A stretch of 64,000 nucleotides of DNA from Candidatus Obscuribacterales bacterium (lineage in GTDB: Bacteria; Cyanobacteriota; Vampirovibrionia; Obscuribacterales; Obscuribacteraceae), in the NCBI GenBank assembly GCA_965228855.1, contig CBDDIJ010000002.1, forward strand, positions 1,728,001-1,792,000, given 5' to 3'. Below the pieces are notes generated by a model that saw only the letters and a program-made list of their open reading frames with translations, did not search any database and had not been told where the DNA came from. Shown piece by piece: positions 1-64,000 of this stretch. The first letter of the stretch is position 1. Each line of letters starts with the position of its first letter. The position numbers and the translations under genes were made by a program.

Positions 1-657
1 GGTCTGAGGGGAGGTTAAACCGTGAAGATGACAGTGATACCAGTAGAGGCCTTGCGGCATGTTCCTTGGAATGTCGTAGCTGTAGGAGTTAGACATGCCC
101 GGCGGAATGTCCAACATGACATTGTCGGAGTTTCCTTTGGGACTGATGTGCGCTCCGTGCGTGTGTAGATTGATCGGTGATGAGGTCATCTGCTCCGGAT
201 ACAACGCAACCGGTTGACCCTTGGCCGTATATGAGGGAACGAAATAATCTCTGATAGTTAGGTTATTGAGTTCGTTTTCAAAATGGACGATCAACTTCTC
301 GCCTGGATAAACTTGCAGCGTTGGACCGGGATACAAATTGCGCCCTGTGTTTTGTCCGTTCGATGCGGTGCCACGAATTATTTCGTAGCTAAACAACAAA
401 AAGTTTTTGGCCGGTTTCGCTACCGTGTCGAGTGATGCTTCACCTTGTCTTGCCGTAAGCCTGACTTCGAGAACGCCGTCTTTGCTCATTAACGCGACTG
501 GTTCTTTAAAGTCCGGTCGTGCAGCCAGGTTTGGCTTGGTTTCAGCGGCTTTTTTCGCGACTGTTTTTCCCCATGCCGCCCCGCCCAACGTCGAAACTGA
601 CGTAGACAAAAGGATTGAACTTAGAATGAGTGAGTTGCATACTCGAGCGTTAAACAT
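1..657 (-). CDS. Multicopper oxidase, N-terminal part (runs off left edge)
   Basis: Not in the ORF track; translated by hand from ATG at 657: signal peptide MFNARVCNSLILSSILLSTSVSTLGGAAWG, then YPGPTLQV, copper motifs INLHTHG (AHISPKGNSDN) and GLYWYHCHLHG. AAGGA upstream. Confidence 0.9.
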   Translation of the reverse strand, partial: MFNARVCNSLILSSILLSTSVSTLGGAAWGKTVAKKAAETKPNLAARPDFKEPVALMSKDGVLEVRLTARQGEASLDTVAKPAKNFLLFSYEIIRGTASNGQNTGRNLYPGPTLQVYPGEKLIVHFENELNNLTIRDYFVPSYTAKGQPVALYPEQMTSSPINLHTHGAHISPKGNSDNVMLDIPPGMSNSYSYDIPRNMPQGLYWYHCHLHGLTSPQT

Positions 658-780
658 CAGTGGCGGTCCTTTGTGGCTGTGGCTAGAGCAAGTTGTAAAA
701 CATTTGCTCTAAGTCTGCGGTAATGTCGGAGAAAATTCGAACGAGTTGAGCCAGCCGCTTCGTTGGCTCGGCTCCTTGGC

Positions 781-1410
781 TCAGCGTCCCTTGCCGTCTA
801 CAAATCTGCTGATTGAAATGATCTCGCCGGTCTTAGAATTTACGGTCACGACTTTCTTTCCGTCCTTGCCTGTGACGCGGAAGTCGTGGACAAGTTTGCC
901 TTCTTTGCCGGATTCCCAGATAAGAATTTCCCAGGCTTCAACGGAGCCAGGATAAGCTTTGAGTGCTTTCTCTTGTGTTTGTTCGATTGTTAGTTTTGCT
1001 TCTTTCAGTCTGGCGCGATCTGCGGCATTCGTGGTTTTGATCTTGCGTCCATCGCTGCTTTGAGAGTCAATTAGAATGCCGATGTTTGTCTTCTTGCCTG
1101 TGTTTCCGTCCAACTCTACTTCACTAATTCGACCGTCTTTACCTTTAATATAGAACGCATACTCCGGTATGCCGTCTTCGACCTGCAGATCCCAGCAGAG
1201 GAGTTCGCCTGGTACCAGTTTCAGTGCCGCATCCTGACCCTTCTCTTTTGAAACCTTTGCTGGTGAAACCTTTGCTTCTGAAACCTTCGCTTCTGCTTTG
1301 GTTGAGCCTTTTGCTTCAGCGGACTTTGCGGTCTTGACCTGATCGGCGGCAAAAGCAGGACCTGAACCGATTACAACGGCCAAGCTCAAGAGAGAAAGCA
1401 AAGTTTTCAT
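781..1410 (-). CDS. Secreted PepSY-domain protein
   Basis: ATG at 1410 after GGAGG; signal peptide; two PepSY-like units (AALKLVPG...EVELDGNTG and KALKAYPG...VTVNSKTGEII); short AKVS(E/P/K) repeats. Confidence 0.75.
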   Translation of the reverse strand: MKTLLSLLSLAVVIGSGPAFAADQVKTAKSAEAKGSTKAEAKVSEAKVSPAKVSKEKGQDAALKLVPGELLCWDLQVEDGIPEYAFYIKGKDGRISEVELDGNTGKKTNIGILIDSQSSDGRKIKTTNAADRARLKEAKLTIEQTQEKALKAYPGSVEAWEILIWESGKEGKLVHDFRVTGKDGKKVVTVNSKTGEIISISRFVDGKGR

Positions 1411-1555
1411 ACGAACCTCCACGAAAGTCTATTGCCACCGCTACCGACGGAGCGAACCTATTCTATATCACCGGGAGGGCCAACTGGCGATTTATCCTGG
1501 TGGATTGATCGGCTGTTTGCGATAATAACGTGGATCTAAACGCGAGGAGCGAACG

Positions 1556-2572
1556 GTGAATCGAAGCTTTCTAATATTGGCCGGGTTTGGCGCGATCGCG
1601 CTTACTGTTTTACCCGCGAGTGCCGACAAGCCGTCTGGAAAATTTACGAGCTTTCCAGTAGCTAAAGCATCACCTCACGGCATCGTTTATCATGGCGCCG
1701 GACCATTGAAGGGCATCTGGTTCACTAACTCTACGCTGGATTCCAAGTCCGGCGCGGTGGAATTTTCACATAAGACCGGAAAGACCGTTACGCACGCCAC
1801 ACCAACTGTGGCTGCGAAAGCTGGATCGATCAACTTCTTCCCAGGCAAAGACGATCTCTGGTTTACCGAGACGAGTGCTAATAAAATCGCACGCATTGAT
1901 GGATCTCGAAAGATCAAAGAATTCGCGATTCCGACTGCCGGTAGCAAACCGTTTGATATCCAGCATGGACCGAACGACTCGATGTGGTTTACTGAATCTG
2001 GCGTTGGCAAGATTGGGAGAATCGACTCGAACGGCAAGATTACTGAGTTCAAAGTTGGAGCCGCGAATGACAAGCCGACTTCTCTAATGGAGCAATCGGG
2101 AGCAATATGGTTCACCGAAGTCGGGACCGGCCGCATTGGCCGTTTGACGACGTCCGGAGAAGTCAGCCACACTGCTACCGGATCTGGGGTCCTGACCGGC
2201 GACATCACCAATAGCAGTGATGGCGCGTTGTGGGCTCCGAAGAAGTCATCTGTGGTGCGCTTGAATACCGACGGCAGCTTGAACGAATTTCCGCTCCCAA
2301 ACGTAGTGAATACGGGAGCGATATTTGGACATGGTGAAGGCGTTTACATCGGGGCTATGAAAAAGGACGGGCAGGGAGCGATTCTCTCGGTTAGTGCTAC
2401 TGGTAAGGTAGAAGAATACGATCTTCCTCGCAAGAATTTGATGCCGGCCGCGATGGCTATAGATCCGGATGGTGGCTTCTTCATGACAGTGACCAGTCAT
2501 CCGTCTGGAGAGTCCGTTCCCGCAATCTGGAGATTGCAATTGGCATCGGAGAAATCAGCTTCAAGTCCTTAG
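1556..2572 (+). CDS. Secreted virginiamycin B lyase (Vgb)-like beta-propeller protein
   Basis: Repeated WFTE...KIGRI blades; signal peptide; GAGGAG RBS before GTG. Confidence 0.8.
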   Translation: MNRSFLILAGFGAIALTVLPASADKPSGKFTSFPVAKASPHGIVYHGAGPLKGIWFTNSTLDSKSGAVEFSHKTGKTVTHATPTVAAKAGSINFFPGKDDLWFTETSANKIARIDGSRKIKEFAIPTAGSKPFDIQHGPNDSMWFTESGVGKIGRIDSNGKITEFKVGAANDKPTSLMEQSGAIWFTEVGTGRIGRLTTSGEVSHTATGSGVLTGDITNSSDGALWAPKKSSVVRLNTDGSLNEFPLPNVVNTGAIFGHGEGVYIGAMKKDGQGAILSVSATGKVEEYDLPRKNLMPAAMAIDPDGGFFMTVTSHPSGESVPAIWRLQLASEKSASSP

Positions 2573-2589
2573 GCACCACTTTTGGTGTC
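2572..2589. terminator. Possible terminator hairpin between convergent genes
   Basis: GGCACCA-CTTT-TGGTGTC stem-loop between stops at 2572 and 2616; no strong U-tract. Confidence 0.3.
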
Positions 2590-2615
2590 AGTATAAATTT
2601 TGTTCGCAATCAGTT

Positions 2616-5162
2616 TCAGTTACGATATGACATATGTGGTGTCACGCTGTCTGGTGTCGCTTGTGGTGATGTCCCTGACTCGTCAACCGCCCTGAGAAGC
2701 TCATCGAAACCTACATTGCAACTTCGCATCACTGCCCGTAAATCGATAAGCATGGTCAGGCGATTGTTTATCAAATTGATGGTTTCGGACCAGCGATGAT
2801 GCGCCTTCCCTTCTGCCGAAAGTTTTTGAACTGTTGAGTCTTTGTTGAGGTTGACGTTTAAAACCTTTGACTCTTTCCAGTACTTGATCAAAACTTCTCG
2901 TCTCGACAGATTCACTGACGAATCGGGTTCTGCTGTATTGAGAAATCGAGTTGTAATCGGTGTCAAACTGACTTGATCTGAATTTTTCCCGAACGCGGAG
3001 ACCAGAGCATTCGGATTGGCTTTGCCGGGGCGCCAGCCGCCATGCTGTTCTACCAACGTAACTGCTCCGAGACCGACGCCGATTGCTGAAGTGATGATGG
3101 CAAGGTAGTTTGTTGCCAAAACATTTTCCGGTCTACCAGTTAATCCAAGTGAAGTGGCAACTTGACCGAGAACGCCACCCTGAAGGAAGTTGACGTTGTT
3201 CGTGAATTGAATGACTTTGTCTCTGCGCCTTTCCATGCGGTCTAGAACTTTGAACTCCACATCGATTTCATGCCCGACGAGATCAGCATCGGTGATCATC
3301 GAAAGGAAGCCCTCATACACCCGTCTTGTAATCAGTAGCTTGGCACTCTCGTCGGAGTTCTCTCTTGCGGCTGTGACTCCATGAACTCCGAGCAAAGCCG
3401 CTGCAGCGGTTGCAGAGTGACTGAGTTTTGCATCAGCGTTTGGAGAACTTGTAGCAGTGGTAACCGGCCAGACCTTCTGCAATAGATCGAGCACTTCAAC
3501 ATCAAACTCATTGTACTGCTGGCGCAGCGAACTCAAAAGAGCAATTCGATTGAGGACCAGTTTGATCGAATCCCGTTTGCAGGACGGCATGCCTCCCAGC
3601 TGTTCGAGGACGCGCCGATCCTTTAAGTTCATGGTGACGACAGAATTTTTCGTCCAGGACTCGATCAAGCATTGGCGCCTTGTTTTGCCGTCTGTTCTGG
3701 AGGGCGAGGATGAGCTCAGATATGCGTAAGTGAGGGGAGAAAAACCTTTCTCGGCGGCAGGTCTCAGATTGAAGAAATCTGCCAACGAGTTTGGTCCGGA
3801 CTCATTTTTGCGCGTTCCACCTTTTAGAGCAAAAAACGATAGACCGGTCAAACCGAGACCGATTCCGCCGGATACGAGCAGTACAATACTGGCTTGATTT
3901 ATTTTGTGTTTCAGAAACAAACCGCTAGCTATCGAGCCAAACGTACCGCCCTGTACGAAGTTGACCTCGTACAGCTTTTGCATCAGATCGCCCTGTCTGG
4001 CGGTCAAGTCTGCAAGGACGGTGTCGACCTGGTAGTTGATCTCTTTCTGGCATCGGTCGCCGGCGACAGCCATATCCAGCCCGCCCGCAACCAATGTCTC
4101 GAGGAGTGTAATTTGTAAATCTCGCTTTTCTTCACTGTCACCGCCCGCGGTATTGAGCGCATTCAGATCTGCAACGACCTCTTCCAGGTGGAGAAGACGC
4201 ACTGCATCGTCGGCACCGCCTCCAAGCGCTGTCGTGGAGATCCGAGTATTTGATTTCGAATAATCGGCAAAGTCACCGCCCCTGACCTGATTCAGCAGGG
4301 CGAGAAGATCCGAGTTAAAACCTTCGATCGAGGTGTAGAGTGACCAGAGTAATACCAGGCGATTGTTGAGATAGTTCTGGCTTCTGGCTTTACCATCGGC
4401 GATGCCAAGCAGAGTCTCCCTTTTCGACATGTCCGCTTTGTAGTTCTGTTTCCAGGCATCATTCAGAAGTTCTTTGCGCGTTTTGGTTTCGCCGGGGGCG
4501 GGTGTGTTTAAATACCGCACTATGAGTGGTGGCAAGTTGGACCCATCAACAGGTTTGCCATTCACGTAAGGGGACATAAATGCCGGCGGCGAGAGGTGAT
4601 GCGCTTTTGCTCGTTTGTTGTAGATAATGCCCAGTATGGGCAGAGACGTTCCGACTCCTGCACTGACGAGCCCTAAGGTAGATTCCCAGACAAATTTTTC
4701 GTTGATGTCGCAGACACCGCCGAGCACTCCAAGAACGCCAAACTGAGTGAAGTTGGCAATATTGAAAAGTTGATTTACCGTGTTTTCCTTGCGCTGCTCT
4801 CGCATGATGGCATCATAGGCATACGCAATTTCGAATTCTAGCCGGCTTTCTGCGACCTGATTCTGTAGATCGGCCTCAAAAACTTTTCGCAGCACCAGGG
4901 CTCTGTAGTCGTTGAGTCGGTGCCGGTCGACGCCGACGCTCGTTCCGCCTCTCCGCATCGAAATAATTTGCTCTGCTTCCTCTCGAATGCCGAGGATATC
5001 GGCTGCCTGAGCTGCATTCGGAGTTAGTGCATTTTGCGAAACATCCGCTAATGCCGCAGAGGTAAGGTACCAGGGCTGAATCGCAATGCTTGTGAGAACG
5101 CAAAGTGCTTTGCGAGCAAATCGGGAGGCGGGCTGTTGGAATTCGTCAAACACCTTCTTCAT
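2616..5162 (-). CDS. Hypothetical exported/membrane protein with three ~250-aa internal repeats (paralog of 5342..7825)
   Basis: 848-aa ORF with signal peptide; motifs NF.Q.G, PN.L, (T/S)R+..L...W and NR...L..L recur three times. Confidence 0.8.
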   Translation of the reverse strand: MKKVFDEFQQPASRFARKALCVLTSIAIQPWYLTSAALADVSQNALTPNAAQAADILGIREEAEQIISMRRGGTSVGVDRHRLNDYRALVLRKVFEADLQNQVAESRLEFEIAYAYDAIMREQRKENTVNQLFNIANFTQFGVLGVLGGVCDINEKFVWESTLGLVSAGVGTSLPILGIIYNKRAKAHHLSPPAFMSPYVNGKPVDGSNLPPLIVRYLNTPAPGETKTRKELLNDAWKQNYKADMSKRETLLGIADGKARSQNYLNNRLVLLWSLYTSIEGFNSDLLALLNQVRGGDFADYSKSNTRISTTALGGGADDAVRLLHLEEVVADLNALNTAGGDSEEKRDLQITLLETLVAGGLDMAVAGDRCQKEINYQVDTVLADLTARQGDLMQKLYEVNFVQGGTFGSIASGLFLKHKINQASIVLLVSGGIGLGLTGLSFFALKGGTRKNESGPNSLADFFNLRPAAEKGFSPLTYAYLSSSSPSRTDGKTRRQCLIESWTKNSVVTMNLKDRRVLEQLGGMPSCKRDSIKLVLNRIALLSSLRQQYNEFDVEVLDLLQKVWPVTTATSSPNADAKLSHSATAAAALLGVHGVTAARENSDESAKLLITRRVYEGFLSMITDADLVGHEIDVEFKVLDRMERRRDKVIQFTNNVNFLQGGVLGQVATSLGLTGRPENVLATNYLAIITSAIGVGLGAVTLVEQHGGWRPGKANPNALVSAFGKNSDQVSLTPITTRFLNTAEPDSSVNLSRREVLIKYWKESKVLNVNLNKDSTVQKLSAEGKAHHRWSETINLINNRLTMLIDLRAVMRSCNVGFDELLRAVDESGTSPQATPDSVTPHMSYRN

Positions 5163-5341
5163 CCCGGCTGTGCTGAGCAGATTCTAGAAAGTTCAATTGA
5201 ATCATCTTGACTGGTTAATATGAGCGGTTTCAGCCTTGTCGAATCTGAGGTTTGTAAAATTAATAACATTGGTCGATTATTTCGCTAATCGCCCCGTTAA
5301 CTTAAGGGAGCGCTTTTGCCAAGAGCATAAACTTGAGGTCT

Positions 5342-7825
5342 ATGTTTCCATTGGCGCGCTCCAACTACCGCTTAGAGTCAACGAATCCGATAACGAGAGT
5401 TTTCGGTTCAGCTCGCCTCATTGCTGCGATGCTTGGATGCTTATTGGTCTGGCAATCTGTATTGCCCCTGGCTGCTTTGGCTGCGATGGAAGCGCGTGAT
5501 TCTTCCGGGTTGAGGGGGCCGCATGATCTTTCCGGCGCGGTGAACGCTCGTGACCTTTCCAGAGCAAACGAAGCGGCTGAAATTCTTGGAGTGCGCAAGA
5601 ATGTCGATCGCATTCTTGCTTTGCAAGCAGCTGGTGGAGGACCCGGTGAAGAGCTGCTATGGAACAAAGCAGTTGTTCTGAAGCAAATTTTGTTGGGTTA
5701 CCTGGAAGTTCGTCAAACTTCCGACCTGCTCGATGAGTCAATCGATGAAACATACGATGCAATCGATAAGCATGTGCGGCGAGTCAACCGTCGTGTCAAC
5801 CTTGCGAACACCGTCAACTTCACCACATTTGGTGTCCTCTTCAACATCGCTGCTGTCGATCGCCTTGAGAATTCATTCAAGGGTTCGAACGAGCTTACAT
5901 TTATCAGTGCCTCTCTGACTGCCGGCTTGGGTGCATTGGCAGTGGGTCTTTCTTATACGGGAGCCGCCGTCGATCGAGGTCGACCCAATCCGCTCGCGAA
6001 TATATTTGGACTGGATAACGTATCGGTTCCCTTGCCGGAGTTGGTTGCTAAATATATAGATGGAACTCCGAAGGACAGCACGCAGTCTCGCAAAGCCGCA
6101 ATGCTTGCGCTGTGGAAAACCAAATTCGGTGTGAATGAATCGAGCGAGTCGCGAAAAATACTTGCGGCTGAATCGACCAGGCGTCATTATGCAACGTTAA
6201 AGCTGCTCAATCAGCGTCTTGCGCTTTTGTTTTCCCTTAACGCTCTTGCGGAGCAATTCGATTCTGAGTTGCTTGCTCTTTTGCGAGTTATCGAAACCAC
6301 TTCGGTTCCGATAGGTACATCGACAGCCTCGAGTGAGGCGACTCTCACTGGTTACGTTGGTGCATCCGGCGCCGAAGCCGCAAAGTTGCTTAAGGTCGAG
6401 CAGTGTACAGCGGATATCATAAACGCGAACAAAGCAGGGGCGCGAAACGGCGATGATTTGCAGATATTAGCCCGGGATCTCTATGTGCTTGAAAAAATTC
6501 TTGGCGCCGCTTTGGAAATTCGTCAAGTTGTGGATCGTATCGATCAGGAAAAGCATTATCAGTTCGATATTCTGCTGCCGCAGCTGACGCGCGTTCGTGA
6601 CCGGGTGAACTTGCTCACCAACACGGCCACATTTACCGAGATTGGCGTTTTGAAAAACATAGCGGGCGGCGCCTTCGCTCGCGGAAGAAACCAGGCTGGT
6701 ACTGAGACTATTCTTACTATGGATGCGATCGCTGTTTTGCTTTCGACGGCTAACCTCGCGTATTTGAAGCTGTATCGCCACAAGCAGGACTCTCAAGTCA
6801 ACGCGCTGGCAAATGTTTATAAACTCGATACGCCGAGTGAATATCACTTCACTTCATTGATTTCGTCGTATCTGGAAGGTGTCCCTCCGGATTCTTCGAA
6901 TGGCGTTAATAGAAAACAGCAGCTATTGGCTCACTGGAAACAGACAGGCGTTTTGTCAAATAAAGAGCGAACCAAGGAAGCGCTTGCGTCCATGCCATCC
7001 ATGCATGACAAGCGAGTCGAGACTATTGAATTGGTCAACAAGCGCATTCGCATGCTATTCGATCTGAAAGGAACAGTTGAAACTCTGGATTCAGGGCTTT
7101 TACAGTTGCTTACCGCTATAATTTTGCCAGCACCTTCGACTCCTGCCGAAAACAGGGTTGATGGGCAATTGGCGCTGATAAAAAGAACCATGCAGAATGC
7201 CCTGGAAATTCGCAGCTCGTGCGACCAAATCGACAATCAACTTTCGCACGAGTACACCGCGAAAGAGGCGATCCTTGCGGCGCGAAGCCGCGGCATTCAG
7301 TACAACAACATTCTCAATTTCACGCAATCGGGCACGCTGGGAGTTGTGGCTTGCGGTTTGGCTTTAAACAATCGTGAGAATCAAGCCAACATATTAGATC
7401 TGGTCTCCGGCTCAGCGGTTCTACTCTTGTCGACGGCAGCGCTGCTACAGCAGCGGATGGGTAGCAGACCGACGAAGCCGGAGTTGAATATGCTTGCTCA
7501 GGTCCTGGTTCCAGGAACGACTCCGCGGGAGTACATTCCGGCATCAGTTTTGCAGTACTTGAATTCGCCGGTGGCGCCAACCGGTTTAACAAGAAGGGAA
7601 ACGTTGATCGAACGATGGAAACGTTCCGGAGTAATTACCACCAACTTGAAGAGTGCGCGCAATCTGAGTAAGTTGGCCGCCTGCGATGAAACTAGCAGAA
7701 AGGAAAGTGTTCAACTTATCACCGATCGAATTGTGATGTTGCATGACGTGCAAACGACTATCGAATCTATGGATAAGCAGTTGGTAACAGCACTTAAAGA
7801 GGCACCAGTTTCCATGGAAAATTGA
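5342..7825 (+). CDS. Hypothetical exported/membrane protein with three internal repeats (paralog of 2616..5162)
   Basis: ATG at 5342 after GAGG; same triple-repeat motifs (NFTTFG/TFTEIG/NFTQSG; PNPLA/VNALA/LNMLA; SRK/NRK/TRR...W). Confidence 0.8.
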   Translation: MFPLARSNYRLESTNPITRVFGSARLIAAMLGCLLVWQSVLPLAALAAMEARDSSGLRGPHDLSGAVNARDLSRANEAAEILGVRKNVDRILALQAAGGGPGEELLWNKAVVLKQILLGYLEVRQTSDLLDESIDETYDAIDKHVRRVNRRVNLANTVNFTTFGVLFNIAAVDRLENSFKGSNELTFISASLTAGLGALAVGLSYTGAAVDRGRPNPLANIFGLDNVSVPLPELVAKYIDGTPKDSTQSRKAAMLALWKTKFGVNESSESRKILAAESTRRHYATLKLLNQRLALLFSLNALAEQFDSELLALLRVIETTSVPIGTSTASSEATLTGYVGASGAEAAKLLKVEQCTADIINANKAGARNGDDLQILARDLYVLEKILGAALEIRQVVDRIDQEKHYQFDILLPQLTRVRDRVNLLTNTATFTEIGVLKNIAGGAFARGRNQAGTETILTMDAIAVLLSTANLAYLKLYRHKQDSQVNALANVYKLDTPSEYHFTSLISSYLEGVPPDSSNGVNRKQQLLAHWKQTGVLSNKERTKEALASMPSMHDKRVETIELVNKRIRMLFDLKGTVETLDSGLLQLLTAIILPAPSTPAENRVDGQLALIKRTMQNALEIRSSCDQIDNQLSHEYTAKEAILAARSRGIQYNNILNFTQSGTLGVVACGLALNNRENQANILDLVSGSAVLLLSTAALLQQRMGSRPTKPELNMLAQVLVPGTTPREYIPASVLQYLNSPVAPTGLTRRETLIERWKRSGVITTNLKSARNLSKLAACDETSRKESVQLITDRIVMLHDVQTTIESMDKQLVTALKEAPVSMEN

Positions 7826-7873
7826 TAAACCTGTGACTCGTTTTGTCGCTCCGAATGTTTTCTTCTAATCAAT

Positions 7874-8845
7874 ATGACTCAAAATTCAACACGTTCAACA
7901 CCACCACCACCATCAGCCGAAACCGTTCATTTGACAAAGTTGTCGGTAAACGGCGGAGATGTCGGCGAGCATGTTAACTGGCTCGCGCGTCTGATGATGG
8001 TTGGTGTGGGAAGCGGAACCGTTTTGTCCGCGGAAATTATTCCGTCTAACTCACCTGATGAGAACGTCTGGACGCTTGTTCAGCGGTTTCACGAGCAGCA
8101 GTTGATAGCTGAGTGGCACGCGAATTCGGATCGTTTGAAACTGTTGGAAGAAGTGGCGCAGAAAATCGAACGCAACGAGATCGCCCTGACTGACGAAGTT
8201 AGTTCAACCTATGGCACCGTGGGTAGTGTCGCGGTTGCGATTGTTACTCAAGTGAAATCAGGTTTGGAAGCAACCTATCTCGAGTTCGAGAAACAGTTTC
8301 AGTCGGCTCAAGCGAAGCAGCGAGGGTATCGCGGTGTCTATCTGCAACCGCCGACCAAGAAGACTCCAGGCATTTGGACGACGTTGATTCGGTTCGATTC
8401 ACCGGATGCCCTGGACGAATGGTTTGTGTCCGAGGAGCGGAAGAAGCTGCTCGCGCTTTCCGATCCGGTAGTGAGTTCCACCGACTACCAGACGGTGAAT
8501 GGATCGTTTCCGGGCTGGTTCCCCGCGCAAGAAACCGGCGGGAAAGGACCGCCCAATTGGAAAACAGCTCTGCTGATTCTTCTCGGTTTGTATCCTATCG
8601 TGATGCTGGAAATTCGTTTTCTTAACCCGGCGTTGCACGATTTGAATTCGGCAATTGCCAACTTCATCGGCAACAGCATAAGTGTGGCATTGACGACATG
8701 GCTTACCATGCCGCTTGCCATCAAGTTCTTCACGCCGTGGCTGTTTCCCAAAAAAGACACGCCTGCATGGGTGGGTCCAGCCGGTGTTGCTCTGATCGTT
8801 GTGATTTTCGCGGTGGAAATAGCGCTTTTATGGAGGTTGCTCTAA
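7874..8845 (+). CDS. Antibiotic biosynthesis monooxygenase (ABM)-type protein with C-terminal membrane helices
   Basis: Two ferredoxin-like ABM units (W..L.RF...L.EW..S.ER), then PPNWKTALLILLGLYP and three TM helices. Confidence 0.8.
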   Translation: MTQNSTRSTPPPPSAETVHLTKLSVNGGDVGEHVNWLARLMMVGVGSGTVLSAEIIPSNSPDENVWTLVQRFHEQQLIAEWHANSDRLKLLEEVAQKIERNEIALTDEVSSTYGTVGSVAVAIVTQVKSGLEATYLEFEKQFQSAQAKQRGYRGVYLQPPTKKTPGIWTTLIRFDSPDALDEWFVSEERKKLLALSDPVVSSTDYQTVNGSFPGWFPAQETGGKGPPNWKTALLILLGLYPIVMLEIRFLNPALHDLNSAIANFIGNSISVALTTWLTMPLAIKFFTPWLFPKKDTPAWVGPAGVALIVVIFAVEIALLWRLL

Positions 8846-11800
8846 TGTCCGAATCAACAATCAATGCGGAGGAGCGCTGCCACGATGAGGAAGTTGCGTA
8901 TTCCGACCAGCTGGTTTTCTGGTTGAATGGAACTCGCGTGCAGGTCAGCAATCCGGACCCGTCGGTGATGCTCACTGAATATTTGCGTAAGGCTGGATAT
9001 ACGGGTACGAAAGTTGTTTGCGAGCAAGGTGGTTGTGGTGCCTGCACCGTGATGGTCTCGCACAAAAATCCGGTCGACGGATCGCCTGTCCATCGCCCTG
9101 TTAACGCTTGTTTGAAACCGCTTTGCTCTGTCGATGGCACGGTCGTCACGACAACTGAAGGGATTGGAAACGTTCACGATGGACTCGATCCGACGCAGTA
9201 CTGTATCGCTAAATTTAACGGCAGTCAGTGCGGTTTTTGCACGCCTGGATTCGTGATGAATACGCATGCGCTTTTGCAGAAAAATCCGGACGCGACGCAA
9301 CAGGATATTGAAGATAGTTTCGGTGGCAATCTGTGTCGTTGTACCGGCTATCGTCCAATCCTGCACGGCATGCGCACTCTCGCCAGTGATTACGATCAGT
9401 CCTGCGACCAATCGCAGAATTGTTTGGTCGACCCTTCTTTTAAAGTTCATTGCAAACCGGAGCTTACACAAGTAAACCTCGACGAACTGCCGTCGCACGA
9501 ATTGCCAGTGCGGGAGCTGCATTTTACGGGATTCGGTGCGGAGTGGTTTCGCCCATCGAGTTTGAAGCAAGTGCAAACGCTGAAGAAAAAATTCAGCAAA
9601 GAGCATGGCAAAGCGAACGTTAAACTGGTCGTCGGCAACACTGCTTCTGGGATCTACCAAGATGAGAAACCCCGGATCTTCATCGATTTGACTGCTGTGC
9701 GTGAATTGGCTGAAATTCGCGAGGCAAAAGATGGAATTGTTGTGGGCGCGAATGTTCCGATTCAAGAGTTACTTGATTTTGTCGGGCCGGTTATCGATAA
9801 ACGTAGTTCTGAGGAAACAAAAGGGCTGCAAGAGTTGAAACGTCATGGCGCGTTCGTCGCTGGTCTGCAAGTGCGGAGTGCAGGCAGCATTGCCGGCAAT
9901 ATTTTCATGACGCGCGATCATGCCGAACATGGCGGACCTTTCCCATCGGACATCTTCACCGTATTCGGTGCTCTCGGTACATCGTTAACCATTGCATCTT
10001 CGGAGTTTGATGGTGGTTCGAAGACTTGGCTTTTGACCGATATGCCGGCCGTTTCCTCATTGCCGGACGATGCTGTAATTTTGTCTTTCCACATTCCATT
10101 CACTCGTGAACGCGAGTACGTTCAAACATACAGAATTGCGCGGCGAGTGCAGATGGCTCACCCGGTTGTAAACGCGGGGTTGCGCGTCCGTCTGGATGAG
10201 AAAAACGCAGTGCTGCCCGGGGAAATTTGCATCGTATTTGGTGGCTTGGCGTCTATCAACGGCCGCATGCCGAAGACAGAGAAATTTCTTGAAGGCAAGG
10301 TCTGGAGCAACGATACTCTCAAGTCCGCGGTTGAAACCCTTTGCGCCGAGGTTGAAGAAATCACGATACCGATGGACGAGGAAGGTTTCACCAACGAGTA
10401 CCGGATGCAACTGGCGCTCAACTTCTTCTACAAATTTTTCTTGCATGTGGCGATGACTGTGGACCCGTCGATGGTATCACCGGAAAATCAATCAGGGGCA
10501 TTCCACGACGAGCGCCCGCTGTCGCAGGGGACGCAAGAGTACCAGGAGTATCCGGAACTTTATCCGCTCACCAAGCCAATCGTTAAGCGAGCGGCATTCG
10601 TTCAAGCATCCGGCGAAATCAAATACAGTTTGGATATGACTCTGCCGGTTGGTGGCTTGCATGGTGCCATGGTGAAGAGTGGTCGTGCTCATGCGAAATT
10701 CTCATTCACGAAGAACGTTCCGGGGCTTGAGGCGCTGAAGGACCTGCTGGCAAAACAGTTTCCAGGGTTCAAGGATCTGGTTACCTGCGAGGATGTTCCC
10801 GAAGGTGGGGAACGCTACATTGGCTTGAACAACGATGATCCGATTTTTTCGGACGGGGTCGTCACTTCTGTTGGTGCACCAATCGGCATGGTTCTGGCTG
10901 AGAGTATCGAGATTGCGCGCGAAGCGAGTCGGTTTATCGAAAAGGAATGTATTCAGTACGAGGACCTTCCTGCTGTAATTACGCTTGAGGACGCGATAAA
11001 GCAAAATACGGCGATGCCGATGGTTCGTACGGCCAAGGATCTGGATGAGGACATTCAACAGCGCATTCCTACCATTACGCGGGACGGAAGCGATATGGCG
11101 TGGTTGGAGAATCCGAAGGAGGCGATGCCTGGTACAGAAGTTGTTCATGGCACCTTCCGCACATCGTCTCAGGCGCACTTCTATTTGGAAAACATGTGCG
11201 CGTTGGCTGTTCCTGGACCATACGATCAGACGACTGTTTATTGCTCGACGCAAAATCCGAATGGAACCCAAGCGGCAATTGCGCGGGCTCTAGGTGTGAA
11301 GAACAATCAAATCTCTGTAGTCATCGAGCAAGTTGGTGGCGGATTTGGTGGCAAGCAGCACCGCGCGAATATCGTCGGTGCGCAGGCTGCGGTGGCAGCA
11401 CGCAAAGTGAAGAAGGGCGTGCGGCTCATGTACGACCGCTCGACCGATATGCAGGCAGTTGGAAAACGGCATCCGTACGCCGGCGAGTATCACGTCGCGT
11501 ACACGCGCGATGGCATCATAAAGGGAATGCGTATCGACCTGAATTCGGACGGCGGAGATACATATGATTGTACATTTGCTGTAATGGATTCGAGCTTGCT
11601 TAACGCCGATCAGGCGTACATGATTGAAACCTTGCAAGCCAATGGGACCGCTTATCGCACCAACAAGGCTAGCAATACCGCGTTCCGTTCCTTCGGTGTC
11701 GTGCAGGCCTGGGCGATTACTGAGAACGCAATCGAACACGTCGCCTGGAAATTGTCGCAGGACCTTGGACGCAAGGTCACTGCCGAAGAAATTCGATATA

Positions 11801-13020
11801 AGAACATGTATCGCAATGGAACAAAAGATTCCTGGGACGTGACGCACTTTGGACAGGAACTTGACTTCTGCAACATTCGCGATATCTGGGATGACCTTCA
11901 CAAGTCATCCGATTTCGATGCGCGTCAGAAGGAAGTCGAAGAGTTTAATAGTAAAAATCGCTGGCGCAAGCGGGCGATTGTAATGGTGCCGCAGAAGCAT
12001 GGAATTGGTTTCACAGAACCGCGTGGCTCTCTCAACTCGTCGAGTGCACTTGTGACGGTCAACATGGCAGATGCGTCCGTGCTCGTTTACCACGGCGGTG
12101 TCGAGATGGGTCAAGGTGTTAACACCAAGATTGCTCAGCTAGCAGCGAACACTCTTGGGATACCACTATCCATGGTGCGCATTGGTGGTAACAACACTGA
12201 TGCCATTCCGAATGCTCCTGCAACAGCGGCATCAACCGGTTTCGACTTGAACGGTGGTGCAGTCGAGCAAGCTTGCCGTGTTTTGCGGAAACGCTTAGAA
12301 GGCCTTTGCCGAGATCTGGAGCAGTTTACGCCTCACAATCGCATTGAAGATTGGCGTACCAATTGGGCCGAAAAGTGGCCTGAGATTGTTTTCAAAGCCT
12401 GGTTCGAGCGAGTGAATCTAAGCGTGGCGGAACTCTACAAGACTCCGCATTATAAGGGACCGACCGACCGCAACCCGCGTGGCAAGCCGTTCCTCTACTT
12501 CGCTTACGGTGCCGCCGTAAATGAAGTTGAAATCGATGTGCTCACGGGTGAGTTTAAAATTCTTCGAGCTGATGTTGTCTGCGACGTCAATAAATCGCCA
12601 AATCCGGCGATTGATATCGGGCAGTTGGAAGGCGGATTCGTACAGGGCATCGGCTTCGCGACCACCGAGGAATTGATATACGACCACAACGGCAAATTAG
12701 TCACGGATAATATCTGGAGCTACAAGCCACCATGCACGAAAACAATTCCGATTGATTTCAGAGTGCGCTTGCATCCCGTCGATGAAGAACGAAACCAGCG
12801 CGAAGCGCTCGCTGAGAAGCATGCGGTTAAGATGTCGAAGTCGTTTACCGAATCGTCTTACACGCTGGGAGCATCGACGTACATTGCGATCAAGCAAGCC
12901 ATCAAAGAAGCGCGCCAGCAGCTCACAGGGAAAAACGAATGGCTCGACATGGATCTGCCCATGACTTGCCAGCGCATCAGCGACCTCTGTGCAGTTTCGA
13001 AGGAGCATTTGACGCTTTAA
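8845..13020 (+). CDS. Single-chain xanthine dehydrogenase/aldehyde oxidase family molybdo-flavoenzyme (2Fe-2S + FAD + Moco)
   Basis: GTKVVCEQGGCGACTV, GSQCGFCTPG, GNLCRCTGYRPI, LVVGNT, GGGFGGK, AFRSFG, HGGVEMGQG, DIGQLEGGFVQGIG. Start reassigned to ATG 8845 (TAATG overlap, GGAGG at 8832). Confidence 0.93.
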   Translation: MSESTINAEERCHDEEVAYSDQLVFWLNGTRVQVSNPDPSVMLTEYLRKAGYTGTKVVCEQGGCGACTVMVSHKNPVDGSPVHRPVNACLKPLCSVDGTVVTTTEGIGNVHDGLDPTQYCIAKFNGSQCGFCTPGFVMNTHALLQKNPDATQQDIEDSFGGNLCRCTGYRPILHGMRTLASDYDQSCDQSQNCLVDPSFKVHCKPELTQVNLDELPSHELPVRELHFTGFGAEWFRPSSLKQVQTLKKKFSKEHGKANVKLVVGNTASGIYQDEKPRIFIDLTAVRELAEIREAKDGIVVGANVPIQELLDFVGPVIDKRSSEETKGLQELKRHGAFVAGLQVRSAGSIAGNIFMTRDHAEHGGPFPSDIFTVFGALGTSLTIASSEFDGGSKTWLLTDMPAVSSLPDDAVILSFHIPFTREREYVQTYRIARRVQMAHPVVNAGLRVRLDEKNAVLPGEICIVFGGLASINGRMPKTEKFLEGKVWSNDTLKSAVETLCAEVEEITIPMDEEGFTNEYRMQLALNFFYKFFLHVAMTVDPSMVSPENQSGAFHDERPLSQGTQEYQEYPELYPLTKPIVKRAAFVQASGEIKYSLDMTLPVGGLHGAMVKSGRAHAKFSFTKNVPGLEALKDLLAKQFPGFKDLVTCEDVPEGGERYIGLNNDDPIFSDGVVTSVGAPIGMVLAESIEIAREASRFIEKECIQYEDLPAVITLEDAIKQNTAMPMVRTAKDLDEDIQQRIPTITRDGSDMAWLENPKEAMPGTEVVHGTFRTSSQAHFYLENMCALAVPGPYDQTTVYCSTQNPNGTQAAIARALGVKNNQISVVIEQVGGGFGGKQHRANIVGAQAAVAARKVKKGVRLMYDRSTDMQAVGKRHPYAGEYHVAYTRDGIIKGMRIDLNSDGGDTYDCTFAVMDSSLLNADQAYMIETLQANGTAYRTNKASNTAFRSFGVVQAWAITENAIEHVAWKLSQDLGRKVTAEEIRYKNMYRNGTKDSWDVTHFGQELDFCNIRDIWDDLHKSSDFDARQKEVEEFNSKNRWRKRAIVMVPQKHGIGFTEPRGSLNSSSALVTVNMADASVLVYHGGVEMGQGVNTKIAQLAANTLGIPLSMVRIGGNNTDAIPNAPATAASTGFDLNGGAVEQACRVLRKRLEGLCRDLEQFTPHNRIEDWRTNWAEKWPEIVFKAWFERVNLSVAELYKTPHYKGPTDRNPRGKPFLYFAYGAAVNEVEIDVLTGEFKILRADVVCDVNKSPNPAIDIGQLEGGFVQGIGFATTEELIYDHNGKLVTDNIWSYKPPCTKTIPIDFRVRLHPVDEERNQREALAEKHAVKMSKSFTESSYTLGASTYIAIKQAIKEARQQLTGKNEWLDMDLPMTCQRISDLCAVSKEHLTL

Positions 13021-13144
13021 CTCCTCGGGCGATCTGTAAGCGTTTTCTTCGAGCGAGATCGTTCTTCGATTATCCGTTCGAGCTAGACCCAATCGTGAGC
13101 TAATTGTTGAGCATTCAGATTGCTCTGACTGCGTGTGTGAACGG

Positions 13145-13801
13145 TCAATCGTTCGAGAAAAACAGCGTGGTGACTTGCGCGCTTTTGTCCATTGATTTCG
13201 CGTTGACGGTAAGACCCGGACGTTTAAGCGAACTCTCTTTTGTGCATCCTTCTACCACGTCGACTTGCTTGAGTGGACCGAACATTGTCTGAGCGTCCTG
13301 AACTGTGCCAGGAGTTTCAGAAAGAAGTTGTTCGGAAACATAAACTTCGATCGCATTAATCACATGCGTACTATCCGAAATCCACATCCGAACCGGCGCT
13401 TTGAAAACCCATTGCGTGCCACCGGGACCACCGGTGTGCGATTTTTCCGCCTTGCCGAATTTCTTTTCGGCGTCGGGCAGGGTGCTCTTCCCGACGACCA
13501 AACCATTCCAGCCAATCTCAGGTTTCCAATTCAATTTGCGTACTCCTTTCTTGTATTTTGGTCCGGAATAGGCTGCCTTGATTGCGGTATCATCGACGGT
13601 GCGCAGTGGTATCGGTGGCGGTAAAGTTTCGTCTGCTGTTGCGATGTTCGTCTCTGATCGCACGTTTCCTTCGGAGTCTGGCATCTGCGCCTTGGGCGAT
13701 AAGACATCCTCTGCGTCTGCCGCCTGCACCTGTGGAGAGTGCCATGAGAACTGGCAAATGAGGAGCGAAGCCATCAACAATTTTCTAGTGCGGCTTCGCA
13801 T
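13145..13801 (-). CDS. Hypothetical secreted protein
   Basis: 218-aa ORF with signal peptide; overlaps the end of the upstream gene by 17 bp. Confidence 0.65.
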   Translation of the reverse strand: MRSRTRKLLMASLLICQFSWHSPQVQAADAEDVLSPKAQMPDSEGNVRSETNIATADETLPPPIPLRTVDDTAIKAAYSGPKYKKGVRKLNWKPEIGWNGLVVGKSTLPDAEKKFGKAEKSHTGGPGGTQWVFKAPVRMWISDSTHVINAIEVYVSEQLLSETPGTVQDAQTMFGPLKQVDVVEGCTKESSLKRPGLTVNAKSMDKSAQVTTLFFSND

Positions 13802-15557
13802 GCTGTTTCCCTTTTGACTCGTCGATAAACGAAGGATTCTTCACCAGGCTTCCGTTCTCCGCCCGCAAATATTGGAAATTGCCCTTACTATCAGGTGGAT
13901 AACCTTTATTGATGTCAGCCTGGTCGATTCGACGAATCATATCATAAAGGTTTTGGAACGGCTTGATTGCGTGTCTGTAGTGACCACCAAGACGGTACGC
14001 CGTCAGGCACTCGGACATCTCTTCTTTTGGATTTTGCATGTAGTCTGTCGGAGGTGTGATCAAAGCATCCGCTCGTACTTGCGCTGATGTTGCCGCGCCG
14101 AGTTTAATCGCGTTGTCGTTCTTGTCCAGTCGATATCTTGTCCACTTCGTGGAATCAAGCAAGTCACATTTGTAGAGATCGCCGTTCTTCCCTTTCAGAT
14201 AAAACTGTTTATCCTTGCCTCGAACCCAACCGGCTTCATGAGCAAACATTTCTTCGATCGACTCATGCGTGGGAGTAGTTTTTGTTTTAAAACCAATGCG
14301 CTCCTGTGCACCATGCGTCAATTCGTGAACCACTTGATACTCTGTAGAGCGTCCCCAGTTGCCGACCTTATCGAGTTCCGTCGGAACGTTTGTATCTGTT
14401 GTCGGGTCCATGAAAACCTTCGGAGGTTCACCGTATTCATAGTTCGCTCCAATCGGTCTACCGCTTATATGGTGCTGTCCTGCGCGGATGAATACAAACT
14501 CCAGCGCCTTGCCGGTTGCCGAATATTGTGATGGTGCGCTGTGGCTCAATCCCGCCTCAATGCCAATCAACTCATCAAGTCGGGGCGCGCGACAATGCGC
14601 TATTTCGCTGGTTGGTTGAAGATTTGCGTCTAAAACAAAGCCGGCCGTTTCGGTGTCAGTACTGAAGGTCACTCCATACATCGCAGTCAATCTGCTTTCC
14701 TGAGCTTTCACCATTTCGTGCAATCTCTTTTCTGCGCCTGCAATGTCGTCCGACTTTGACGAGAGCAATAGATTATCTCGTCCGTATGCTCGCATGTGGT
14801 ACTCCGCTTGATCGCCGTTCATAACGATCTTGACACCGAATTGCTTTTCGATGGCTATTTGCGATGGTGTCAAATGCGGTGCCCTGTCGGATGGAGCGGC
14901 TGCGTCTCTTCTGAATTCTCTGACTGTCGGCGGTTCCGCATTCAGTTCTTGTTGCTTGGAACTAATAGGTGCCGTATTCATTTCTTGTTGCGCGGAAGCA
15001 ATCGATGCCGTACGCAGTTCTTGTGGCGTGGACCGATTCGATGCCAGATTCAAGTCTGCCGCAGCAGTTTCACTCGTTGCAGAAATTGTCGGGTAGATCT
15101 TCGTCGCTTTGGCGAGAACCTTTTTAATTTCCAGTTCTTCCGATTCGTTCGGAAGCTTTTCATTTCTGATTTCACCGAGCTCTTTCAATAACAATTCAGC
15201 CGTTTGGTCTCCTCCAGTTGCTCGGGAACGCAGATCTTGTTCGGTTATAATTTCCGAGGAGTGTCGAACTTGCCCGCTGCCGGGTGCGCGTTCTGCGATC
15301 ACAGTTGTTTTACCCTCTGTGATTGCAACAAGCGTAAAGCTGCCATCGTCAGGATTCCCGCCTGCTGAGCCGCTGTGTCGGTCCGGATTTGCATCGCGAG
15401 CTTGAGCGAGAGCATCACCAGTCGCGTTGCGCACTACGGTCGCATCGGGGGCTTGTTCCAGCCTTGCGGCCGACTCCTGTTGATTCTCGCCGATCTTTTC
15501 AGAACTGCTTTTGGCGCACTCGCCTTGTTGATGCTCGCCCGGTTGATGCTGAGTCAT
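13785..15557 (-). CDS. Hypothetical protein with zincin metallopeptidase motif
   Basis: VVHELTHG (HEXXH) and downstream NPKEEMSE; low-complexity N-terminus; GAGG upstream. Confidence 0.65.
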   Translation of the reverse strand: MTQHQPGEHQQGECAKSSSEKIGENQQESAARLEQAPDATVVRNATGDALAQARDANPDRHSGSAGGNPDDGSFTLVAITEGKTTVIAERAPGSGQVRHSSEIITEQDLRSRATGGDQTAELLLKELGEIRNEKLPNESEELEIKKVLAKATKIYPTISATSETAAADLNLASNRSTPQELRTASIASAQQEMNTAPISSKQQELNAEPPTVREFRRDAAAPSDRAPHLTPSQIAIEKQFGVKIVMNGDQAEYHMRAYGRDNLLLSSKSDDIAGAEKRLHEMVKAQESRLTAMYGVTFSTDTETAGFVLDANLQPTSEIAHCRAPRLDELIGIEAGLSHSAPSQYSATGKALEFVFIRAGQHHISGRPIGANYEYGEPPKVFMDPTTDTNVPTELDKVGNWGRSTEYQVVHELTHGAQERIGFKTKTTPTHESIEEMFAHEAGWVRGKDKQFYLKGKNGDLYKCDLLDSTKWTRYRLDKNDNAIKLGAATSAQVRADALITPPTDYMQNPKEEMSECLTAYRLGGHYRHAIKPFQNLYDMIRRIDQADINKGYPPDSKGNFQYLRAENGSLVKNPSFIDESKGKQHAKPH

Positions 15558-15683
15558 CTGCTGACCTCAAACGCGTACCTGATTTTTTATACCCGAAGTT
15601 CCGCGAGAGTCAGGTTATGCGAGTCTCCGCCGCGAGAGTCTCGGAACGTGTAATAATTGTCAAGCAAGCTGTTAACTGGTAGA

Positions 15684-15726
15684 ATTTTACGTATTAGTGA
15701 CGATTTGTTGGTTTAATACGTAAAAT
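15684..15726. promoter_or_regulatory. 13-bp perfect inverted repeat, probable operator of the hipBA-like module
   Basis: ATTTTACGTATTA (15684-15696), 17-bp spacer, TAATACGTAAAAT (15714-15726), ending just before the ATG at 15728. Confidence 0.7.
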
Positions 15727-15727
15727 A

Positions 15728-16048
15728 ATGCAGTTTGATTTGTCCACTGCTGACGAAATAGCCGAGCAGTTTGGAGAACGACTTCGTGCTCACAGACTTG
15801 CTCAGAATCTCCAGCAGAGTGAGCTGGCCGCCCGCGCCGGAATTTCAGAGCGCTGCTTGAGCAATTTTGAGCGTTCTGGTCGTGGAACGTTTGACGTTTT
15901 CTTGCGAATAGTAATGGCTCTGGGCTTAGTGGGTGCCATGGAGACTCTATTCGAGGTGCGACCGCGATCCATAAGGGCAATGGAGGAGGCTAGTATTCGA
16001 AGGAAGAGAGCTTCGAAAAGAACGAGGCGGCAAGATGAAAAAGCTTAG
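15728..16048 (+). CDS. hipB: XRE-family HTH antitoxin (HipB-like)
   Basis: GERLRAHRLAQNLQQSELAARAGIS...LSNFERSG HTH; overlaps hipA. Confidence 0.8.
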   Translation: MQFDLSTADEIAEQFGERLRAHRLAQNLQQSELAARAGISERCLSNFERSGRGTFDVFLRIVMALGLVGAMETLFEVRPRSIRAMEEASIRRKRASKRTRRQDEKA

Positions 16049-17258
16049 TGTTGTCTATGTGGGGTGGGGAGAGCGCTTTGTTCTGGGAACTCTTGCTGAC
16101 GACGGTCGAGACCTTCTTTTTGAATACACTTCCGAAGCAATAAAAAGGGGTCTTGAACTTTCTCCTCACAAACTACCATTGGTCGAGAAAACATACGGCG
16201 ACTTTCCAGCCCATCAACTTAGATTGCCGGGAATCGTAAGTGACGCTTTGCCTGATGGTTGGGGGATGCTGCTGATGGATCGTCTCTTCCGAAAACAGGG
16301 ACGACGTTTGAATGATGTATCTCCATTAGACAGACTCGCTTTCATTGGAGATAGGGCTATGGGCGCTCTCGTATTCGAGCCGCCAGAGAAAGAAGCGCTG
16401 AAGCATGAGGACATTCAGCTCCTTGACCTGGCGCATGAAACCAGAGAGGTTCTTTCCGCAGACAGCGAAGATTTGCTGCGGAAGCTTGTCCTCATGGGCG
16501 GTTCTCCTCACGGAGCACGTCCAAAAGTTTTAGTATCTTTTGATCGCGCAAATAATCGAATGACCAATTGGGAAGGCCGCAGCGGAACGCCGATGTTGGT
16601 CAAATTTCCTGCGCAAAATGAGCACAAGGAAGTTTGTGCAATTGAAGTAATGTATGCTCGCATTGCCGATGCTTGTGGGCTAGAAGTGCCGCCAACCGAA
16701 TATTTTGATCTAGACAAAGACCTGTCTGCCTTCGGTATTGAGCGCTTCGATCGCGCTGATGGTTTGAGAGTACCCGTGCATACAGCCGCTGGTGCGGCGC
16801 ATGCCGACTTTCGAATACCGCAACTGGATTACGTAAACCTATTGAGACTGACTCGGCGCATGACAGGCGACGAGCGGGAAGTTGTCCGCGCCTACGAACG
16901 ATGTGTTTTTAATGTGATCTTCAATAACCGAGACGATCACTCAAAGAACTTTTCGTTTTTATTAGGTCGCGACGATCGATGGCGGTTGTCGCCTTCATAT
17001 GATTTGTCGTTTTGCGAGGGACCAAGCGGTGAACATCAAATGGACATATGCGGAGAGGCTCGTGAACCAGGTATTAATCAAATGATGGAACTGGCTAAGC
17101 AAGGCGGTATCACAACCAGATGCGCAAAGGAGGTAATTGAACGCATTGCGACTGTGGCGGAGCGATTTGAAGAGTTTGAGAATAGTTTGCCGATTCGTAA
17201 GCGGACGCTAAAGCAAATGGTGGCAGCTGTTAATGCGAATAGAAACCGGCTGGTATGA
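16035..17258 (+). CDS. hipA: HipA-family Ser/Thr kinase toxin
   Basis: DALPDGWG, GDRAMGAL, GGSPHGARPK, ERFDR, DDHSKNFS, LSPSYD. Confidence 0.93.
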   Translation: MKKLSVVYVGWGERFVLGTLADDGRDLLFEYTSEAIKRGLELSPHKLPLVEKTYGDFPAHQLRLPGIVSDALPDGWGMLLMDRLFRKQGRRLNDVSPLDRLAFIGDRAMGALVFEPPEKEALKHEDIQLLDLAHETREVLSADSEDLLRKLVLMGGSPHGARPKVLVSFDRANNRMTNWEGRSGTPMLVKFPAQNEHKEVCAIEVMYARIADACGLEVPPTEYFDLDKDLSAFGIERFDRADGLRVPVHTAAGAAHADFRIPQLDYVNLLRLTRRMTGDEREVVRAYERCVFNVIFNNRDDHSKNFSFLLGRDDRWRLSPSYDLSFCEGPSGEHQMDICGEAREPGINQMMELAKQGGITTRCAKEVIERIATVAERFEEFENSLPIRKRTLKQMVAAVNANRNRLV

Positions 17259-17308
17259 ATTGATATTTTGGTTGTGAATCAATGCTTTGGTTTTGAATTG
17301 ATGCCTTG

Positions 17309-18310
17309 CTAACGTTTAAGTATCTCCAATCTCTTCTCCGAAAAAGTGACTGGCGTCGCTTCGGAGATGCCTCCAACAAAGTCAGTCTCGCCGCCCTGGT
17401 AGTCGAATCCGATGAGTGAGGGAATGCCGTCTATGTCTATGATTTTTCCTGCGTAAATATCTGGAGCCAAAAGTCTTGGTGTTTCGTCGAAGGACGGAAA
17501 TATAGATGAGTCGTGCGGGTAGAGTTCCGATGCGAAATAATAAGTGCCCGTCGCGCAGTCCTCCGGGTAGTTGCTTTTCCGATCGGCTGTGCAATCGGCA
17601 GCTTGGGCGCAGAACAAGAGGAAGAATCTAACGCCTTCATCTTCTACGTGGCGATAGAGTTGTGGGACCTCCAATTGATAAAACTCAGGTGACAACACCA
17701 GTACTCTCTGGCTTGCCTGGCTCCAGTCGGTCAAACTCTCTGACTCAAAGAAAACAATGGCACCACCTGCATTCTCTGATATTCCGTCTTTGGGATTGGC
17801 ATGTGCAGAGAGAAGGCAAATGTACTTGCCACCATATTCGATGACATATGGATCGCGCCAGTTCACACCGTCCAATCCCATCGCGGCGCTGCAGTTCGGT
17901 AGTATTGCGTCAATGCGTTCCCAGGTAATCAAATCCCGGGAGGTTGCAACGCCGATTTGCTGAGGAACAAACTCGCCGCGCGGTGTCCATCTTTTGTCGG
18001 AGTTTCCATCGCGCGATGTATAGAACATGTAAAACAAATTGTTCTGCCGATGGTACATCACGCTCCCTGTCCAGATCGAGATGTTGTCCCACGAACCAGC
18101 TCGAGCCGCCAGACATGGTTTGCCGTCGATATACTTCCATGCATCTGCGGTTAAAACCGCATGCCCAACCTCAGCCATATCATGGCGATTGAATGGTATG
18201 AAATTGCAAGCAGCCTTGTCGGCTTGCAGGAAAAATGCATGCAGCACACCATCCTGGTCATGGGCGAACCATGTGTCCCAGAGATATTTGCCGTTCGGTG
18301 CCCATCCCAT
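17309..18310 (-). CDS. Glycoside hydrolase clan J (GH32/GH68-like beta-fructofuranosidase)
   Basis: Catalytic motifs WDTW, WTGS, WRDP, QLEVP. Confidence 0.8.
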   Translation of the reverse strand: MGWAPNGKYLWDTWFAHDQDGVLHAFFLQADKAACNFIPFNRHDMAEVGHAVLTADAWKYIDGKPCLAARAGSWDNISIWTGSVMYHRQNNLFYMFYTSRDGNSDKRWTPRGEFVPQQIGVATSRDLITWERIDAILPNCSAAMGLDGVNWRDPYVIEYGGKYICLLSAHANPKDGISENAGGAIVFFESESLTDWSQASQRVLVLSPEFYQLEVPQLYRHVEDEGVRFFLLFCAQAADCTADRKSNYPEDCATGTYYFASELYPHDSSIFPSFDETPRLLAPDIYAGKIIDIDGIPSLIGFDYQGGETDFVGGISEATPVTFSEKRLEILKR

Positions 18311-18380
18311 GCGTTGCCTCCCGAGTCAATGTGACGCGCTTCTAAACAATAGAAAGAATATCAGCGAAAACATCGCTTCG

Positions 18381-18848
18381 TCATTTGCATTCCTTTTTGC
18401 CTATTGTGACTTGAACAACATTAGGCATGGGTGCGCAGCAGGCGGAGTTTGTCTGTGTTTCGAACATCGCGTCTTCACCGTATGTGGTGGCGGCGCCTGT
18501 GGTGTAAAAACTTTCCCAGGCAATTCCTTGAGGATCGTGAACCCAGGTTTTGTCTCCCTGTGCATAGCAGCACGTGGTTTGTTCCTGTTCTAGAATGGGC
18601 TGTTGGGCTGCTTTTAGCCGTGCTGAGATGTCGGTCAAATCATCGGAATTCTCAACTTGTATCCCAAGATGATCAAGACCAGGTTCTCGACCTCTGGTTG
18701 AAATGGCGAAATTTATCCGGGGATCGTCCAGCATCCATTTCGCGTAGTCCTCCTTCTGGACCGAAGGAGGCGTGTTGAAAAACGTTGAGTAAAACCGAAT
18801 CGACTCGGACAAATCGGACACCGCAACATGAACATGGAATCTCTTCAT
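18381..18848 (-). CDS. arsI: ArsI/CadI-family VOC (glyoxalase-like) protein
   Basis: MKRFHVHVAV, DDPRINFAIS, HLGIQV, vicinal TTCCYA, WVHDPQGIAWE; start overlaps the arsR stop. Confidence 0.85.
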   Translation of the reverse strand: MKRFHVHVAVSDLSESIRFYSTFFNTPPSVQKEDYAKWMLDDPRINFAISTRGREPGLDHLGIQVENSDDLTDISARLKAAQQPILEQEQTTCCYAQGDKTWVHDPQGIAWESFYTTGAATTYGEDAMFETQTNSACCAPMPNVVQVTIGKKECK

Positions 18849-19147
18849 TAGCACTTGCCTCCGTTATCAGCGCAACAGTTTTCCATCAAGAAGCTGAGCA
18901 ATTCTTGCATCCGGTCGTAGTTTGCTGAATAGATGATTGATCTACTCTCGCGTCGCGATACTATCAACTCAGCGTTTGATAGTTCCTTTAAATGGAATGA
19001 CATCGTTGCTGGTGGCATTCCGAAATGCGAACTGAGATCGCCGGCTGCCATTCCGGCGGCCCCTTTCCTTACGAGGAGTCGGAAGATTTCCAGACGTGTT
19101 TCTTGTGCCAATGCCGACAGGGCGTTGGCGGCGCGTTTTGTTTTCAT
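18848..19147 (-). CDS. arsR: ArsR/SmtB-family regulator
   Basis: ALAQETRLEIFRLL, TMSFHLKEL, C-terminal ENCC. Confidence 0.88.
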   Translation of the reverse strand: MKTKRAANALSALAQETRLEIFRLLVRKGAAGMAAGDLSSHFGMPPATMSFHLKELSNAELIVSRRESRSIIYSANYDRMQELLSFLMENCCADNGGKC

Positions 19148-19610
19148 ATTTCCAATATTATCGAAAGAATCGCTGCACGTCAACCTTGTTTGCCATGGAG
19201 GCTTAACACTGGTCGCAAATGCAACAAGCGCACGTAAAATAAATTCATTCAGACGGCATCAATCGTCAGTGCAAATGACTTTGGTTTTCATTCTGGATTT
19301 GAGTCGCTGTGTCGTGGTCTTTTGTTGTAAGAACCAAAAGTGTGGAAACGACTCTCATTCCAAAAAATGCCTGTAATCGCGTAAGAGCTGGAAGGTGCCT
19401 GTCGGAAAACAATTATAGGCACCGCTTACGGTATTAGTTTCTTGCTAAGTAGCAGTCTCGAACTTTGCTTCCATAGTGTCTCGGAAATCGGCATTGCGAC
19501 GCGGTCTTACTTGGAATGGTTTTCATTCCTTTGAAAATTTTATTCATGTCGCGCGTGGTATAACGGAAAAGGACTACAATTTTGCGGCTTGCTCCACGAA
19601 GATCTCTCGC

Positions 19611-19991
19611 ATGCAAAAACTTTTGAGAATCCTACTGCTATGTATCGTCGCCATGAGTGCGCTTCTTCCGCGCCTCTGTGAATGTGCGTCTGCGGAAGTA
19701 GCTATTAAGCAGCAAGATTCATTTCGATCCAGTTTGGAGTTGAAAGAGCTGTGTGATGATTGTGGACATACGAAGAATTGTTGTTTCTCTAAACCTGAGA
19801 TTCCAGGCGGTCTAGTAAGTAACGCGGAAAACGCTCTGTCGGTCTTTACTCTCGGTCTGTTTTCTGTGTGGGTTTCGACAGTCGACTTTTCTCGTTCTTT
19901 ACAGCCAGCGTTGCGTCGAAATATGCTTTCCGCAATAGCGAAGTGGCCTTGCTCCAAGACTTATCTCGCCAAACAATCCCTTTTAATTTAA
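19611..19991 (+). CDS. Small Cys-rich putative membrane/metal-binding protein
   Basis: ATG at 19611; hydrophobic N-terminus, LCEC and CDDCGHTKNCC. Confidence 0.35.
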   Translation: MQKLLRILLLCIVAMSALLPRLCECASAEVAIKQQDSFRSSLELKELCDDCGHTKNCCFSKPEIPGGLVSNAENALSVFTLGLFSVWVSTVDFSRSLQPALRRNMLSAIAKWPCSKTYLAKQSLLI

Positions 19992-20128
19992 ATCGCTGTT
20001 TCTAAAAGCAGAATTGTCATTAATCGGTGTTGATGACAAAGCTGTTCGGTCGCTTCTACTAGGTACCTTCGACTTGTTAGCGCTTAAGCGGTGACGGTTA
20101 GCGGTTGCACAAGTTTGCTCGGATTGAA

Positions 20129-20839
20129 ATGGTAAACCAGATATATCATCCTTATTGGGAAGTATATTCACGCCTTGTCGCGCTTGAAAGAGAATATTCA
20201 AGTCTTGCGGGAAGGGTTGAAGTTCTTAAGCTTGCCCTGGAAACCAAATTTCCCATAGCGTGCCTTTTGAAGGTAGCCGCTTTGCTTGCATGTCCGTTCC
20301 CGAATTTTACGTTCGTCTGTGGTCTTTTCTTCTGTGTTTTGAGACAGAGATATGCATACTCGGCACTATCGCCGGTGGCACTCAATATGCTTGTAGCGCT
20401 TTCTCCTCTCGTTGAATTAGGCGCCGGTAATGGCTATGTTGCCTGGCTCTTACGGCAGCACGGAGCGGATGTAGTTGCCCTTGATGCGTTTCCAGTCGAA
20501 GAAGGAAGGAATTGGTTTTTTTACACTAAATTTGGATTGCCTACCAGAAGCGGTAAAAGTTGGACTACTGTTGATAAGGGTGATGCACGCACATTGGTGC
20601 GGTTCATCGGGAGAACTCTTCTGCTCTGTTGGCCACCAAAGAATTCGATGGCATTTGACTCTCTGCGCTACTTTGACGGACCTGATCTCGTATTGATTTT
20701 GGACCGGTCTTGTTGTGCGAGCAAGGCGTTTTTTCTTGAGCTTAAACGGAATTGGATTCTAGTGCGCTCTGTCGAAACAGGTAGCTGGTCTGAATGTCAT
20801 GTCGAGACGCTGGAAATTTATACGCGTAGAGAGAGATAA
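20129..20839 (+). CDS. Class I SAM-dependent methyltransferase-like protein
   Basis: LVELGAGNGY motif I, VVALD, LLLCWPP. Start uncertain. Confidence 0.65.
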   Translation: MVNQIYHPYWEVYSRLVALEREYSSLAGRVEVLKLALETKFPIACLLKVAALLACPFPNFTFVCGLFFCVLRQRYAYSALSPVALNMLVALSPLVELGAGNGYVAWLLRQHGADVVALDAFPVEEGRNWFFYTKFGLPTRSGKSWTTVDKGDARTLVRFIGRTLLLCWPPKNSMAFDSLRYFDGPDLVLILDRSCCASKAFFLELKRNWILVRSVETGSWSECHVETLEIYTRRER

Positions 20840-20865
20840 CACATGGGGTGTGCTTGAGGTTTGAA

Positions 20866-21291
20866 ATGGAAACTAGGTCGAAATTGCCGAGGAGCTGCAA
20901 AATAATTCTGAAGGTCATGAAATCTCAGGAGTTGTTGACCGCCCATGACATATTTTCAAGAATGCGTGCTGGCAGTCCTAAGTCTCCCGGACTGTCCACA
21001 ACCTACAGATCTATGGAGATTCTGTTGAAAGAGGGGTTTGTTCAGTCAGTCGATTTAGGGGATACCCAGAAACTTTATGAGTTGGTTTGTCAGGGCGAGC
21101 ATCACCACCACTTAGTTTGTGATGGCTGCGGATTACAAATTCACATGGAAGAATGTGCTCTCGACGATTTTCGTGAAACTTTAGTTGAGACTTACGGTTT
21201 CTGCGTCTCGCTCCACAGGCTAGAGATTTTCGGAACGTGTGAGAACTGTACCCGATTTACAGATTCAGACTTTCCCGATAGCGACGTCTGA
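20866..21291 (+). CDS. Fur-family transcriptional regulator (Zur/Fur-like)
   Basis: LSTTYRSMEIL, HHHHLVCDGCG, FGTCENC; ATG 20866 after GAGG. Confidence 0.88.
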   Translation: METRSKLPRSCKIILKVMKSQELLTAHDIFSRMRAGSPKSPGLSTTYRSMEILLKEGFVQSVDLGDTQKLYELVCQGEHHHHLVCDGCGLQIHMEECALDDFRETLVETYGFCVSLHRLEIFGTCENCTRFTDSDFPDSDV

Positions 21292-21307
21292 CGATGCCAA
21301 AAATAAG

Positions 21308-21772
21308 CTACCGAGCTAAAGATTTCGTTCCTTCAAGAGCAGCTTGTGATGCGACTGCATAATTTTTTGCCAGTTCCGTACCGGTCGAATTGAGAGCTCC
21401 CGTGATAAACGAACCTAATGCTTGAAAAAACGAAGTAAGAAGACCAAGACCTCCTGGCATGGCCGATACAGGTCCTGCCATTGCGCCCATATCTACTCCA
21501 GGCATAAGAGAACTCTCCACACCAGGTATGACGTTCATTCCGATGTCACCGCCAGCAGGAGGAGTGAAGTTTATTCCATCAGGCACAATGGAAGCCTGGT
21601 TGAATTGATTCATGGTAGAAGCTATGTCGGAAGCGTTGATCTGCCCGTTGAGACTGGACCAGTCTTCCAGTCCAATCGATTCGCTGAGACGAAGAGAGTT
21701 GTCTGTTACTTGAAAGGCACCCTCGGCACCGCCTTCGGAGCTACAAAATAGCATAGTGGTAATGGTTCTCAT
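21308..21772 (-). CDS. Hypothetical protein
   Basis: 154-aa Gly/Met-rich ORF; start uncertain because it overlaps a Fur-box-like site. Confidence 0.4.
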   Translation of the reverse strand: MRTITTMLFCSSEGGAEGAFQVTDNSLRLSESIGLEDWSSLNGQINASDIASTMNQFNQASIVPDGINFTPPAGGDIGMNVIPGVESSLMPGVDMGAMAGPVSAMPGGLGLLTSFFQALGSFITGALNSTGTELAKNYAVASQAALEGTKSLAR

Positions 21773-21773
21773 T
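21755..21773 (-). promoter_or_regulatory. Fur/Zur-box-like site
   Basis: Minus strand AATGAGAACCATTACCACT matches AATGATAATCATTATCATT at 15 of 19 positions. Confidence 0.45.
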
Positions 21774-22492
21774 CTGAAAGGAAACTTACGTATAGCCTCA
21801 TGCTAAGCGGGTTTACAGTGATTGTCAATGGGCGGATTTAGCAACAGGCTGACGTCGGACAGTCGTTCGTTCTCGGGTGAAATTTAGAATGATAACGAAA
21901 CCAATTCCAGGGTGAATCAGGGTATCGGTAGTGTTTTTGCGTTCAGTTTTAAGCTGCCTGTGAAAGCCTTGGCACCGGATATGGTATCTCACCGGATTTT
22001 ATGTGATCAATCATGGACTCGCTTCATTTCCGCAACAGACTTTTTCAAGACAGGGCAGGCGCAAAGATAAAGATGGTGGCAATAACCGCACAGCCAGACA
22101 TCGAATTTCATTTCGTGCTACGGTGTGCGGTTGGTTTGCGCAAGAGGAGCCCAATCGCGGTCATCTTGCAACATCTTCGCTTAAACTTGCCGGTCGCCTG
22201 GGCAGGTCGGACGGAAGTCTGTGGGCGCCTGTAAAACAATGAGCGATTTAATGCCGTATTTTGCCAATTTGTTGAAAGGAAGTAAGCGTTTCTGTTACTA
22301 TTTTCCGGTTGCTGGTACTTCCTGGCGTATCCATGCACAGCTGGTTTTTTTTGCGACTTTCGAGTCGACTTTAGGCGACAATACTACACCTTTCATTCGG
22401 CCTTGCGTCCGCATTGGTCGTGTTCGCTGGCGGCCAGTTTGTTTGTTTTGTGTTTAATTCAGTGCGGCTGCAGACCGCAAAAGGAGTCGTGT

Positions 22493-25400
22493 ATGAAATC
22501 TCCAGCCGCTGGTGTTCAAGGTCAAGCGACGCTCGGCGCCTCGCTTCTGGCTTTCACTTTGTCATTGACCGGCTCCGCACCAGCGCAAGCAAACCGGACG
22601 GATGACCATCTGAGCGCTTTGTTTGCAAGGGACGCGATGAGAGCCGATCGTCGCGAGGCTCGGCTGGAACGTCGCGAGTTACGAATTCAGCAAAGTGTTG
22701 TTTCGGCTCCGCACTCCGCCGAGCAGTTGCAATCATTTAATAGTGCGACTAATACACAATCGGCGAGACACAATAACGCGCGCCACATCAATCTGTTTAG
22801 TCAAATGGATGGCACAAAAGCCGGAAGTCGAGCGTCCGCGAGCACTGCGCAGTTGCCCGGGCAGGTTTCGACGTTCAGAACTTCAAGACCGAATCTGGGT
22901 AGAAGCACGTTCGAAACAGATCGCGGCAATTCAAAGCTCATCAACGCCGGGATCGCGCTCGATCTGTCATCTACTAAAGCGAACATTACTATAGGCGAGA
23001 ATGTTTTAGATAGAACAGTCACGCTAATTATCGGTGGCGAGGAGAAGCAGTATTCGGCCGGAAGTAAGGTGACTGCCGCTGAGTATGCGGCATTGACAGG
23101 GAAGCTCGCAACCGGCACTCAGACTTTGACGTTGAGCCATGGCGGTGCGGCAGAGGGCGGCAACCTCAATCTCAATTTAGTTAGCGATAACGGTTTAAAC
23201 ATCCGGGCTTCGGAGCTCGTGGTTCCGCAAAATGTAACCATCGAAGGCGATTTTGGCAAAACCGCTGACGGTGTGCGCGTCACGAAAGATCTTGTGAACT
23301 ATGGTTCGATTGTCGCGACGTCGGCCAATAGCACTAAGAACACAGCAGTGATTGGTGCCAGAGATATCGAAAACGCTGAAGGTGGATCGATAGTTTCGAT
23401 TTCATCCGCATCGAATCCGAATTTAAATCTCGCTCTTCGCGCTAATCGCGATTTGGACAATGCTGGTTCAATCCAAAGTGCAGGAGATCTTGAGTTAACG
23501 GCTGGGCGTTCGATCACAAACTCAAGCGGTGCCGTAGTTGGAGCCACCGGTAATGTTGTTCTCAATTCATCCGTTATTAACAACCAGGGAGCAGTTAACG
23601 CACAAGGCGATATCACTCTTATGGGCGCCGCGGACGCTACTCTTGGAGTAAACAATTTCGGCGGAACTTTAAGTGCTCTGAACGGCAGCATCAATCTTCG
23701 CGAGAATGGTTTTGAGGGAACCGGCAATAGCATCATATATGGTGGCGACTTGTTGTCAAAACAGCTGAACATCAATGCAGGTCAAGCGACTGGTGATGTT
23801 ATTGCGCGAAATGTGACCGGCGTGATCAACTCATCAGGTCTTGCAGCTCATGTTAGCGCGAACACCGACACGCTTGTTCTAGGTACGCAATGTTTGACTG
23901 GAGACCCAACCTACTTCAACACTGGCGACATAATCATTGGCGGTGACATAACAGTTGCCGAAGATCTCACGATCATTGCCGGCGGTAACATCAGTGATAT
24001 TAGTGGTACTCCGATCACACTCACCGCCCGCAGTGGCAGTATAGGGCAGGACATAACCATCATCGCCGGTGCCAATATAACAAGTGGAACAGGAGAGCTA
24101 ACTCCTCCGGGAGGACCGGCAACTCTGACGACAGGTGCACAACAAGCTCTATCGGCAGTGACTGTGTCCGGTCCTGCGACCTTCGGTGGCAGCATTACAT
24201 TTAGCAACGCAAATCAAATCGATGCGAGCAGCACAGGCGGCAATGCGTCCGGTGGCAATATAACATTGATTGCATACGCTAACGGGTATGCCGGGACACC
24301 AGGGAAAATCAACGCAGGTGCAACCACCCTTATTACAAGCGGCAACGGTTCCGGCAATAACGGAAACGTAACTGTAATTGGCGAGCAGACAATTTCTCTG
24401 GGTCAGATTACAGCCAATGGTGGCACCGGTACCGCGCCTGGTACCGGAGTCGTTGCAATCGCCAGCAAGCAGCCCACCACAAGCGATGGTTTACCAATCA
24501 CTTTTGGTACCAATGGTAGTATCACGAGTGGTAACACATTTGTCCCCGGTGGAGATTTCGAATATTTCAATCTTGACACTACAATTACGGTCAATAGTAT
24601 AAATGCCGCGACCAACGTTAATGTACTGGGAGCATTCGACGTCCATCTAGGCAACGTCGTTGTCTCGGCCGGTGACATTAATATCACCACCACCAGATAT
24701 GGAGGCGCGATTTTCAGCGACGGTGGAACTTACAGTGCTGACACTATCAATATCTTCTCCAGCGGTTATTCGGATATCAGGGGAAACGTTACCGCTGATT
24801 TCGTTCAGGTTAAAACCTCGAACAGCATGATATTGCAAAACCTGACACTCAATGCACCATCCGTAGTTCTGCTGTCCGAGCACGAAACCGCCTTCGTCAA
24901 CTCTACTGTCAACGTTACGCAAGGCTTTCTATCGGTTTCCGGGCAGCAGGTTAATGGAAATGCTACTCCCGGCACGATTAATGGAAGCACGTCGGGGGAC
25001 GGCGCAAATATTGTGGTGATAGCCGGTGCGAGCTGGACTGACAACGGAAACAACGTGACCATAAACGGACCTTCCGGGATGGCAGGCTCTATCTTCGAAA
25101 ACTCGATCGGGGCGTTGAGTACTAGCAGCACCGGCACTGGCAGTGCAGGTGACATCACACTAGCTGCCTACGGAAGTGGCACGTTGGGCATAGTTCGCCT
25201 CTATCTCGCGTCTGAAATCACTGCCAAAGGTGCAGGCGGGGCGAATGGGAACGTGACGATTGTAGCCGACGGTGCCTCACTCGGAAACGCGATTGAGATC
25301 AATGGTATCGACGCGACCGGTGGCACCTCCGGCGGTACCATTACGCTCTCCAGTACGACACCGAATGCAGCGGCGATTGGACCGATAAGCAAAGCTGATG

Positions 25401-28400
25401 CGAGTTACTCGGGTTCGCTGGTTGGAACGACGCAGGGCGCTGGTGGCATAAGAGTCTATGACCCGCTCAAGGCGGGGCAGTCTGTTACAGTCGATGCGGG
25501 AACGCAAGGTGTCAACCTCAACTCAATAAGCGTAAACGGCTTGTCCGGCAATCAGGCGGGTGGGAGTATCGCGATCACCGGAAGTGGTGTGACACTTGGA
25601 ACGGTTCAGGCAAACGGCATTGGTAGCGGGATTGGCGGGACTATAGAAATTCAGGCGAACAGTCTGAACGCTTCCGCAATTTCGGCTAATGGTGGTTCTG
25701 CTGGCGCCGGAGGAGCAGGCGGTAATGTGATGGTCGGCGTTAACACCGCGTCGTTGTATTCCGTAGGAACCATCTCAGCGAACGGTGGAGGCACCGCAGG
25801 TAGTGCTGGCTCAATCTCTGTGTTTAACAATGGCGCAGGCGGTATCAGTTTCAATCCCGCGAACATCTCTCTTGCCACAAATGGCGGGGGCGGTAATTTG
25901 ACGCTCGATGCAACAGCCGGAGCCATTGACGGACCAGTAGTTATAACGGGGAGCGTGGTAAGCGTCAACGGAAACGCTGGTTTCGATAATGGTCAGCTTC
26001 AAATTAGAGGATCGGCAATTACGAGAAACGGTGCGTTGTCGATAAGCTCAAGCAATGGTGTCGATCATTCCGGTTCGATTGAACTCAGCACGACATCCGG
26101 CGACATCTCTGTTTCCGGCAACTTTTCCGTGATGACAGGCGGGTCGCTCGACATTGACCTGAGCTCCTCGCGGGTTATCACAACCGCGAATACCGGAGGG
26201 ACTGTGTTGCTGCAAGCGGTCGATAATTTGATTGCTTCTGGCGTAAATATTGTCACGACTGGAGCAGCTGGCATCCCCGCAGGTAGTATCACTATAAATG
26301 GTGGCGGCGGTCTCGTCGTGCTTGGAAGCCTGACCAGCGTCGGCAGTGGGGCCCTGAGCGGGGGCACCGTCAATGTCACGAGTGTAGGCGGTCTTGTCTA
26401 CCTCGGCGACATAAATGTGAATGGTGGCATATCCGGTGCCGGGGGCACTGTAACATTGAATGTGAGCGGGGCGGGTGCGGGCGTCGCATCAATTTTGGCC
26501 GCTGGTTTTGGTGGCGCGGCTGGTGGCACTATAAGTCTATCGACAGCTGGACATGACATCAATGTTGCGCCCGATTCCAGCTTCATTGTGGATTCTGGCA
26601 CCGGTGCTGCTGGTAGCATTCAGATTTCAACCAACGGCGGAGATGTGATCCTTCAAGCTGGTTCAAATTTCTTCTCCGCTAGAGGCGAAACCTCCAATGG
26701 CACAATTTCATTAAACCAGTTGGGCAGTTTGTCTCTGGGACCCGCAAGTTTGACACTTGATACCAATGGAGCAGGGTCAGGCAGCAACATTTCTGTTTCG
26801 TTCAATACATCGGGACCAATAACAGCATCCAACGGCGATCTAAACATATCCGCGTCCGGTGACGTTTCCTTCACTGGCATTGTTGATATAAAGACAAATG
26901 GTGGCGACGTCTCGATCACGGCGAATTCTATTTCATCTAATGGAGCACCGCAAACTGTTCCCGATATTGATACAGATCGGTTAGCTGGTGCGGCGGGCGA
27001 TGTCTCGGTTTCAGTCAACACTAGCCTGACGCTCAATAGCATTCTCGCCAACAATATAACGATATCGACTCCGACGTTAACGCAGGTGACGATGAATTCA
27101 CCTATCACCGCGGACGGGACAACAATAATTTCAACGGGTCGGCTAGTGCAATCTGGTTCTGCGACGATCAATTCAGATGCCTTGGAGCTGAATTTCCGGA
27201 CAAGCGCAGTAATGAGTACAATCAGCACTAACGTGAATTCGCTGACCGTAACAGGCGTGAACAACAGCATCACGGTTAATGAAGCTAATGCCTTGAATCT
27301 GCTCGGCGTCAGCAACATCTTAAACGTAAATCTATCTGCTGGCGGCAACGTGTTTGTTAATGCGGCACAGAGCACGATAAATGACTACGCAATCACCGCG
27401 GTCGGCGCGATTGCAGTCAATGCACCAATAACCGCCGTCAATAGCCTGGCTCTCACTTCGAGTTCGGATAGTATCCAGATTAACAATGCGCTCACCATCA
27501 GTGGTGCATCGGGTTCCATTTTACTCGAAACTACTAATGGTGGTCTCATTAGTGAACTTGCAAACGGAGCGATTGATACCGGTGCTGGTGGCACGCTCAA
27601 TATCACGCTAGCTGCATCTCCGGCAGAAGCGAATCTTACTGCTGGAACCAATAACATTGCCATCTTAAATGGATCAGGTGGCGGCGCTATTAACGTAGAT
27701 AACGGAGCAAACGCTCTGAGCGTAATGAGTCTTGGTTCCACTCAGAGCTTGAACGCAACGACAACTAGTGCCACTGGCATAAGTCTCACTGGTTCAATCG
27801 CCACGAGCGGTGACGTTGCCCTTAATACGACGCGCTTTTCAGCAGGTGCGAATAGCCTGACAGCGGCGCGCATCACCGTCCAAAGTGCAACAGATCTTAC
27901 CCTTGATGCTAACGGTGCTGTTCTCACAGCTACAACTCCGGCTGCTGGAGCTCCCGGAAGCCCGAGCACTCCGACCGCGATTAACTTCATCACCGGCGCC
28001 GGCGAAGACTTGACGCTAAATGGAACCATGACGATGAACGGTGACGTCACGTTCAGCAACGTTGGTGGAACGACAACGTCTCAAAACAACTCTCTGTACG
28101 CTGGCAGCAACAACGTTGTTTTAAAAACAGCCGATTGGATTCAGCTAGGAAATGGCAACATCACCGGGAACCTCTTTTTTGCCGGTGGCGTTTCAATTGT
28201 CAATCCGGACGGAGATCTAGTGTTGTCCGGCAACATTACTTTTGTGGGTCAGGACTTGGTTCTGGCTGCTAGGAACAATGTGGTACTCGGAAACTCCAAT
28301 ATCGATCTGAGTAACACAACCGAAAGTGGCAACAATCTCACTATCGTTGCCGGCTACACTCTCACGCCCACGGGTGGCGGTCAACAGCAGAGTAGTCTTC

Positions 28401-31207
28401 CGTTCACCGTCGGAGCTCCCACCACTGGCGGTGGCAGCGTCACGGGCACCGGCTCTATAACTACCGGCAGTACCGCAATTGGTGGCAACGGCGGAAATGT
28501 CACGGTCGTCACTACTGGAGATGGAACAATCTCGCTCAATAACATCAACACATCAGCAACTGATGGCAATGGTGGCGAGGTTCTCCTTATCGGTGCTGGT
28601 GTTACGGTAAACAACATTACCACCACAGGCAGTGCCGGTGGCGGGGGCGTTGAGATACGCGGTTTTGGCTCTGAAGTTCAGTTAAGCAGCCCGCCAACTC
28701 CTATGGTAATTCAAAACGGAAAGATTACAGGCGGTACGTTCATTCCTGCGGCTACGGCAGCAGGTGCGATTGCGGTCAATAATGTTGATGCTGGTGATGC
28801 GTCCGTCACTCTAGTGAACCTGGTGTCAACGGTGACAGTAAACAATGTCATTCAGGCAAACAGCGTTGAAATCAATACTGATACGCTTACGTTCACTAAT
28901 GCGAATGGCTTCAGCGTGAATCCTGATGCCTCCGGAAATGGTGGCAAGATCAATTGGTTTGTAAACACTCTCGACACCCCCGCCGGCATTCCTTTTGCTC
29001 TTAATGCGGATGGAACCGGAATGGGTAATGGCGGCGATATACAGGTTTATATGGTTGGAGGTGCTCCAGTATTTGTCGGCACACCGACTAAACCGCCGAA
29101 AGGCGCCGCGAACCTCCTGACTCTCAGTGCTGAAAGCGGTGCACTCGGAGGAAACGGAGGCTCTCTGCTGCTGTTTGTCCAGGGCAATCTCACCGTGGAC
29201 ACTGGTTTCTTAACAGCCGCCCCACAGTCCAACAGCGGCAATTGGAACGGTGCTTCGTATCAACTCGCAAGCGCCAATGCGAGTGGAAAGACTACGCTTC
29301 AAGTGACCGGTGATCTGAGCGCCGAAGCTGTCGGCACTGGAAGCGGAGGATTGATAGCTTTTCAATCAAGAAACAAGAAAGCATTCACCGTCAACGCGAC
29401 CAAGGCACCGAAGAACGGAAACTTCGGAGAGTTGAGCACCGGTACTAATGGCGGTATCGCCATCATCAACACGGGCGGCGGGGTAAACGTCGCAAGCGAA
29501 TTTGCATCGATTCCTGGAGTTTTGACTCTGAGTGCCGCGATGAAAGGCGCGATCACCACTGGCAAAGGCGTGTCTCTTATCACAGGAGGAGCTCTGGTGC
29601 TCGCTTCTGATACCGGTGCTATAGGCAAGAAACCGCTCACTATATCGGCGCCGATTTTAGCCGTGCAAAGTCAAGGTTTAGTGAATCTAAACAGCATCTA
29701 CGCCGGAACCGTCACCACCGCCTTACCTGTATCGGCTGGCAAAGCGTTCAATCTGACGGCGATTGGCGATGTGAATGTGTCCACTTCGATGGATGTTGTT
29801 GGAGACGTAAATATCTCTTCGACTGGGGCGATATCAGTAAACGACATTATCACTACTCAATCGGGTTCTATCGCCCTCACCGCAGGTACTGGCACACTGG
29901 CTATTTATAATGACCTCACGGCGAACAATGGCGGTATTGTGCTTTCGAACCTGGATACCACCAATGGTGCCATCGCGGTAGGTGCTGTGACCATCGCGAC
30001 TGCTGGAAAAGGTGATGATGTCGTCATCGCGATTGGCGCTCCGCCCAAAAAGCCAACTAACACGCAAGCCGAACCTGGCTTCATTGTAGACAACCACGGC
30101 ACCAAAGGTGTCGCATATTTCGGACCTGCAGGCGGTGTCGTGCGCAACGGGGTCACCGATGTTAGCGTCAACGTGATCAATAAAGATGTGATCTTCAATA
30201 ATTTGTCGACGGGTGGTCAATTGATCACAGTGGAGGGAGGCGCGGTTATAACTGCCGATCCGCCGTCGAGGACAGGTGCCGGTCAGCGCCTTAGTGGACT
30301 CAATCTAAACAGTTTAGAGGTTGCGACTCCGGCGATGGTTGACGCGCCAACCAATCTGGCGTCCTTAAGTCTGTCGAACGCTGTCGATACGAGTTCGCTG
30401 TCGAACACTTCGGTTACCCTGGTCGATGAGATGCAATTGATGAGCTCTTCGGTCACCTCAGTCGACACGATGCCTTCGATGATCGCTTCAACGACCCTGG
30501 TGGGTGCGAAGTCATCGATGAACGCGTCTGCGACCATTAATACGGTAGGTCTCATGAACGCAGCAACCACGACTCCGTCGGGTATTAGTACCGACGTATC
30601 TTCACACCGCACAACAAAGACGGTAAGTTGGAGCGATGCCCCCGATGCAGATCTGTTTATCGATGCTGATTTCAACCATGGTTCTTCAGTCAGAGACCAG
30701 GAATTCGGCAATGTCATTTTCGCACCGCGTAGTGACATGACCTTTCAAACAAAACACGGCACTGTAAGTCTCAAGGCTGGTTCCGTTGCGCTCGTTATGC
30801 AATCTGAACGCAGCTTGTCGGTATACGATCTGCACGATCAGTGCAAGAATGCGGTCACCGTTCGTAGTGGCACTATGCAAATGAGCCTGACGCCCGGCCG
30901 GCACGCGACTATCAGCAGTCAATCTCAGGCTGAGTTTGTTGACGTAAACCCAATCGAATTGGTTCAACACCGAGGGCTAAATCAGAACAAACTCAATAAC
31001 GGTTACGCCGCATTCACATCGGAGTTCTCGATCCCCTCAGCATGTTATGCGGTCAAACCGCTCGCGAAGTTGATGAATTCAAAACAACCAGATGCGCGTA
31101 AGCTCGCACAACAACTGATCAAAACCACTTCTGTGATTCTTACACTCAACCCTGACCGCGGCGACTACGTTCAGTTTTTCAAACCTCGCGTTGCCGCGAT
31201 GAGGTAA
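22493..31207 (+). CDS. Giant secreted filamentous-hemagglutinin-like beta-helical exoprotein/adhesin
   Basis: ~2900 aa rich in G/T/S/N/A; repeated G(G/N)(D/N)I(T/S)(I/L) motifs; signal peptide; ATG 22493 after AAGGAG; globular C-terminal domain. Confidence 0.85.
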   Translation: MKSPAAGVQGQATLGASLLAFTLSLTGSAPAQANRTDDHLSALFARDAMRADRREARLERRELRIQQSVVSAPHSAEQLQSFNSATNTQSARHNNARHINLFSQMDGTKAGSRASASTAQLPGQVSTFRTSRPNLGRSTFETDRGNSKLINAGIALDLSSTKANITIGENVLDRTVTLIIGGEEKQYSAGSKVTAAEYAALTGKLATGTQTLTLSHGGAAEGGNLNLNLVSDNGLNIRASELVVPQNVTIEGDFGKTADGVRVTKDLVNYGSIVATSANSTKNTAVIGARDIENAEGGSIVSISSASNPNLNLALRANRDLDNAGSIQSAGDLELTAGRSITNSSGAVVGATGNVVLNSSVINNQGAVNAQGDITLMGAADATLGVNNFGGTLSALNGSINLRENGFEGTGNSIIYGGDLLSKQLNINAGQATGDVIARNVTGVINSSGLAAHVSANTDTLVLGTQCLTGDPTYFNTGDIIIGGDITVAEDLTIIAGGNISDISGTPITLTARSGSIGQDITIIAGANITSGTGELTPPGGPATLTTGAQQALSAVTVSGPATFGGSITFSNANQIDASSTGGNASGGNITLIAYANGYAGTPGKINAGATTLITSGNGSGNNGNVTVIGEQTISLGQITANGGTGTAPGTGVVAIASKQPTTSDGLPITFGTNGSITSGNTFVPGGDFEYFNLDTTITVNSINAATNVNVLGAFDVHLGNVVVSAGDINITTTRYGGAIFSDGGTYSADTINIFSSGYSDIRGNVTADFVQVKTSNSMILQNLTLNAPSVVLLSEHETAFVNSTVNVTQGFLSVSGQQVNGNATPGTINGSTSGDGANIVVIAGASWTDNGNNVTINGPSGMAGSIFENSIGALSTSSTGTGSAGDITLAAYGSGTLGIVRLYLASEITAKGAGGANGNVTIVADGASLGNAIEINGIDATGGTSGGTITLSSTTPNAAAIGPISKADASYSGSLVGTTQGAGGIRVYDPLKAGQSVTVDAGTQGVNLNSISVNGLSGNQAGGSIAITGSGVTLGTVQANGIGSGIGGTIEIQANSLNASAISANGGSAGAGGAGGNVMVGVNTASLYSVGTISANGGGTAGSAGSISVFNNGAGGISFNPANISLATNGGGGNLTLDATAGAIDGPVVITGSVVSVNGNAGFDNGQLQIRGSAITRNGALSISSSNGVDHSGSIELSTTSGDISVSGNFSVMTGGSLDIDLSSSRVITTANTGGTVLLQAVDNLIASGVNIVTTGAAGIPAGSITINGGGGLVVLGSLTSVGSGALSGGTVNVTSVGGLVYLGDINVNGGISGAGGTVTLNVSGAGAGVASILAAGFGGAAGGTISLSTAGHDINVAPDSSFIVDSGTGAAGSIQISTNGGDVILQAGSNFFSARGETSNGTISLNQLGSLSLGPASLTLDTNGAGSGSNISVSFNTSGPITASNGDLNISASGDVSFTGIVDIKTNGGDVSITANSISSNGAPQTVPDIDTDRLAGAAGDVSVSVNTSLTLNSILANNITISTPTLTQVTMNSPITADGTTIISTGRLVQSGSATINSDALELNFRTSAVMSTISTNVNSLTVTGVNNSITVNEANALNLLGVSNILNVNLSAGGNVFVNAAQSTINDYAITAVGAIAVNAPITAVNSLALTSSSDSIQINNALTISGASGSILLETTNGGLISELANGAIDTGAGGTLNITLAASPAEANLTAGTNNIAILNGSGGGAINVDNGANALSVMSLGSTQSLNATTTSATGISLTGSIATSGDVALNTTRFSAGANSLTAARITVQSATDLTLDANGAVLTATTPAAGAPGSPSTPTAINFITGAGEDLTLNGTMTMNGDVTFSNVGGTTTSQNNSLYAGSNNVVLKTADWIQLGNGNITGNLFFAGGVSIVNPDGDLVLSGNITFVGQDLVLAARNNVVLGNSNIDLSNTTESGNNLTIVAGYTLTPTGGGQQQSSLPFTVGAPTTGGGSVTGTGSITTGSTAIGGNGGNVTVVTTGDGTISLNNINTSATDGNGGEVLLIGAGVTVNNITTTGSAGGGGVEIRGFGSEVQLSSPPTPMVIQNGKITGGTFIPAATAAGAIAVNNVDAGDASVTLVNLVSTVTVNNVIQANSVEINTDTLTFTNANGFSVNPDASGNGGKINWFVNTLDTPAGIPFALNADGTGMGNGGDIQVYMVGGAPVFVGTPTKPPKGAANLLTLSAESGALGGNGGSLLLFVQGNLTVDTGFLTAAPQSNSGNWNGASYQLASANASGKTTLQVTGDLSAEAVGTGSGGLIAFQSRNKKAFTVNATKAPKNGNFGELSTGTNGGIAIINTGGGVNVASEFASIPGVLTLSAAMKGAITTGKGVSLITGGALVLASDTGAIGKKPLTISAPILAVQSQGLVNLNSIYAGTVTTALPVSAGKAFNLTAIGDVNVSTSMDVVGDVNISSTGAISVNDIITTQSGSIALTAGTGTLAIYNDLTANNGGIVLSNLDTTNGAIAVGAVTIATAGKGDDVVIAIGAPPKKPTNTQAEPGFIVDNHGTKGVAYFGPAGGVVRNGVTDVSVNVINKDVIFNNLSTGGQLITVEGGAVITADPPSRTGAGQRLSGLNLNSLEVATPAMVDAPTNLASLSLSNAVDTSSLSNTSVTLVDEMQLMSSSVTSVDTMPSMIASTTLVGAKSSMNASATINTVGLMNAATTTPSGISTDVSSHRTTKTVSWSDAPDADLFIDADFNHGSSVRDQEFGNVIFAPRSDMTFQTKHGTVSLKAGSVALVMQSERSLSVYDLHDQCKNAVTVRSGTMQMSLTPGRHATISSQSQAEFVDVNPIELVQHRGLNQNKLNNGYAAFTSEFSIPSACYAVKPLAKLMNSKQPDARKLAQQLIKTTSVILTLNPDRGDYVQFFKPRVAAMR

Positions 31208-31286
31208 CGGTCATCGGTTTGTTCGCTATTGAAGAAGTTTGGTCAGTCTCAATATATCTTGAAGCAAGCTAACCTCGCGGACAATA

Positions 31287-31505
31287 TGGAACCTGGGTGA
31301 AGAATTCTGAGGGTTTTGGAACCTTTATGGGTAAAATGCACATTTCCGGAACCTGAAGTGAACGATTTGGAACCTAAAAGTGGATTTGCCCATCCAAAAA
31401 CTTTGCATCTCCTATGAATTCTTACTCAAATCAAACGGTCCTCGAAGAAAATACGAGTGTCCTCTTTCGGGTTCAAATGACTCAGCATCCGGGTTTTGCA
31501 ATTCC
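31287..31505. repeat. Degenerate direct duplicate of the GH3 gene 3' end and its downstream sequence
   Basis: 31425-31486 matches 33012-33073 (61/62); 31483-31505 matches 33267-33289 (23/23); ~31287-31347 resembles ~32952-33012. Confidence 0.9.
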
Positions 31506-31532
31506 CTGACGCAGAACATGTGTGAGAACGCT

Positions 31533-32765
31533 TCAATACGACTGATTGATTCTGGCAATCTGGAAATTCGTTGGAAAGTTATTCACCTCAAACCTAGGTG
31601 GATACGATGTTACTTCACATGGCTGCAAAAGATCGGGACAAATTTTCTCGATGGTGTCCCACGCTCCCACGGCTTGAAGTTCTGCCTCGCCATTGCGAAT
31701 CCTTACGAACGCAATCCGATCGGTTTTTGGCAACCACGTTGGAACGCCCTCGGTGATCGTGGACTCACTGCTAAGGTTGCCGTGGTCATCTTGGAACGCC
31801 ATGAAGCTCGAAACATATCTTTCGTCGCTTTGGACCTCAGGAAATTGTTTTAGCAGCTCCTTCTGGGCAGCATAAATTCGATCAAAGTACTGCAGTTTCA
31901 GCTGGGCGAACTGCTTCTGTGCCGGTTCATTCGGTGGAATGATCGCTTCCATGAAGCCTCTCTCTTCGTCTAGCATTAATGGTATCGGTGGTAGTGGCTT
32001 CGGCTCGTCCTGCGCACCTTCAACGTAAGAAGCTGCGACGAATAGACCGAGTGGATCTTCCGAACCAGTGATTAGAAATGTCTCCGAGTTCGGCATGACG
32101 AATATGTGCTGTCCCATAACCTCCAAGAAATCAAATGCGCTCGCCATCATGATTCGAGCAGCATCGTATCCATCGTTCCAGCTGGATTGATAGAGCTTGG
32201 ATCCACTTTCATTGAGATCAGTCGCATAGAAGGCGAAGTGAGTTCTTAGCGCAAGTCGTTCGACGGATTCGAGGACTAGTTGATTGAAATCGACTCCCCA
32301 TCTATCAAGGTTTAGTGAGGTAACCAGCTCGCGTGTGTCAGGTTTGTCGTGTTCTAAGGTGAGCGCAAACGAGCCGGCTATTTCACAGCAGGGAATCCAG
32401 GCTTGCTCTGCAAACGCTCCCCACTTCCCGAGTCTCATTTCCAGATTTAGTTGTTCAACTGCCCACATGTCTTTGATATGCGGATATATTCGGTCACGCG
32501 CTGCTTCGAAGGTTGGCATTTCACGTTCGAGTGAGCGCTGATGCATCGATACAATGTGGGCAAGAACGCTGTTCCGCTCTTCAATGCTTGTACTTTCACA
32601 ATATTGATGGTAGAAGGTCGATAGGTTAATGCGCTGTGTGACTATGCCCAGGTCATTTTTAACGAAAAGCGCGAACTGCTCTTTATCATAGGTTGGGTGT
32701 GCACCAAGCTGCGCAAGCTGTTGTGCCGCAACATTCGCAAACGCGTCTTCGTTTGATTGGTACAT
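31533..32765 (-). CDS. Hypothetical protein (possibly DUF1444-like)
   Basis: Long ORF, likely start MYQSNED at 32765; motifs LDRWGV and WNDGYDAARI. Confidence 0.65.
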   Translation of the reverse strand: MYQSNEDAFANVAAQQLAQLGAHPTYDKEQFALFVKNDLGIVTQRINLSTFYHQYCESTSIEERNSVLAHIVSMHQRSLEREMPTFEAARDRIYPHIKDMWAVEQLNLEMRLGKWGAFAEQAWIPCCEIAGSFALTLEHDKPDTRELVTSLNLDRWGVDFNQLVLESVERLALRTHFAFYATDLNESGSKLYQSSWNDGYDAARIMMASAFDFLEVMGQHIFVMPNSETFLITGSEDPLGLFVAASYVEGAQDEPKPLPPIPLMLDEERGFMEAIIPPNEPAQKQFAQLKLQYFDRIYAAQKELLKQFPEVQSDERYVSSFMAFQDDHGNLSSESTITEGVPTWLPKTDRIAFVRIRNGEAELQAVGAWDTIEKICPDLLQPCEVTSYPPRFEVNNFPTNFQIARINQSY

Positions 32766-33012
32766 CGGGAACTCTCCGACAATTCGATATCGTCCTTGAA
32801 GGAGTATATATGACAAGTCGATAAGTAGCTCTCGTAAAATCACCACTGCTGTCGGTTGCTCAGTTCGTTTTGAGTCTCAACGTGGTAGTCGATGTGAATG
32901 GAGTTGAATTGCGCAAATTCGTATGGCACCGCTGGCAGTGGCTGAGAAATGTGGAACCAGGGTGAGAATTCTCAAGCGGTTTGAACCCTGTGTGGGTAAA
33001 ATGTCCAATTCC

Positions 33013-34683
33013 TCAAATCAAACGGTCCTCGAAGAAAACACGAGTGTCCTCTTTCGGGTTCAAATGACTCAGCTTCACCTGAGAATCCGGCGTGCCTTTT
33101 GACGCCAGCTCTTTGCGTAGAGCCTCGTAACTACCGGGCTTTATCACTCTGATACCGGGCGGATCAAGGCGCAGCGAGCGGCGTTTGTCCGAATATTCGT
33201 GATTCACTTGCGAAAGTTCGCGGTCGAAGCTAGACGCCAGTTTCTCCAGAAAAGACGATGGGCAGGCAGCATCCGGGTTTTGCAATTCCAACCACAAACT
33301 ATAATGAGGTGTTGGATCGAATTGCGGGATCACCGTGAAGAAACGGGCTCCAAGACTGCACTCCGAAAGCGCACGAACGATGCTATCAGTGACCTGCAGC
33401 TCAGTAATTTTCTCACCGGAGAACGAGAAAACATTACCGCCACGATATTGAAATTCGATAAGAGGAGTTTCGTTGTGAAAACCGACTACTTTGACGACAT
33501 CCCGAATGTTGTATCGATACAATCCAGCGGATGTCGTGAGAAGGATGTAGTAGCTCTCGCCCAGTTCAAGCTGATGCGCGAGCTTAAAAGTCGGGTTGGT
33601 CGATTCTAATTCGGACACCGGGATGAACTCGTAAAAGTGCGATCTTATTGCAAGGGCCTGCTTGTCCGGCGACAGAAAAATGGTTCCTCGTCCCTCGCTT
33701 GCACCATATGTGATGTCACAGATAGGAGTTTCACCTAGCAACTCTTTCAAGCCTGGCAAATAGAAACTTGCTGCAGCTTTTGTCCAGCACGAAGACACAG
33801 CAAGCTCGGGCCAGACTTTCCACGGCACGCACTGATCGGACTCCACCAATTTGTCCAGCAGTCTGCCTTTCGTGCGGTCTCGATTGATGAGGGACGAAAT
33901 CTTGTCGAGGATCGCGCGTGGTACGGTGTCTGGCGCACGCAGTGTGCCATCGAAAAGATCGCGCGCTAATGAAGCACCATGCATCTTTAGACGACTACCG
34001 AGCAAGAAAATCGTGCTGGGATTAAGAGTGTAGAACGACGTAACCGGCTGAGCCAGAGCGGTTCTTAAAATGCAGTAGTAGCGGGTCTCGTAATCTTTAA
34101 GCGTAAACACATCATATGGAACAGAGAGAATCGATTGGCGAACCGGCTCCGGCTCCATTAAATAGAGGGCACCGGATATGGCGCCAAATGGTATCCCGCT
34201 AACGGTTCTGCCTTCTTCGGCAGGTGACGCAATAGTCAGAGCGCAACCATCGGCCAGTGCAGGAAAGTGCTGAAAGAGTTTGTAGCAGGAAACTTTAGAT
34301 GCTCTGCGAAACTCACTGATGTAGTCCTTCGTGATTGGAATCAGCTTGCGTTTATTAGTAGTGCCGCTGGTGGTAGCAAACATAAAAGGGTCTTGAGCCG
34401 TGAGAATCCCCTTTTCGCCCTGCACAAGGCGGTCGACGTACGGACGAAAGTACTCATAGTCGTTCGGCGGCAAAGCGCGACAATAGTCATCGTAATTCCG
34501 CACGGAATTGAAGCCGTGTTCTCGGCCGAACGCAGAGTTACGTCCACTTTGGATAATCTCGGAGAGTCGCGACAACTGAGCGCTCTTTGGATCTTTGCTG
34601 GCGGACTCGAACCGGCGCACTTCCTCGCCGGCAAGAGTCGTAAATGTTTTATAGATTAGCTTTCTTATCATTTGATCCGGCAT
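33013..34683 (-). CDS. GH3 auxin-responsive-promoter family acyl-adenylate/amido synthetase
   Basis: FATTSGTT, YGASEG, FYEFIP, LTTSAGLYRYNIRDVV, GEKITE. Start approximate. Confidence 0.9.
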   Translation of the reverse strand: MPDQMIRKLIYKTFTTLAGEEVRRFESASKDPKSAQLSRLSEIIQSGRNSAFGREHGFNSVRNYDDYCRALPPNDYEYFRPYVDRLVQGEKGILTAQDPFMFATTSGTTNKRKLIPITKDYISEFRRASKVSCYKLFQHFPALADGCALTIASPAEEGRTVSGIPFGAISGALYLMEPEPVRQSILSVPYDVFTLKDYETRYYCILRTALAQPVTSFYTLNPSTIFLLGSRLKMHGASLARDLFDGTLRAPDTVPRAILDKISSLINRDRTKGRLLDKLVESDQCVPWKVWPELAVSSCWTKAAASFYLPGLKELLGETPICDITYGASEGRGTIFLSPDKQALAIRSHFYEFIPVSELESTNPTFKLAHQLELGESYYILLTTSAGLYRYNIRDVVKVVGFHNETPLIEFQYRGGNVFSFSGEKITELQVTDSIVRALSECSLGARFFTVIPQFDPTPHYSLWLELQNPDAACPSSFLEKLASSFDRELSQVNHEYSDKRRSLRLDPPGIRVIKPGSYEALRKELASKGTPDSQVKLSHLNPKEDTRVFFEDRLI

Positions 34684-34905
34684 CTCAGCGACGAAAGCGA
34701 GTGCGCAAAATGAGAACTCGTGCAAACTTTGACAAAATAAGCACTGTATCAGTGACGCGGCGCCTGAGGGTGTGAATGAAAGAAATTAAACAGGGTTGTC
34801 ATTTAGGGCTTGATAAAATCAGGCTGTGAAATTCAAGCCGGATCGCTCGTCTGAAATGCGATCGGATTCGGGCTTTCTTTGGCCGCCAGGCGGTTACAGC
34901 GATTA

Positions 34906-36411
34906 ATGACGACACGAGCGTTACCAAAACTCAATACCGGTTTCTACGCGCTGCAAGTGGCGCTGCTCATGTTCGCGTGTTTCACTATTACCATTTTCTA
35001 CACAATCGCCTGGGATGTGTTGCGCTCATACCCCTACGCCATCGAGTACGAGGGGCACATATTCTGGGCCTCGCATAGCCTTTCGCTCGGCAAAAACATC
35101 TATGACGCGGCCATGCTCTCCAACCAAAACTGGGGAGTGATTATCTACAATCCGCTCTACATCGTGATCGGTGCTTGCCTCGTGAAGATGCTGGGTCTGA
35201 GCTACGAGCCATTGAGATTGCTCACGATGGTTTCGACCCTCGCCGCATTCTCTGGCATTGTTGTCGTCCTGATTAATCACTGTAAATTGCGGCATTTCCA
35301 TGCCATCATCGCCCTTGCACTCTTCGCAAGCAGTTTACCGGTCTTTTACTGGTCCGGCGTCGCAAGAGTAGACATGCTCGGTTTAGCACTTTCCGTGTGG
35401 GGACTGGAAAGATTCCTGAGCGCGTGGAATAAGCGCGCGGTGACCGCATCATCAACCCCTCAGAGGCGATTCAACTGGTCGCTTGTCGCATCCATCCTGT
35501 TGTTGGTCGCAGCGTTCTTCACCAAGCAGCAGTATTTCGTATTTCCGGTTTCGATTGCGATTTTCTGTTTCCTAAATAGTCAAAGGAAGTTGGGAACTGT
35601 TGTCCTCGCGACCTGGGCTGTCAGCGTCGCGATGATTGTTGCTTTGATCCAACAAATAAGCGGCGGATATCTGGCTCACCTCGCCTACGCGAGCGGACTG
35701 CCCTGGGAATGGAGCACCATGAAGCAGTTTCTGCTTCCTTTTCTATCGGACTATAAAACCATCGCATCAATATCCGTGATAATTCTCGCCGGTTTCGTTT
35801 CTCGACGAAAGCACCCACACGAGGCTCTGGCAAAGGTTTTGCTTCTGATTTCCTTTGCGCTCTGCATGTACACGATGGGACTGCGCGCGGCTTACCACAA
35901 TCATCTTATTTGCACTGAAATCGCGCTTTATTGGCTCGCCGCAATCAGTTTGAGCAAGCTTTCCGGCGGTCCATCTCTTGCTGTGATTCTGGCACTCGTG
36001 TTGAGCTTGAACACCATGCAAATCTATTTTTCGGTGCTCTGGGAGAGGCTCAACATTCTTCCCCAAACGAGGCAATCACTGAAGCTATTCGAAGAGAATA
36101 ATTTCGCAGGCAAAACAATTCTATCGGAAGATCCAACCCTGCCGATGCTTGTCGGGGCGAAGCCTTCGATGATCGATGGAACAACGATCATGAACATGTC
36201 AGCAAAACATCCGGAGCAAATCCAGGCTTTAAGAGATGCCATTGCAGCCAAGCGCTTCAATGCGATCATCATAAACACAGCGGATGCGGAAAAACTAAAC
36301 CAAGAAATATGGACGGAGCCAATGGTCCGCCTCATAAAACAAAATTATCGGTTGGCAGGACGCACCGGCGGAAACGGATTACCGCAGAGCGTCTACTTCC
36401 CCGTTTACTGA
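34906..36411 (+). CDS. Polytopic membrane glycosyltransferase-like protein (ArnT/GT-C type)
   Basis: Many TM helices; EYEG, YNPLY, ARVDM, FTKQ motifs. Confidence 0.65.
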   Translation: MTTRALPKLNTGFYALQVALLMFACFTITIFYTIAWDVLRSYPYAIEYEGHIFWASHSLSLGKNIYDAAMLSNQNWGVIIYNPLYIVIGACLVKMLGLSYEPLRLLTMVSTLAAFSGIVVVLINHCKLRHFHAIIALALFASSLPVFYWSGVARVDMLGLALSVWGLERFLSAWNKRAVTASSTPQRRFNWSLVASILLLVAAFFTKQQYFVFPVSIAIFCFLNSQRKLGTVVLATWAVSVAMIVALIQQISGGYLAHLAYASGLPWEWSTMKQFLLPFLSDYKTIASISVIILAGFVSRRKHPHEALAKVLLLISFALCMYTMGLRAAYHNHLICTEIALYWLAAISLSKLSGGPSLAVILALVLSLNTMQIYFSVLWERLNILPQTRQSLKLFEENNFAGKTILSEDPTLPMLVGAKPSMIDGTTIMNMSAKHPEQIQALRDAIAAKRFNAIIINTADAEKLNQEIWTEPMVRLIKQNYRLAGRTGGNGLPQSVYFPVY

Positions 36412-36602
36412 CTGTTAGGATTGGAGCTGGAGTTGGAGCTTTGCTGACGTTGCTTCAACAGGATGAGCTGCGCTTGTTGTTCGCGCTCGGCTTCTGCACC
36501 ACCGCCGCCTTTGCCAGCGTTGGCGCTGTTTGCGAACGCTACGAGCATAGTAAATACAGCCAAGACGACAAGACCTGTAATTCTGCGCTGAGTTTTGGAC
36601 AT
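36405..36602 (-). CDS. Small secreted protein
   Basis: Signal peptide ending ANA, Gln/Ser-rich tail; GAGG upstream. Confidence 0.5.
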   Translation of the reverse strand: MSKTQRRITGLVVLAVFTMLVAFANSANAGKGGGGAEAEREQQAQLILLKQRQQSSNSSSNPNSQ

Positions 36603-36822
36603 AGTCTCAAAAGACCTCAAGAAACTAACTAGTACAGTTGAAGTTTATATCTCAAATGCCGCGCCTGTTTCTATCCACCGTCGGATTAACTTTTGCACAC
36701 GCAGGCAATTCATAGGCTTTCTCGACCATCGAGAAAACTATTTGCAGCTTTATTTCACTTAGGAACTAGCACTCACAGGTTATATTATCCGCTGGATATA
36801 AATTATTGAATTCAAGTTTGCA

Positions 36823-37446
36823 ATGAGCAATATTGCCGCCGCGCCTCGAGAGAAAACTTCAACTGCAACCGTTGTCGGGCAAATTCATCGCCCTCAGCCC
36901 GGACGCAGATTTGTCGCGGCTTGGGCGTACGACTATCTCGTCTGTTTTTGGCTCGCTGTTTGGACGATCGAGATCTTAAAGGCGACACTCGGAAGCGCCG
37001 TCTCTGAGTTGCCACTATTGGTGGTGACATGCCTTTTTATGTTGGCAAGAGATTTTCCCTTCGAAGGACGCGGTTTTGGAAAGAATCTGCTTGGACTCAG
37101 GACGGTGGATGCCAGGACTGGCGACAAGCCGTCGCTGTTTCAATCGATAATCCGCAACAGCGTTCTCCTTGGTCCCTTCCTTCTTTACCAGGTAGTTCTT
37201 GGACTGCACAAAACCGTGTGGGCAGGTCAAACGACTGATCTATTGATGCTAGTGAAAGGCATCTGCTTATTGGCTGGCAGCGTGCTTCTTCTCCTCGAAG
37301 GTCTAAGTCTGCATCGTGGTCGTGGTCTGCGCATCGCAGACAAATTGGCAGGCACGAAGGTCGTGTTAACAGACAAGCCGCGTTTTCGAAATCCGGTTTC
37401 ACTTCCTCTTTTTGCTGCAGGAAACAATAGATCGCGCTCTGATTAA
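36823..37446 (+). CDS. RDD-family membrane protein
   Basis: RRFVAAWAYD, GKNLLGLRTV, IRN, RIADKLAGTKVV. Confidence 0.85.
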   Translation: MSNIAAAPREKTSTATVVGQIHRPQPGRRFVAAWAYDYLVCFWLAVWTIEILKATLGSAVSELPLLVVTCLFMLARDFPFEGRGFGKNLLGLRTVDARTGDKPSLFQSIIRNSVLLGPFLLYQVVLGLHKTVWAGQTTDLLMLVKGICLLAGSVLLLLEGLSLHRGRGLRIADKLAGTKVVLTDKPRFRNPVSLPLFAAGNNRSRSD

Positions 37447-37461
37447 TCCTTCAGAGTATCT

Positions 37462-38946
37462 ATGGCTGGAACCATGTTCTCGATTTCGGAAGAGTCAATT
37501 AACAAACTAGAGAGAGTCGCAGAGCTTGTCTTTGCGATCGTTCTTGGAGCGATTTGCGTATCGCTCTTCAGCGATAACGTCTGGCGGGTCTTCCAATCTT
37601 CCGACACAGGATGGCTTGTGAGAACCGGTGAGTATGTGTTGAACCATGGACTGCCGGCAACTGATTTATTCAGCTGGACTCAGCCCGACAAGCCCTGGAT
37701 TCTCTATCAATGGTTTTTCGAGATGTGTCTCGGTTTCTTTTATAAGGTCGGTGGTTTGTGGCTCACTGGTCTCGTTGGTCTATTCGCCTTCTCGATCATC
37801 TATTTCTGGCTGTTGCCAATGTCAATGGCAAGTAAAGGAGTCAAGCCAGTTTTCATCGCAGGATTTTTGTGTCTTATACTCACTCCCTCCTGGTTCTGGC
37901 TTCGTCCGCAATTGTTTTCATTTCTTCTGATTGTCGTTTTCTCGGCGATATTAGAAGACTTCCGGCTCAACGGACTTAAGCGAACGCTCTGGCTATTGCC
38001 ACCACTGATGATACTGTGGGCGAATTCTCATTCGTTCTGGTTTATCGGCTTGATCCTGATCCTGTCTTACTTCGTTCACAATCTTTCCGAAAAAAGCAAC
38101 AGAGATCGACTGACGCTCTTGACCATCGCAGCTCTCAGTGCCGCCGCGGTTTTCATAAACCCATACGCGGGTGAGATTCTGCCCTACAATTTCGGGTTTG
38201 TCTCGCGCCCTGAAATCGCAGCAATTAAAGAGTTGCATCCAATTTTGCTCACTGAACCACTCGCTAATTTGCCGCTGCTGCTCTATTTCATCCTGACCTG
38301 GAGTGCGCTGATCGTCGGGCGGCTCCACGTCCCATCAGTGGGACTGTGGCTCTCTATTTCGGGAACGGTCGCCGCTCTATGCTGCTATAGATTCGCACCA
38401 CTGGGAGTGCTTCTCACCTGGCCTTATCTGAGCCTGGTGCTTTCGAACTGGAAGTTTACAAGTCGCGAAAATACCGAGGCTCCAGGCGGCAAAGGGCATG
38501 TTCCGGTCCTGACTGTGGCACCGATAGTGGTAGCAGCGCTGGTTTGTCTCGCGACATACAATTCGGTTTTTCCGTATAACAAAACAGTCTGGTTTACTCA
38601 CCAGTACAGCAATCAAGGCGCGATCGAGTTTCTAAAACAGCATCCGGAACTTGTTAAACAGATGTTCTGTGACGACGCGGCAGGTTGCAGCATGATCCTG
38701 GAAAACCTCGGACCGGTCTTCATTGACACGCGATTCGATTTCTACGGTCAAGATTTCTCAAACCAATATCGTCAGTGCCTGTACGCTCAACACGGGTGGC
38801 AGAAGCTGTTTCAGTTGTGGGGAATCAAATCAGCGTGTCTAAGGAACAGCGCGCCGCTGTGTTTTGAGCTGAAAAACTCTAAGCAGTGGAAATGCCTGTT
38901 CGACGACGGTCAATACTCTGTTTTTGTATTGGTCAAAACCGAATAG
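37462..38946 (+). CDS. Polytopic membrane protein, GT-C-like glycosyltransferase
   Basis: DTGWLVRTGE, W...QW.FE, RPQLFS, LWANSH, INPY, VFIDTRFDFYG. Confidence 0.65.
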   Translation: MAGTMFSISEESINKLERVAELVFAIVLGAICVSLFSDNVWRVFQSSDTGWLVRTGEYVLNHGLPATDLFSWTQPDKPWILYQWFFEMCLGFFYKVGGLWLTGLVGLFAFSIIYFWLLPMSMASKGVKPVFIAGFLCLILTPSWFWLRPQLFSFLLIVVFSAILEDFRLNGLKRTLWLLPPLMILWANSHSFWFIGLILILSYFVHNLSEKSNRDRLTLLTIAALSAAAVFINPYAGEILPYNFGFVSRPEIAAIKELHPILLTEPLANLPLLLYFILTWSALIVGRLHVPSVGLWLSISGTVAALCCYRFAPLGVLLTWPYLSLVLSNWKFTSRENTEAPGGKGHVPVLTVAPIVVAALVCLATYNSVFPYNKTVWFTHQYSNQGAIEFLKQHPELVKQMFCDDAAGCSMILENLGPVFIDTRFDFYGQDFSNQYRQCLYAQHGWQKLFQLWGIKSACLRNSAPLCFELKNSKQWKCLFDDGQYSVFVLVKTE

Positions 38947-38960
38947 CGAATCGGTTTCGA

Positions 38961-40052
38961 TCAAGAATTTCGCCGCAAAATCGTGAAGCTCAAGCCGATC
39001 AAACATAAGACCGAGAGCGGTAGCCAGGCTGCAACCAGTGGATCCAGTCTGGAATTCTCGGATAGCGACAGGCAGATTTGCTGAAGAAGAAAAAACATCA
39101 CAACAAGAACGCCACCATAAACGAAGGAGACATTGAGACTCCTGCGTCTGCGGACGGTCATGAGCGGCAGCGCTGCTAAGACAAGAAAGAAGCAACTGGC
39201 GGGGTGGGAATAGCGCCTGTAGTACTGGGTTCGCAATTCTGCCGGTGCTTTTTTTCCGGACTTCTCAAAGCTGTCGATTTCTGCTCGCAGTTGACTGGTA
39301 GTCTTCTCGAGCGAGCTGGTCGGTCCCTGGGCGATGTAACTAGCAAGTTTAGCGTTGCTGCCGAATTTCATGCGTTGAAAGTTACCGCGGGTGATGAGAC
39401 CGTCTCCTTTGACGAAGTCAAAGAGGTTGCCATTTTCCAGAACCCACTGACCTTCCAGCCACGTCGCACGTTCCGCCCAGATGATGTTCATCTCTTTGTC
39501 GGAGGCTTTGTCCAAAAACAAAAGTCCTTTTACTTGTCGTCCATTAGGGCATCCAAACACCATCGTCTGGCTCATACGGTCATTGGCATCTTTGACTTGA
39601 ACAATCGGCTGTCCCACGAACGGCCTTTCTGCAGCGTAGATACCGAGAAGAACGAGTTTCTGTGACAAAAGCTTGTTCTGCGGCGCCACGTATTCATTCA
39701 TCCCATACGCCAGGAAAGACGCGGCCAGCCCCATCATCAGATATGGCACAACCAGCCTGCGTGTAGGTACGCCGGAGACCTGCAGAGCCAGGAATTCGGA
39801 ATCATTGTGCTGCCTTGCCAGGGTCACCAGCGTTGCGATCAAAACGCCGGCCGGCAGGCAATACGCAATGCCGGTGGGTAACTGCAGCATCATGATAGAT
39901 AGCACTGTATTTGGTGGCAGCCCGAACTGGTTGAGTAAGTCCATCACTCTTTGAAATTCAACCGTGCCGAAGAAAATTCCAATCACGCAGAGAGAGCCCA
40001 CAATGAGCACTTGCATTGCTTCGCCGATCAAATACCTGTCGAAGAGCTTCAT
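38961..40052 (-). CDS. LptF/LptG-family LPS export permease
   Basis: MKLFDRYL, DSEFLALQVSGV, three TMs + periplasmic domain + three TMs, AAWLP. Confidence 0.9.
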   Translation of the reverse strand: MKLFDRYLIGEAMQVLIVGSLCVIGIFFGTVEFQRVMDLLNQFGLPPNTVLSIMMLQLPTGIAYCLPAGVLIATLVTLARQHNDSEFLALQVSGVPTRRLVVPYLMMGLAASFLAYGMNEYVAPQNKLLSQKLVLLGIYAAERPFVGQPIVQVKDANDRMSQTMVFGCPNGRQVKGLLFLDKASDKEMNIIWAERATWLEGQWVLENGNLFDFVKGDGLITRGNFQRMKFGSNAKLASYIAQGPTSSLEKTTSQLRAEIDSFEKSGKKAPAELRTQYYRRYSHPASCFFLVLAALPLMTVRRRRSLNVSFVYGGVLVVMFFLLQQICLSLSENSRLDPLVAAWLPLSVLCLIGLSFTILRRNS

Positions 40053-40062
40053 TTAGTTCCTG

Positions 40063-41652
40063 TCAAAAGGAGAGGCGGGTAAACGGAGTCGTATCGGTTT
40101 CCAGGGTGACCTCTGCACTGATATGCGCTGGTTTTTCGACAGGTGCATCGCACATCTTTCGACCGACTGAATCGAAGATTGCTGATGGACCAAGAAGTGT
40201 GGAGAAGACGAAGGCGCGATGATTCTCGACGGCACGCATGGTGCAAAACGCATGCATCTGGTCCATGAGAATACTCGGGTAAAACCACCCCATATTGCTG
40301 CAATCGACGAGCAATTGAGCCCCCGATTTTACGCTGTCAGTCGAGAGCTTGGGCAAAACGCATTCGAAGCACAACATAGAACCGATCTTCATGTCTGAGC
40401 AATCGAAGACAACGACTTTGCTATCAGGTGTGGTGTCAGTATATTTGTGATTGGGACCATACATGAGAAAGCCGATTGGGGTTTCCTTCACCCAATCGGG
40501 GGTGAACTCACCAAACGGAACCAGATAACGTTTGTGGTAGATTGGCTGACAAATCCTGCCCGTTCTGTCAAACGCGCACACTGAGTTGTACTCGCAACCC
40601 TTCTCATCGGTGTCCAGCAAACCGACTACCCATGTTTGATTTCGTTGAGGCGGAAACTTCGCAACCATATCGATAACATCGCGGTTCTTCGTGAAATTGG
40701 ATATGAGCGACCACTCCGGCCACACACACAAGCCGTCTTTCGGGCACTCTTCCGTTAGAGAAATATGCTTGTCCAGTATTTTGACTGAATCAACCTTGTG
40801 AATCACTGTCGACAAGCAGCCCTGCACAGCAGAGACTGTGTATTTCCTCGCGGTGGAATTCTTCTGGGTTTCCAGCCGCCAGATGCCAAAAATAGGCAGG
40901 GCAAAAATCAGTGAAAGGGCAACGGTCGTATTCAACAGCATCGACGCGATGCTGTTATAGGAGAACTCCTTGAGCGCTCGAATCCGGAAGCTCAATAAAC
41001 CCAGAAGGACTACATTAGCTAACACAATTACGGCACCGAGCCCGACGCCGCCGATTACCGAGGCAATCTGAATCAGCGCAGTCTGTTTGTACTGGCTGTA
41101 TTCCAGGGAAGCCCATGGAACGCCAAATAGCAGAGGCGAGTTGCACATCTTGTCAATCAAGACGTAGAGGAAAGGCACAACAACAAAGGCCGGAAAGTAC
41201 CACCGCCCCTGGTGGCAGGTAGGCAGCCAACCATTTCGCATCGGCACCGCACGCAAGACGCAGATGAAAATCGAAAAGAACAAGGCCTGCCAGGCAGACA
41301 TAGTAGTCCAGAAGAAAAATGATACGAAGGCTGGACACTGAGAAAACGGTCCCATCCCAAACTCCGGACGGAAGAACAAGTAAAAGTTCTGGTACACCAG
41401 AAAGTATGCCATCGCGAAAAACCAGCCGCGAACGCCGGCATACCACGGATCACGCGCAGTGACTGCGAGATAGAGAATGGGCATTAGCCCGAACCAGGCC
41501 AGATACGATTGTTCGAAGCCCGGAGCGGAAAGACCTAGAATCGCTCCCGACAAAAAGGCGACCGCCCGGTAGGGAAGTTCCTGACGAAAAGTGAGCGGAG
41601 TGTTAGTCCGACCCGAATCCGTCAATGAGAGAAGAGTAGAGAGCTTAGACAT
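40063..41652 (-). CDS. lnt: Apolipoprotein N-acyltransferase
   Basis: TM region with GVPW and Q.ASVIG; nitrilase triad WPE, HKRYLVPFGE, LCFE; RAVEN. Start approximate. Confidence 0.9.
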   Translation of the reverse strand: MSKLSTLLSLTDSGRTNTPLTFRQELPYRAVAFLSGAILGLSAPGFEQSYLAWFGLMPILYLAVTARDPWYAGVRGWFFAMAYFLVYQNFYLFFRPEFGMGPFSQCPAFVSFFFWTTMSAWQALFFSIFICVLRAVPMRNGWLPTCHQGRWYFPAFVVVPFLYVLIDKMCNSPLLFGVPWASLEYSQYKQTALIQIASVIGGVGLGAVIVLANVVLLGLLSFRIRALKEFSYNSIASMLLNTTVALSLIFALPIFGIWRLETQKNSTARKYTVSAVQGCLSTVIHKVDSVKILDKHISLTEECPKDGLCVWPEWSLISNFTKNRDVIDMVAKFPPQRNQTWVVGLLDTDEKGCEYNSVCAFDRTGRICQPIYHKRYLVPFGEFTPDWVKETPIGFLMYGPNHKYTDTTPDSKVVVFDCSDMKIGSMLCFECVLPKLSTDSVKSGAQLLVDCSNMGWFYPSILMDQMHAFCTMRAVENHRAFVFSTLLGPSAIFDSVGRKMCDAPVEKPAHISAEVTLETDTTPFTRLSF

Positions 41653-41767
41653 GTCATTATTTCGTGAAAAGAGACTAACGCATGTTTTAGACCTCGACAT
41701 TAATATGCGATTCATATTCCCATGAAATTTCACATATATAATTTCTCGGTTCGAAGTTTCGTCTGTC

Positions 41768-42534
41768 TTGAAGTCTATGGTCTTTCAGAGATTCGCTCGA
41801 AAAATACTGCTCACTCTTGTGGGAAACAGTCTCGTACTCTTTCTCGCGGGCGTCCCACAAGCGGACGCACGGGCCGCAACGCCGGTCGCAGCTTCAGCTG
41901 ACCAACGACTTGTGCGTGTTTACTTTCTCACAGGTGGTCCGGTCGACATCTTCAGCAGAGAGACTGCAAACAACATTCGAACCAAGATGGATACTTACTC
42001 GCAGAACCTGGCAATCCCAGCAAATTTCGAACGCCACTGGTTTGCGCACTGGCGCGGACTGTCAAAACGGATCGCCGGCTAAAAGGGCGAGATAAGATCG
42101 TCTTAATCGGACACAGCTGGGGAGCTGCCGGTGCCGTTCAAGTGGCACATCAGCTCAGGAAGAAAAATGTGCCAGTCGATTTGCTTGTAACCATCGACAC
42201 GGTTCCCATTCCCGGACTGTTAGGACACGCGCGCATACCAGACAACGTGCTCAGCAACTACAATTTCTACCAGGCAAGCGATTTGTTCGCCCACACCGCA
42301 CACAAAAATCATCGCAAAGACGATGGAACTGATACAGGCATCCACAATATTCAGGTCGTGATGGGAGCGGTTTATTCGCCGCACATGCGTATCGACGATC
42401 GCATCGAACCAATCATTTCGAGCATGGTCGGCATGCTCATGAAAGGCTGTATCGATAACGTCAGGCTGCCAGAGAAACTGGACAAGCAGCTCATCTGTGA
42501 CGTCACCAAAGAACTGGACCGTTATCCCAACTGA
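41768..42534 (+). pseudogene. Frameshifted secreted alpha/beta-hydrolase-like gene
   Basis: First ORF (signal peptide) stops at 42082; the -1 frame continues LKGRDKIVLIGHSWG...DLLVTID to 42534. Confidence 0.75.
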
Positions 42535-43957
42535 TTCGAATTGCGACGGCGTTGCGATGAACCGCAGGAATATTTTGACATACAGCGTCAGGCGTAAGAC
42601 CGGTTTATCGGTGAGCATCGATTATCAAAGGCACAGCGTTGACGATGGAATTGAGCTTCCGTCCAGTCGCTCAATTGCGCCATGCGAAGGGCGTTTGGAA
42701 GAAAGCCTTTTAGAGATTGTTGTCCGAAATTTTGTTAGTGTCCTCGTGATTGTTGACTTGCTATTTTTGCTTTTGTGCAAGTCTGCGCTGGACAATGCTT
42801 TGTTTTTGACGTCGAAAGGGACTGTTTTTATCGACCTTGCGATACACCTCTGCATTCTTGGAGCCTATGTGTGTTTGTGTCGAATCAATTTGTCGTACGT
42901 GAAGAGACAGGACCCCATCTTGATTGGATTGATTTCAATCTTTGCTCTCTCGGTGCTTTCTTCGGTGCCGGCTGCGGTGTCGCTTGGTGTTGAGGAACTG
43001 CCGAATGCGATTCTGCACGCGCTGTTGGTTGTTAGCCCAGTAATCTCGTACGGTTATATTTGTCCGCGCATTTTGAATCGGCGCAATTTTATGGCGATCT
43101 TTGCTGCTGTTCTCCTGGTGTTCACTATGCATGCCCTTCTCACTGCAGGGCTGTGTATCACTGACACGACGGCGATTGCCGGCCGAGAAATCGTAAGCGA
43201 TGTTGGGCGCGCGCCGGCTTTTTTCGGTCATTTAGGAACGTTTGTTCCTGGACTATGTTGGAATCCTAACACTCTAGCTATTGCCTTGATGATGCTACCA
43301 GTAGTGGTGCCTATTGTTTTAGACGGCTGTAAGTCTTCCTGGTCTAGACTGAGCGCACGAGTCGCGATGATATTGATCAGCTGTCACTTATTGCTTACGT
43401 TTTCGAGGGCGGCAATTTTTAGCGTTTTGCTTTCTTTTGCGCTGTGGCCTCTGTTGTCTGCGTCGAGAAGTCGTCGGACCGTTTTTATGTCTATGTTGAC
43501 GATTGCTTTTCTTGGAATTTTTCTTGTGCAGCAAGCGCTCAATCTGACAAGCGATTCTTCTATGCTCGCGCGAATCGACATCTGGAAAAATGAGTGTGCG
43601 GGGATTGTGCTAAATCCGTGGGGGCAGGGTCTGCCGGCTTTGGGTGCGGAGCGTATGCCTCACAGTTTGATTCTGGGTAGTCTTCAGTACTTTGGCTTCC
43701 AGGGACTGTTCGCCTTCAGTCTGCTGCTTGGGTATCAATTGATCAAGTCAGCGAGAAGCGCCTTGCAAAGCTCGTCTTCGCGCCTCTTGCTTGTGTTTCT
43801 TGCAAGCGTTGTTATCGTTCATGGCACGTTCGAATACTTCATTGGTCATCCGTTGCTTTTTGCCAACTCTCTCTTCTGGATAATGCTTGGTTATTTGAAT
43901 CTGTTGCCGCTCGAGGACGCGAGGGGCTTGGCTCAGGTTGAGGCGCGGCGGGTTTGA
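42497..43957 (+). CDS. O-antigen ligase/polymerase-like membrane protein
   Basis: NPNTLA, LLLTFSRAA, RIDIW, PHS; many TM helices. True start probably downstream. Confidence 0.7.
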   Translation: MTSPKNWTVIPTDSNCDGVAMNRRNILTYSVRRKTGLSVSIDYQRHSVDDGIELPSSRSIAPCEGRLEESLLEIVVRNFVSVLVIVDLLFLLLCKSALDNALFLTSKGTVFIDLAIHLCILGAYVCLCRINLSYVKRQDPILIGLISIFALSVLSSVPAAVSLGVEELPNAILHALLVVSPVISYGYICPRILNRRNFMAIFAAVLLVFTMHALLTAGLCITDTTAIAGREIVSDVGRAPAFFGHLGTFVPGLCWNPNTLAIALMMLPVVVPIVLDGCKSSWSRLSARVAMILISCHLLLTFSRAAIFSVLLSFALWPLLSASRSRRTVFMSMLTIAFLGIFLVQQALNLTSDSSMLARIDIWKNECAGIVLNPWGQGLPALGAERMPHSLILGSLQYFGFQGLFAFSLLLGYQLIKSARSALQSSSSRLLLVFLASVVIVHGTFEYFIGHPLLFANSLFWIMLGYLNLLPLEDARGLAQVEARRV

Positions 43958-43974
43958 ATATTTCTTTATCTCGT

Positions 43975-44370
43975 TCAGTCCCTGCGTTTGCCTAGGCTGA
44001 GTTCTACTGATACCGTATCCGGTGCGTCCGCTGGCAGTGCGTCAAGTGGCGATAACTTCTCGATAGTTTTAATCACAGCCTGGTCCTGCTTCGAGTTGCC
44101 GGACTTCTGTTTGAGCTCAAGCTTGGAGATTTCACCAGACTTGTTTATAACGAAACCAATAGTTGTATCGCGCTTTGACTTTTTCGGATACGACGTTTTA
44201 TTCCATTCGGTTTGAATCCGTTTGGTAAGTCGGTCAACATAACCGCTCCTGCCGATCGCGTCTGAAGGGCATGCTGTTGATTTCACCGTGCCCGCTGCGC
44301 TCTCCGCAAATGAGCCGGTTGGTGCCAGCATGAAGGCGATTAAGAAGAGCTGAATTGAAATTCGCAGCAT
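43975..44370 (-). CDS. TonB/TolA C-terminal domain protein, secreted
   Basis: RIQTEW, FVINKSGEI, KSGNSKQDQA, PLDALP; signal peptide from ATG 44370. Confidence 0.8.
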   Translation of the reverse strand: MLRISIQLFLIAFMLAPTGSFAESAAGTVKSTACPSDAIGRSGYVDRLTKRIQTEWNKTSYPKKSKRDTTIGFVINKSGEISKLELKQKSGNSKQDQAVIKTIEKLSPLDALPADAPDTVSVELSLGKRRD

Positions 44371-44639
44371 GTTGTTCTCGTCCTCGATTCTATTATTCCC
44401 GTTATCCCGAAAACGGTTTTGAACCGTTACCACAGAAGTTTTGTGATTGATATCCCCCGAACGGGTTGAATTTGCGAGATCTAGATTGGAAGCGGTTTAT
44501 ATAATCGGTTAGAAAATTTTCGAGAAAACCATTTTGCACGGTTTGCGGGCATTGTTGTCACTCAAAACCGGCTGCTTTTGCTACAATCAGCGCTTCTCAA
44601 ATACTTACCGCGCTGCCAAAACAGCCAGGAGCGTTCGCC

Positions 44640-47600
44640 ATGTCTGACGGAAGATTCACCAGGGTTGTGTCTGCGAGCCTCGCTTGCTCGGTACTTCTCG
44701 TAAATCTGGGCTCTGCGACGCCATCCTGCGCGAAGTCATCGAAACAGTCGAAGGCGTCCAAAGCTTCGAAGGGCGCGAAGATTATTGAGACGAAAGTTGA
44801 AGAAACAGCCAAGCCGGCAGAGCCTGTTCCGGTCAAAAAAGTTATGGCTACTTCCTATTCGCTGGGCGGAACTGACCGCTACTTAACCATGCTCAGCACC
44901 GATAAGCCTATTTATCGTGCTGGCGACAAGCTTTATCTGCGTGGAGTTATGTTGAATTCTCTGAACAAACAACCTTTTCCTCGCTTTTCCGACTTGCGAT
45001 ATGGCGGTCACATTGAAATCCGAGGTCCCAAGGGGGAAATCATCGCGAGAGACAATGCACAGATACAGGACAGCGTGTGGAGTTACATTTGGGATGTTCC
45101 TCGCGGCGCGCTTGGCGGGGAGTACACCGCCTACCTCTCATTTGCGCAAGCTCCATTTGCGCCATCTGAGCGGAAGTTTGATGTTCGCGCTTTTCGAAAT
45201 ACGCGTTTGAAATCGCAGATAACCTTCGTTCGAGATGGATATGCGCCGGGTGAGAAAGTTTCAGCAGTTCTCGACGTTAAACGTGCTGAGGGCGGTATTC
45301 CCGCTTCAGCGAAAGTCATGGTGACTGCAACGATAGATGGTGTCGCGATGAACTGCGGCACGGCTTCCGTCGATAGTAACGGTCTATGTCAAGTCTCCTT
45401 CGATCTTCCGCATGAAATCGAACGCGGCGAAGGAACTTTAGCGCTGGTTATCTCCGATGGGGGCGTTGTCGAAACCGCCTCGAAGACGATTCCAATCCTG
45501 CTCAAAACCGTGGACTTGCAAATGTATCCTGAAGGCGGTGATTTGCTCGCTGGGCATAAAAACCGAGTTTACATCGAGGCGTCGCAAACAAACGGAAAGC
45601 CTGCCGATCTCGTCGGCAAAATCATGCTCGCAGGCACGAATGGTGAGGCACCACGGGAAGTGGCAGAGGTTAAAACTGAACACGAGGGACGTGGGCGGTT
45701 TGAGTTTACGCCTGAAGCTGGCAAGAAGTACTATCTAGCGGTTTCTCAACCAAGCGGTATAGCAAAAACTTTTCCGCTTCCAGAAGCGAAACTGACGGGC
45801 GCGACGATAACCACCGACCAGGATGTTTTTCGACGCGAACAACCAATTGTTTTGCATACAGATAGTTCTGAGAAGACTTACAAGGTAAGCCTTTATAAAC
45901 GCGAAGTGAAAATCGCCGATTATAAAGTCGACCTGCAGAATCAAGCAAAGGATGGTCAGCAACGCGTTCAGTTTAATTTGTCGGATGATATTGACGGTGT
46001 TTTGACTGCCACCATATGGAGTGCCGATGGTGAGCCGCTCGCGGAGCGGCTAATTTTTCGGGAGACGTCTTCTCCAATCAATATAAGCATTACTCCAGCG
46101 AAAAAATCTTATATTCCCGGTGAAACAGCAGAGCTGACGGTGAAGGCGACGGATGAAAACGGAAAACCGCTCTCAACGGTGGTTGGCTTGACGGTGTCTG
46201 ATGAAACTGTCATTGAGATGATCGACAAGCGGGAGCAATCACCGAACCTGGAGGTGATGTACTTCCTCGAGCCGGAGGTAAAGAATCTTGCTGATGCTCG
46301 CGTATATATGGATGCAAAAAATCCCAAAGCTCCATTAGCAACTGATCTGCTTTTGGGAACGCAGGGGTGGCGTCGATTTGCTTTGCTTGATGCAAAAGAT
46401 TTTGTCGCGAAAAATGGCAGCAAGGCTAAGCGCGTTTTGGGCGGTTGCCTGGGTCGACCAATTGGAAGCCGCATTGGCGAGGACGGCATACCTCTGCAGC
46501 CATCAACCTATCAGCGTGGACAACTTCAAACCCTGAACAGCATCGATAAATATACTTTCTTTCCCTCGGCTCCCGAACTTTCGGTGGAGCAGATGCGAGT
46601 TCCGGAGGAGATTGGTCGGGTTGAGGGACCACGTGATGTTAACCTCTTCCAAGTTGAGCCAACCGTGCTCGACGAACGTCACTTCACGACAGGTCGTGCT
46701 GAGCGCCATCAAAAGACTTCGCCGACTTTGCCTGAAGGCGCACCTATACCGGATTCTGACGGGCAAATTACTTTGCATGGATACAATCTGGCTGCGGGAG
46801 CAACGGGCCGCTCAGTGTATGTGCGAGAGTATTCGCATAAAGCGCGTCCCGGGAGGCAGCCAGGCGACCGAAACGATTTCACCGAGACTCTCTACTGGAA
46901 TTCCGGCGTGAGAACCGACTCCAAGACCGGCGAGGCGAAAGTTAAATTCGCTTTGAGCGATAACGTCACGACTTTCCGCGTAAGTGCGGATGCGTTCTCC
47001 GAGAGTGGTGGCATTGGTAGTACCAGCCTTGGCTTGCAATCGCAGCAGCCGTTTTACACGGAGGCGAAACTGCCGCTGGAAGTTACGGCTGGTGACAAGA
47101 TTTTAATTCCGGTTAACTTCGTTAACACCACTGATGGTGCATTATCTTCACCGGTCGCGACCATAGATATCAAAGGTCAAATGACTCAAAGCAGTTTCAA
47201 AAAGTTTGATACCGCTCTTGGTGCCGGCGAGCGGGCTCGTTTGATTGAAACTCTCACAATCGGCGACAAGATTGGCGATTCAACAATCACGGTCAGCACA
47301 AAGGCTGGTGACTTCCGTGACAAGGTAACGCGCAACCTGAAGGTTACGTCCAACGGTTTCCCGCGCGAACAAGGTTTCGCTGGAATAATCGAAGGCGGAA
47401 AGAGTGTCGTGAAAACTATCAATGTTCCAAGCTTCGTGCCGGGCAGTTTGACGGTCAAGGGTGTTGCGTATCCATCGCCGCTCGGTAATTTGACGGAGGC
47501 GCTTCAACGATTGATTCAGGAACCAAGTGGTTGCTTCGAGCAGACTTCATCTACGAGTTATCCGCTCACGATGGCTCAGCAGTACTTCCTGACGCACCAA

Positions 47601-48965
47601 AACGTGGACGCCAAATTCGTTGAGGATTCGCGCAAGAAATTGGATGCTGGCTATAAACTTCTGGTGAGCTTCTGGTGCCCGGACCGCGGCTACGAGTGGT
47701 TCGGTGAGAATCCGGGTCACGAGGCGCTGACCGCGTTTGGGCTGATGCACTTCAATGATATGAAGAAGGTGCGCGAAGTTGACAACGATATGATAGCGAC
47801 GACTCAGACTTGGCTCATGAAGCAGAAAGATGGACAGGGCGGTTTCAATCGGAAACGTCGCAGTCTGCACACGTGGGTTGAGGACAAGGAGTGCTCGGAC
47901 GGTTACATTGTGTGGGCGCTGCTCGAGTGCGGCCAGCCGGTCGCGTCGTTGAAGGATGAAATTGCGCGGCTGAAGAAGCAAGCTGAGTCGAGCAAGAATT
48001 CGTATGTGGTGGCACTGGCTGCGAATGCGTTGTACTTGGCTGGAGACAAAGCGGCTGCGAAAACTTTGATGGACCGTCTAGCTGCTAAACAGAAAACTGA
48101 TGGTAGCGTTGACGGTATCACGCAGAGCATCGTCGGTAGTGGCGGTGAGGCGTTGCAAGTTGAGGGAACGTCGCTCGCGACGCTTGCCTGGCTTCGTGAT
48201 AATGCCTACGCCGGAAACGTCAGCAAGAGCATCAAGTTCCTCGCGGACTCGTGCAAAGCCGGACGTTATGGTTCGACCCAAGCGACGGTGCTGGCGTTGC
48301 GATCTATTTTAGAGTACGACAAGAGTTGTGCGAAGAAACGCGAATTCGGAACCATCAGCGTATTTGTTGACGATAAACAAGTTGGCGAGCCGGTTGCGTT
48401 TAGTGACACCGCTCAAGATGTGCTCACTTTCCCAGACTTGGTCGGTTCGTTGACGCCAGGCGAGCATAAGGTGGAGTTGCGCATGAGCGGTGGCAATACG
48501 ATGCCGTACTCCGTCGCGTTAAACTACAGCGCGCTGACGCCGCAGTCGTCGGACGCATGCGCGGTCGATATCGCGGTAAAGATGTCGGATACGAAACTGT
48601 CTGAAGGCGAAGCTGCGGAAGCGTTGGTAACCGTGGAGAATAAGACTAAAGAGCTGATACCGAACCCGGTGGCGATTGTCGGCGTTCCTGGTGGTATGGA
48701 AGTTCGGCATGACCAGCTTAAGGAGTTGGTGAAAAAGGGCAAGATTGACGCCTATGAAGTGCGCGGCCGCGAGGTTGTGCTTTATTGGCGTGGTATCGCC
48801 GGTAATGCGGCGATGGAAGTGCCGGTGAGCTTGATTGCGGCGGTGCCAGGTACGTATACTGCGCCGGCGAGCCGGGCGTATCTGTATTACACGGATGAGC
48901 ACAAGTGTTGGATTGATGGAGCGAAGGTTGAGATTACGCCGAAAGTGCAGGTGGCAGCTCGTTGA
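44640..48965 (+). CDS. Alpha-2-macroglobulin family thioester protein
   Basis: STDKPIYRAG, DFTETLYW, LSDNVTTFR, thioester PSGCFEQ, STQAT, RAYLYY. Confidence 0.92.
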   Translation: MSDGRFTRVVSASLACSVLLVNLGSATPSCAKSSKQSKASKASKGAKIIETKVEETAKPAEPVPVKKVMATSYSLGGTDRYLTMLSTDKPIYRAGDKLYLRGVMLNSLNKQPFPRFSDLRYGGHIEIRGPKGEIIARDNAQIQDSVWSYIWDVPRGALGGEYTAYLSFAQAPFAPSERKFDVRAFRNTRLKSQITFVRDGYAPGEKVSAVLDVKRAEGGIPASAKVMVTATIDGVAMNCGTASVDSNGLCQVSFDLPHEIERGEGTLALVISDGGVVETASKTIPILLKTVDLQMYPEGGDLLAGHKNRVYIEASQTNGKPADLVGKIMLAGTNGEAPREVAEVKTEHEGRGRFEFTPEAGKKYYLAVSQPSGIAKTFPLPEAKLTGATITTDQDVFRREQPIVLHTDSSEKTYKVSLYKREVKIADYKVDLQNQAKDGQQRVQFNLSDDIDGVLTATIWSADGEPLAERLIFRETSSPINISITPAKKSYIPGETAELTVKATDENGKPLSTVVGLTVSDETVIEMIDKREQSPNLEVMYFLEPEVKNLADARVYMDAKNPKAPLATDLLLGTQGWRRFALLDAKDFVAKNGSKAKRVLGGCLGRPIGSRIGEDGIPLQPSTYQRGQLQTLNSIDKYTFFPSAPELSVEQMRVPEEIGRVEGPRDVNLFQVEPTVLDERHFTTGRAERHQKTSPTLPEGAPIPDSDGQITLHGYNLAAGATGRSVYVREYSHKARPGRQPGDRNDFTETLYWNSGVRTDSKTGEAKVKFALSDNVTTFRVSADAFSESGGIGSTSLGLQSQQPFYTEAKLPLEVTAGDKILIPVNFVNTTDGALSSPVATIDIKGQMTQSSFKKFDTALGAGERARLIETLTIGDKIGDSTITVSTKAGDFRDKVTRNLKVTSNGFPREQGFAGIIEGGKSVVKTINVPSFVPGSLTVKGVAYPSPLGNLTEALQRLIQEPSGCFEQTSSTSYPLTMAQQYFLTHQNVDAKFVEDSRKKLDAGYKLLVSFWCPDRGYEWFGENPGHEALTAFGLMHFNDMKKVREVDNDMIATTQTWLMKQKDGQGGFNRKRRSLHTWVEDKECSDGYIVWALLECGQPVASLKDEIARLKKQAESSKNSYVVALAANALYLAGDKAAAKTLMDRLAAKQKTDGSVDGITQSIVGSGGEALQVEGTSLATLAWLRDNAYAGNVSKSIKFLADSCKAGRYGSTQATVLALRSILEYDKSCAKKREFGTISVFVDDKQVGEPVAFSDTAQDVLTFPDLVGSLTPGEHKVELRMSGGNTMPYSVALNYSALTPQSSDACAVDIAVKMSDTKLSEGEAAEALVTVENKTKELIPNPVAIVGVPGGMEVRHDQLKELVKKGKIDAYEVRGREVVLYWRGIAGNAAMEVPVSLIAAVPGTYTAPASRAYLYYTDEHKCWIDGAKVEITPKVQVAAR

Positions 48966-48989
48966 TCGATAATCGTTAGGAGACGTACC

Positions 48990-49337
48990 ATGCAACTGAG
49001 GAAGAGTGCGCGGGCTTTTTGTAAATTAAGCATGATATGTGAGTGCTGCTTGGTTCTTGGTTTGGTAGCGACCTTCACCTGCAGTTGGTCCTCAGCGCCG
49101 GGTACACCGGCAGAGTTATTGCTTCGTTGTATCGACGGACACGAAAACGTTTTTCAAGTTGAGAAGTACCGCCTGGGAATTACGGAGAATGGGTTGAATG
49201 TCCCTTTACCGAATTCTCTGGACGGGGCTTCGGTACCGAAGATCATGCTGAAGTTCGATGGCGCCGGCGAAGTCAAGTCCGTTGGAAACTTTTCCTCTTC
49301 AAGCGTCCATCGAATATCCTTGACGGTGAACAGCTGA
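48990..49337 (+). CDS. Hypothetical small protein
   Basis: AGGAG RBS; hydrophobic N-terminus. Confidence 0.45.
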   Translation: MQLRKSARAFCKLSMICECCLVLGLVATFTCSWSSAPGTPAELLLRCIDGHENVFQVEKYRLGITENGLNVPLPNSLDGASVPKIMLKFDGAGEVKSVGNFSSSSVHRISLTVNS

Positions 49338-49416
49338 GTCTGTGTTACGACCGACGCCTTTGAATGAACCAGGAAATTTAAAAGTAAATGTCTAGCGTTG
49401 AAGGAAGTACATTTGT

Positions 49417-50352
49417 ATGCCTATAGCGAATGCAGGAACACTTATCGAGAATGTTGTTTTAATCGAGTCGCTTCGAGTTCTGTGCGATGAGGCCGTCAGT
49501 GACTCGTCCTCAATCGAATTTATAAATAGTTTTACAATGGCTCCTCGGAGCCCGTGGACTGAACGATTGTATGCTGGTCCATTGAAGCTGGCTCGTCGTC
49601 AGATGATCGAAGCAAACTTTGATTCCACAGATGTGTCTGGTGAATTTTGTCAAGTGTATGCGCGGAGCTGTCTTGCTTTGTCCTATGAGGGACCAAGTGG
49701 TGCTCTCTTAGCAGCGATTTTATTGAGTCTGAAAAAAAAGCGGGCCCGCTTTTGGCTTAACGATAGCGGATTTTATCAATCATCCGCGAACACCGGAAAT
49801 CACAATATTGACTCAATCGCTGCTGAAGTATTGCCAAACGACCTTCAACCGCGGCTGGACTTGGTGTGTTCGGCGACTCCTTATCCGACAAGCCTCGTTG
49901 AGTTAAAACTTGAGCTTTCAAAATGGAGACAAAGTTCCAATGGTCGGCAGTTTAGAATAGGCTACTTGGACCCCAACAGATATTGTGCCGGTGGTGCCCG
50001 ACATACGGCTGCGACCTCTTCAGCAGACCACTGTGAGTGGCTGGAGATGCTAAATGTCGATTTACCGTCAGTAGTTATGTCCGTGCATTTTTCAGCAAAT
50101 TGCAATCAGCCGCTGTTAAGAAAGGAACTTCAGTATCTATACAAAGACGCCTCGGAAAGAGGCTACGTGTCAAACACGTTTTCAAACAGCTATTTAACTA
50201 CGACAATCTCGATTAACTCAAATGACTCGAAGCTGAGCTCACTGGAAATCATGAACCGAGCTTGCTCGAATATTCTCAGCGCCTGGGACCGTTGGCGAAC
50301 CGTTAGCGGACAAGGAAAAATGGCTTTGACCTCTAGGCGATACGATACTTAG
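49417..50352 (+). CDS. Hypothetical protein, possibly a divergent methyltransferase fold
   Basis: 311-aa ORF; N-terminal NAG and internal GYLDP loosely recall RlmJ-like enzymes. Confidence 0.55.
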   Translation: MPIANAGTLIENVVLIESLRVLCDEAVSDSSSIEFINSFTMAPRSPWTERLYAGPLKLARRQMIEANFDSTDVSGEFCQVYARSCLALSYEGPSGALLAAILLSLKKKRARFWLNDSGFYQSSANTGNHNIDSIAAEVLPNDLQPRLDLVCSATPYPTSLVELKLELSKWRQSSNGRQFRIGYLDPNRYCAGGARHTAATSSADHCEWLEMLNVDLPSVVMSVHFSANCNQPLLRKELQYLYKDASERGYVSNTFSNSYLTTTISINSNDSKLSSLEIMNRACSNILSAWDRWRTVSGQGKMALTSRRYDT

Positions 50353-50385
50353 CTTTCTGTTGCCACCGCATGTAGCGCCAGAACC

Positions 50386-51861
50386 TTATTCGCTGTCGTT
50401 AATCAATGACAGCGCTTCGTTCGCAACCTCTTGAACCGCAGGATCGGTATAGTCTAAATCAGATATGAACTTCCGGCATTTGTCTTCAGACGTTTTTGCC
50501 GCCACTAGAAGCGTAGATATCGCCTGCTGCTTTTTGCCCTGCTTTGCAAATACGACCGCGAGATTTCCCCAAGCTATAGTCTTCATCGGTTCAAGTCTGA
50601 TCGCTTGCTGGAAGTGTCGTTGCGCATCCTCGTACATAAGCGCGTTAAGTTCTGCTAAACCCAAATTGTTGAAATATTTTGGATTCGTCGAATTTAGTTT
50701 CACAGCTTCTTTGAGCAGAGCAACTGCCTTAATGTTGTTACCCTTGCGAAGCTCTCCAAGACCTTTATCATTGGCGCTAATCGACTCTGGTGTGTTCGGC
50801 AAATTTCGAGGTTGCCGAGTCAAAAGGGTATTCAAACCGGATGAGACAGCAGCATCTTTGGAATCCATTTGGTCTTTTATGATTGCATCAATTTGATTGT
50901 ATTCCGCGGAAATGTTCGTGGTGCTAGCGGCGCTGATGTTGGCACTGGCATTCTCTTCTGAAAGTGCATCCGCAGACGATGAGCTATCGAGCGTTGAAGT
51001 ATCGTCGGGCGGAGATGGAATCGATGCTGAATCTGATCTCTGATTATAGGAGCTAATTTCCTCATCGCCATCCCAGTCATGCCCTTCAGGGCTTGCCGTT
51101 TGATGCTCTGCTGTTGGCGATGCGGGCTTAGTATTTTCGGAGTATTTTGTGATAAGTGTTGCTACTGCGGCTGTGCCCATACCGATAAAACAGAAGGCTG
51201 CAACGATGATGATTGCGGTGGTGTAATCAGTGTTCGAAGGTAATTCGATCTGACCTCTGAAATCTGCTGACCTCCCGTAATAATCATCTCCAAGTTGCTG
51301 AAGTAGCGCCAATCGAGCCTTGTCGTTGGAATTGCAGACTTGAGATGGCAACAGGAACAGGTCCATAAAAGATCCGAGGAAAAGAACGATGCCAAAAAAG
51401 ATCGCTGCAGGAATGCCGACGATTGTTAGCACTAGCAGCCAGCTGCCGAGTCCGCCAGCTAGGTAGGCTAAACCCCAACCGGTCTCTCGAATATAAAACT
51501 TGTGGCCTCCAACGAACCAAGTCAGCAGCAAAAGAAGATAAGCTACTCCGACACCTCGGGTGATGCGCGTACTTTCGGCTTGATAGGCTAGTGCGTACTC
51601 AGTCGGTAGGAGTGATACGGCTCTCGCGAAATTTCGATTCTGAATCGCGGAGTTAAATTGAATTTGCTTAGATTGGTCTTCCTTTTGAACGCTCGTGGTC
51701 TCTTCAGCAAATAGTTTGATGTCCGATAGTCTGGGCTCTACAGGTCTTGCAATGTTTTGCTCGCGATCACAATAGCGGCAAACCTTCGCGTTTTTTCTGA
51801 TCGGTTCCGCGCAGAAGTTGCACTCCTTGTGGTCGTCATCGGTTTGCTGTTTATCTTCCAT
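50386..51861 (-). CDS. Zinc-ribbon + TM2 + TPR membrane protein
   Basis: CNFC...CRYC; AYLLLLL...GGHKFY (TM2); Ser-rich linker; C-terminal TPRs. Confidence 0.8.
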   Translation of the reverse strand: MEDKQQTDDDHKECNFCAEPIRKNAKVCRYCDREQNIARPVEPRLSDIKLFAEETTSVQKEDQSKQIQFNSAIQNRNFARAVSLLPTEYALAYQAESTRITRGVGVAYLLLLLTWFVGGHKFYIRETGWGLAYLAGGLGSWLLVLTIVGIPAAIFFGIVLFLGSFMDLFLLPSQVCNSNDKARLALLQQLGDDYYGRSADFRGQIELPSNTDYTTAIIIVAAFCFIGMGTAAVATLITKYSENTKPASPTAEHQTASPEGHDWDGDEEISSYNQRSDSASIPSPPDDTSTLDSSSSADALSEENASANISAASTTNISAEYNQIDAIIKDQMDSKDAAVSSGLNTLLTRQPRNLPNTPESISANDKGLGELRKGNNIKAVALLKEAVKLNSTNPKYFNNLGLAELNALMYEDAQRHFQQAIRLEPMKTIAWGNLAVVFAKQGKKQQAISTLLVAAKTSEDKCRKFISDLDYTDPAVQEVANEALSLINDSE

Positions 51862-52253
51862 TAACGCTCCGAGTCTTCTCGCGAGTATGCTGCCTCGCAG
51901 CCTGGCAATATCGGTTGTACTAAATAATGACTACAGAAGTCACTTTGTAGGAAGCGCCAGATCTTTGTTCCACTCTTTCAGCCTCTCTGAACTCGTTCTT
52001 ACGAATGAGTTTTAAAACCTTTTACCGTGGAATGCGTCGATTTAGCGACCAGCAAAATTAGACGCACTCTTGAAGTATCGCAGAAATTAATCGTCTGATA
52101 CCACAGCCTGGTCTAGAGTTTATCTTCGACGGAAGACAAAAAAACAACCCGATTGGGTGATATGTTTTTGTTGCGCGTTGTGGTAGATCAATTACTTGGC
52201 AGTTCGCGTCGGAGTAATTTAGAACCTTCGATCGCTTAACAACGTGCCTTTGT

Positions 52254-53273
52254 GTGGAGAAACACATGGGACCGAACAAACAATTCTATTGCACACTGCA
52301 AGGTGTGTCTATCGACGGCGCGTGTCTCGGCGGGTCACCGTTCGGGCAACCAAAATATTTTCGCCGTGATTCAACCTTCGTGCTTATTTTGGCTGTGATG
52401 GCGTTATCGGTTTTCGTGAATGACATAGTCAATTCACCCGCGATGGCCGGTTTTGGTAGAAACGTCCCCGTCGCTTTGGATGTTCAAAACCCTCCGGGCG
52501 ACAACCTCTATTTTACTGTGAAACCGTATATGGTGGCAGTTCGGCAGCGCATTCAGCAGGCTTGGCGACCGAATGTTTTGAGTCCATCTTATCGAACCAA
52601 AATTCAGTTTCAAATAAATCACGAAGGACAGATATTTGCTCCGCAACTCGTTTCATCTTCCGGAAACGAAAAATTCGATCAAAGAGCGATGAGTGCCGTT
52701 CTCGCATGTTCGCCGTTTCAACCTATTCCGATAGAGACGCTGATAATTACAGCAGCATTTGATAATCGCTATCTAACACCGGCCGAGCTTGATCAAAATG
52801 TTCAGCGTTACCGTTTCTTTCGGCAGCAACAGTTGGTGAGGGAGCAGCTACAGCCAACCTACTATCAATCGAACTTAGCGCAGCAAAACAACAGGTACGT
52901 GGAGCAAAATTATGGCGCGCAAATTCCGATATCTTCGAATCGCCAGCCACCGCAAGCTGAGCTGATGGATCCAGCTACCGATGGAGAGCTCAGGGGCGCT
53001 CCTCAGAATAAAGTTGATTCTGTTCCTGACGGTGGTGTGTATCAACCCGGTCGTGGCACCTCAGACGAAGCAAATAAATTCGCTTATTCAGAGCCGAAGA
53101 CAAAATCTGAGCTAGTAGCTCTCTCTCCAGATGAGCTAGAAAATTACAAAACCTGGTTCAACAACGAATGGTCGAAAGAGCCCCCGGAAAGACGCTTTTA
53201 TTTTTTGACTGGCTTGAAGTATTCGTCGACACCAGTGAAGCGAGTTGTCGTGAAAGGAAGAAAGCCAAAGTGA
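52254..53273 (+). CDS. TonB C-terminal domain protein
   Basis: PYM..VRQRIQQAW, FQINHEG, SSGNEKFDQRA, PFQP. Start uncertain. Confidence 0.7.
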   Translation: MEKHMGPNKQFYCTLQGVSIDGACLGGSPFGQPKYFRRDSTFVLILAVMALSVFVNDIVNSPAMAGFGRNVPVALDVQNPPGDNLYFTVKPYMVAVRQRIQQAWRPNVLSPSYRTKIQFQINHEGQIFAPQLVSSSGNEKFDQRAMSAVLACSPFQPIPIETLIITAAFDNRYLTPAELDQNVQRYRFFRQQQLVREQLQPTYYQSNLAQQNNRYVEQNYGAQIPISSNRQPPQAELMDPATDGELRGAPQNKVDSVPDGGVYQPGRGTSDEANKFAYSEPKTKSELVALSPDELENYKTWFNNEWSKEPPERRFYFLTGLKYSSTPVKRVVVKGRKPK

Positions 53274-54097
53274 AGTCGACTAATGCCTCGCAGAAATTTT
53301 TAAATGTCTTTATTGTAAGTTCGATCTATTCAATGTGCTGTGCCCCTGCACTGTCACAAATGATGCTTACGGGAGGAATCGAGCATGCTGAAAAACTCAC
53401 TCCTGCTGCGAATGAGTTCGCTCCCGGTAAACCGCTCGCGGACCCGAAGCAAGTTGTGAATAAAACAGCAGGTGAGTGGTACACCATTCCCAATTGGTTG
53501 ACGGGGACTTGGAGCACGATTCAGCAAGTCAAAATCAAGTCCTTCAATGAGGAGACCGGAAATTCCGACGAGAAACCTGTAGTAGAACGTGGTCGAGAGA
53601 AAGAAACTTTCGGCTTTCAGCTGGACAAACAACATAACTATTGGACCAGCGGAAAAAGCGTTGAGCCGATTAAATCCAAGATCGAAAAGTCGATCGTTGA
53701 TGATGACGGCAAAACAAAAATCGTCACGAAGATTGAGTACAAGTTTCGAAGAAATGAGATTGTCTCATGCGAGGGAAACAAGGTTGTTTTGAAAACGACC
53801 GATGTCGTAGTGTCTACGAACCCGGACACCAAGAGAATTGAGGACACGAATCAAGTTGAATCAATTCGGACGTTCGTTCTGATGGACGACAAACTGTTGG
53901 CGGTTCGATCAGATGTCCAGCACTATGATCGCTTGGGCTTCCCGAAGGAGCGCAGCGTTCTCGCGGAGTTTCGAGCGAAGGATGCTGACTTCAAAGTCGT
54001 AAACGAAGTTGATGGCGTTAGTTTGTTTGCGTCATTCAAAGATTTTCTTCAAAAGCATGGCCAGTTAAACCTTGCTCCGGAGAAAGTTAACCAATGA
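53270..54097 (+). CDS. Hypothetical secreted protein
   Basis: GTG at 53270 overlaps the upstream TGA; signal peptide; WYTIPNWLTGTW. Confidence 0.7.
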   Translation: MKSTNASQKFLNVFIVSSIYSMCCAPALSQMMLTGGIEHAEKLTPAANEFAPGKPLADPKQVVNKTAGEWYTIPNWLTGTWSTIQQVKIKSFNEETGNSDEKPVVERGREKETFGFQLDKQHNYWTSGKSVEPIKSKIEKSIVDDDGKTKIVTKIEYKFRRNEIVSCEGNKVVLKTTDVVVSTNPDTKRIEDTNQVESIRTFVLMDDKLLAVRSDVQHYDRLGFPKERSVLAEFRAKDADFKVVNEVDGVSLFASFKDFLQKHGQLNLAPEKVNQ

Positions 54098-55086
54098 ATG
54101 TTTTCAAAGTAACTCTAAGTCAAGCAGTGACGCTTGCGGCGTTAACTCTGTTCGTTTTTGGAGGAAGCGCATTTGCGAAGATTGATTCGATTGCCGAAGC
54201 GTATGCCAGCCAGGCAAGTAGAAGTTTGGGGCGCGGAGAAGTCTGGAATGCAATTAGACTTTATCAACAAGCTCTCGAACAGGAAATGAAGGACGACAAC
54301 GACGAGCTCTATATCGCGAAACTTCACAACGATTTGGGTGAATGCTACCGTCGGCTCGCCGATGATAAATATCAAAGGCAGATGTCCGGATTGAGTCCTG
54401 ATGACTGCTTAGCCAATGCCGAAAATTATTTGAAACAAGCGCTTGAGATAAAGGAAGCGACTTCCCGCGATAGAACTGATTTTTTATATATCGCTCTAAG
54501 TTTGGAGAATCTGGCGCTGGTATATTCCGCCCGAAACAATTTGTCCGAGGCAGAGGCGCTTTTGCGGAAAGCGCTGTACATCCGGGAAACCAAAGAGGGG
54601 CCGGATAGTCAAAATAGCGCGAGCACGCATTTGTATCTTGGCGACATTTTGACCAAAAATTCTTATTTCCACGAAGCTGAAAAGAATTACTCCAAAGCGA
54701 TTGCGATATACAGAAAGAAGGAAGCGGCCGATGCGCCGATTGTAGGTGTTTGCAATCAACGGCTGGCAGTGATGTTTTACCAATGGAACAAACTTGCTCG
54801 TGCTGGAGAACAATACGATTTAGCGCTTAACTCATTTAAAAAACATTTGCCATCAACGAGTAGAAATTTAGAGAAATTGAAGGCGGAGTTACCAAACATC
54901 GGGATCGAATCATACGGGCAAGCTCTTCGGGAGCTCAAGCAGAATTCGGATAAGAAGCCGGTGGTTCCTAGGGATGTGCAGATCTCGCTGATGAAGAACA
55001 TTCGAGCAGCTGCTCGCAGAACGGATAAAGCTGAGGACGTGAAGTACTTTGATAAAAAGCTCAGAGAATTGGGAGTTCAAAGCTGA
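54094..55086 (+). CDS. Secreted TPR-repeat protein
   Basis: ATGA overlap; NLALVY...EAEALLRKALYIRE-type TPRs. Confidence 0.82.
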   Translation: MNVFKVTLSQAVTLAALTLFVFGGSAFAKIDSIAEAYASQASRSLGRGEVWNAIRLYQQALEQEMKDDNDELYIAKLHNDLGECYRRLADDKYQRQMSGLSPDDCLANAENYLKQALEIKEATSRDRTDFLYIALSLENLALVYSARNNLSEAEALLRKALYIRETKEGPDSQNSASTHLYLGDILTKNSYFHEAEKNYSKAIAIYRKKEAADAPIVGVCNQRLAVMFYQWNKLARAGEQYDLALNSFKKHLPSTSRNLEKLKAELPNIGIESYGQALRELKQNSDKKPVVPRDVQISLMKNIRAAARRTDKAEDVKYFDKKLRELGVQS

Positions 55087-56027
55087 TGAATGAGCGCGTC
55101 AAAATCTTATTGCTTGTTGGAATGTTGGCAGTTTTTCTTATGGTGCTGTTCCCTCCATGGCAAGGCGCGTCCTACTCGATGATATTTTCGCCACCATCGC
55201 CGAGCAGTGAAATCGATTTCAATCGGCTTGGAATTCAGTTTGTACTGGTTGGTATCGCATGTGGTGCGCTTTGGCTCGCTTTGCCATCTGCGGATAACGG
55301 CTTGAGCGAACCTGATTCGACCGATTCGTCGAAGTCCAAGTTTGGAAAACACAGAGTCTTGATAGTTTCGACGGTCATTATGCTGTCAATCATTCTGCCG
55401 ATCGCATGGGGCTTAGTTCAGGACTATCAAAAACGTGTCGCTGCGGAGAGAGCTGCTAAGGAGGCTCAGCGACGATTCGAACTAGCAGCGCAGCTCGAGA
55501 GGCAGAGGCTAAAACTTTTAGCAGAAGAGGGCTATCGAAGGGACGAAGAAAACCGCCGCATAGCTCAGGCGAAAGTGGAATTTCTAGCCGAGCAGCAAAG
55601 GTTGCGCGAGGAACAAGCACAGGCTGAGGCTCAGGAACGTGAGGCTCAAATGCAGCAGCAAGTAAGAGCTCGCAGAGCCCAACTTGCGAAACTAGCCACG
55701 CCAAAAACGTGGAAAGTTGGTGGGCGGCAGATTGCACGAGTAAAACCGATCTTGCACACCTATTGGAAGGACGGACAACTTTACTATTGTCTGGAATTGA
55801 AGGGTGCGGCTGATGCGCTGGAATATGCGATGAGCACAAATCCTTCTGTGACTGTTTCACTTCAGCAAGCGGGCGGAGTGAGTCAATTTTCCTTCGCCTT
55901 TCCTCTGCATGCGATGGGACAAAAGAGATCGAAATCTGGTGCGATGGTTGGACTAATTAGTGCGCCAGCAAACGCCGTTCTCGCAGAAGAAATTTACAAC
56001 GAAATTCTTCAAGCGAAAATGGACTAA
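55086..56027 (+). CDS. Hypothetical membrane protein with coiled coil
   Basis: TGATG overlap; FPPW N-terminal TM pair, third TM, Q/E/R/A-rich coiled coil. Confidence 0.7.
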   Translation: MNERVKILLLVGMLAVFLMVLFPPWQGASYSMIFSPPSPSSEIDFNRLGIQFVLVGIACGALWLALPSADNGLSEPDSTDSSKSKFGKHRVLIVSTVIMLSIILPIAWGLVQDYQKRVAAERAAKEAQRRFELAAQLERQRLKLLAEEGYRRDEENRRIAQAKVEFLAEQQRLREEQAQAEAQEREAQMQQQVRARRAQLAKLATPKTWKVGGRQIARVKPILHTYWKDGQLYYCLELKGAADALEYAMSTNPSVTVSLQQAGGVSQFSFAFPLHAMGQKRSKSGAMVGLISAPANAVLAEEIYNEILQAKMD

Positions 56028-56052
56028 CGCACCCCTTATACACCACACCGTA

Positions 56053-57876
56053 ATGTCAGACGAAAAATCATTTATCGATATATGGAGCTCCAGAAAGCTT
56101 TTGCTGACTTGGAAGTCCATTCGCCGCGATTTAAAATCGGTTGAGGCTCGCGACACTTTGGATTTCTTAGAGTTTGATTTTTTCTTGGATGAAAATATAA
56201 AGGTGTTGCGGAAGTCAATTCTCGCTGGGACCTATCAACCGACCGTACCGAATTTGTTTGAATTAGCAAAGGGCAGAGGGTCGTTTCGCACTATTTCGCT
56301 GCTCATACCGGAGGACATTCTGGTTTTTAAGCACTTAGTTGACCACGTCTACTCAAAAGCTAGTAGAGCTGAGCCGCGAGGAGTGTTCTTTTCGCGGTCA
56401 CAGAAGCCAGTTCCGGTCGGTCCAACGCTGAACTCGTTGAATTCCGTTGAAGCTGTCGCGTATGAGTCCGGCTGGAACTTGTGGGTCCGGTACCAGCAGT
56501 ACCGGACGCGGACCATGATAAATGCCATCCGGCCGATTCTTGTGGTTACAGACATCACAAATTTTTTTGAGTCCATTCAGCATGACATGCTTTTGGAATA
56601 TCTTTCTCCGTTTTCTCTGCCACGAAAGGCTGTTGGATTATTGGGTCGGTTTCTCGAAATCTTTAAACCTGCATGTGGATTTTCCCCAACTCCGAGAGTC
56701 GGCCTGGTTGTTGACCAGCATTACTGCTCCAGGGCGTTGGGTCACATCTTCCTGTTTGAGCATGATCTTCGGCTTTCCAAAGCCGTTGGGCTCGATCATT
56801 ATGTCCGTTGGATGGATGACCAGAATGTTGCCGTCGGATCCTTAACAGAAGCCCGTCGACTAGGGAGGACGCTAACCGAATCATTATCCCAACAACGCCT
56901 CGTATTGAACGCCGCCAAGACAAAATTTTTAAATCCGTCGGAGATAGTTCAACACTTTCATCTCGATGCCAATGACGAACTCGACAAGCTCGATGCTTCG
57001 CTCAAAAGTGGCCAACCAAGCAAAGCCGATAGGTTGCAGCTGTACCTATCCTGGCGGCAAGCTAGGAAATTGAGAGGAATTGGCAATTGGGACAAGGTCG
57101 TAAAAAGATTTTACGGCTATGCTGGAAGATTGCGTATGAGCTTTCTGAGACCTATGGCATTCAATCATTTGGTTCAATTTCCATTGCAAGCAGACCGCAT
57201 CTTTGACTACTTCATAGCGCTTCGAGATTTCGACGGTTTACTGGAATTGATGAGTAACTATGTGTCGACCGGAGAAAGTATCTACGAAAGTGTTGAGACC
57301 GCTTTCTTCGAGATCTTGCTTTGCAATAATATTCCCAATAGTTATCGCTCCATCTACAGGAATTTTGCTCTCCAGTGGCTTCAAAATCCGACCATGGGCT
57401 CTGGTCGACCACACTCGAGGGGCTCAGCGGCGTTATGTCTTTTCTGGCTCGGCGACAAAAGGTCCGCCACCTCAATTCGGAAAGTCCTCTTGCAAAATAT
57501 AAATCTTTATCCAGGCACGACTCTTCGCAGCTTGCTAGCTTCCTACATAGCGTTGGACCCCTCCAAGATCAACGACGGTGTAGCTATCGCGGCAAGTCAT
57601 GGTGGTTCCGAACTCGCCCTACTTGCCAAGTTTGTTCAGCGTTTGCAGAATGACTTGAATGTTTCCTGCTCACTTCCAGCTGTTGATCAACAGTTTCGAT
57701 ATATGAATCAGTCCAAGCTTTACGAAGCTCGAACGTGGATTCGCTTAGAAATTTTGGCATTGGCTGGTTCACCAGACGTGCTCAAATGGCTGCGTCTTCA
57801 AAAGAAAAGGATTTTGAAAAAAACATTAGGCGATTGTGAGATGCGAGTGTTTAAACGGTGGCAAGGGCGCGTGTGA
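56053..57876 (+). CDS. Reverse transcriptase, UG/Abi-like, with alpha-helical C-terminal extension
   Basis: AKGRGSFRTI, VVTDITNFFESIQH, GLVVDQHYCSRALGHIFL, YVRWMDD (WMDD at 56809-56820), LVLNAAKT; ~300-aa helical tail. Likely start ATG 56053 (607 aa). Confidence 0.9.
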   Translation: MSDEKSFIDIWSSRKLLLTWKSIRRDLKSVEARDTLDFLEFDFFLDENIKVLRKSILAGTYQPTVPNLFELAKGRGSFRTISLLIPEDILVFKHLVDHVYSKASRAEPRGVFFSRSQKPVPVGPTLNSLNSVEAVAYESGWNLWVRYQQYRTRTMINAIRPILVVTDITNFFESIQHDMLLEYLSPFSLPRKAVGLLGRFLEIFKPACGFSPTPRVGLVVDQHYCSRALGHIFLFEHDLRLSKAVGLDHYVRWMDDQNVAVGSLTEARRLGRTLTESLSQQRLVLNAAKTKFLNPSEIVQHFHLDANDELDKLDASLKSGQPSKADRLQLYLSWRQARKLRGIGNWDKVVKRFYGYAGRLRMSFLRPMAFNHLVQFPLQADRIFDYFIALRDFDGLLELMSNYVSTGESIYESVETAFFEILLCNNIPNSYRSIYRNFALQWLQNPTMGSGRPHSRGSAALCLFWLGDKRSATSIRKVLLQNINLYPGTTLRSLLASYIALDPSKINDGVAIAASHGGSELALLAKFVQRLQNDLNVSCSLPAVDQQFRYMNQSKLYEARTWIRLEILALAGSPDVLKWLRLQKKRILKKTLGDCEMRVFKRWQGRV

Positions 57877-58290
57877 GCAATGTTATGCGTTTGCGCTGTG
57901 CTAGTCGAGGGGCTCTGGAAGATGACTTTGGTTACACCTATTTGGCAAAGAATTCCAGCACTGACTGTCTCCGCAATGCTAACATGCGAAATGGTACTAA
58001 ATAGGGTGGCATTTCAAAATAGGCGTAAACGGCAGGATACTTCGATTCTGGTGTCGCGATGCGGGGGGCAGAACCAGTCGACCAAAATTCTTTTGATTGA
58101 CAGTGCTCAATCAGCTATTCGATGATAAGAGGCTCGTTTGCTTTTTGCCAAAAATGTGTCTGCGTTAAAATCGCCAACCGCATTGGATAATGGTAATCAG
58201 AGTTTTTTACCCTTGCATAATGGTGCAAGCCCGTGTTTTTGAACGCTGAGCCAGCACCTTCTTCGCGCAAATATTGCTGCGACGCCCAAT
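57877..58290 (+). ncRNA. Candidate structured ncRNA downstream of the RT
   Basis: Consecutive stem-loops found by eye at 57877-57987, 57988-58015, 58042-58081, 58094-58113, 58212-58229, 58263-58282; no convincing CDS. Confidence 0.4.
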
Positions 58291-58320
58291 CCTCGTGCTT
58301 TTAAAGTGAGTGTCTCGTCA

Positions 58321-59814
58321 TCACCGCGTGTAGGCCTTCGTGCCGCTAGCAAGATTGTTCGCCGTTGAGCTGCTGCCGTCAGCACCATACCAGGCCGTTC
58401 TCATCAAGTTGGTTGGATTTTTTGTTGAAAAGCTAAAGTGATACTTATACGCCTCGATTGGAAGTACGACGACGGTCCCTTCACCTTTACCCTTTCGCTG
58501 GAAGTGCACGAAACCGCTGACCGAGTTTCCGGGTTTGATTGTGTTGCCTTTCAGTGCCTCACGGATTATTTCTGCGCCGTTCGCTTGAGCGTTTGCTATC
58601 GATGCCTGTGAATTTGCGCGCGTAATCGCAGCTTGCTGAGCCGCACGCGCTTGCGCTGCATAATCAGGCGAGCTGATGGTTGTAGTTCCGCTTCCGTAAT
58701 AGGTTCCGTATCCGCCGCGTCCGTAAAAACTGCCACTGGTGTTTGTGTAGGCGTACGTGTTGACTCTCTGCATGGCGGCGCCAGCTTGCCCCAGTGCACT
58801 GCCGAAGTTCGCCCAAGCGGCTCCCGTTCTAGCGCTTCGCTCGAGCTTATTCGCGATTAGATACGGATCTTCATATTTGAGTTCGCGCTTTGATTTTTTT
58901 CCGACTAAACCAGCGGTGAATTTGCTTGGATCGATTTCGACAGTTTTGTCGCCATCGTTTCGGATCGAAATCAACACTTTTGTTTTGCGGTCGGTGTCGA
59001 AAAGCGATGCCGAAATCCGCAGACTGGCACCACGGATGGTTTCAACGTACACGCCGTCTGTTATATCCTTTTCGCAGTCTGGCTGGTCTTCAAGCCAGAA
59101 GAAAGAATTTGGATTAGGTTTAACTTCCGCAGTCAAATGTCCAGCGATCATTATCGTTGTTGGAGCGACTTCTTGCCGCGCCTCGACTTCCAATTTAAAC
59201 TCAGGCGGAAGCGCAACTTGATCTGCTTTTTCTTGATGAATCTCGCAAACCAAGTTACCTAATTCGTCTTGAACAGGAGGCTTCGCAGAGGACGAAGGGT
59301 TCAGCTCCGTCGGGCTTGCTTTTGCAATTGCAGATGGTGGTATTGTGTCTGGTGGCGTAAGCGAAGTCGCGGACGCGACAGGAACAGCAGCAGTTGTAGC
59401 CGCGCGCCCTGCTGGTGTCGTTGAAGTAGTTTGCAGCTTTGCCAAATTTGCTGCTATTTGTTTGGTTCGCATTCCTAGTGGGTCGTCATCTGGCATTGAG
59501 GCGCTGCACAGAGCTAATGCTTGGACACAAAAGGTGTTGGCCTTCTCCAGCGCGTTCATGCGAATTGCGGTATCGGCGAGATTATTCAGCGCTACGATCT
59601 TTAATCGCTCGCTTTTTCCAGACTCGTCGCACTCTGCTAGCGCGGTTTCAAACATCCTGATCGCGCGATTAAAATTGTTATTGGCTCGTGCCTGAAATCC
59701 TTCTCTTGTTGCCGCATCGTATAGCGACTCGGCCCTGCTGGGCTGCGCGAATGAAGCAGCCGCGAACACTGCTGCGACACTAACAAAGGTTTTTGCACTG
59801 CACTTTCTCAACAT
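58321..59814 (-). CDS. Secreted protein with N-terminal TPRs and unknown C-terminal domain
   Basis: Signal peptide from ATG 59814, TPR-like helices, Pro/Thr linker, Gly/Tyr-rich insert. Confidence 0.7.
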   Translation of the reverse strand: MLRKCSAKTFVSVAAVFAAASFAQPSRAESLYDAATREGFQARANNNFNRAIRMFETALAECDESGKSERLKIVALNNLADTAIRMNALEKANTFCVQALALCSASMPDDDPLGMRTKQIAANLAKLQTTSTTPAGRAATTAAVPVASATSLTPPDTIPPSAIAKASPTELNPSSSAKPPVQDELGNLVCEIHQEKADQVALPPEFKLEVEARQEVAPTTIMIAGHLTAEVKPNPNSFFWLEDQPDCEKDITDGVYVETIRGASLRISASLFDTDRKTKVLISIRNDGDKTVEIDPSKFTAGLVGKKSKRELKYEDPYLIANKLERSARTGAAWANFGSALGQAGAAMQRVNTYAYTNTSGSFYGRGGYGTYYGSGTTTISSPDYAAQARAAQQAAITRANSQASIANAQANGAEIIREALKGNTIKPGNSVSGFVHFQRKGKGEGTVVVLPIEAYKYHFSFSTKNPTNLMRTAWYGADGSSSTANNLASGTKAYTR

Positions 59815-60494
59815 AATTTGTACCGATAGATCGACGCGGCAGAAATCGAACAGTTGTGAAGCCCGGCATCGCAAGCCGAGCGCTTTCCGTTTTCGCTGAA
59901 AGAAACTGCGCGACCGGAAAAGGAGTCGATGCGCATACACCGATTATAGGTTTCGCATTGATCTTTCGAGAATAATTTGAATCTAATGAACGTTGCTAGA
60001 CGAAGAACATATTGAGCTCATGCGCTTGGAGTTGCATTGCCTCAATTCGTTGAACAAATTCATCAGCCGTTTGGGTGATATTTATTTGGCGAATTGTATG
60101 TTATTACGTTGAGTTACCGGCAAGTATCACCGGCGTCATACAAACTTTAGAACGAGTATGGAGAGCCGGCTCAGTTGTTCGCCTTGAGGAGACCGACGTA
60201 TTGTTGTGAGTGCTGTGTTCCGCACTTGAGCGCGTGTCGGGCGCTTACTTATGTGCTGATGACAGTTGTTATGCATGCCTCAGAAACTATCGAAATCAAC
60301 ATGTGCATGAACGTCTATGGAGGGGGAATAGTGCATGAGTATCTGTCTAACTTGATTTTCAAATCAAGTAAAGCGGGAACTCCGTTATCAGAGGAGCCAT
60401 TGGTGTTTCTATAGCCTATTAGAAAAAACTAGTAATTGCGCAGATTTGGAACCACACGTTTGAAGCCGTTGGTAAAGGCCAGGAGGGAGAAATT

Positions 60495-62285
60495 TTGTCA
60501 CAAGAAATACCGCAACAACGGGATGGCAAAACTGATACCGATCGATTGCGCGGATTCTGCGAGGAAAATTTCCTTGCTCGTTTACTCTGTGGATACTTTG
60601 GAACACGCACTCGGCGGAGACCGGTTTATGTTGCTACTTTGGAACAGACCATTGCAAGGGCTTGTAAGGAAAAAAATAAGCGACCGCCACGTCACTCCGA
60701 CGTCGTCAAGGCATTAAAAGGAATCGAAAAGATTTCGGCAGAGTCTGGAATTTTTGGAGAGTACGTCGAAGGGCGCCACGGTCACAAGTCGCGATTCGAG
60801 TTTACGGACGAGCTAATTGCGTTTGGTAATTCTCTCGAAAAGGAAGCGATCGACTTTGACTCTGAGCCAGCTGGGATTGTATCGGATGAAGAGGAGTTTG
60901 AACTGAGCGACATCGTCGAGGATGTTGAGGTGGAGCAAAAGTACGCAGGTCAGCAAACGTATCCAGAGCTTGAGACGACGGAAAATGAGCTAGAAGAAAA
61001 CGTTGCTGATGATCGACCCGTAACCAGTCAGCCGAACGATTGGAATGTAGAAACTCTCAGAGGAAAGTTTGATCGCGGATACATCGAATTGCAACCGGAA
61101 TATCAACGTGAATTCGTCTGGGAGTTAAAGCCTGAATTACCTTCCCGTCTAATTGAATCGATTTTACTGGAAATACCAATTCCTCCGATTTACTTCGGAA
61201 AAATTGCGAATGGAAAGCTTGAATTGATCGACGGCCAACAACGTCTGACTACCCTCATCCGTTTCGTGAAAAATGAATTCCAGCTTTCGAAATTGGAACG
61301 TTTAAGCAGTCTTAACGGGAAGATGTTTAGGGACTTGGAAGAGTCCACCCAATCGAAAATTTTGGATACATCAATACGAAGCGTTGTCATCGATACCGGT
61401 ACGAATGACAGTCTTCGCTACGAGATTTTTGAACGATTCAATCGAGGATCGGTTGCGCTGAATCAACAAGAACTTCGAAACTGTGTATACAGAGGAAAAT
61501 TCAATGACTTGCTGCGAAAATTGGTAGAAGATTCGATTTGGAGAAAAGTGAAGGGCACAGACAAGCCAGATCCGCGGTTTATCGAAAGAGAAATGATTCT
61601 CAGACTTTTTGCACTGCATAGCCGGCTCGATTATTTTGCGGGAAATTTGAAACAGTTTTTGAACGACTATATGAAACTGCATGCGCCGAAGGATGAGGAA
61701 ACACTTCTACTTCAAGAAAACATGTTCCACCAAATGATGCAGAATGTCTTTGCAGTTTTTGGCCAAAACTCTGCACGCATATATGTGACAGGAGAGGAAG
61801 GTGGTAAGACGGTCTCTGGAAGCTGGAATCCAAAGTTCTCAATTTCGGCGCTGGACATTCAAGCGTCAGCTCTTTTTGGTCAGCCGCGAGAACGTGTTCA
61901 AGCTGCAGCTGATCAGATTCGCGAAGCGTACATTCTCTTTCTTCTGACAAATGAAAATATCCGTGAAGCTATTTCCGGACACACCGCAAGCACCAAAGCA
62001 ACGAAGTTAAGATGGACAGCCTTTAAAGGACAAGTTGCTGAGATACTTAACGGCACGAAGGTTGAACCCCGCTTCTTCAGCTTCGAATTTAGAAAGGAAC
62101 TCTATGCCAAGGATTCGATGTGTCAGCTGTGTCGAAACCCGATTTACGATTTTGATGAGGCGGCAGTCGATCATATCGTGCCTTACGCGAAATCGGGAAG
62201 GACAATTAGAGAAAACGCGCAGATAGCTCACAGGTGGTGTAATTCGAAAAAATGCAAGAATGATTCAATAAATTTTGAAGCGTAA
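60495..62285 (+). CDS. DUF262 (GmrS/ParB-like) + C-terminal HNH endonuclease (GmrSD-like)
   Basis: QPEYQREFVW, LIESILLEIPIP, LIDGQQRLTT, FERFNRG; CQLC...DHIVP...G....ENAQIAHRWCN; AGGAGG before TTG. Confidence 0.88.
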   Translation: MSQEIPQQRDGKTDTDRLRGFCEENFLARLLCGYFGTRTRRRPVYVATLEQTIARACKEKNKRPPRHSDVVKALKGIEKISAESGIFGEYVEGRHGHKSRFEFTDELIAFGNSLEKEAIDFDSEPAGIVSDEEEFELSDIVEDVEVEQKYAGQQTYPELETTENELEENVADDRPVTSQPNDWNVETLRGKFDRGYIELQPEYQREFVWELKPELPSRLIESILLEIPIPPIYFGKIANGKLELIDGQQRLTTLIRFVKNEFQLSKLERLSSLNGKMFRDLEESTQSKILDTSIRSVVIDTGTNDSLRYEIFERFNRGSVALNQQELRNCVYRGKFNDLLRKLVEDSIWRKVKGTDKPDPRFIEREMILRLFALHSRLDYFAGNLKQFLNDYMKLHAPKDEETLLLQENMFHQMMQNVFAVFGQNSARIYVTGEEGGKTVSGSWNPKFSISALDIQASALFGQPRERVQAAADQIREAYILFLLTNENIREAISGHTASTKATKLRWTAFKGQVAEILNGTKVEPRFFSFEFRKELYAKDSMCQLCRNPIYDFDEAAVDHIVPYAKSGRTIRENAQIAHRWCNSKKCKNDSINFEA

Positions 62286-62334
62286 CGACAAGTAATTGCT
62301 CCAGTCTCAAGATTTCCGATGGTTCATCAAAGAT

Positions 62335-63621
62335 ATGAAAACTAGATCTGAGTTCAGTTTAGCAACTAAACGAAGTTTGGCTAACGCTGCTAACAATCAG
62401 TGCAGTTATCTGAATTGTCCAATGAGAACGAGTGGTCCAGATCTGGGTTCCGGAGGTTCGCTTCGTCTGGGAAAAGCCGCGCATATTTACAGCGCTTCGC
62501 CTTGTGGTCCCCGTGGTCAAGGCGGCTTGAGTCGCGAAGAGTTAAAGCATCATCAAAATGGAATTTGGCTTTGTGCTGATCACGCAACGTTGATAGACGA
62601 GAACAATGGAGTTGGTCATCCGGCAGCAAAGCTATTTAGTTACAAACGATTGCACGAGCACCGTGTGCAGAAGGAAATATTAGGCACTTGCAAAGCAATC
62701 GGCTGGATTGATGAAATCGAGCTCGTTCACACGCCTTTATTCGAGCCAGGTTCGAAAATTCGGCTTGGGAAGTTAAGTTTGGTCTTCGGTAATAATAGTT
62801 TAGGAAAGTCTACTTTAGCGAAATTTCTGGGCAGCTACTTTGACGTCGAAATGCTCGGGCAGTGGAAAAAAGATCAGAATGCTCCCCTGGAATTTAGGAT
62901 GAACTATTACTGCCCCGATCCTGTCACTGTAGGCTTTTCGAAACAAAAAGGCTTGGCTGGGCGATACGAAATCGGAGGCGAATTTTTCTCAAAAAACCCA
63001 GTTCACTGCAGAATAATTTTGGTACCGGAGTTTTCTGAGGATTTTAATGGGTCTGCGATAGCACACATCTCGCACATACTTGATTTACCGGAATGGGAAA
63101 TTGTAAGTCTGATTGAATCAGCAAATTCGTTTCCCTTCTCGAATTTGAAGAATTACCAGGTCTCAAAACCTACAAAGCACGGGAGCTTCGATGAACTTTC
63201 GGTTCATGCCTATGAAGAGAACTTCTCCGTCGTCTTCCGCAATCTCTCGACGACGGAGAAGCAATTTGCAATTATGGATCTTGCAACAGCACTTGCAAGA
63301 AAAACTTCTATTTATCAACCAACTCTCCTTTTTCTTGACTGTAACTTAATAAGCAACGAGGAGGTGTTCAGAAGATTCGAATCGCTTTTGCTCGCGCGAG
63401 AAAACCAATTTCAAACGATTTTGACAGCTCGCTTAAATGGCATCGATCTAGCTGATGTCCAATGGCGAGGCTGGGAGGTTGTTCGCTTGTATCGAGAATC
63501 GTCTGGGTTGACGAAGATATCACAAGACCCCAAGATGAAAGTAGCACCTGAAATACTGAAATTGACTCCCCGCAGGCCGGGTAATTGGAGTGAAAGGAAA
63601 TTGAGTATCGACGACGTTTAG
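62335..63621 (+). CDS. HNH endonuclease fused to an ABC/AAA-like ATPase
   Basis: CSYLNC, AAHIYSASPCGPRG, NGIWLCADHATLID; Walker A GNNSLGKS; LSTTEKQ; LLFLD. Confidence 0.75.
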   Translation: MKTRSEFSLATKRSLANAANNQCSYLNCPMRTSGPDLGSGGSLRLGKAAHIYSASPCGPRGQGGLSREELKHHQNGIWLCADHATLIDENNGVGHPAAKLFSYKRLHEHRVQKEILGTCKAIGWIDEIELVHTPLFEPGSKIRLGKLSLVFGNNSLGKSTLAKFLGSYFDVEMLGQWKKDQNAPLEFRMNYYCPDPVTVGFSKQKGLAGRYEIGGEFFSKNPVHCRIILVPEFSEDFNGSAIAHISHILDLPEWEIVSLIESANSFPFSNLKNYQVSKPTKHGSFDELSVHAYEENFSVVFRNLSTTEKQFAIMDLATALARKTSIYQPTLLFLDCNLISNEEVFRRFESLLLARENQFQTILTARLNGIDLADVQWRGWEVVRLYRESSGLTKISQDPKMKVAPEILKLTPRRPGNWSERKLSIDDV

Positions 63622-63694
63622 AAATTGCGGATTGTGAAAGCTCACATCTGCCCCTTCTTCTACGACGCACAGAGCTAGTTACGTGAGGCGCGCG

Positions 63695-64000
63695 ATGCGA
63701 TACAGGCTGGATGAATTAGGATGGCACCAATTCGAAAATCTATGCCAATCCCTTCTTAAAGCGAAATTTGGTGACGCGATTGAGTCTTGGGGAGGAAGCC
63801 GAGATATAGGCAGAGACGCCTATTGTTCTAGGCCAATTGAGCTGGTCAAGGGAGTGTCTTCCGCTGCTCCGCTCGTGTTTCAAGTGAAGTTTGTTAACGC
63901 TGCGAATTCCGCCGGTGCGAATTGGAATAGCTTATTGAATTCAGCTGTCCGAAAAGAATGTGCCCTGCTCAAAGCGAAAAGGGAACAGCGCATGGTGGAA
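63695..64000 (+). CDS. Mrr-like PD-(D/E)XK restriction endonuclease domain protein (runs off right edge)
   Basis: Not in the ORF track; hand translation MRYRLDELGWHQFENLCQSLL...GGSRDIGRDAY...VFQVKF, open to the window end; GAGG RBS. Confidence 0.8.
   Translation, partial: MRYRLDELGWHQFENLCQSLLKAKFGDAIESWGGSRDIGRDAYCSRPIELVKGVSSAAPLVFQVKFVNAANSAGANWNSLLNSAVRKECALLKAKREQRMVE

What the first reader, a model, noticed from the sequence alone, without database searches (positions are those of the whole stretch)
56053..58320. Atypical defence-type reverse transcriptase (WMDD) with a candidate partner RNA directly downstream
Seen: a 607-aa RT with DITNFF, but the usual G.PQG is replaced by GLVVDQHYCSR and YxDD by WMDD. 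It has a ~300-aa helical tail and is followed by a hairpin-rich non-coding tract. I see no retron NAxxH/VTG motifs, group II intron context, cas1, or avd/TR. Known: RTs with helical tails belong to the UG/Abi group (AbiA, AbiK, DRT systems), and several DRTs use an adjacent ncRNA. Inference: a possibly uncharacterised RT-ncRNA anti-phage module at the start of a nuclease-rich island. I cannot assign a UG class by eye.
Basis: partly seen in the sequence, partly recalled or inferred. Interest (0 to 1): 0.85.

Follow-up and report, generated by a model that had tools for sequence, protein, structure and literature searches.

The report
Stand-alone UG13a-like defence reverse transcriptase
This is an intact bacterial reverse-transcriptase-like gene from a divergent branch beside a catalogued but untested group (UG13a), which likely defends against phages alone by making protein-linked DNA, and the proposed partner RNA next to it is not supported.

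Summary
The 607-aa RT and its motifs are real. Its best profile is PADLOC RT_UG13a (235 bits; next 111). Core UG13a proteins score about 500-750, and a tree places it in a separate, well-supported 'WMDDQ/GLPVDE' branch beside core UG13a. WMDD is the family norm (185 of 244 hits), not an oddity. A confident model (pLDDT 94) shows RT plus helical repeats, aligning along its length only to class 1 RTs (DRT4, DRT6, AbiK, AbiA, Abi-P2).

The partner RNA fails. The 444-nt gap folds like shuffles (z -0.9), has no Rfam match, and homologues share no downstream sequence or motif. A close relative has at most 57 nt before its next gene.

No partner gene is conserved, yet 40 of 77 homologue loci have a defence gene directly adjacent (background 0 of 30), often the end of a restriction-modification operon. 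An earlier scan note saw the same R-M link for UG13a on other DNA.

Likely mechanism (inferred): protein-primed, template-free ssDNA synthesis causing abortive infection, with flexible-loop Tyr137 as candidate primer. This copy departs from consensus at 7 of 71 conserved sites and may be weakened.

The parts
56053..57876 (+). UG13a-like reverse transcriptase, 607 aa: RT domain (about aa 1-300) plus alpha-helical repeat tail
56461..56463 (+). Tyr137, candidate priming residue (inferred) in an acidic loop before the W144 helix
   Evidence: Y in 127 and S in 19 of 146 branch members; Y in 72 of 92 in the wide family; aa 133-138 is the only stretch with pLDDT under 50
56551..56568 (+). DITNFF, first catalytic Asp (D167)
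   Evidence: invariant in alignments A1 and A3
56701..56733 (+). GLVVDQHYCSR, at the position of the usual G.PQG; branch consensus GLPVDExDCSR; V219 and Y224 are each unique to this copy among 146 sequences
   Evidence: aligned to 'vgtpqg' of group II RTs; column counts
56809..56820 (+). WMDD catalytic motif (D255, D256)
   Evidence: W in 146 of 146 and M in 145 of 146 branch members; WMDD in 185 of 244 hits
56962..57870 (+). C-terminal helical-repeat domain (alphaRep-like), aa 304-606
   Evidence: DSSP of the AF2 model; whole-chain alignments to DRT4, DRT6, AbiK
57877..58320 (.). 444-nt gap between convergent genes; not a supported ncRNA; holds a terminator-like hairpin at 58212-58229 and an unsupported 81-aa ORF at 57880-58125
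54094..55086 (+). TPR protein upstream; a homologue (30% identity) also lies two genes upstream of the RT in relative locus L160
55086..56027 (+). 313-aa protein with hydrophobic N-terminal segments and a charged helical stretch (read from the sequence), ending 25 nt before the RT; no family match; no homologue beside the RT in other loci
58321..59940 (-). convergent 539-aa gene with weak TPR matches
60495..62285 (+). GmrSD_N (DUF262)-HNH nuclease; best PADLOC match NsnA
62296..63621 (+). protein with an N-terminal HNH-like nuclease domain (PADLOC endonuclease effector models)
63683..64000 (+). start of an 851-aa Mrr-like/nSTAND3 gene that continues past the window
48956..64000 (.). strain-variable segment (continues to about 68200) replaced by about 9.4 kb of other genes in G407

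Best explanation
The gene encodes a stand-alone RT-plus-helical-repeat protein of a branch beside UG13a that likely works like DRT4, DRT6 and AbiK: it would prime on one of its own side chains (predicted Tyr137), make single-stranded DNA with no RNA template, and likely stop phage infection by abortive infection. Shown here: the intact gene, the catalytic Asp triad, the UG13a affinity, the lack of a conserved flanking RNA or partner gene, and the defence neighbourhood of homologues. Predicted: the class 1 fold. Inferred from characterised class 1 RTs: trimer or hexamer assembly, protein priming, template-free synthesis, and activation when a phage DNA-binding protein or a dNTP shift protects or displaces the product.
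Confidence: 0.6

Rival explanations
1. The RT is a back-up or guard for restriction-modification-type systems. It travels at the end of type I, type IIG and DISARM operons and would be triggered when phage anti-restriction proteins or DNA mimics disable them.
For: In 13 of 75 loci (12 of 62 kin clusters) the gene directly upstream on the same strand is an R-M, IIG or DrmMI gene, with gaps of -4 to 202 nt. In L007 the RT sits between DrmMI and DrmA. DRT7 can be triggered by the DNA mimic Gam (10.64898/2026.02.16.706125, passage).
Against: The partners are of several unrelated types, and most loci, including this one and L001, have none adjacent. Operon tails are ordinary insertion spots in defence islands (established knowledge). 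I ran no control comparing other single-gene defences for R-M adjacency.
Confidence: 0.13
2. This copy is weakened or inactive, or the family has a non-defence role such as DNA repair, and it rides passively in variable islands.
For: 7 of 71 conserved columns are altered in this copy. Many homologue loci are frameshifted or interrupted, for example L004, L010, L021, L022, L036, L042, L044, L054 and L159/L160. 37 of 77 loci have no PADLOC hit directly adjacent.
Against: The frame is intact, with all three catalytic Asp and W144, K73, R79, K289 and R352 kept. Frequent decay is also typical of costly defence genes (established knowledge).
Confidence: 0.17
3. One reading: an RT-ncRNA module with the RNA encoded directly downstream, as in DRT3.
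For: A 444-nt gene-free gap exists, and DRT3 shows that a class 1 RT can have a downstream ncRNA (PMC9226505). No RNA data were available for this locus.
Against: Folding z is -0.93. Downstream 300 nt are shared in 3 of 15 pairs at 80-95% RT identity and in 0 of 481 pairs at 50-80%, while the last 300 coding nt match in 19 of 19 and 58 of 59 pairs of the top two bins. 16 of 70 loci have 60 nt or less before the next ORF. In L159 (52-54% identical, same upstream TPR gene) an ORF starts at or within 57 nt of the stop. No 6-8-mer exceeds the shuffle maximum in 72 loci, while ACACAC is in 4 of 4 DRT3 control loci.
Confidence: 0.04
4. The RT copies an RNA supplied in trans (a host RNA, a phage RNA or its own mRNA) rather than working template-free.
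For: The RT core keeps the RT0-RT2 region of group II RTs and superposes best on them. Flank tests cannot see a trans RNA.
Against: In AbiK the helical domain stands in for the template strand (PMC9508834, passages), and the usual PQG is replaced here by an acidic motif.
Confidence: 0.06

Closest known systems
UG13a group of UG/Abi RTs (Mestre et al. 2022, PMC9226505; PADLOC RT_UG13a PDLC03749)
   Same: Best profile over aa 5-541; about 600 aa; W/F/Y-M-DD motif; reference WP_012976231.1 (= P0245, listed as UG13a in File S1) has the same layout; no test found in print.
   Different: Scores 235 bits versus 716 for the reference and about 500-750 for core members. Forms its own branch (support 0.972) beside the core (0.953). 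Has DDQ and GLPVDExDCSR where the core has DDI and GLPQIxFDAPR. Two branch accessions searched in File S1 were not found.
DRT4 (UG15) and DRT6 (UG12)
   Same: Single gene, RT plus helical domain, no ncRNA; top Foldseek hits with whole-chain alignment; DRT4 primes on a loop Tyr at a similar distance before the DD (Y125/D240 vs Y137/D255; a spacing comparison, not a superposition).
   Different: Only 11-14% identity; YxDD versus WMDD; longer tail; no activity shown here.
AbiK, AbiA, Abi-P2
   Same: Bilobal RT plus helical domain aligned over 372-458 residues. The aromatic pattern W144/Y147/Y150 and W253 may correspond to AbiK's product-stacking Y142, Y145 and Y245 (inferred from spacing).
   Different: AbiK primes on Y44 in the fingers loop; AbiA carries HEPN; 9-14% identity.
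DRT3, DRT2, DRT9, DRT10 (RT + ncRNA)
   Same: UG/Abi family and defence context; Drt3b is also class 1 and makes a protein-templated product.
   Different: No conserved adjacent ncRNA, no second RT, no SLATT gene.

Membership tests
UG13a | Best match among UG group profiles | tested here: met
   235.5 bits vs UG21 110.8; top in 41 of 41 relatives
UG13a | Profile score in the range of core members | tested here: not met
   window 235 and nine branch members 147-308, vs reference 716 and core about 500-750; PADLOC shows no curated cut-off
UG13a | Falls in a supported clade with reference sequences (the paper's own criterion, support over 0.70) | tested here: inconclusive
   FastTree, 89 sequences, 289 columns: own branch 0.972, core with reference 0.953, joint node 0.639; only one reference; no UG13b, UG19 or UG21 outgroups
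UG13a | Length about 600 aa (separates it from UG13b) | tested here: met
   607 aa; profile lengths 589 (UG13a) and 430 (UG13b)
Class 1 UG/Abi RT | C-terminal alpha-helical repeat domain fused to the RT | tested here: met
   predicted model and whole-chain alignments
Class 1 UG/Abi RT | Three catalytic aspartates | tested here: met
   D167, D255, D256 invariant
Class 1 UG/Abi RT | Protein-primed, template-independent synthesis | not testable with these tools
   candidate Tyr137 only
Class 1 UG/Abi RT | Trimer or hexamer assembly | not tested
   two full copies exceed the 1000-residue limit of the complex tool
Class 1 UG/Abi RT | Phage protection | not testable with these tools
   context only
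RT-ncRNA DRTs (DRT2/3/9/10) | Conserved structured ncRNA beside the RT | tested here: not met
   upstream flanks are also unconserved
RT-ncRNA DRTs (DRT2/3/9/10) | Family profile over its cut-off | tested here: not met
   Drt3a 33 vs 200; Drt2 15 vs 390
Group II intron / retron / CRISPR RT | Family profile over its cut-off, or intron RNA, msr-msd or cas genes nearby | tested here: not met
   group II 43.6 vs 300; retron St85 16 vs 235; no Rfam match; no cas gene among flanking ORFs

The most novel reading that the evidence does not exclude
The WMDDQ/GLPVDE branch is an unrecognised DRT type. Its rebuilt active site (Trp for Tyr, acidic PVDE for PQG, near-invariant C-S-R and Gln) templates a defined DNA product from protein alone, as DRT3b and DRT7 do, and it serves as an abortive guard on restriction-modification and DISARM operons by sensing phage anti-restriction proteins.
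Probability: 0.12. Interest if true: 0.75.

Novelty: new variant of a known kind. Interest (0 to 1): 0.38.

Why it matters
UG13a is one of the UG/Abi groups for which I found no experiment and whose defence prediction was inconclusive. This branch adds context evidence for defence (about half of the loci have a defence gene directly adjacent), a confident structure model, and specific residues to mutate. Class 1 RTs have repeatedly shown new DNA-writing chemistry (random, homopolymer, protein-templated repeats), so an active site rebuilt at both the PQG and YxDD motifs is a reasonable place to look for another product. The RT-ncRNA claim that gave the finding its high first score does not hold.

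Tried and rejected
Partner ncRNA: folding, sliding windows, Rfam, repeat search, blastn of flanks, pairwise alignment by identity bin, and k-mer enrichment all gave nothing.

Limits of the controls: the pairwise test also fails on four DRT3 loci (scores 17-27; the two plasmid ones are only 37-41% identical to the query RT), so it informs only for close pairs; the k-mer and folding readouts did pick up DRT3. A larger DRT3/DRT9 control could not be assembled: 2 of 401 and 1 of 401 genomes, none in viral contigs, and a plasmid match upstream of the DRT9 gene had no RT beside it.

Expression: no RNA holder listed; this is no evidence either way.

Conserved partner gene: none. The apparent 550-aa N-terminal fusion in L086 was rejected because the frame overlaps the upstream IIG gene and has no family match.

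Distribution: no relative in viral contigs; only distant matches (under 30% identity) on 7 plasmids.

Other tools: the ESM Atlas gave only generic RT clusters and held no model. Sequence searches of the PDB reached mainly group II RTs. A maximum-likelihood tree did not finish; FastTree was used.

Literature: searches for UG13, UG13a, WMDD and DRT11-14 found only Mestre 2022 naming the group; the library lacks most subscription papers. File S1 is held cut, with alignment cells truncated, so its motifs could not be read. Supplementary Tables S1-S3 and Figures 1-2 were not seen and may bear on class assignment and defence score.

Full report
Observation. The ORF at 56053-57876 encodes 607 aa with DITNFF, GLVVDQHYCSR and WMDD exactly as reported. 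Pfam gives RVT_1 at aa 155-294. The 444 nt that follow are the gap between two convergent genes. They fold no better than shuffles (z -0.93; best of 28 windows z -1.85), have no Rfam match, have no second copy in the genome beyond one 19-nt match, and hold one ordinary terminator-like hairpin.

Family. PADLOC places the protein nearest RT_UG13a (235.5 bits over aa 5-541; next UG21 110.8). All NCBIfam models for named DRTs, AbiA, retrons and group II RTs stay far below their cut-offs. Homologue searches returned 100 proteins and 775 representatives, of which 150 were listed. RWMDDQ is invariant in 40 aligned homologues and WMDD is the first motif match in 185 of 244 proteins held, so the motif is the family norm. 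I anchored the group with an Azospirillum plasmid protein: it is WP_012976231.1, which File S1 of Mestre et al. labels UG13a, and it scores 716 bits. Core members score about 500-750, while nine members of the window's branch score 147-308. In a FastTree tree of the RT domain (89 sequences chosen from those held, 289 columns) the window protein lies in a DDQ branch of 32 (support 0.972) beside the core of 30 with the reference (0.953). The node joining them is weak (0.639), and I had no UG13b, UG19 or UG21 outgroups. Two branch accessions were absent from File S1, but that set is dereplicated. I therefore file it as UG13a-like, a divergent branch, with membership unsettled. Named branch members come mostly from genome bins of Acidobacteriota, Planctomycetota and others; the closest named locus is an Obscuribacterales bin at 56%.

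The RNA test. From 44 genome loci and 80 metagenome loci (one duplicate dropped) I kept 88 intact genes including the window's, and 79 after dereplication at 95%. Downstream 300-nt flanks aligned (score 36 or more) in 3 of 15 pairs at 80-95% RT identity, 0 of 45 at 70-80%, 0 of 62 at 60-70% and 0 of 374 at 50-60%. The last 300 coding bases aligned in 19 of 19, 58 of 59, 49 of 68 and 69 of 424 pairs. Of the three positives, one is shared coding DNA of the next gene and two are 44-58 nt near the stop in very close kin. The window's gap scored at most 23 against any homologue. The gap to the next ORF of 100 aa or more was 60 nt or less in 16 of 70 loci (median 132). Locus L159/L160, from the same family of hosts, is 52-54% identical and frameshifted; it keeps the upstream TPR gene and has an ORF starting at or within 57 nt of the stop. 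No 6-, 7- or 8-mer exceeded the shuffle maximum in 72 downstream or 73 upstream flanks. ACACAC was in 4 of 4 DRT3 control loci and 2 of 72 here. First-window folding z was -2.8, -2.5, -3.1 and -0.1 for DRT3 against a median of -0.45 here (block shuffles). Caveats: the pairwise test fails on the divergent DRT3 controls, few loci come from the window's closest sub-branch, and no RNA data exist for this locus.

Context. No neighbour family recurs in more than 8 of 79 loci. PADLOC hits at E<=1e-8 lie directly upstream in 29 of 75 loci and downstream in 18 of 69, union 40 of 77, against 0 of 30 ORFs from the left of this window (a rough, one-genome control). In 13 of 75 the upstream same-strand gene is an R-M, IIG or DrmMI gene. 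In this genome the RT is single-copy, was not found in 40 relatives, and was found in 2 of 106 other genomes of the order. It sits mid-way in a roughly 19-kb segment that close relative G407 (96-97% nt) replaces with other genes. Its immediate neighbours here are not defence genes; three nuclease-type genes begin 2.6 kb downstream.

Mechanism. Shown: intact gene, catalytic triad, no conserved RNA or partner, defence-rich context. Predicted: fold. Inferred: by analogy with AbiK (PMC9508834, passages), DRT4/DRT6 (PMC12783706, passages; 10.64898/2026.10.27.754916, passages), DRT7 (10.64898/2026.02.16.706125, passages) and DRT3b (PMC13174585, passages; review PMC13213688, part 1 of 2), the protein would oligomerise, prime on itself, make ssDNA without a template, and kill the infected cell once a phage protein or dNTP change alters the product's fate. 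The best priming candidate is Tyr137. Its column holds only Tyr (127) or Ser (19) in 146 branch members, 91 of 92 wide-family sequences have a Tyr (74) or else a Ser (17) in the 11 residues of that loop, and it lies in the only low-confidence loop of the model. No Tyr is invariant, and Y386 (85 of 92) is an alternative. Against: this copy departs at 7 of 71 near-invariant columns (median 2), including P219V and D224Y, each unique among 146, so it may be weakened.

Novelty and verdict. Mestre et al. (PMC9226505; passages, sections 21 and 22, searches of a cut File S1) define UG13a and call its defence prediction inconclusive. My searches found no other paper naming UG13/UG13a or WMDD in an RT. 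The finding is a new variant of a known kind: real, untested and a fair experimental target, but without the partner RNA. Interest 0.38.

Noticed in passing
G000:C2:1814197-1845797 (about 22-54 kb right of the window): A partial tRNA-Met repeat and a full tRNA-Met bound a roughly 31.5-kb integrated element with a tyrosine integrase and a type I R-M cluster that has an extra methylase-specificity fusion gene.
   Followed up: partly
L149:4444-13349 (G407): The same slot in the close relative holds different cargo, including a PIN_8 protein, so the site after the large gene is a swap hotspot.
   Followed up: partly
window 44640-48965: 1441-aa gene resembling alpha-2-macroglobulin (label from recall, no family scan naming it); its 3' end marks the left border of the variable segment, and an internal piece of about 55 aa recurs three times on contig C3.
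   Followed up: no
L006:1696-11569 and L007:1778-11612: In two Planctomycetota loci the RT is inserted inside a DISARM-like operon, directly after DrmMI; DrmA follows in L007 (PADLOC) and, by shared DNA, in L006.
   Followed up: partly
L010:4476-7788 and L042:4433-7656: The RT gene is split by insertions of about 1.2-1.4 kb; several other homologues are frameshifted, which suggests frequent decay.
   Followed up: no
L011 and L019, within about 150 nt after the RT stop: tRNA-like sequence on the opposite strand (read by eye), as expected at island ends.
   Followed up: no
P0112 (795 aa): A homologue with an N-terminal DUF1016_N domain in the same frame; whether the fusion is real was not checked on DNA.
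   Followed up: partly
P0145, P0154, P0160, P0163, P0165, P0177 and kin: A third UG13a-like branch of 18 sequences (GLPQExxDxSR, support 0.993) also scores only about 270-360 bits, so the family is wider than the PADLOC model.
   Followed up: partly
window 22403-31207: 2934-aa ORF with no PADLOC match; not examined further.
   Followed up: no
window 49417-50352: 311-aa orphan with no Pfam, PADLOC or NCBIfam match at the left edge of the variable segment.
   Followed up: no
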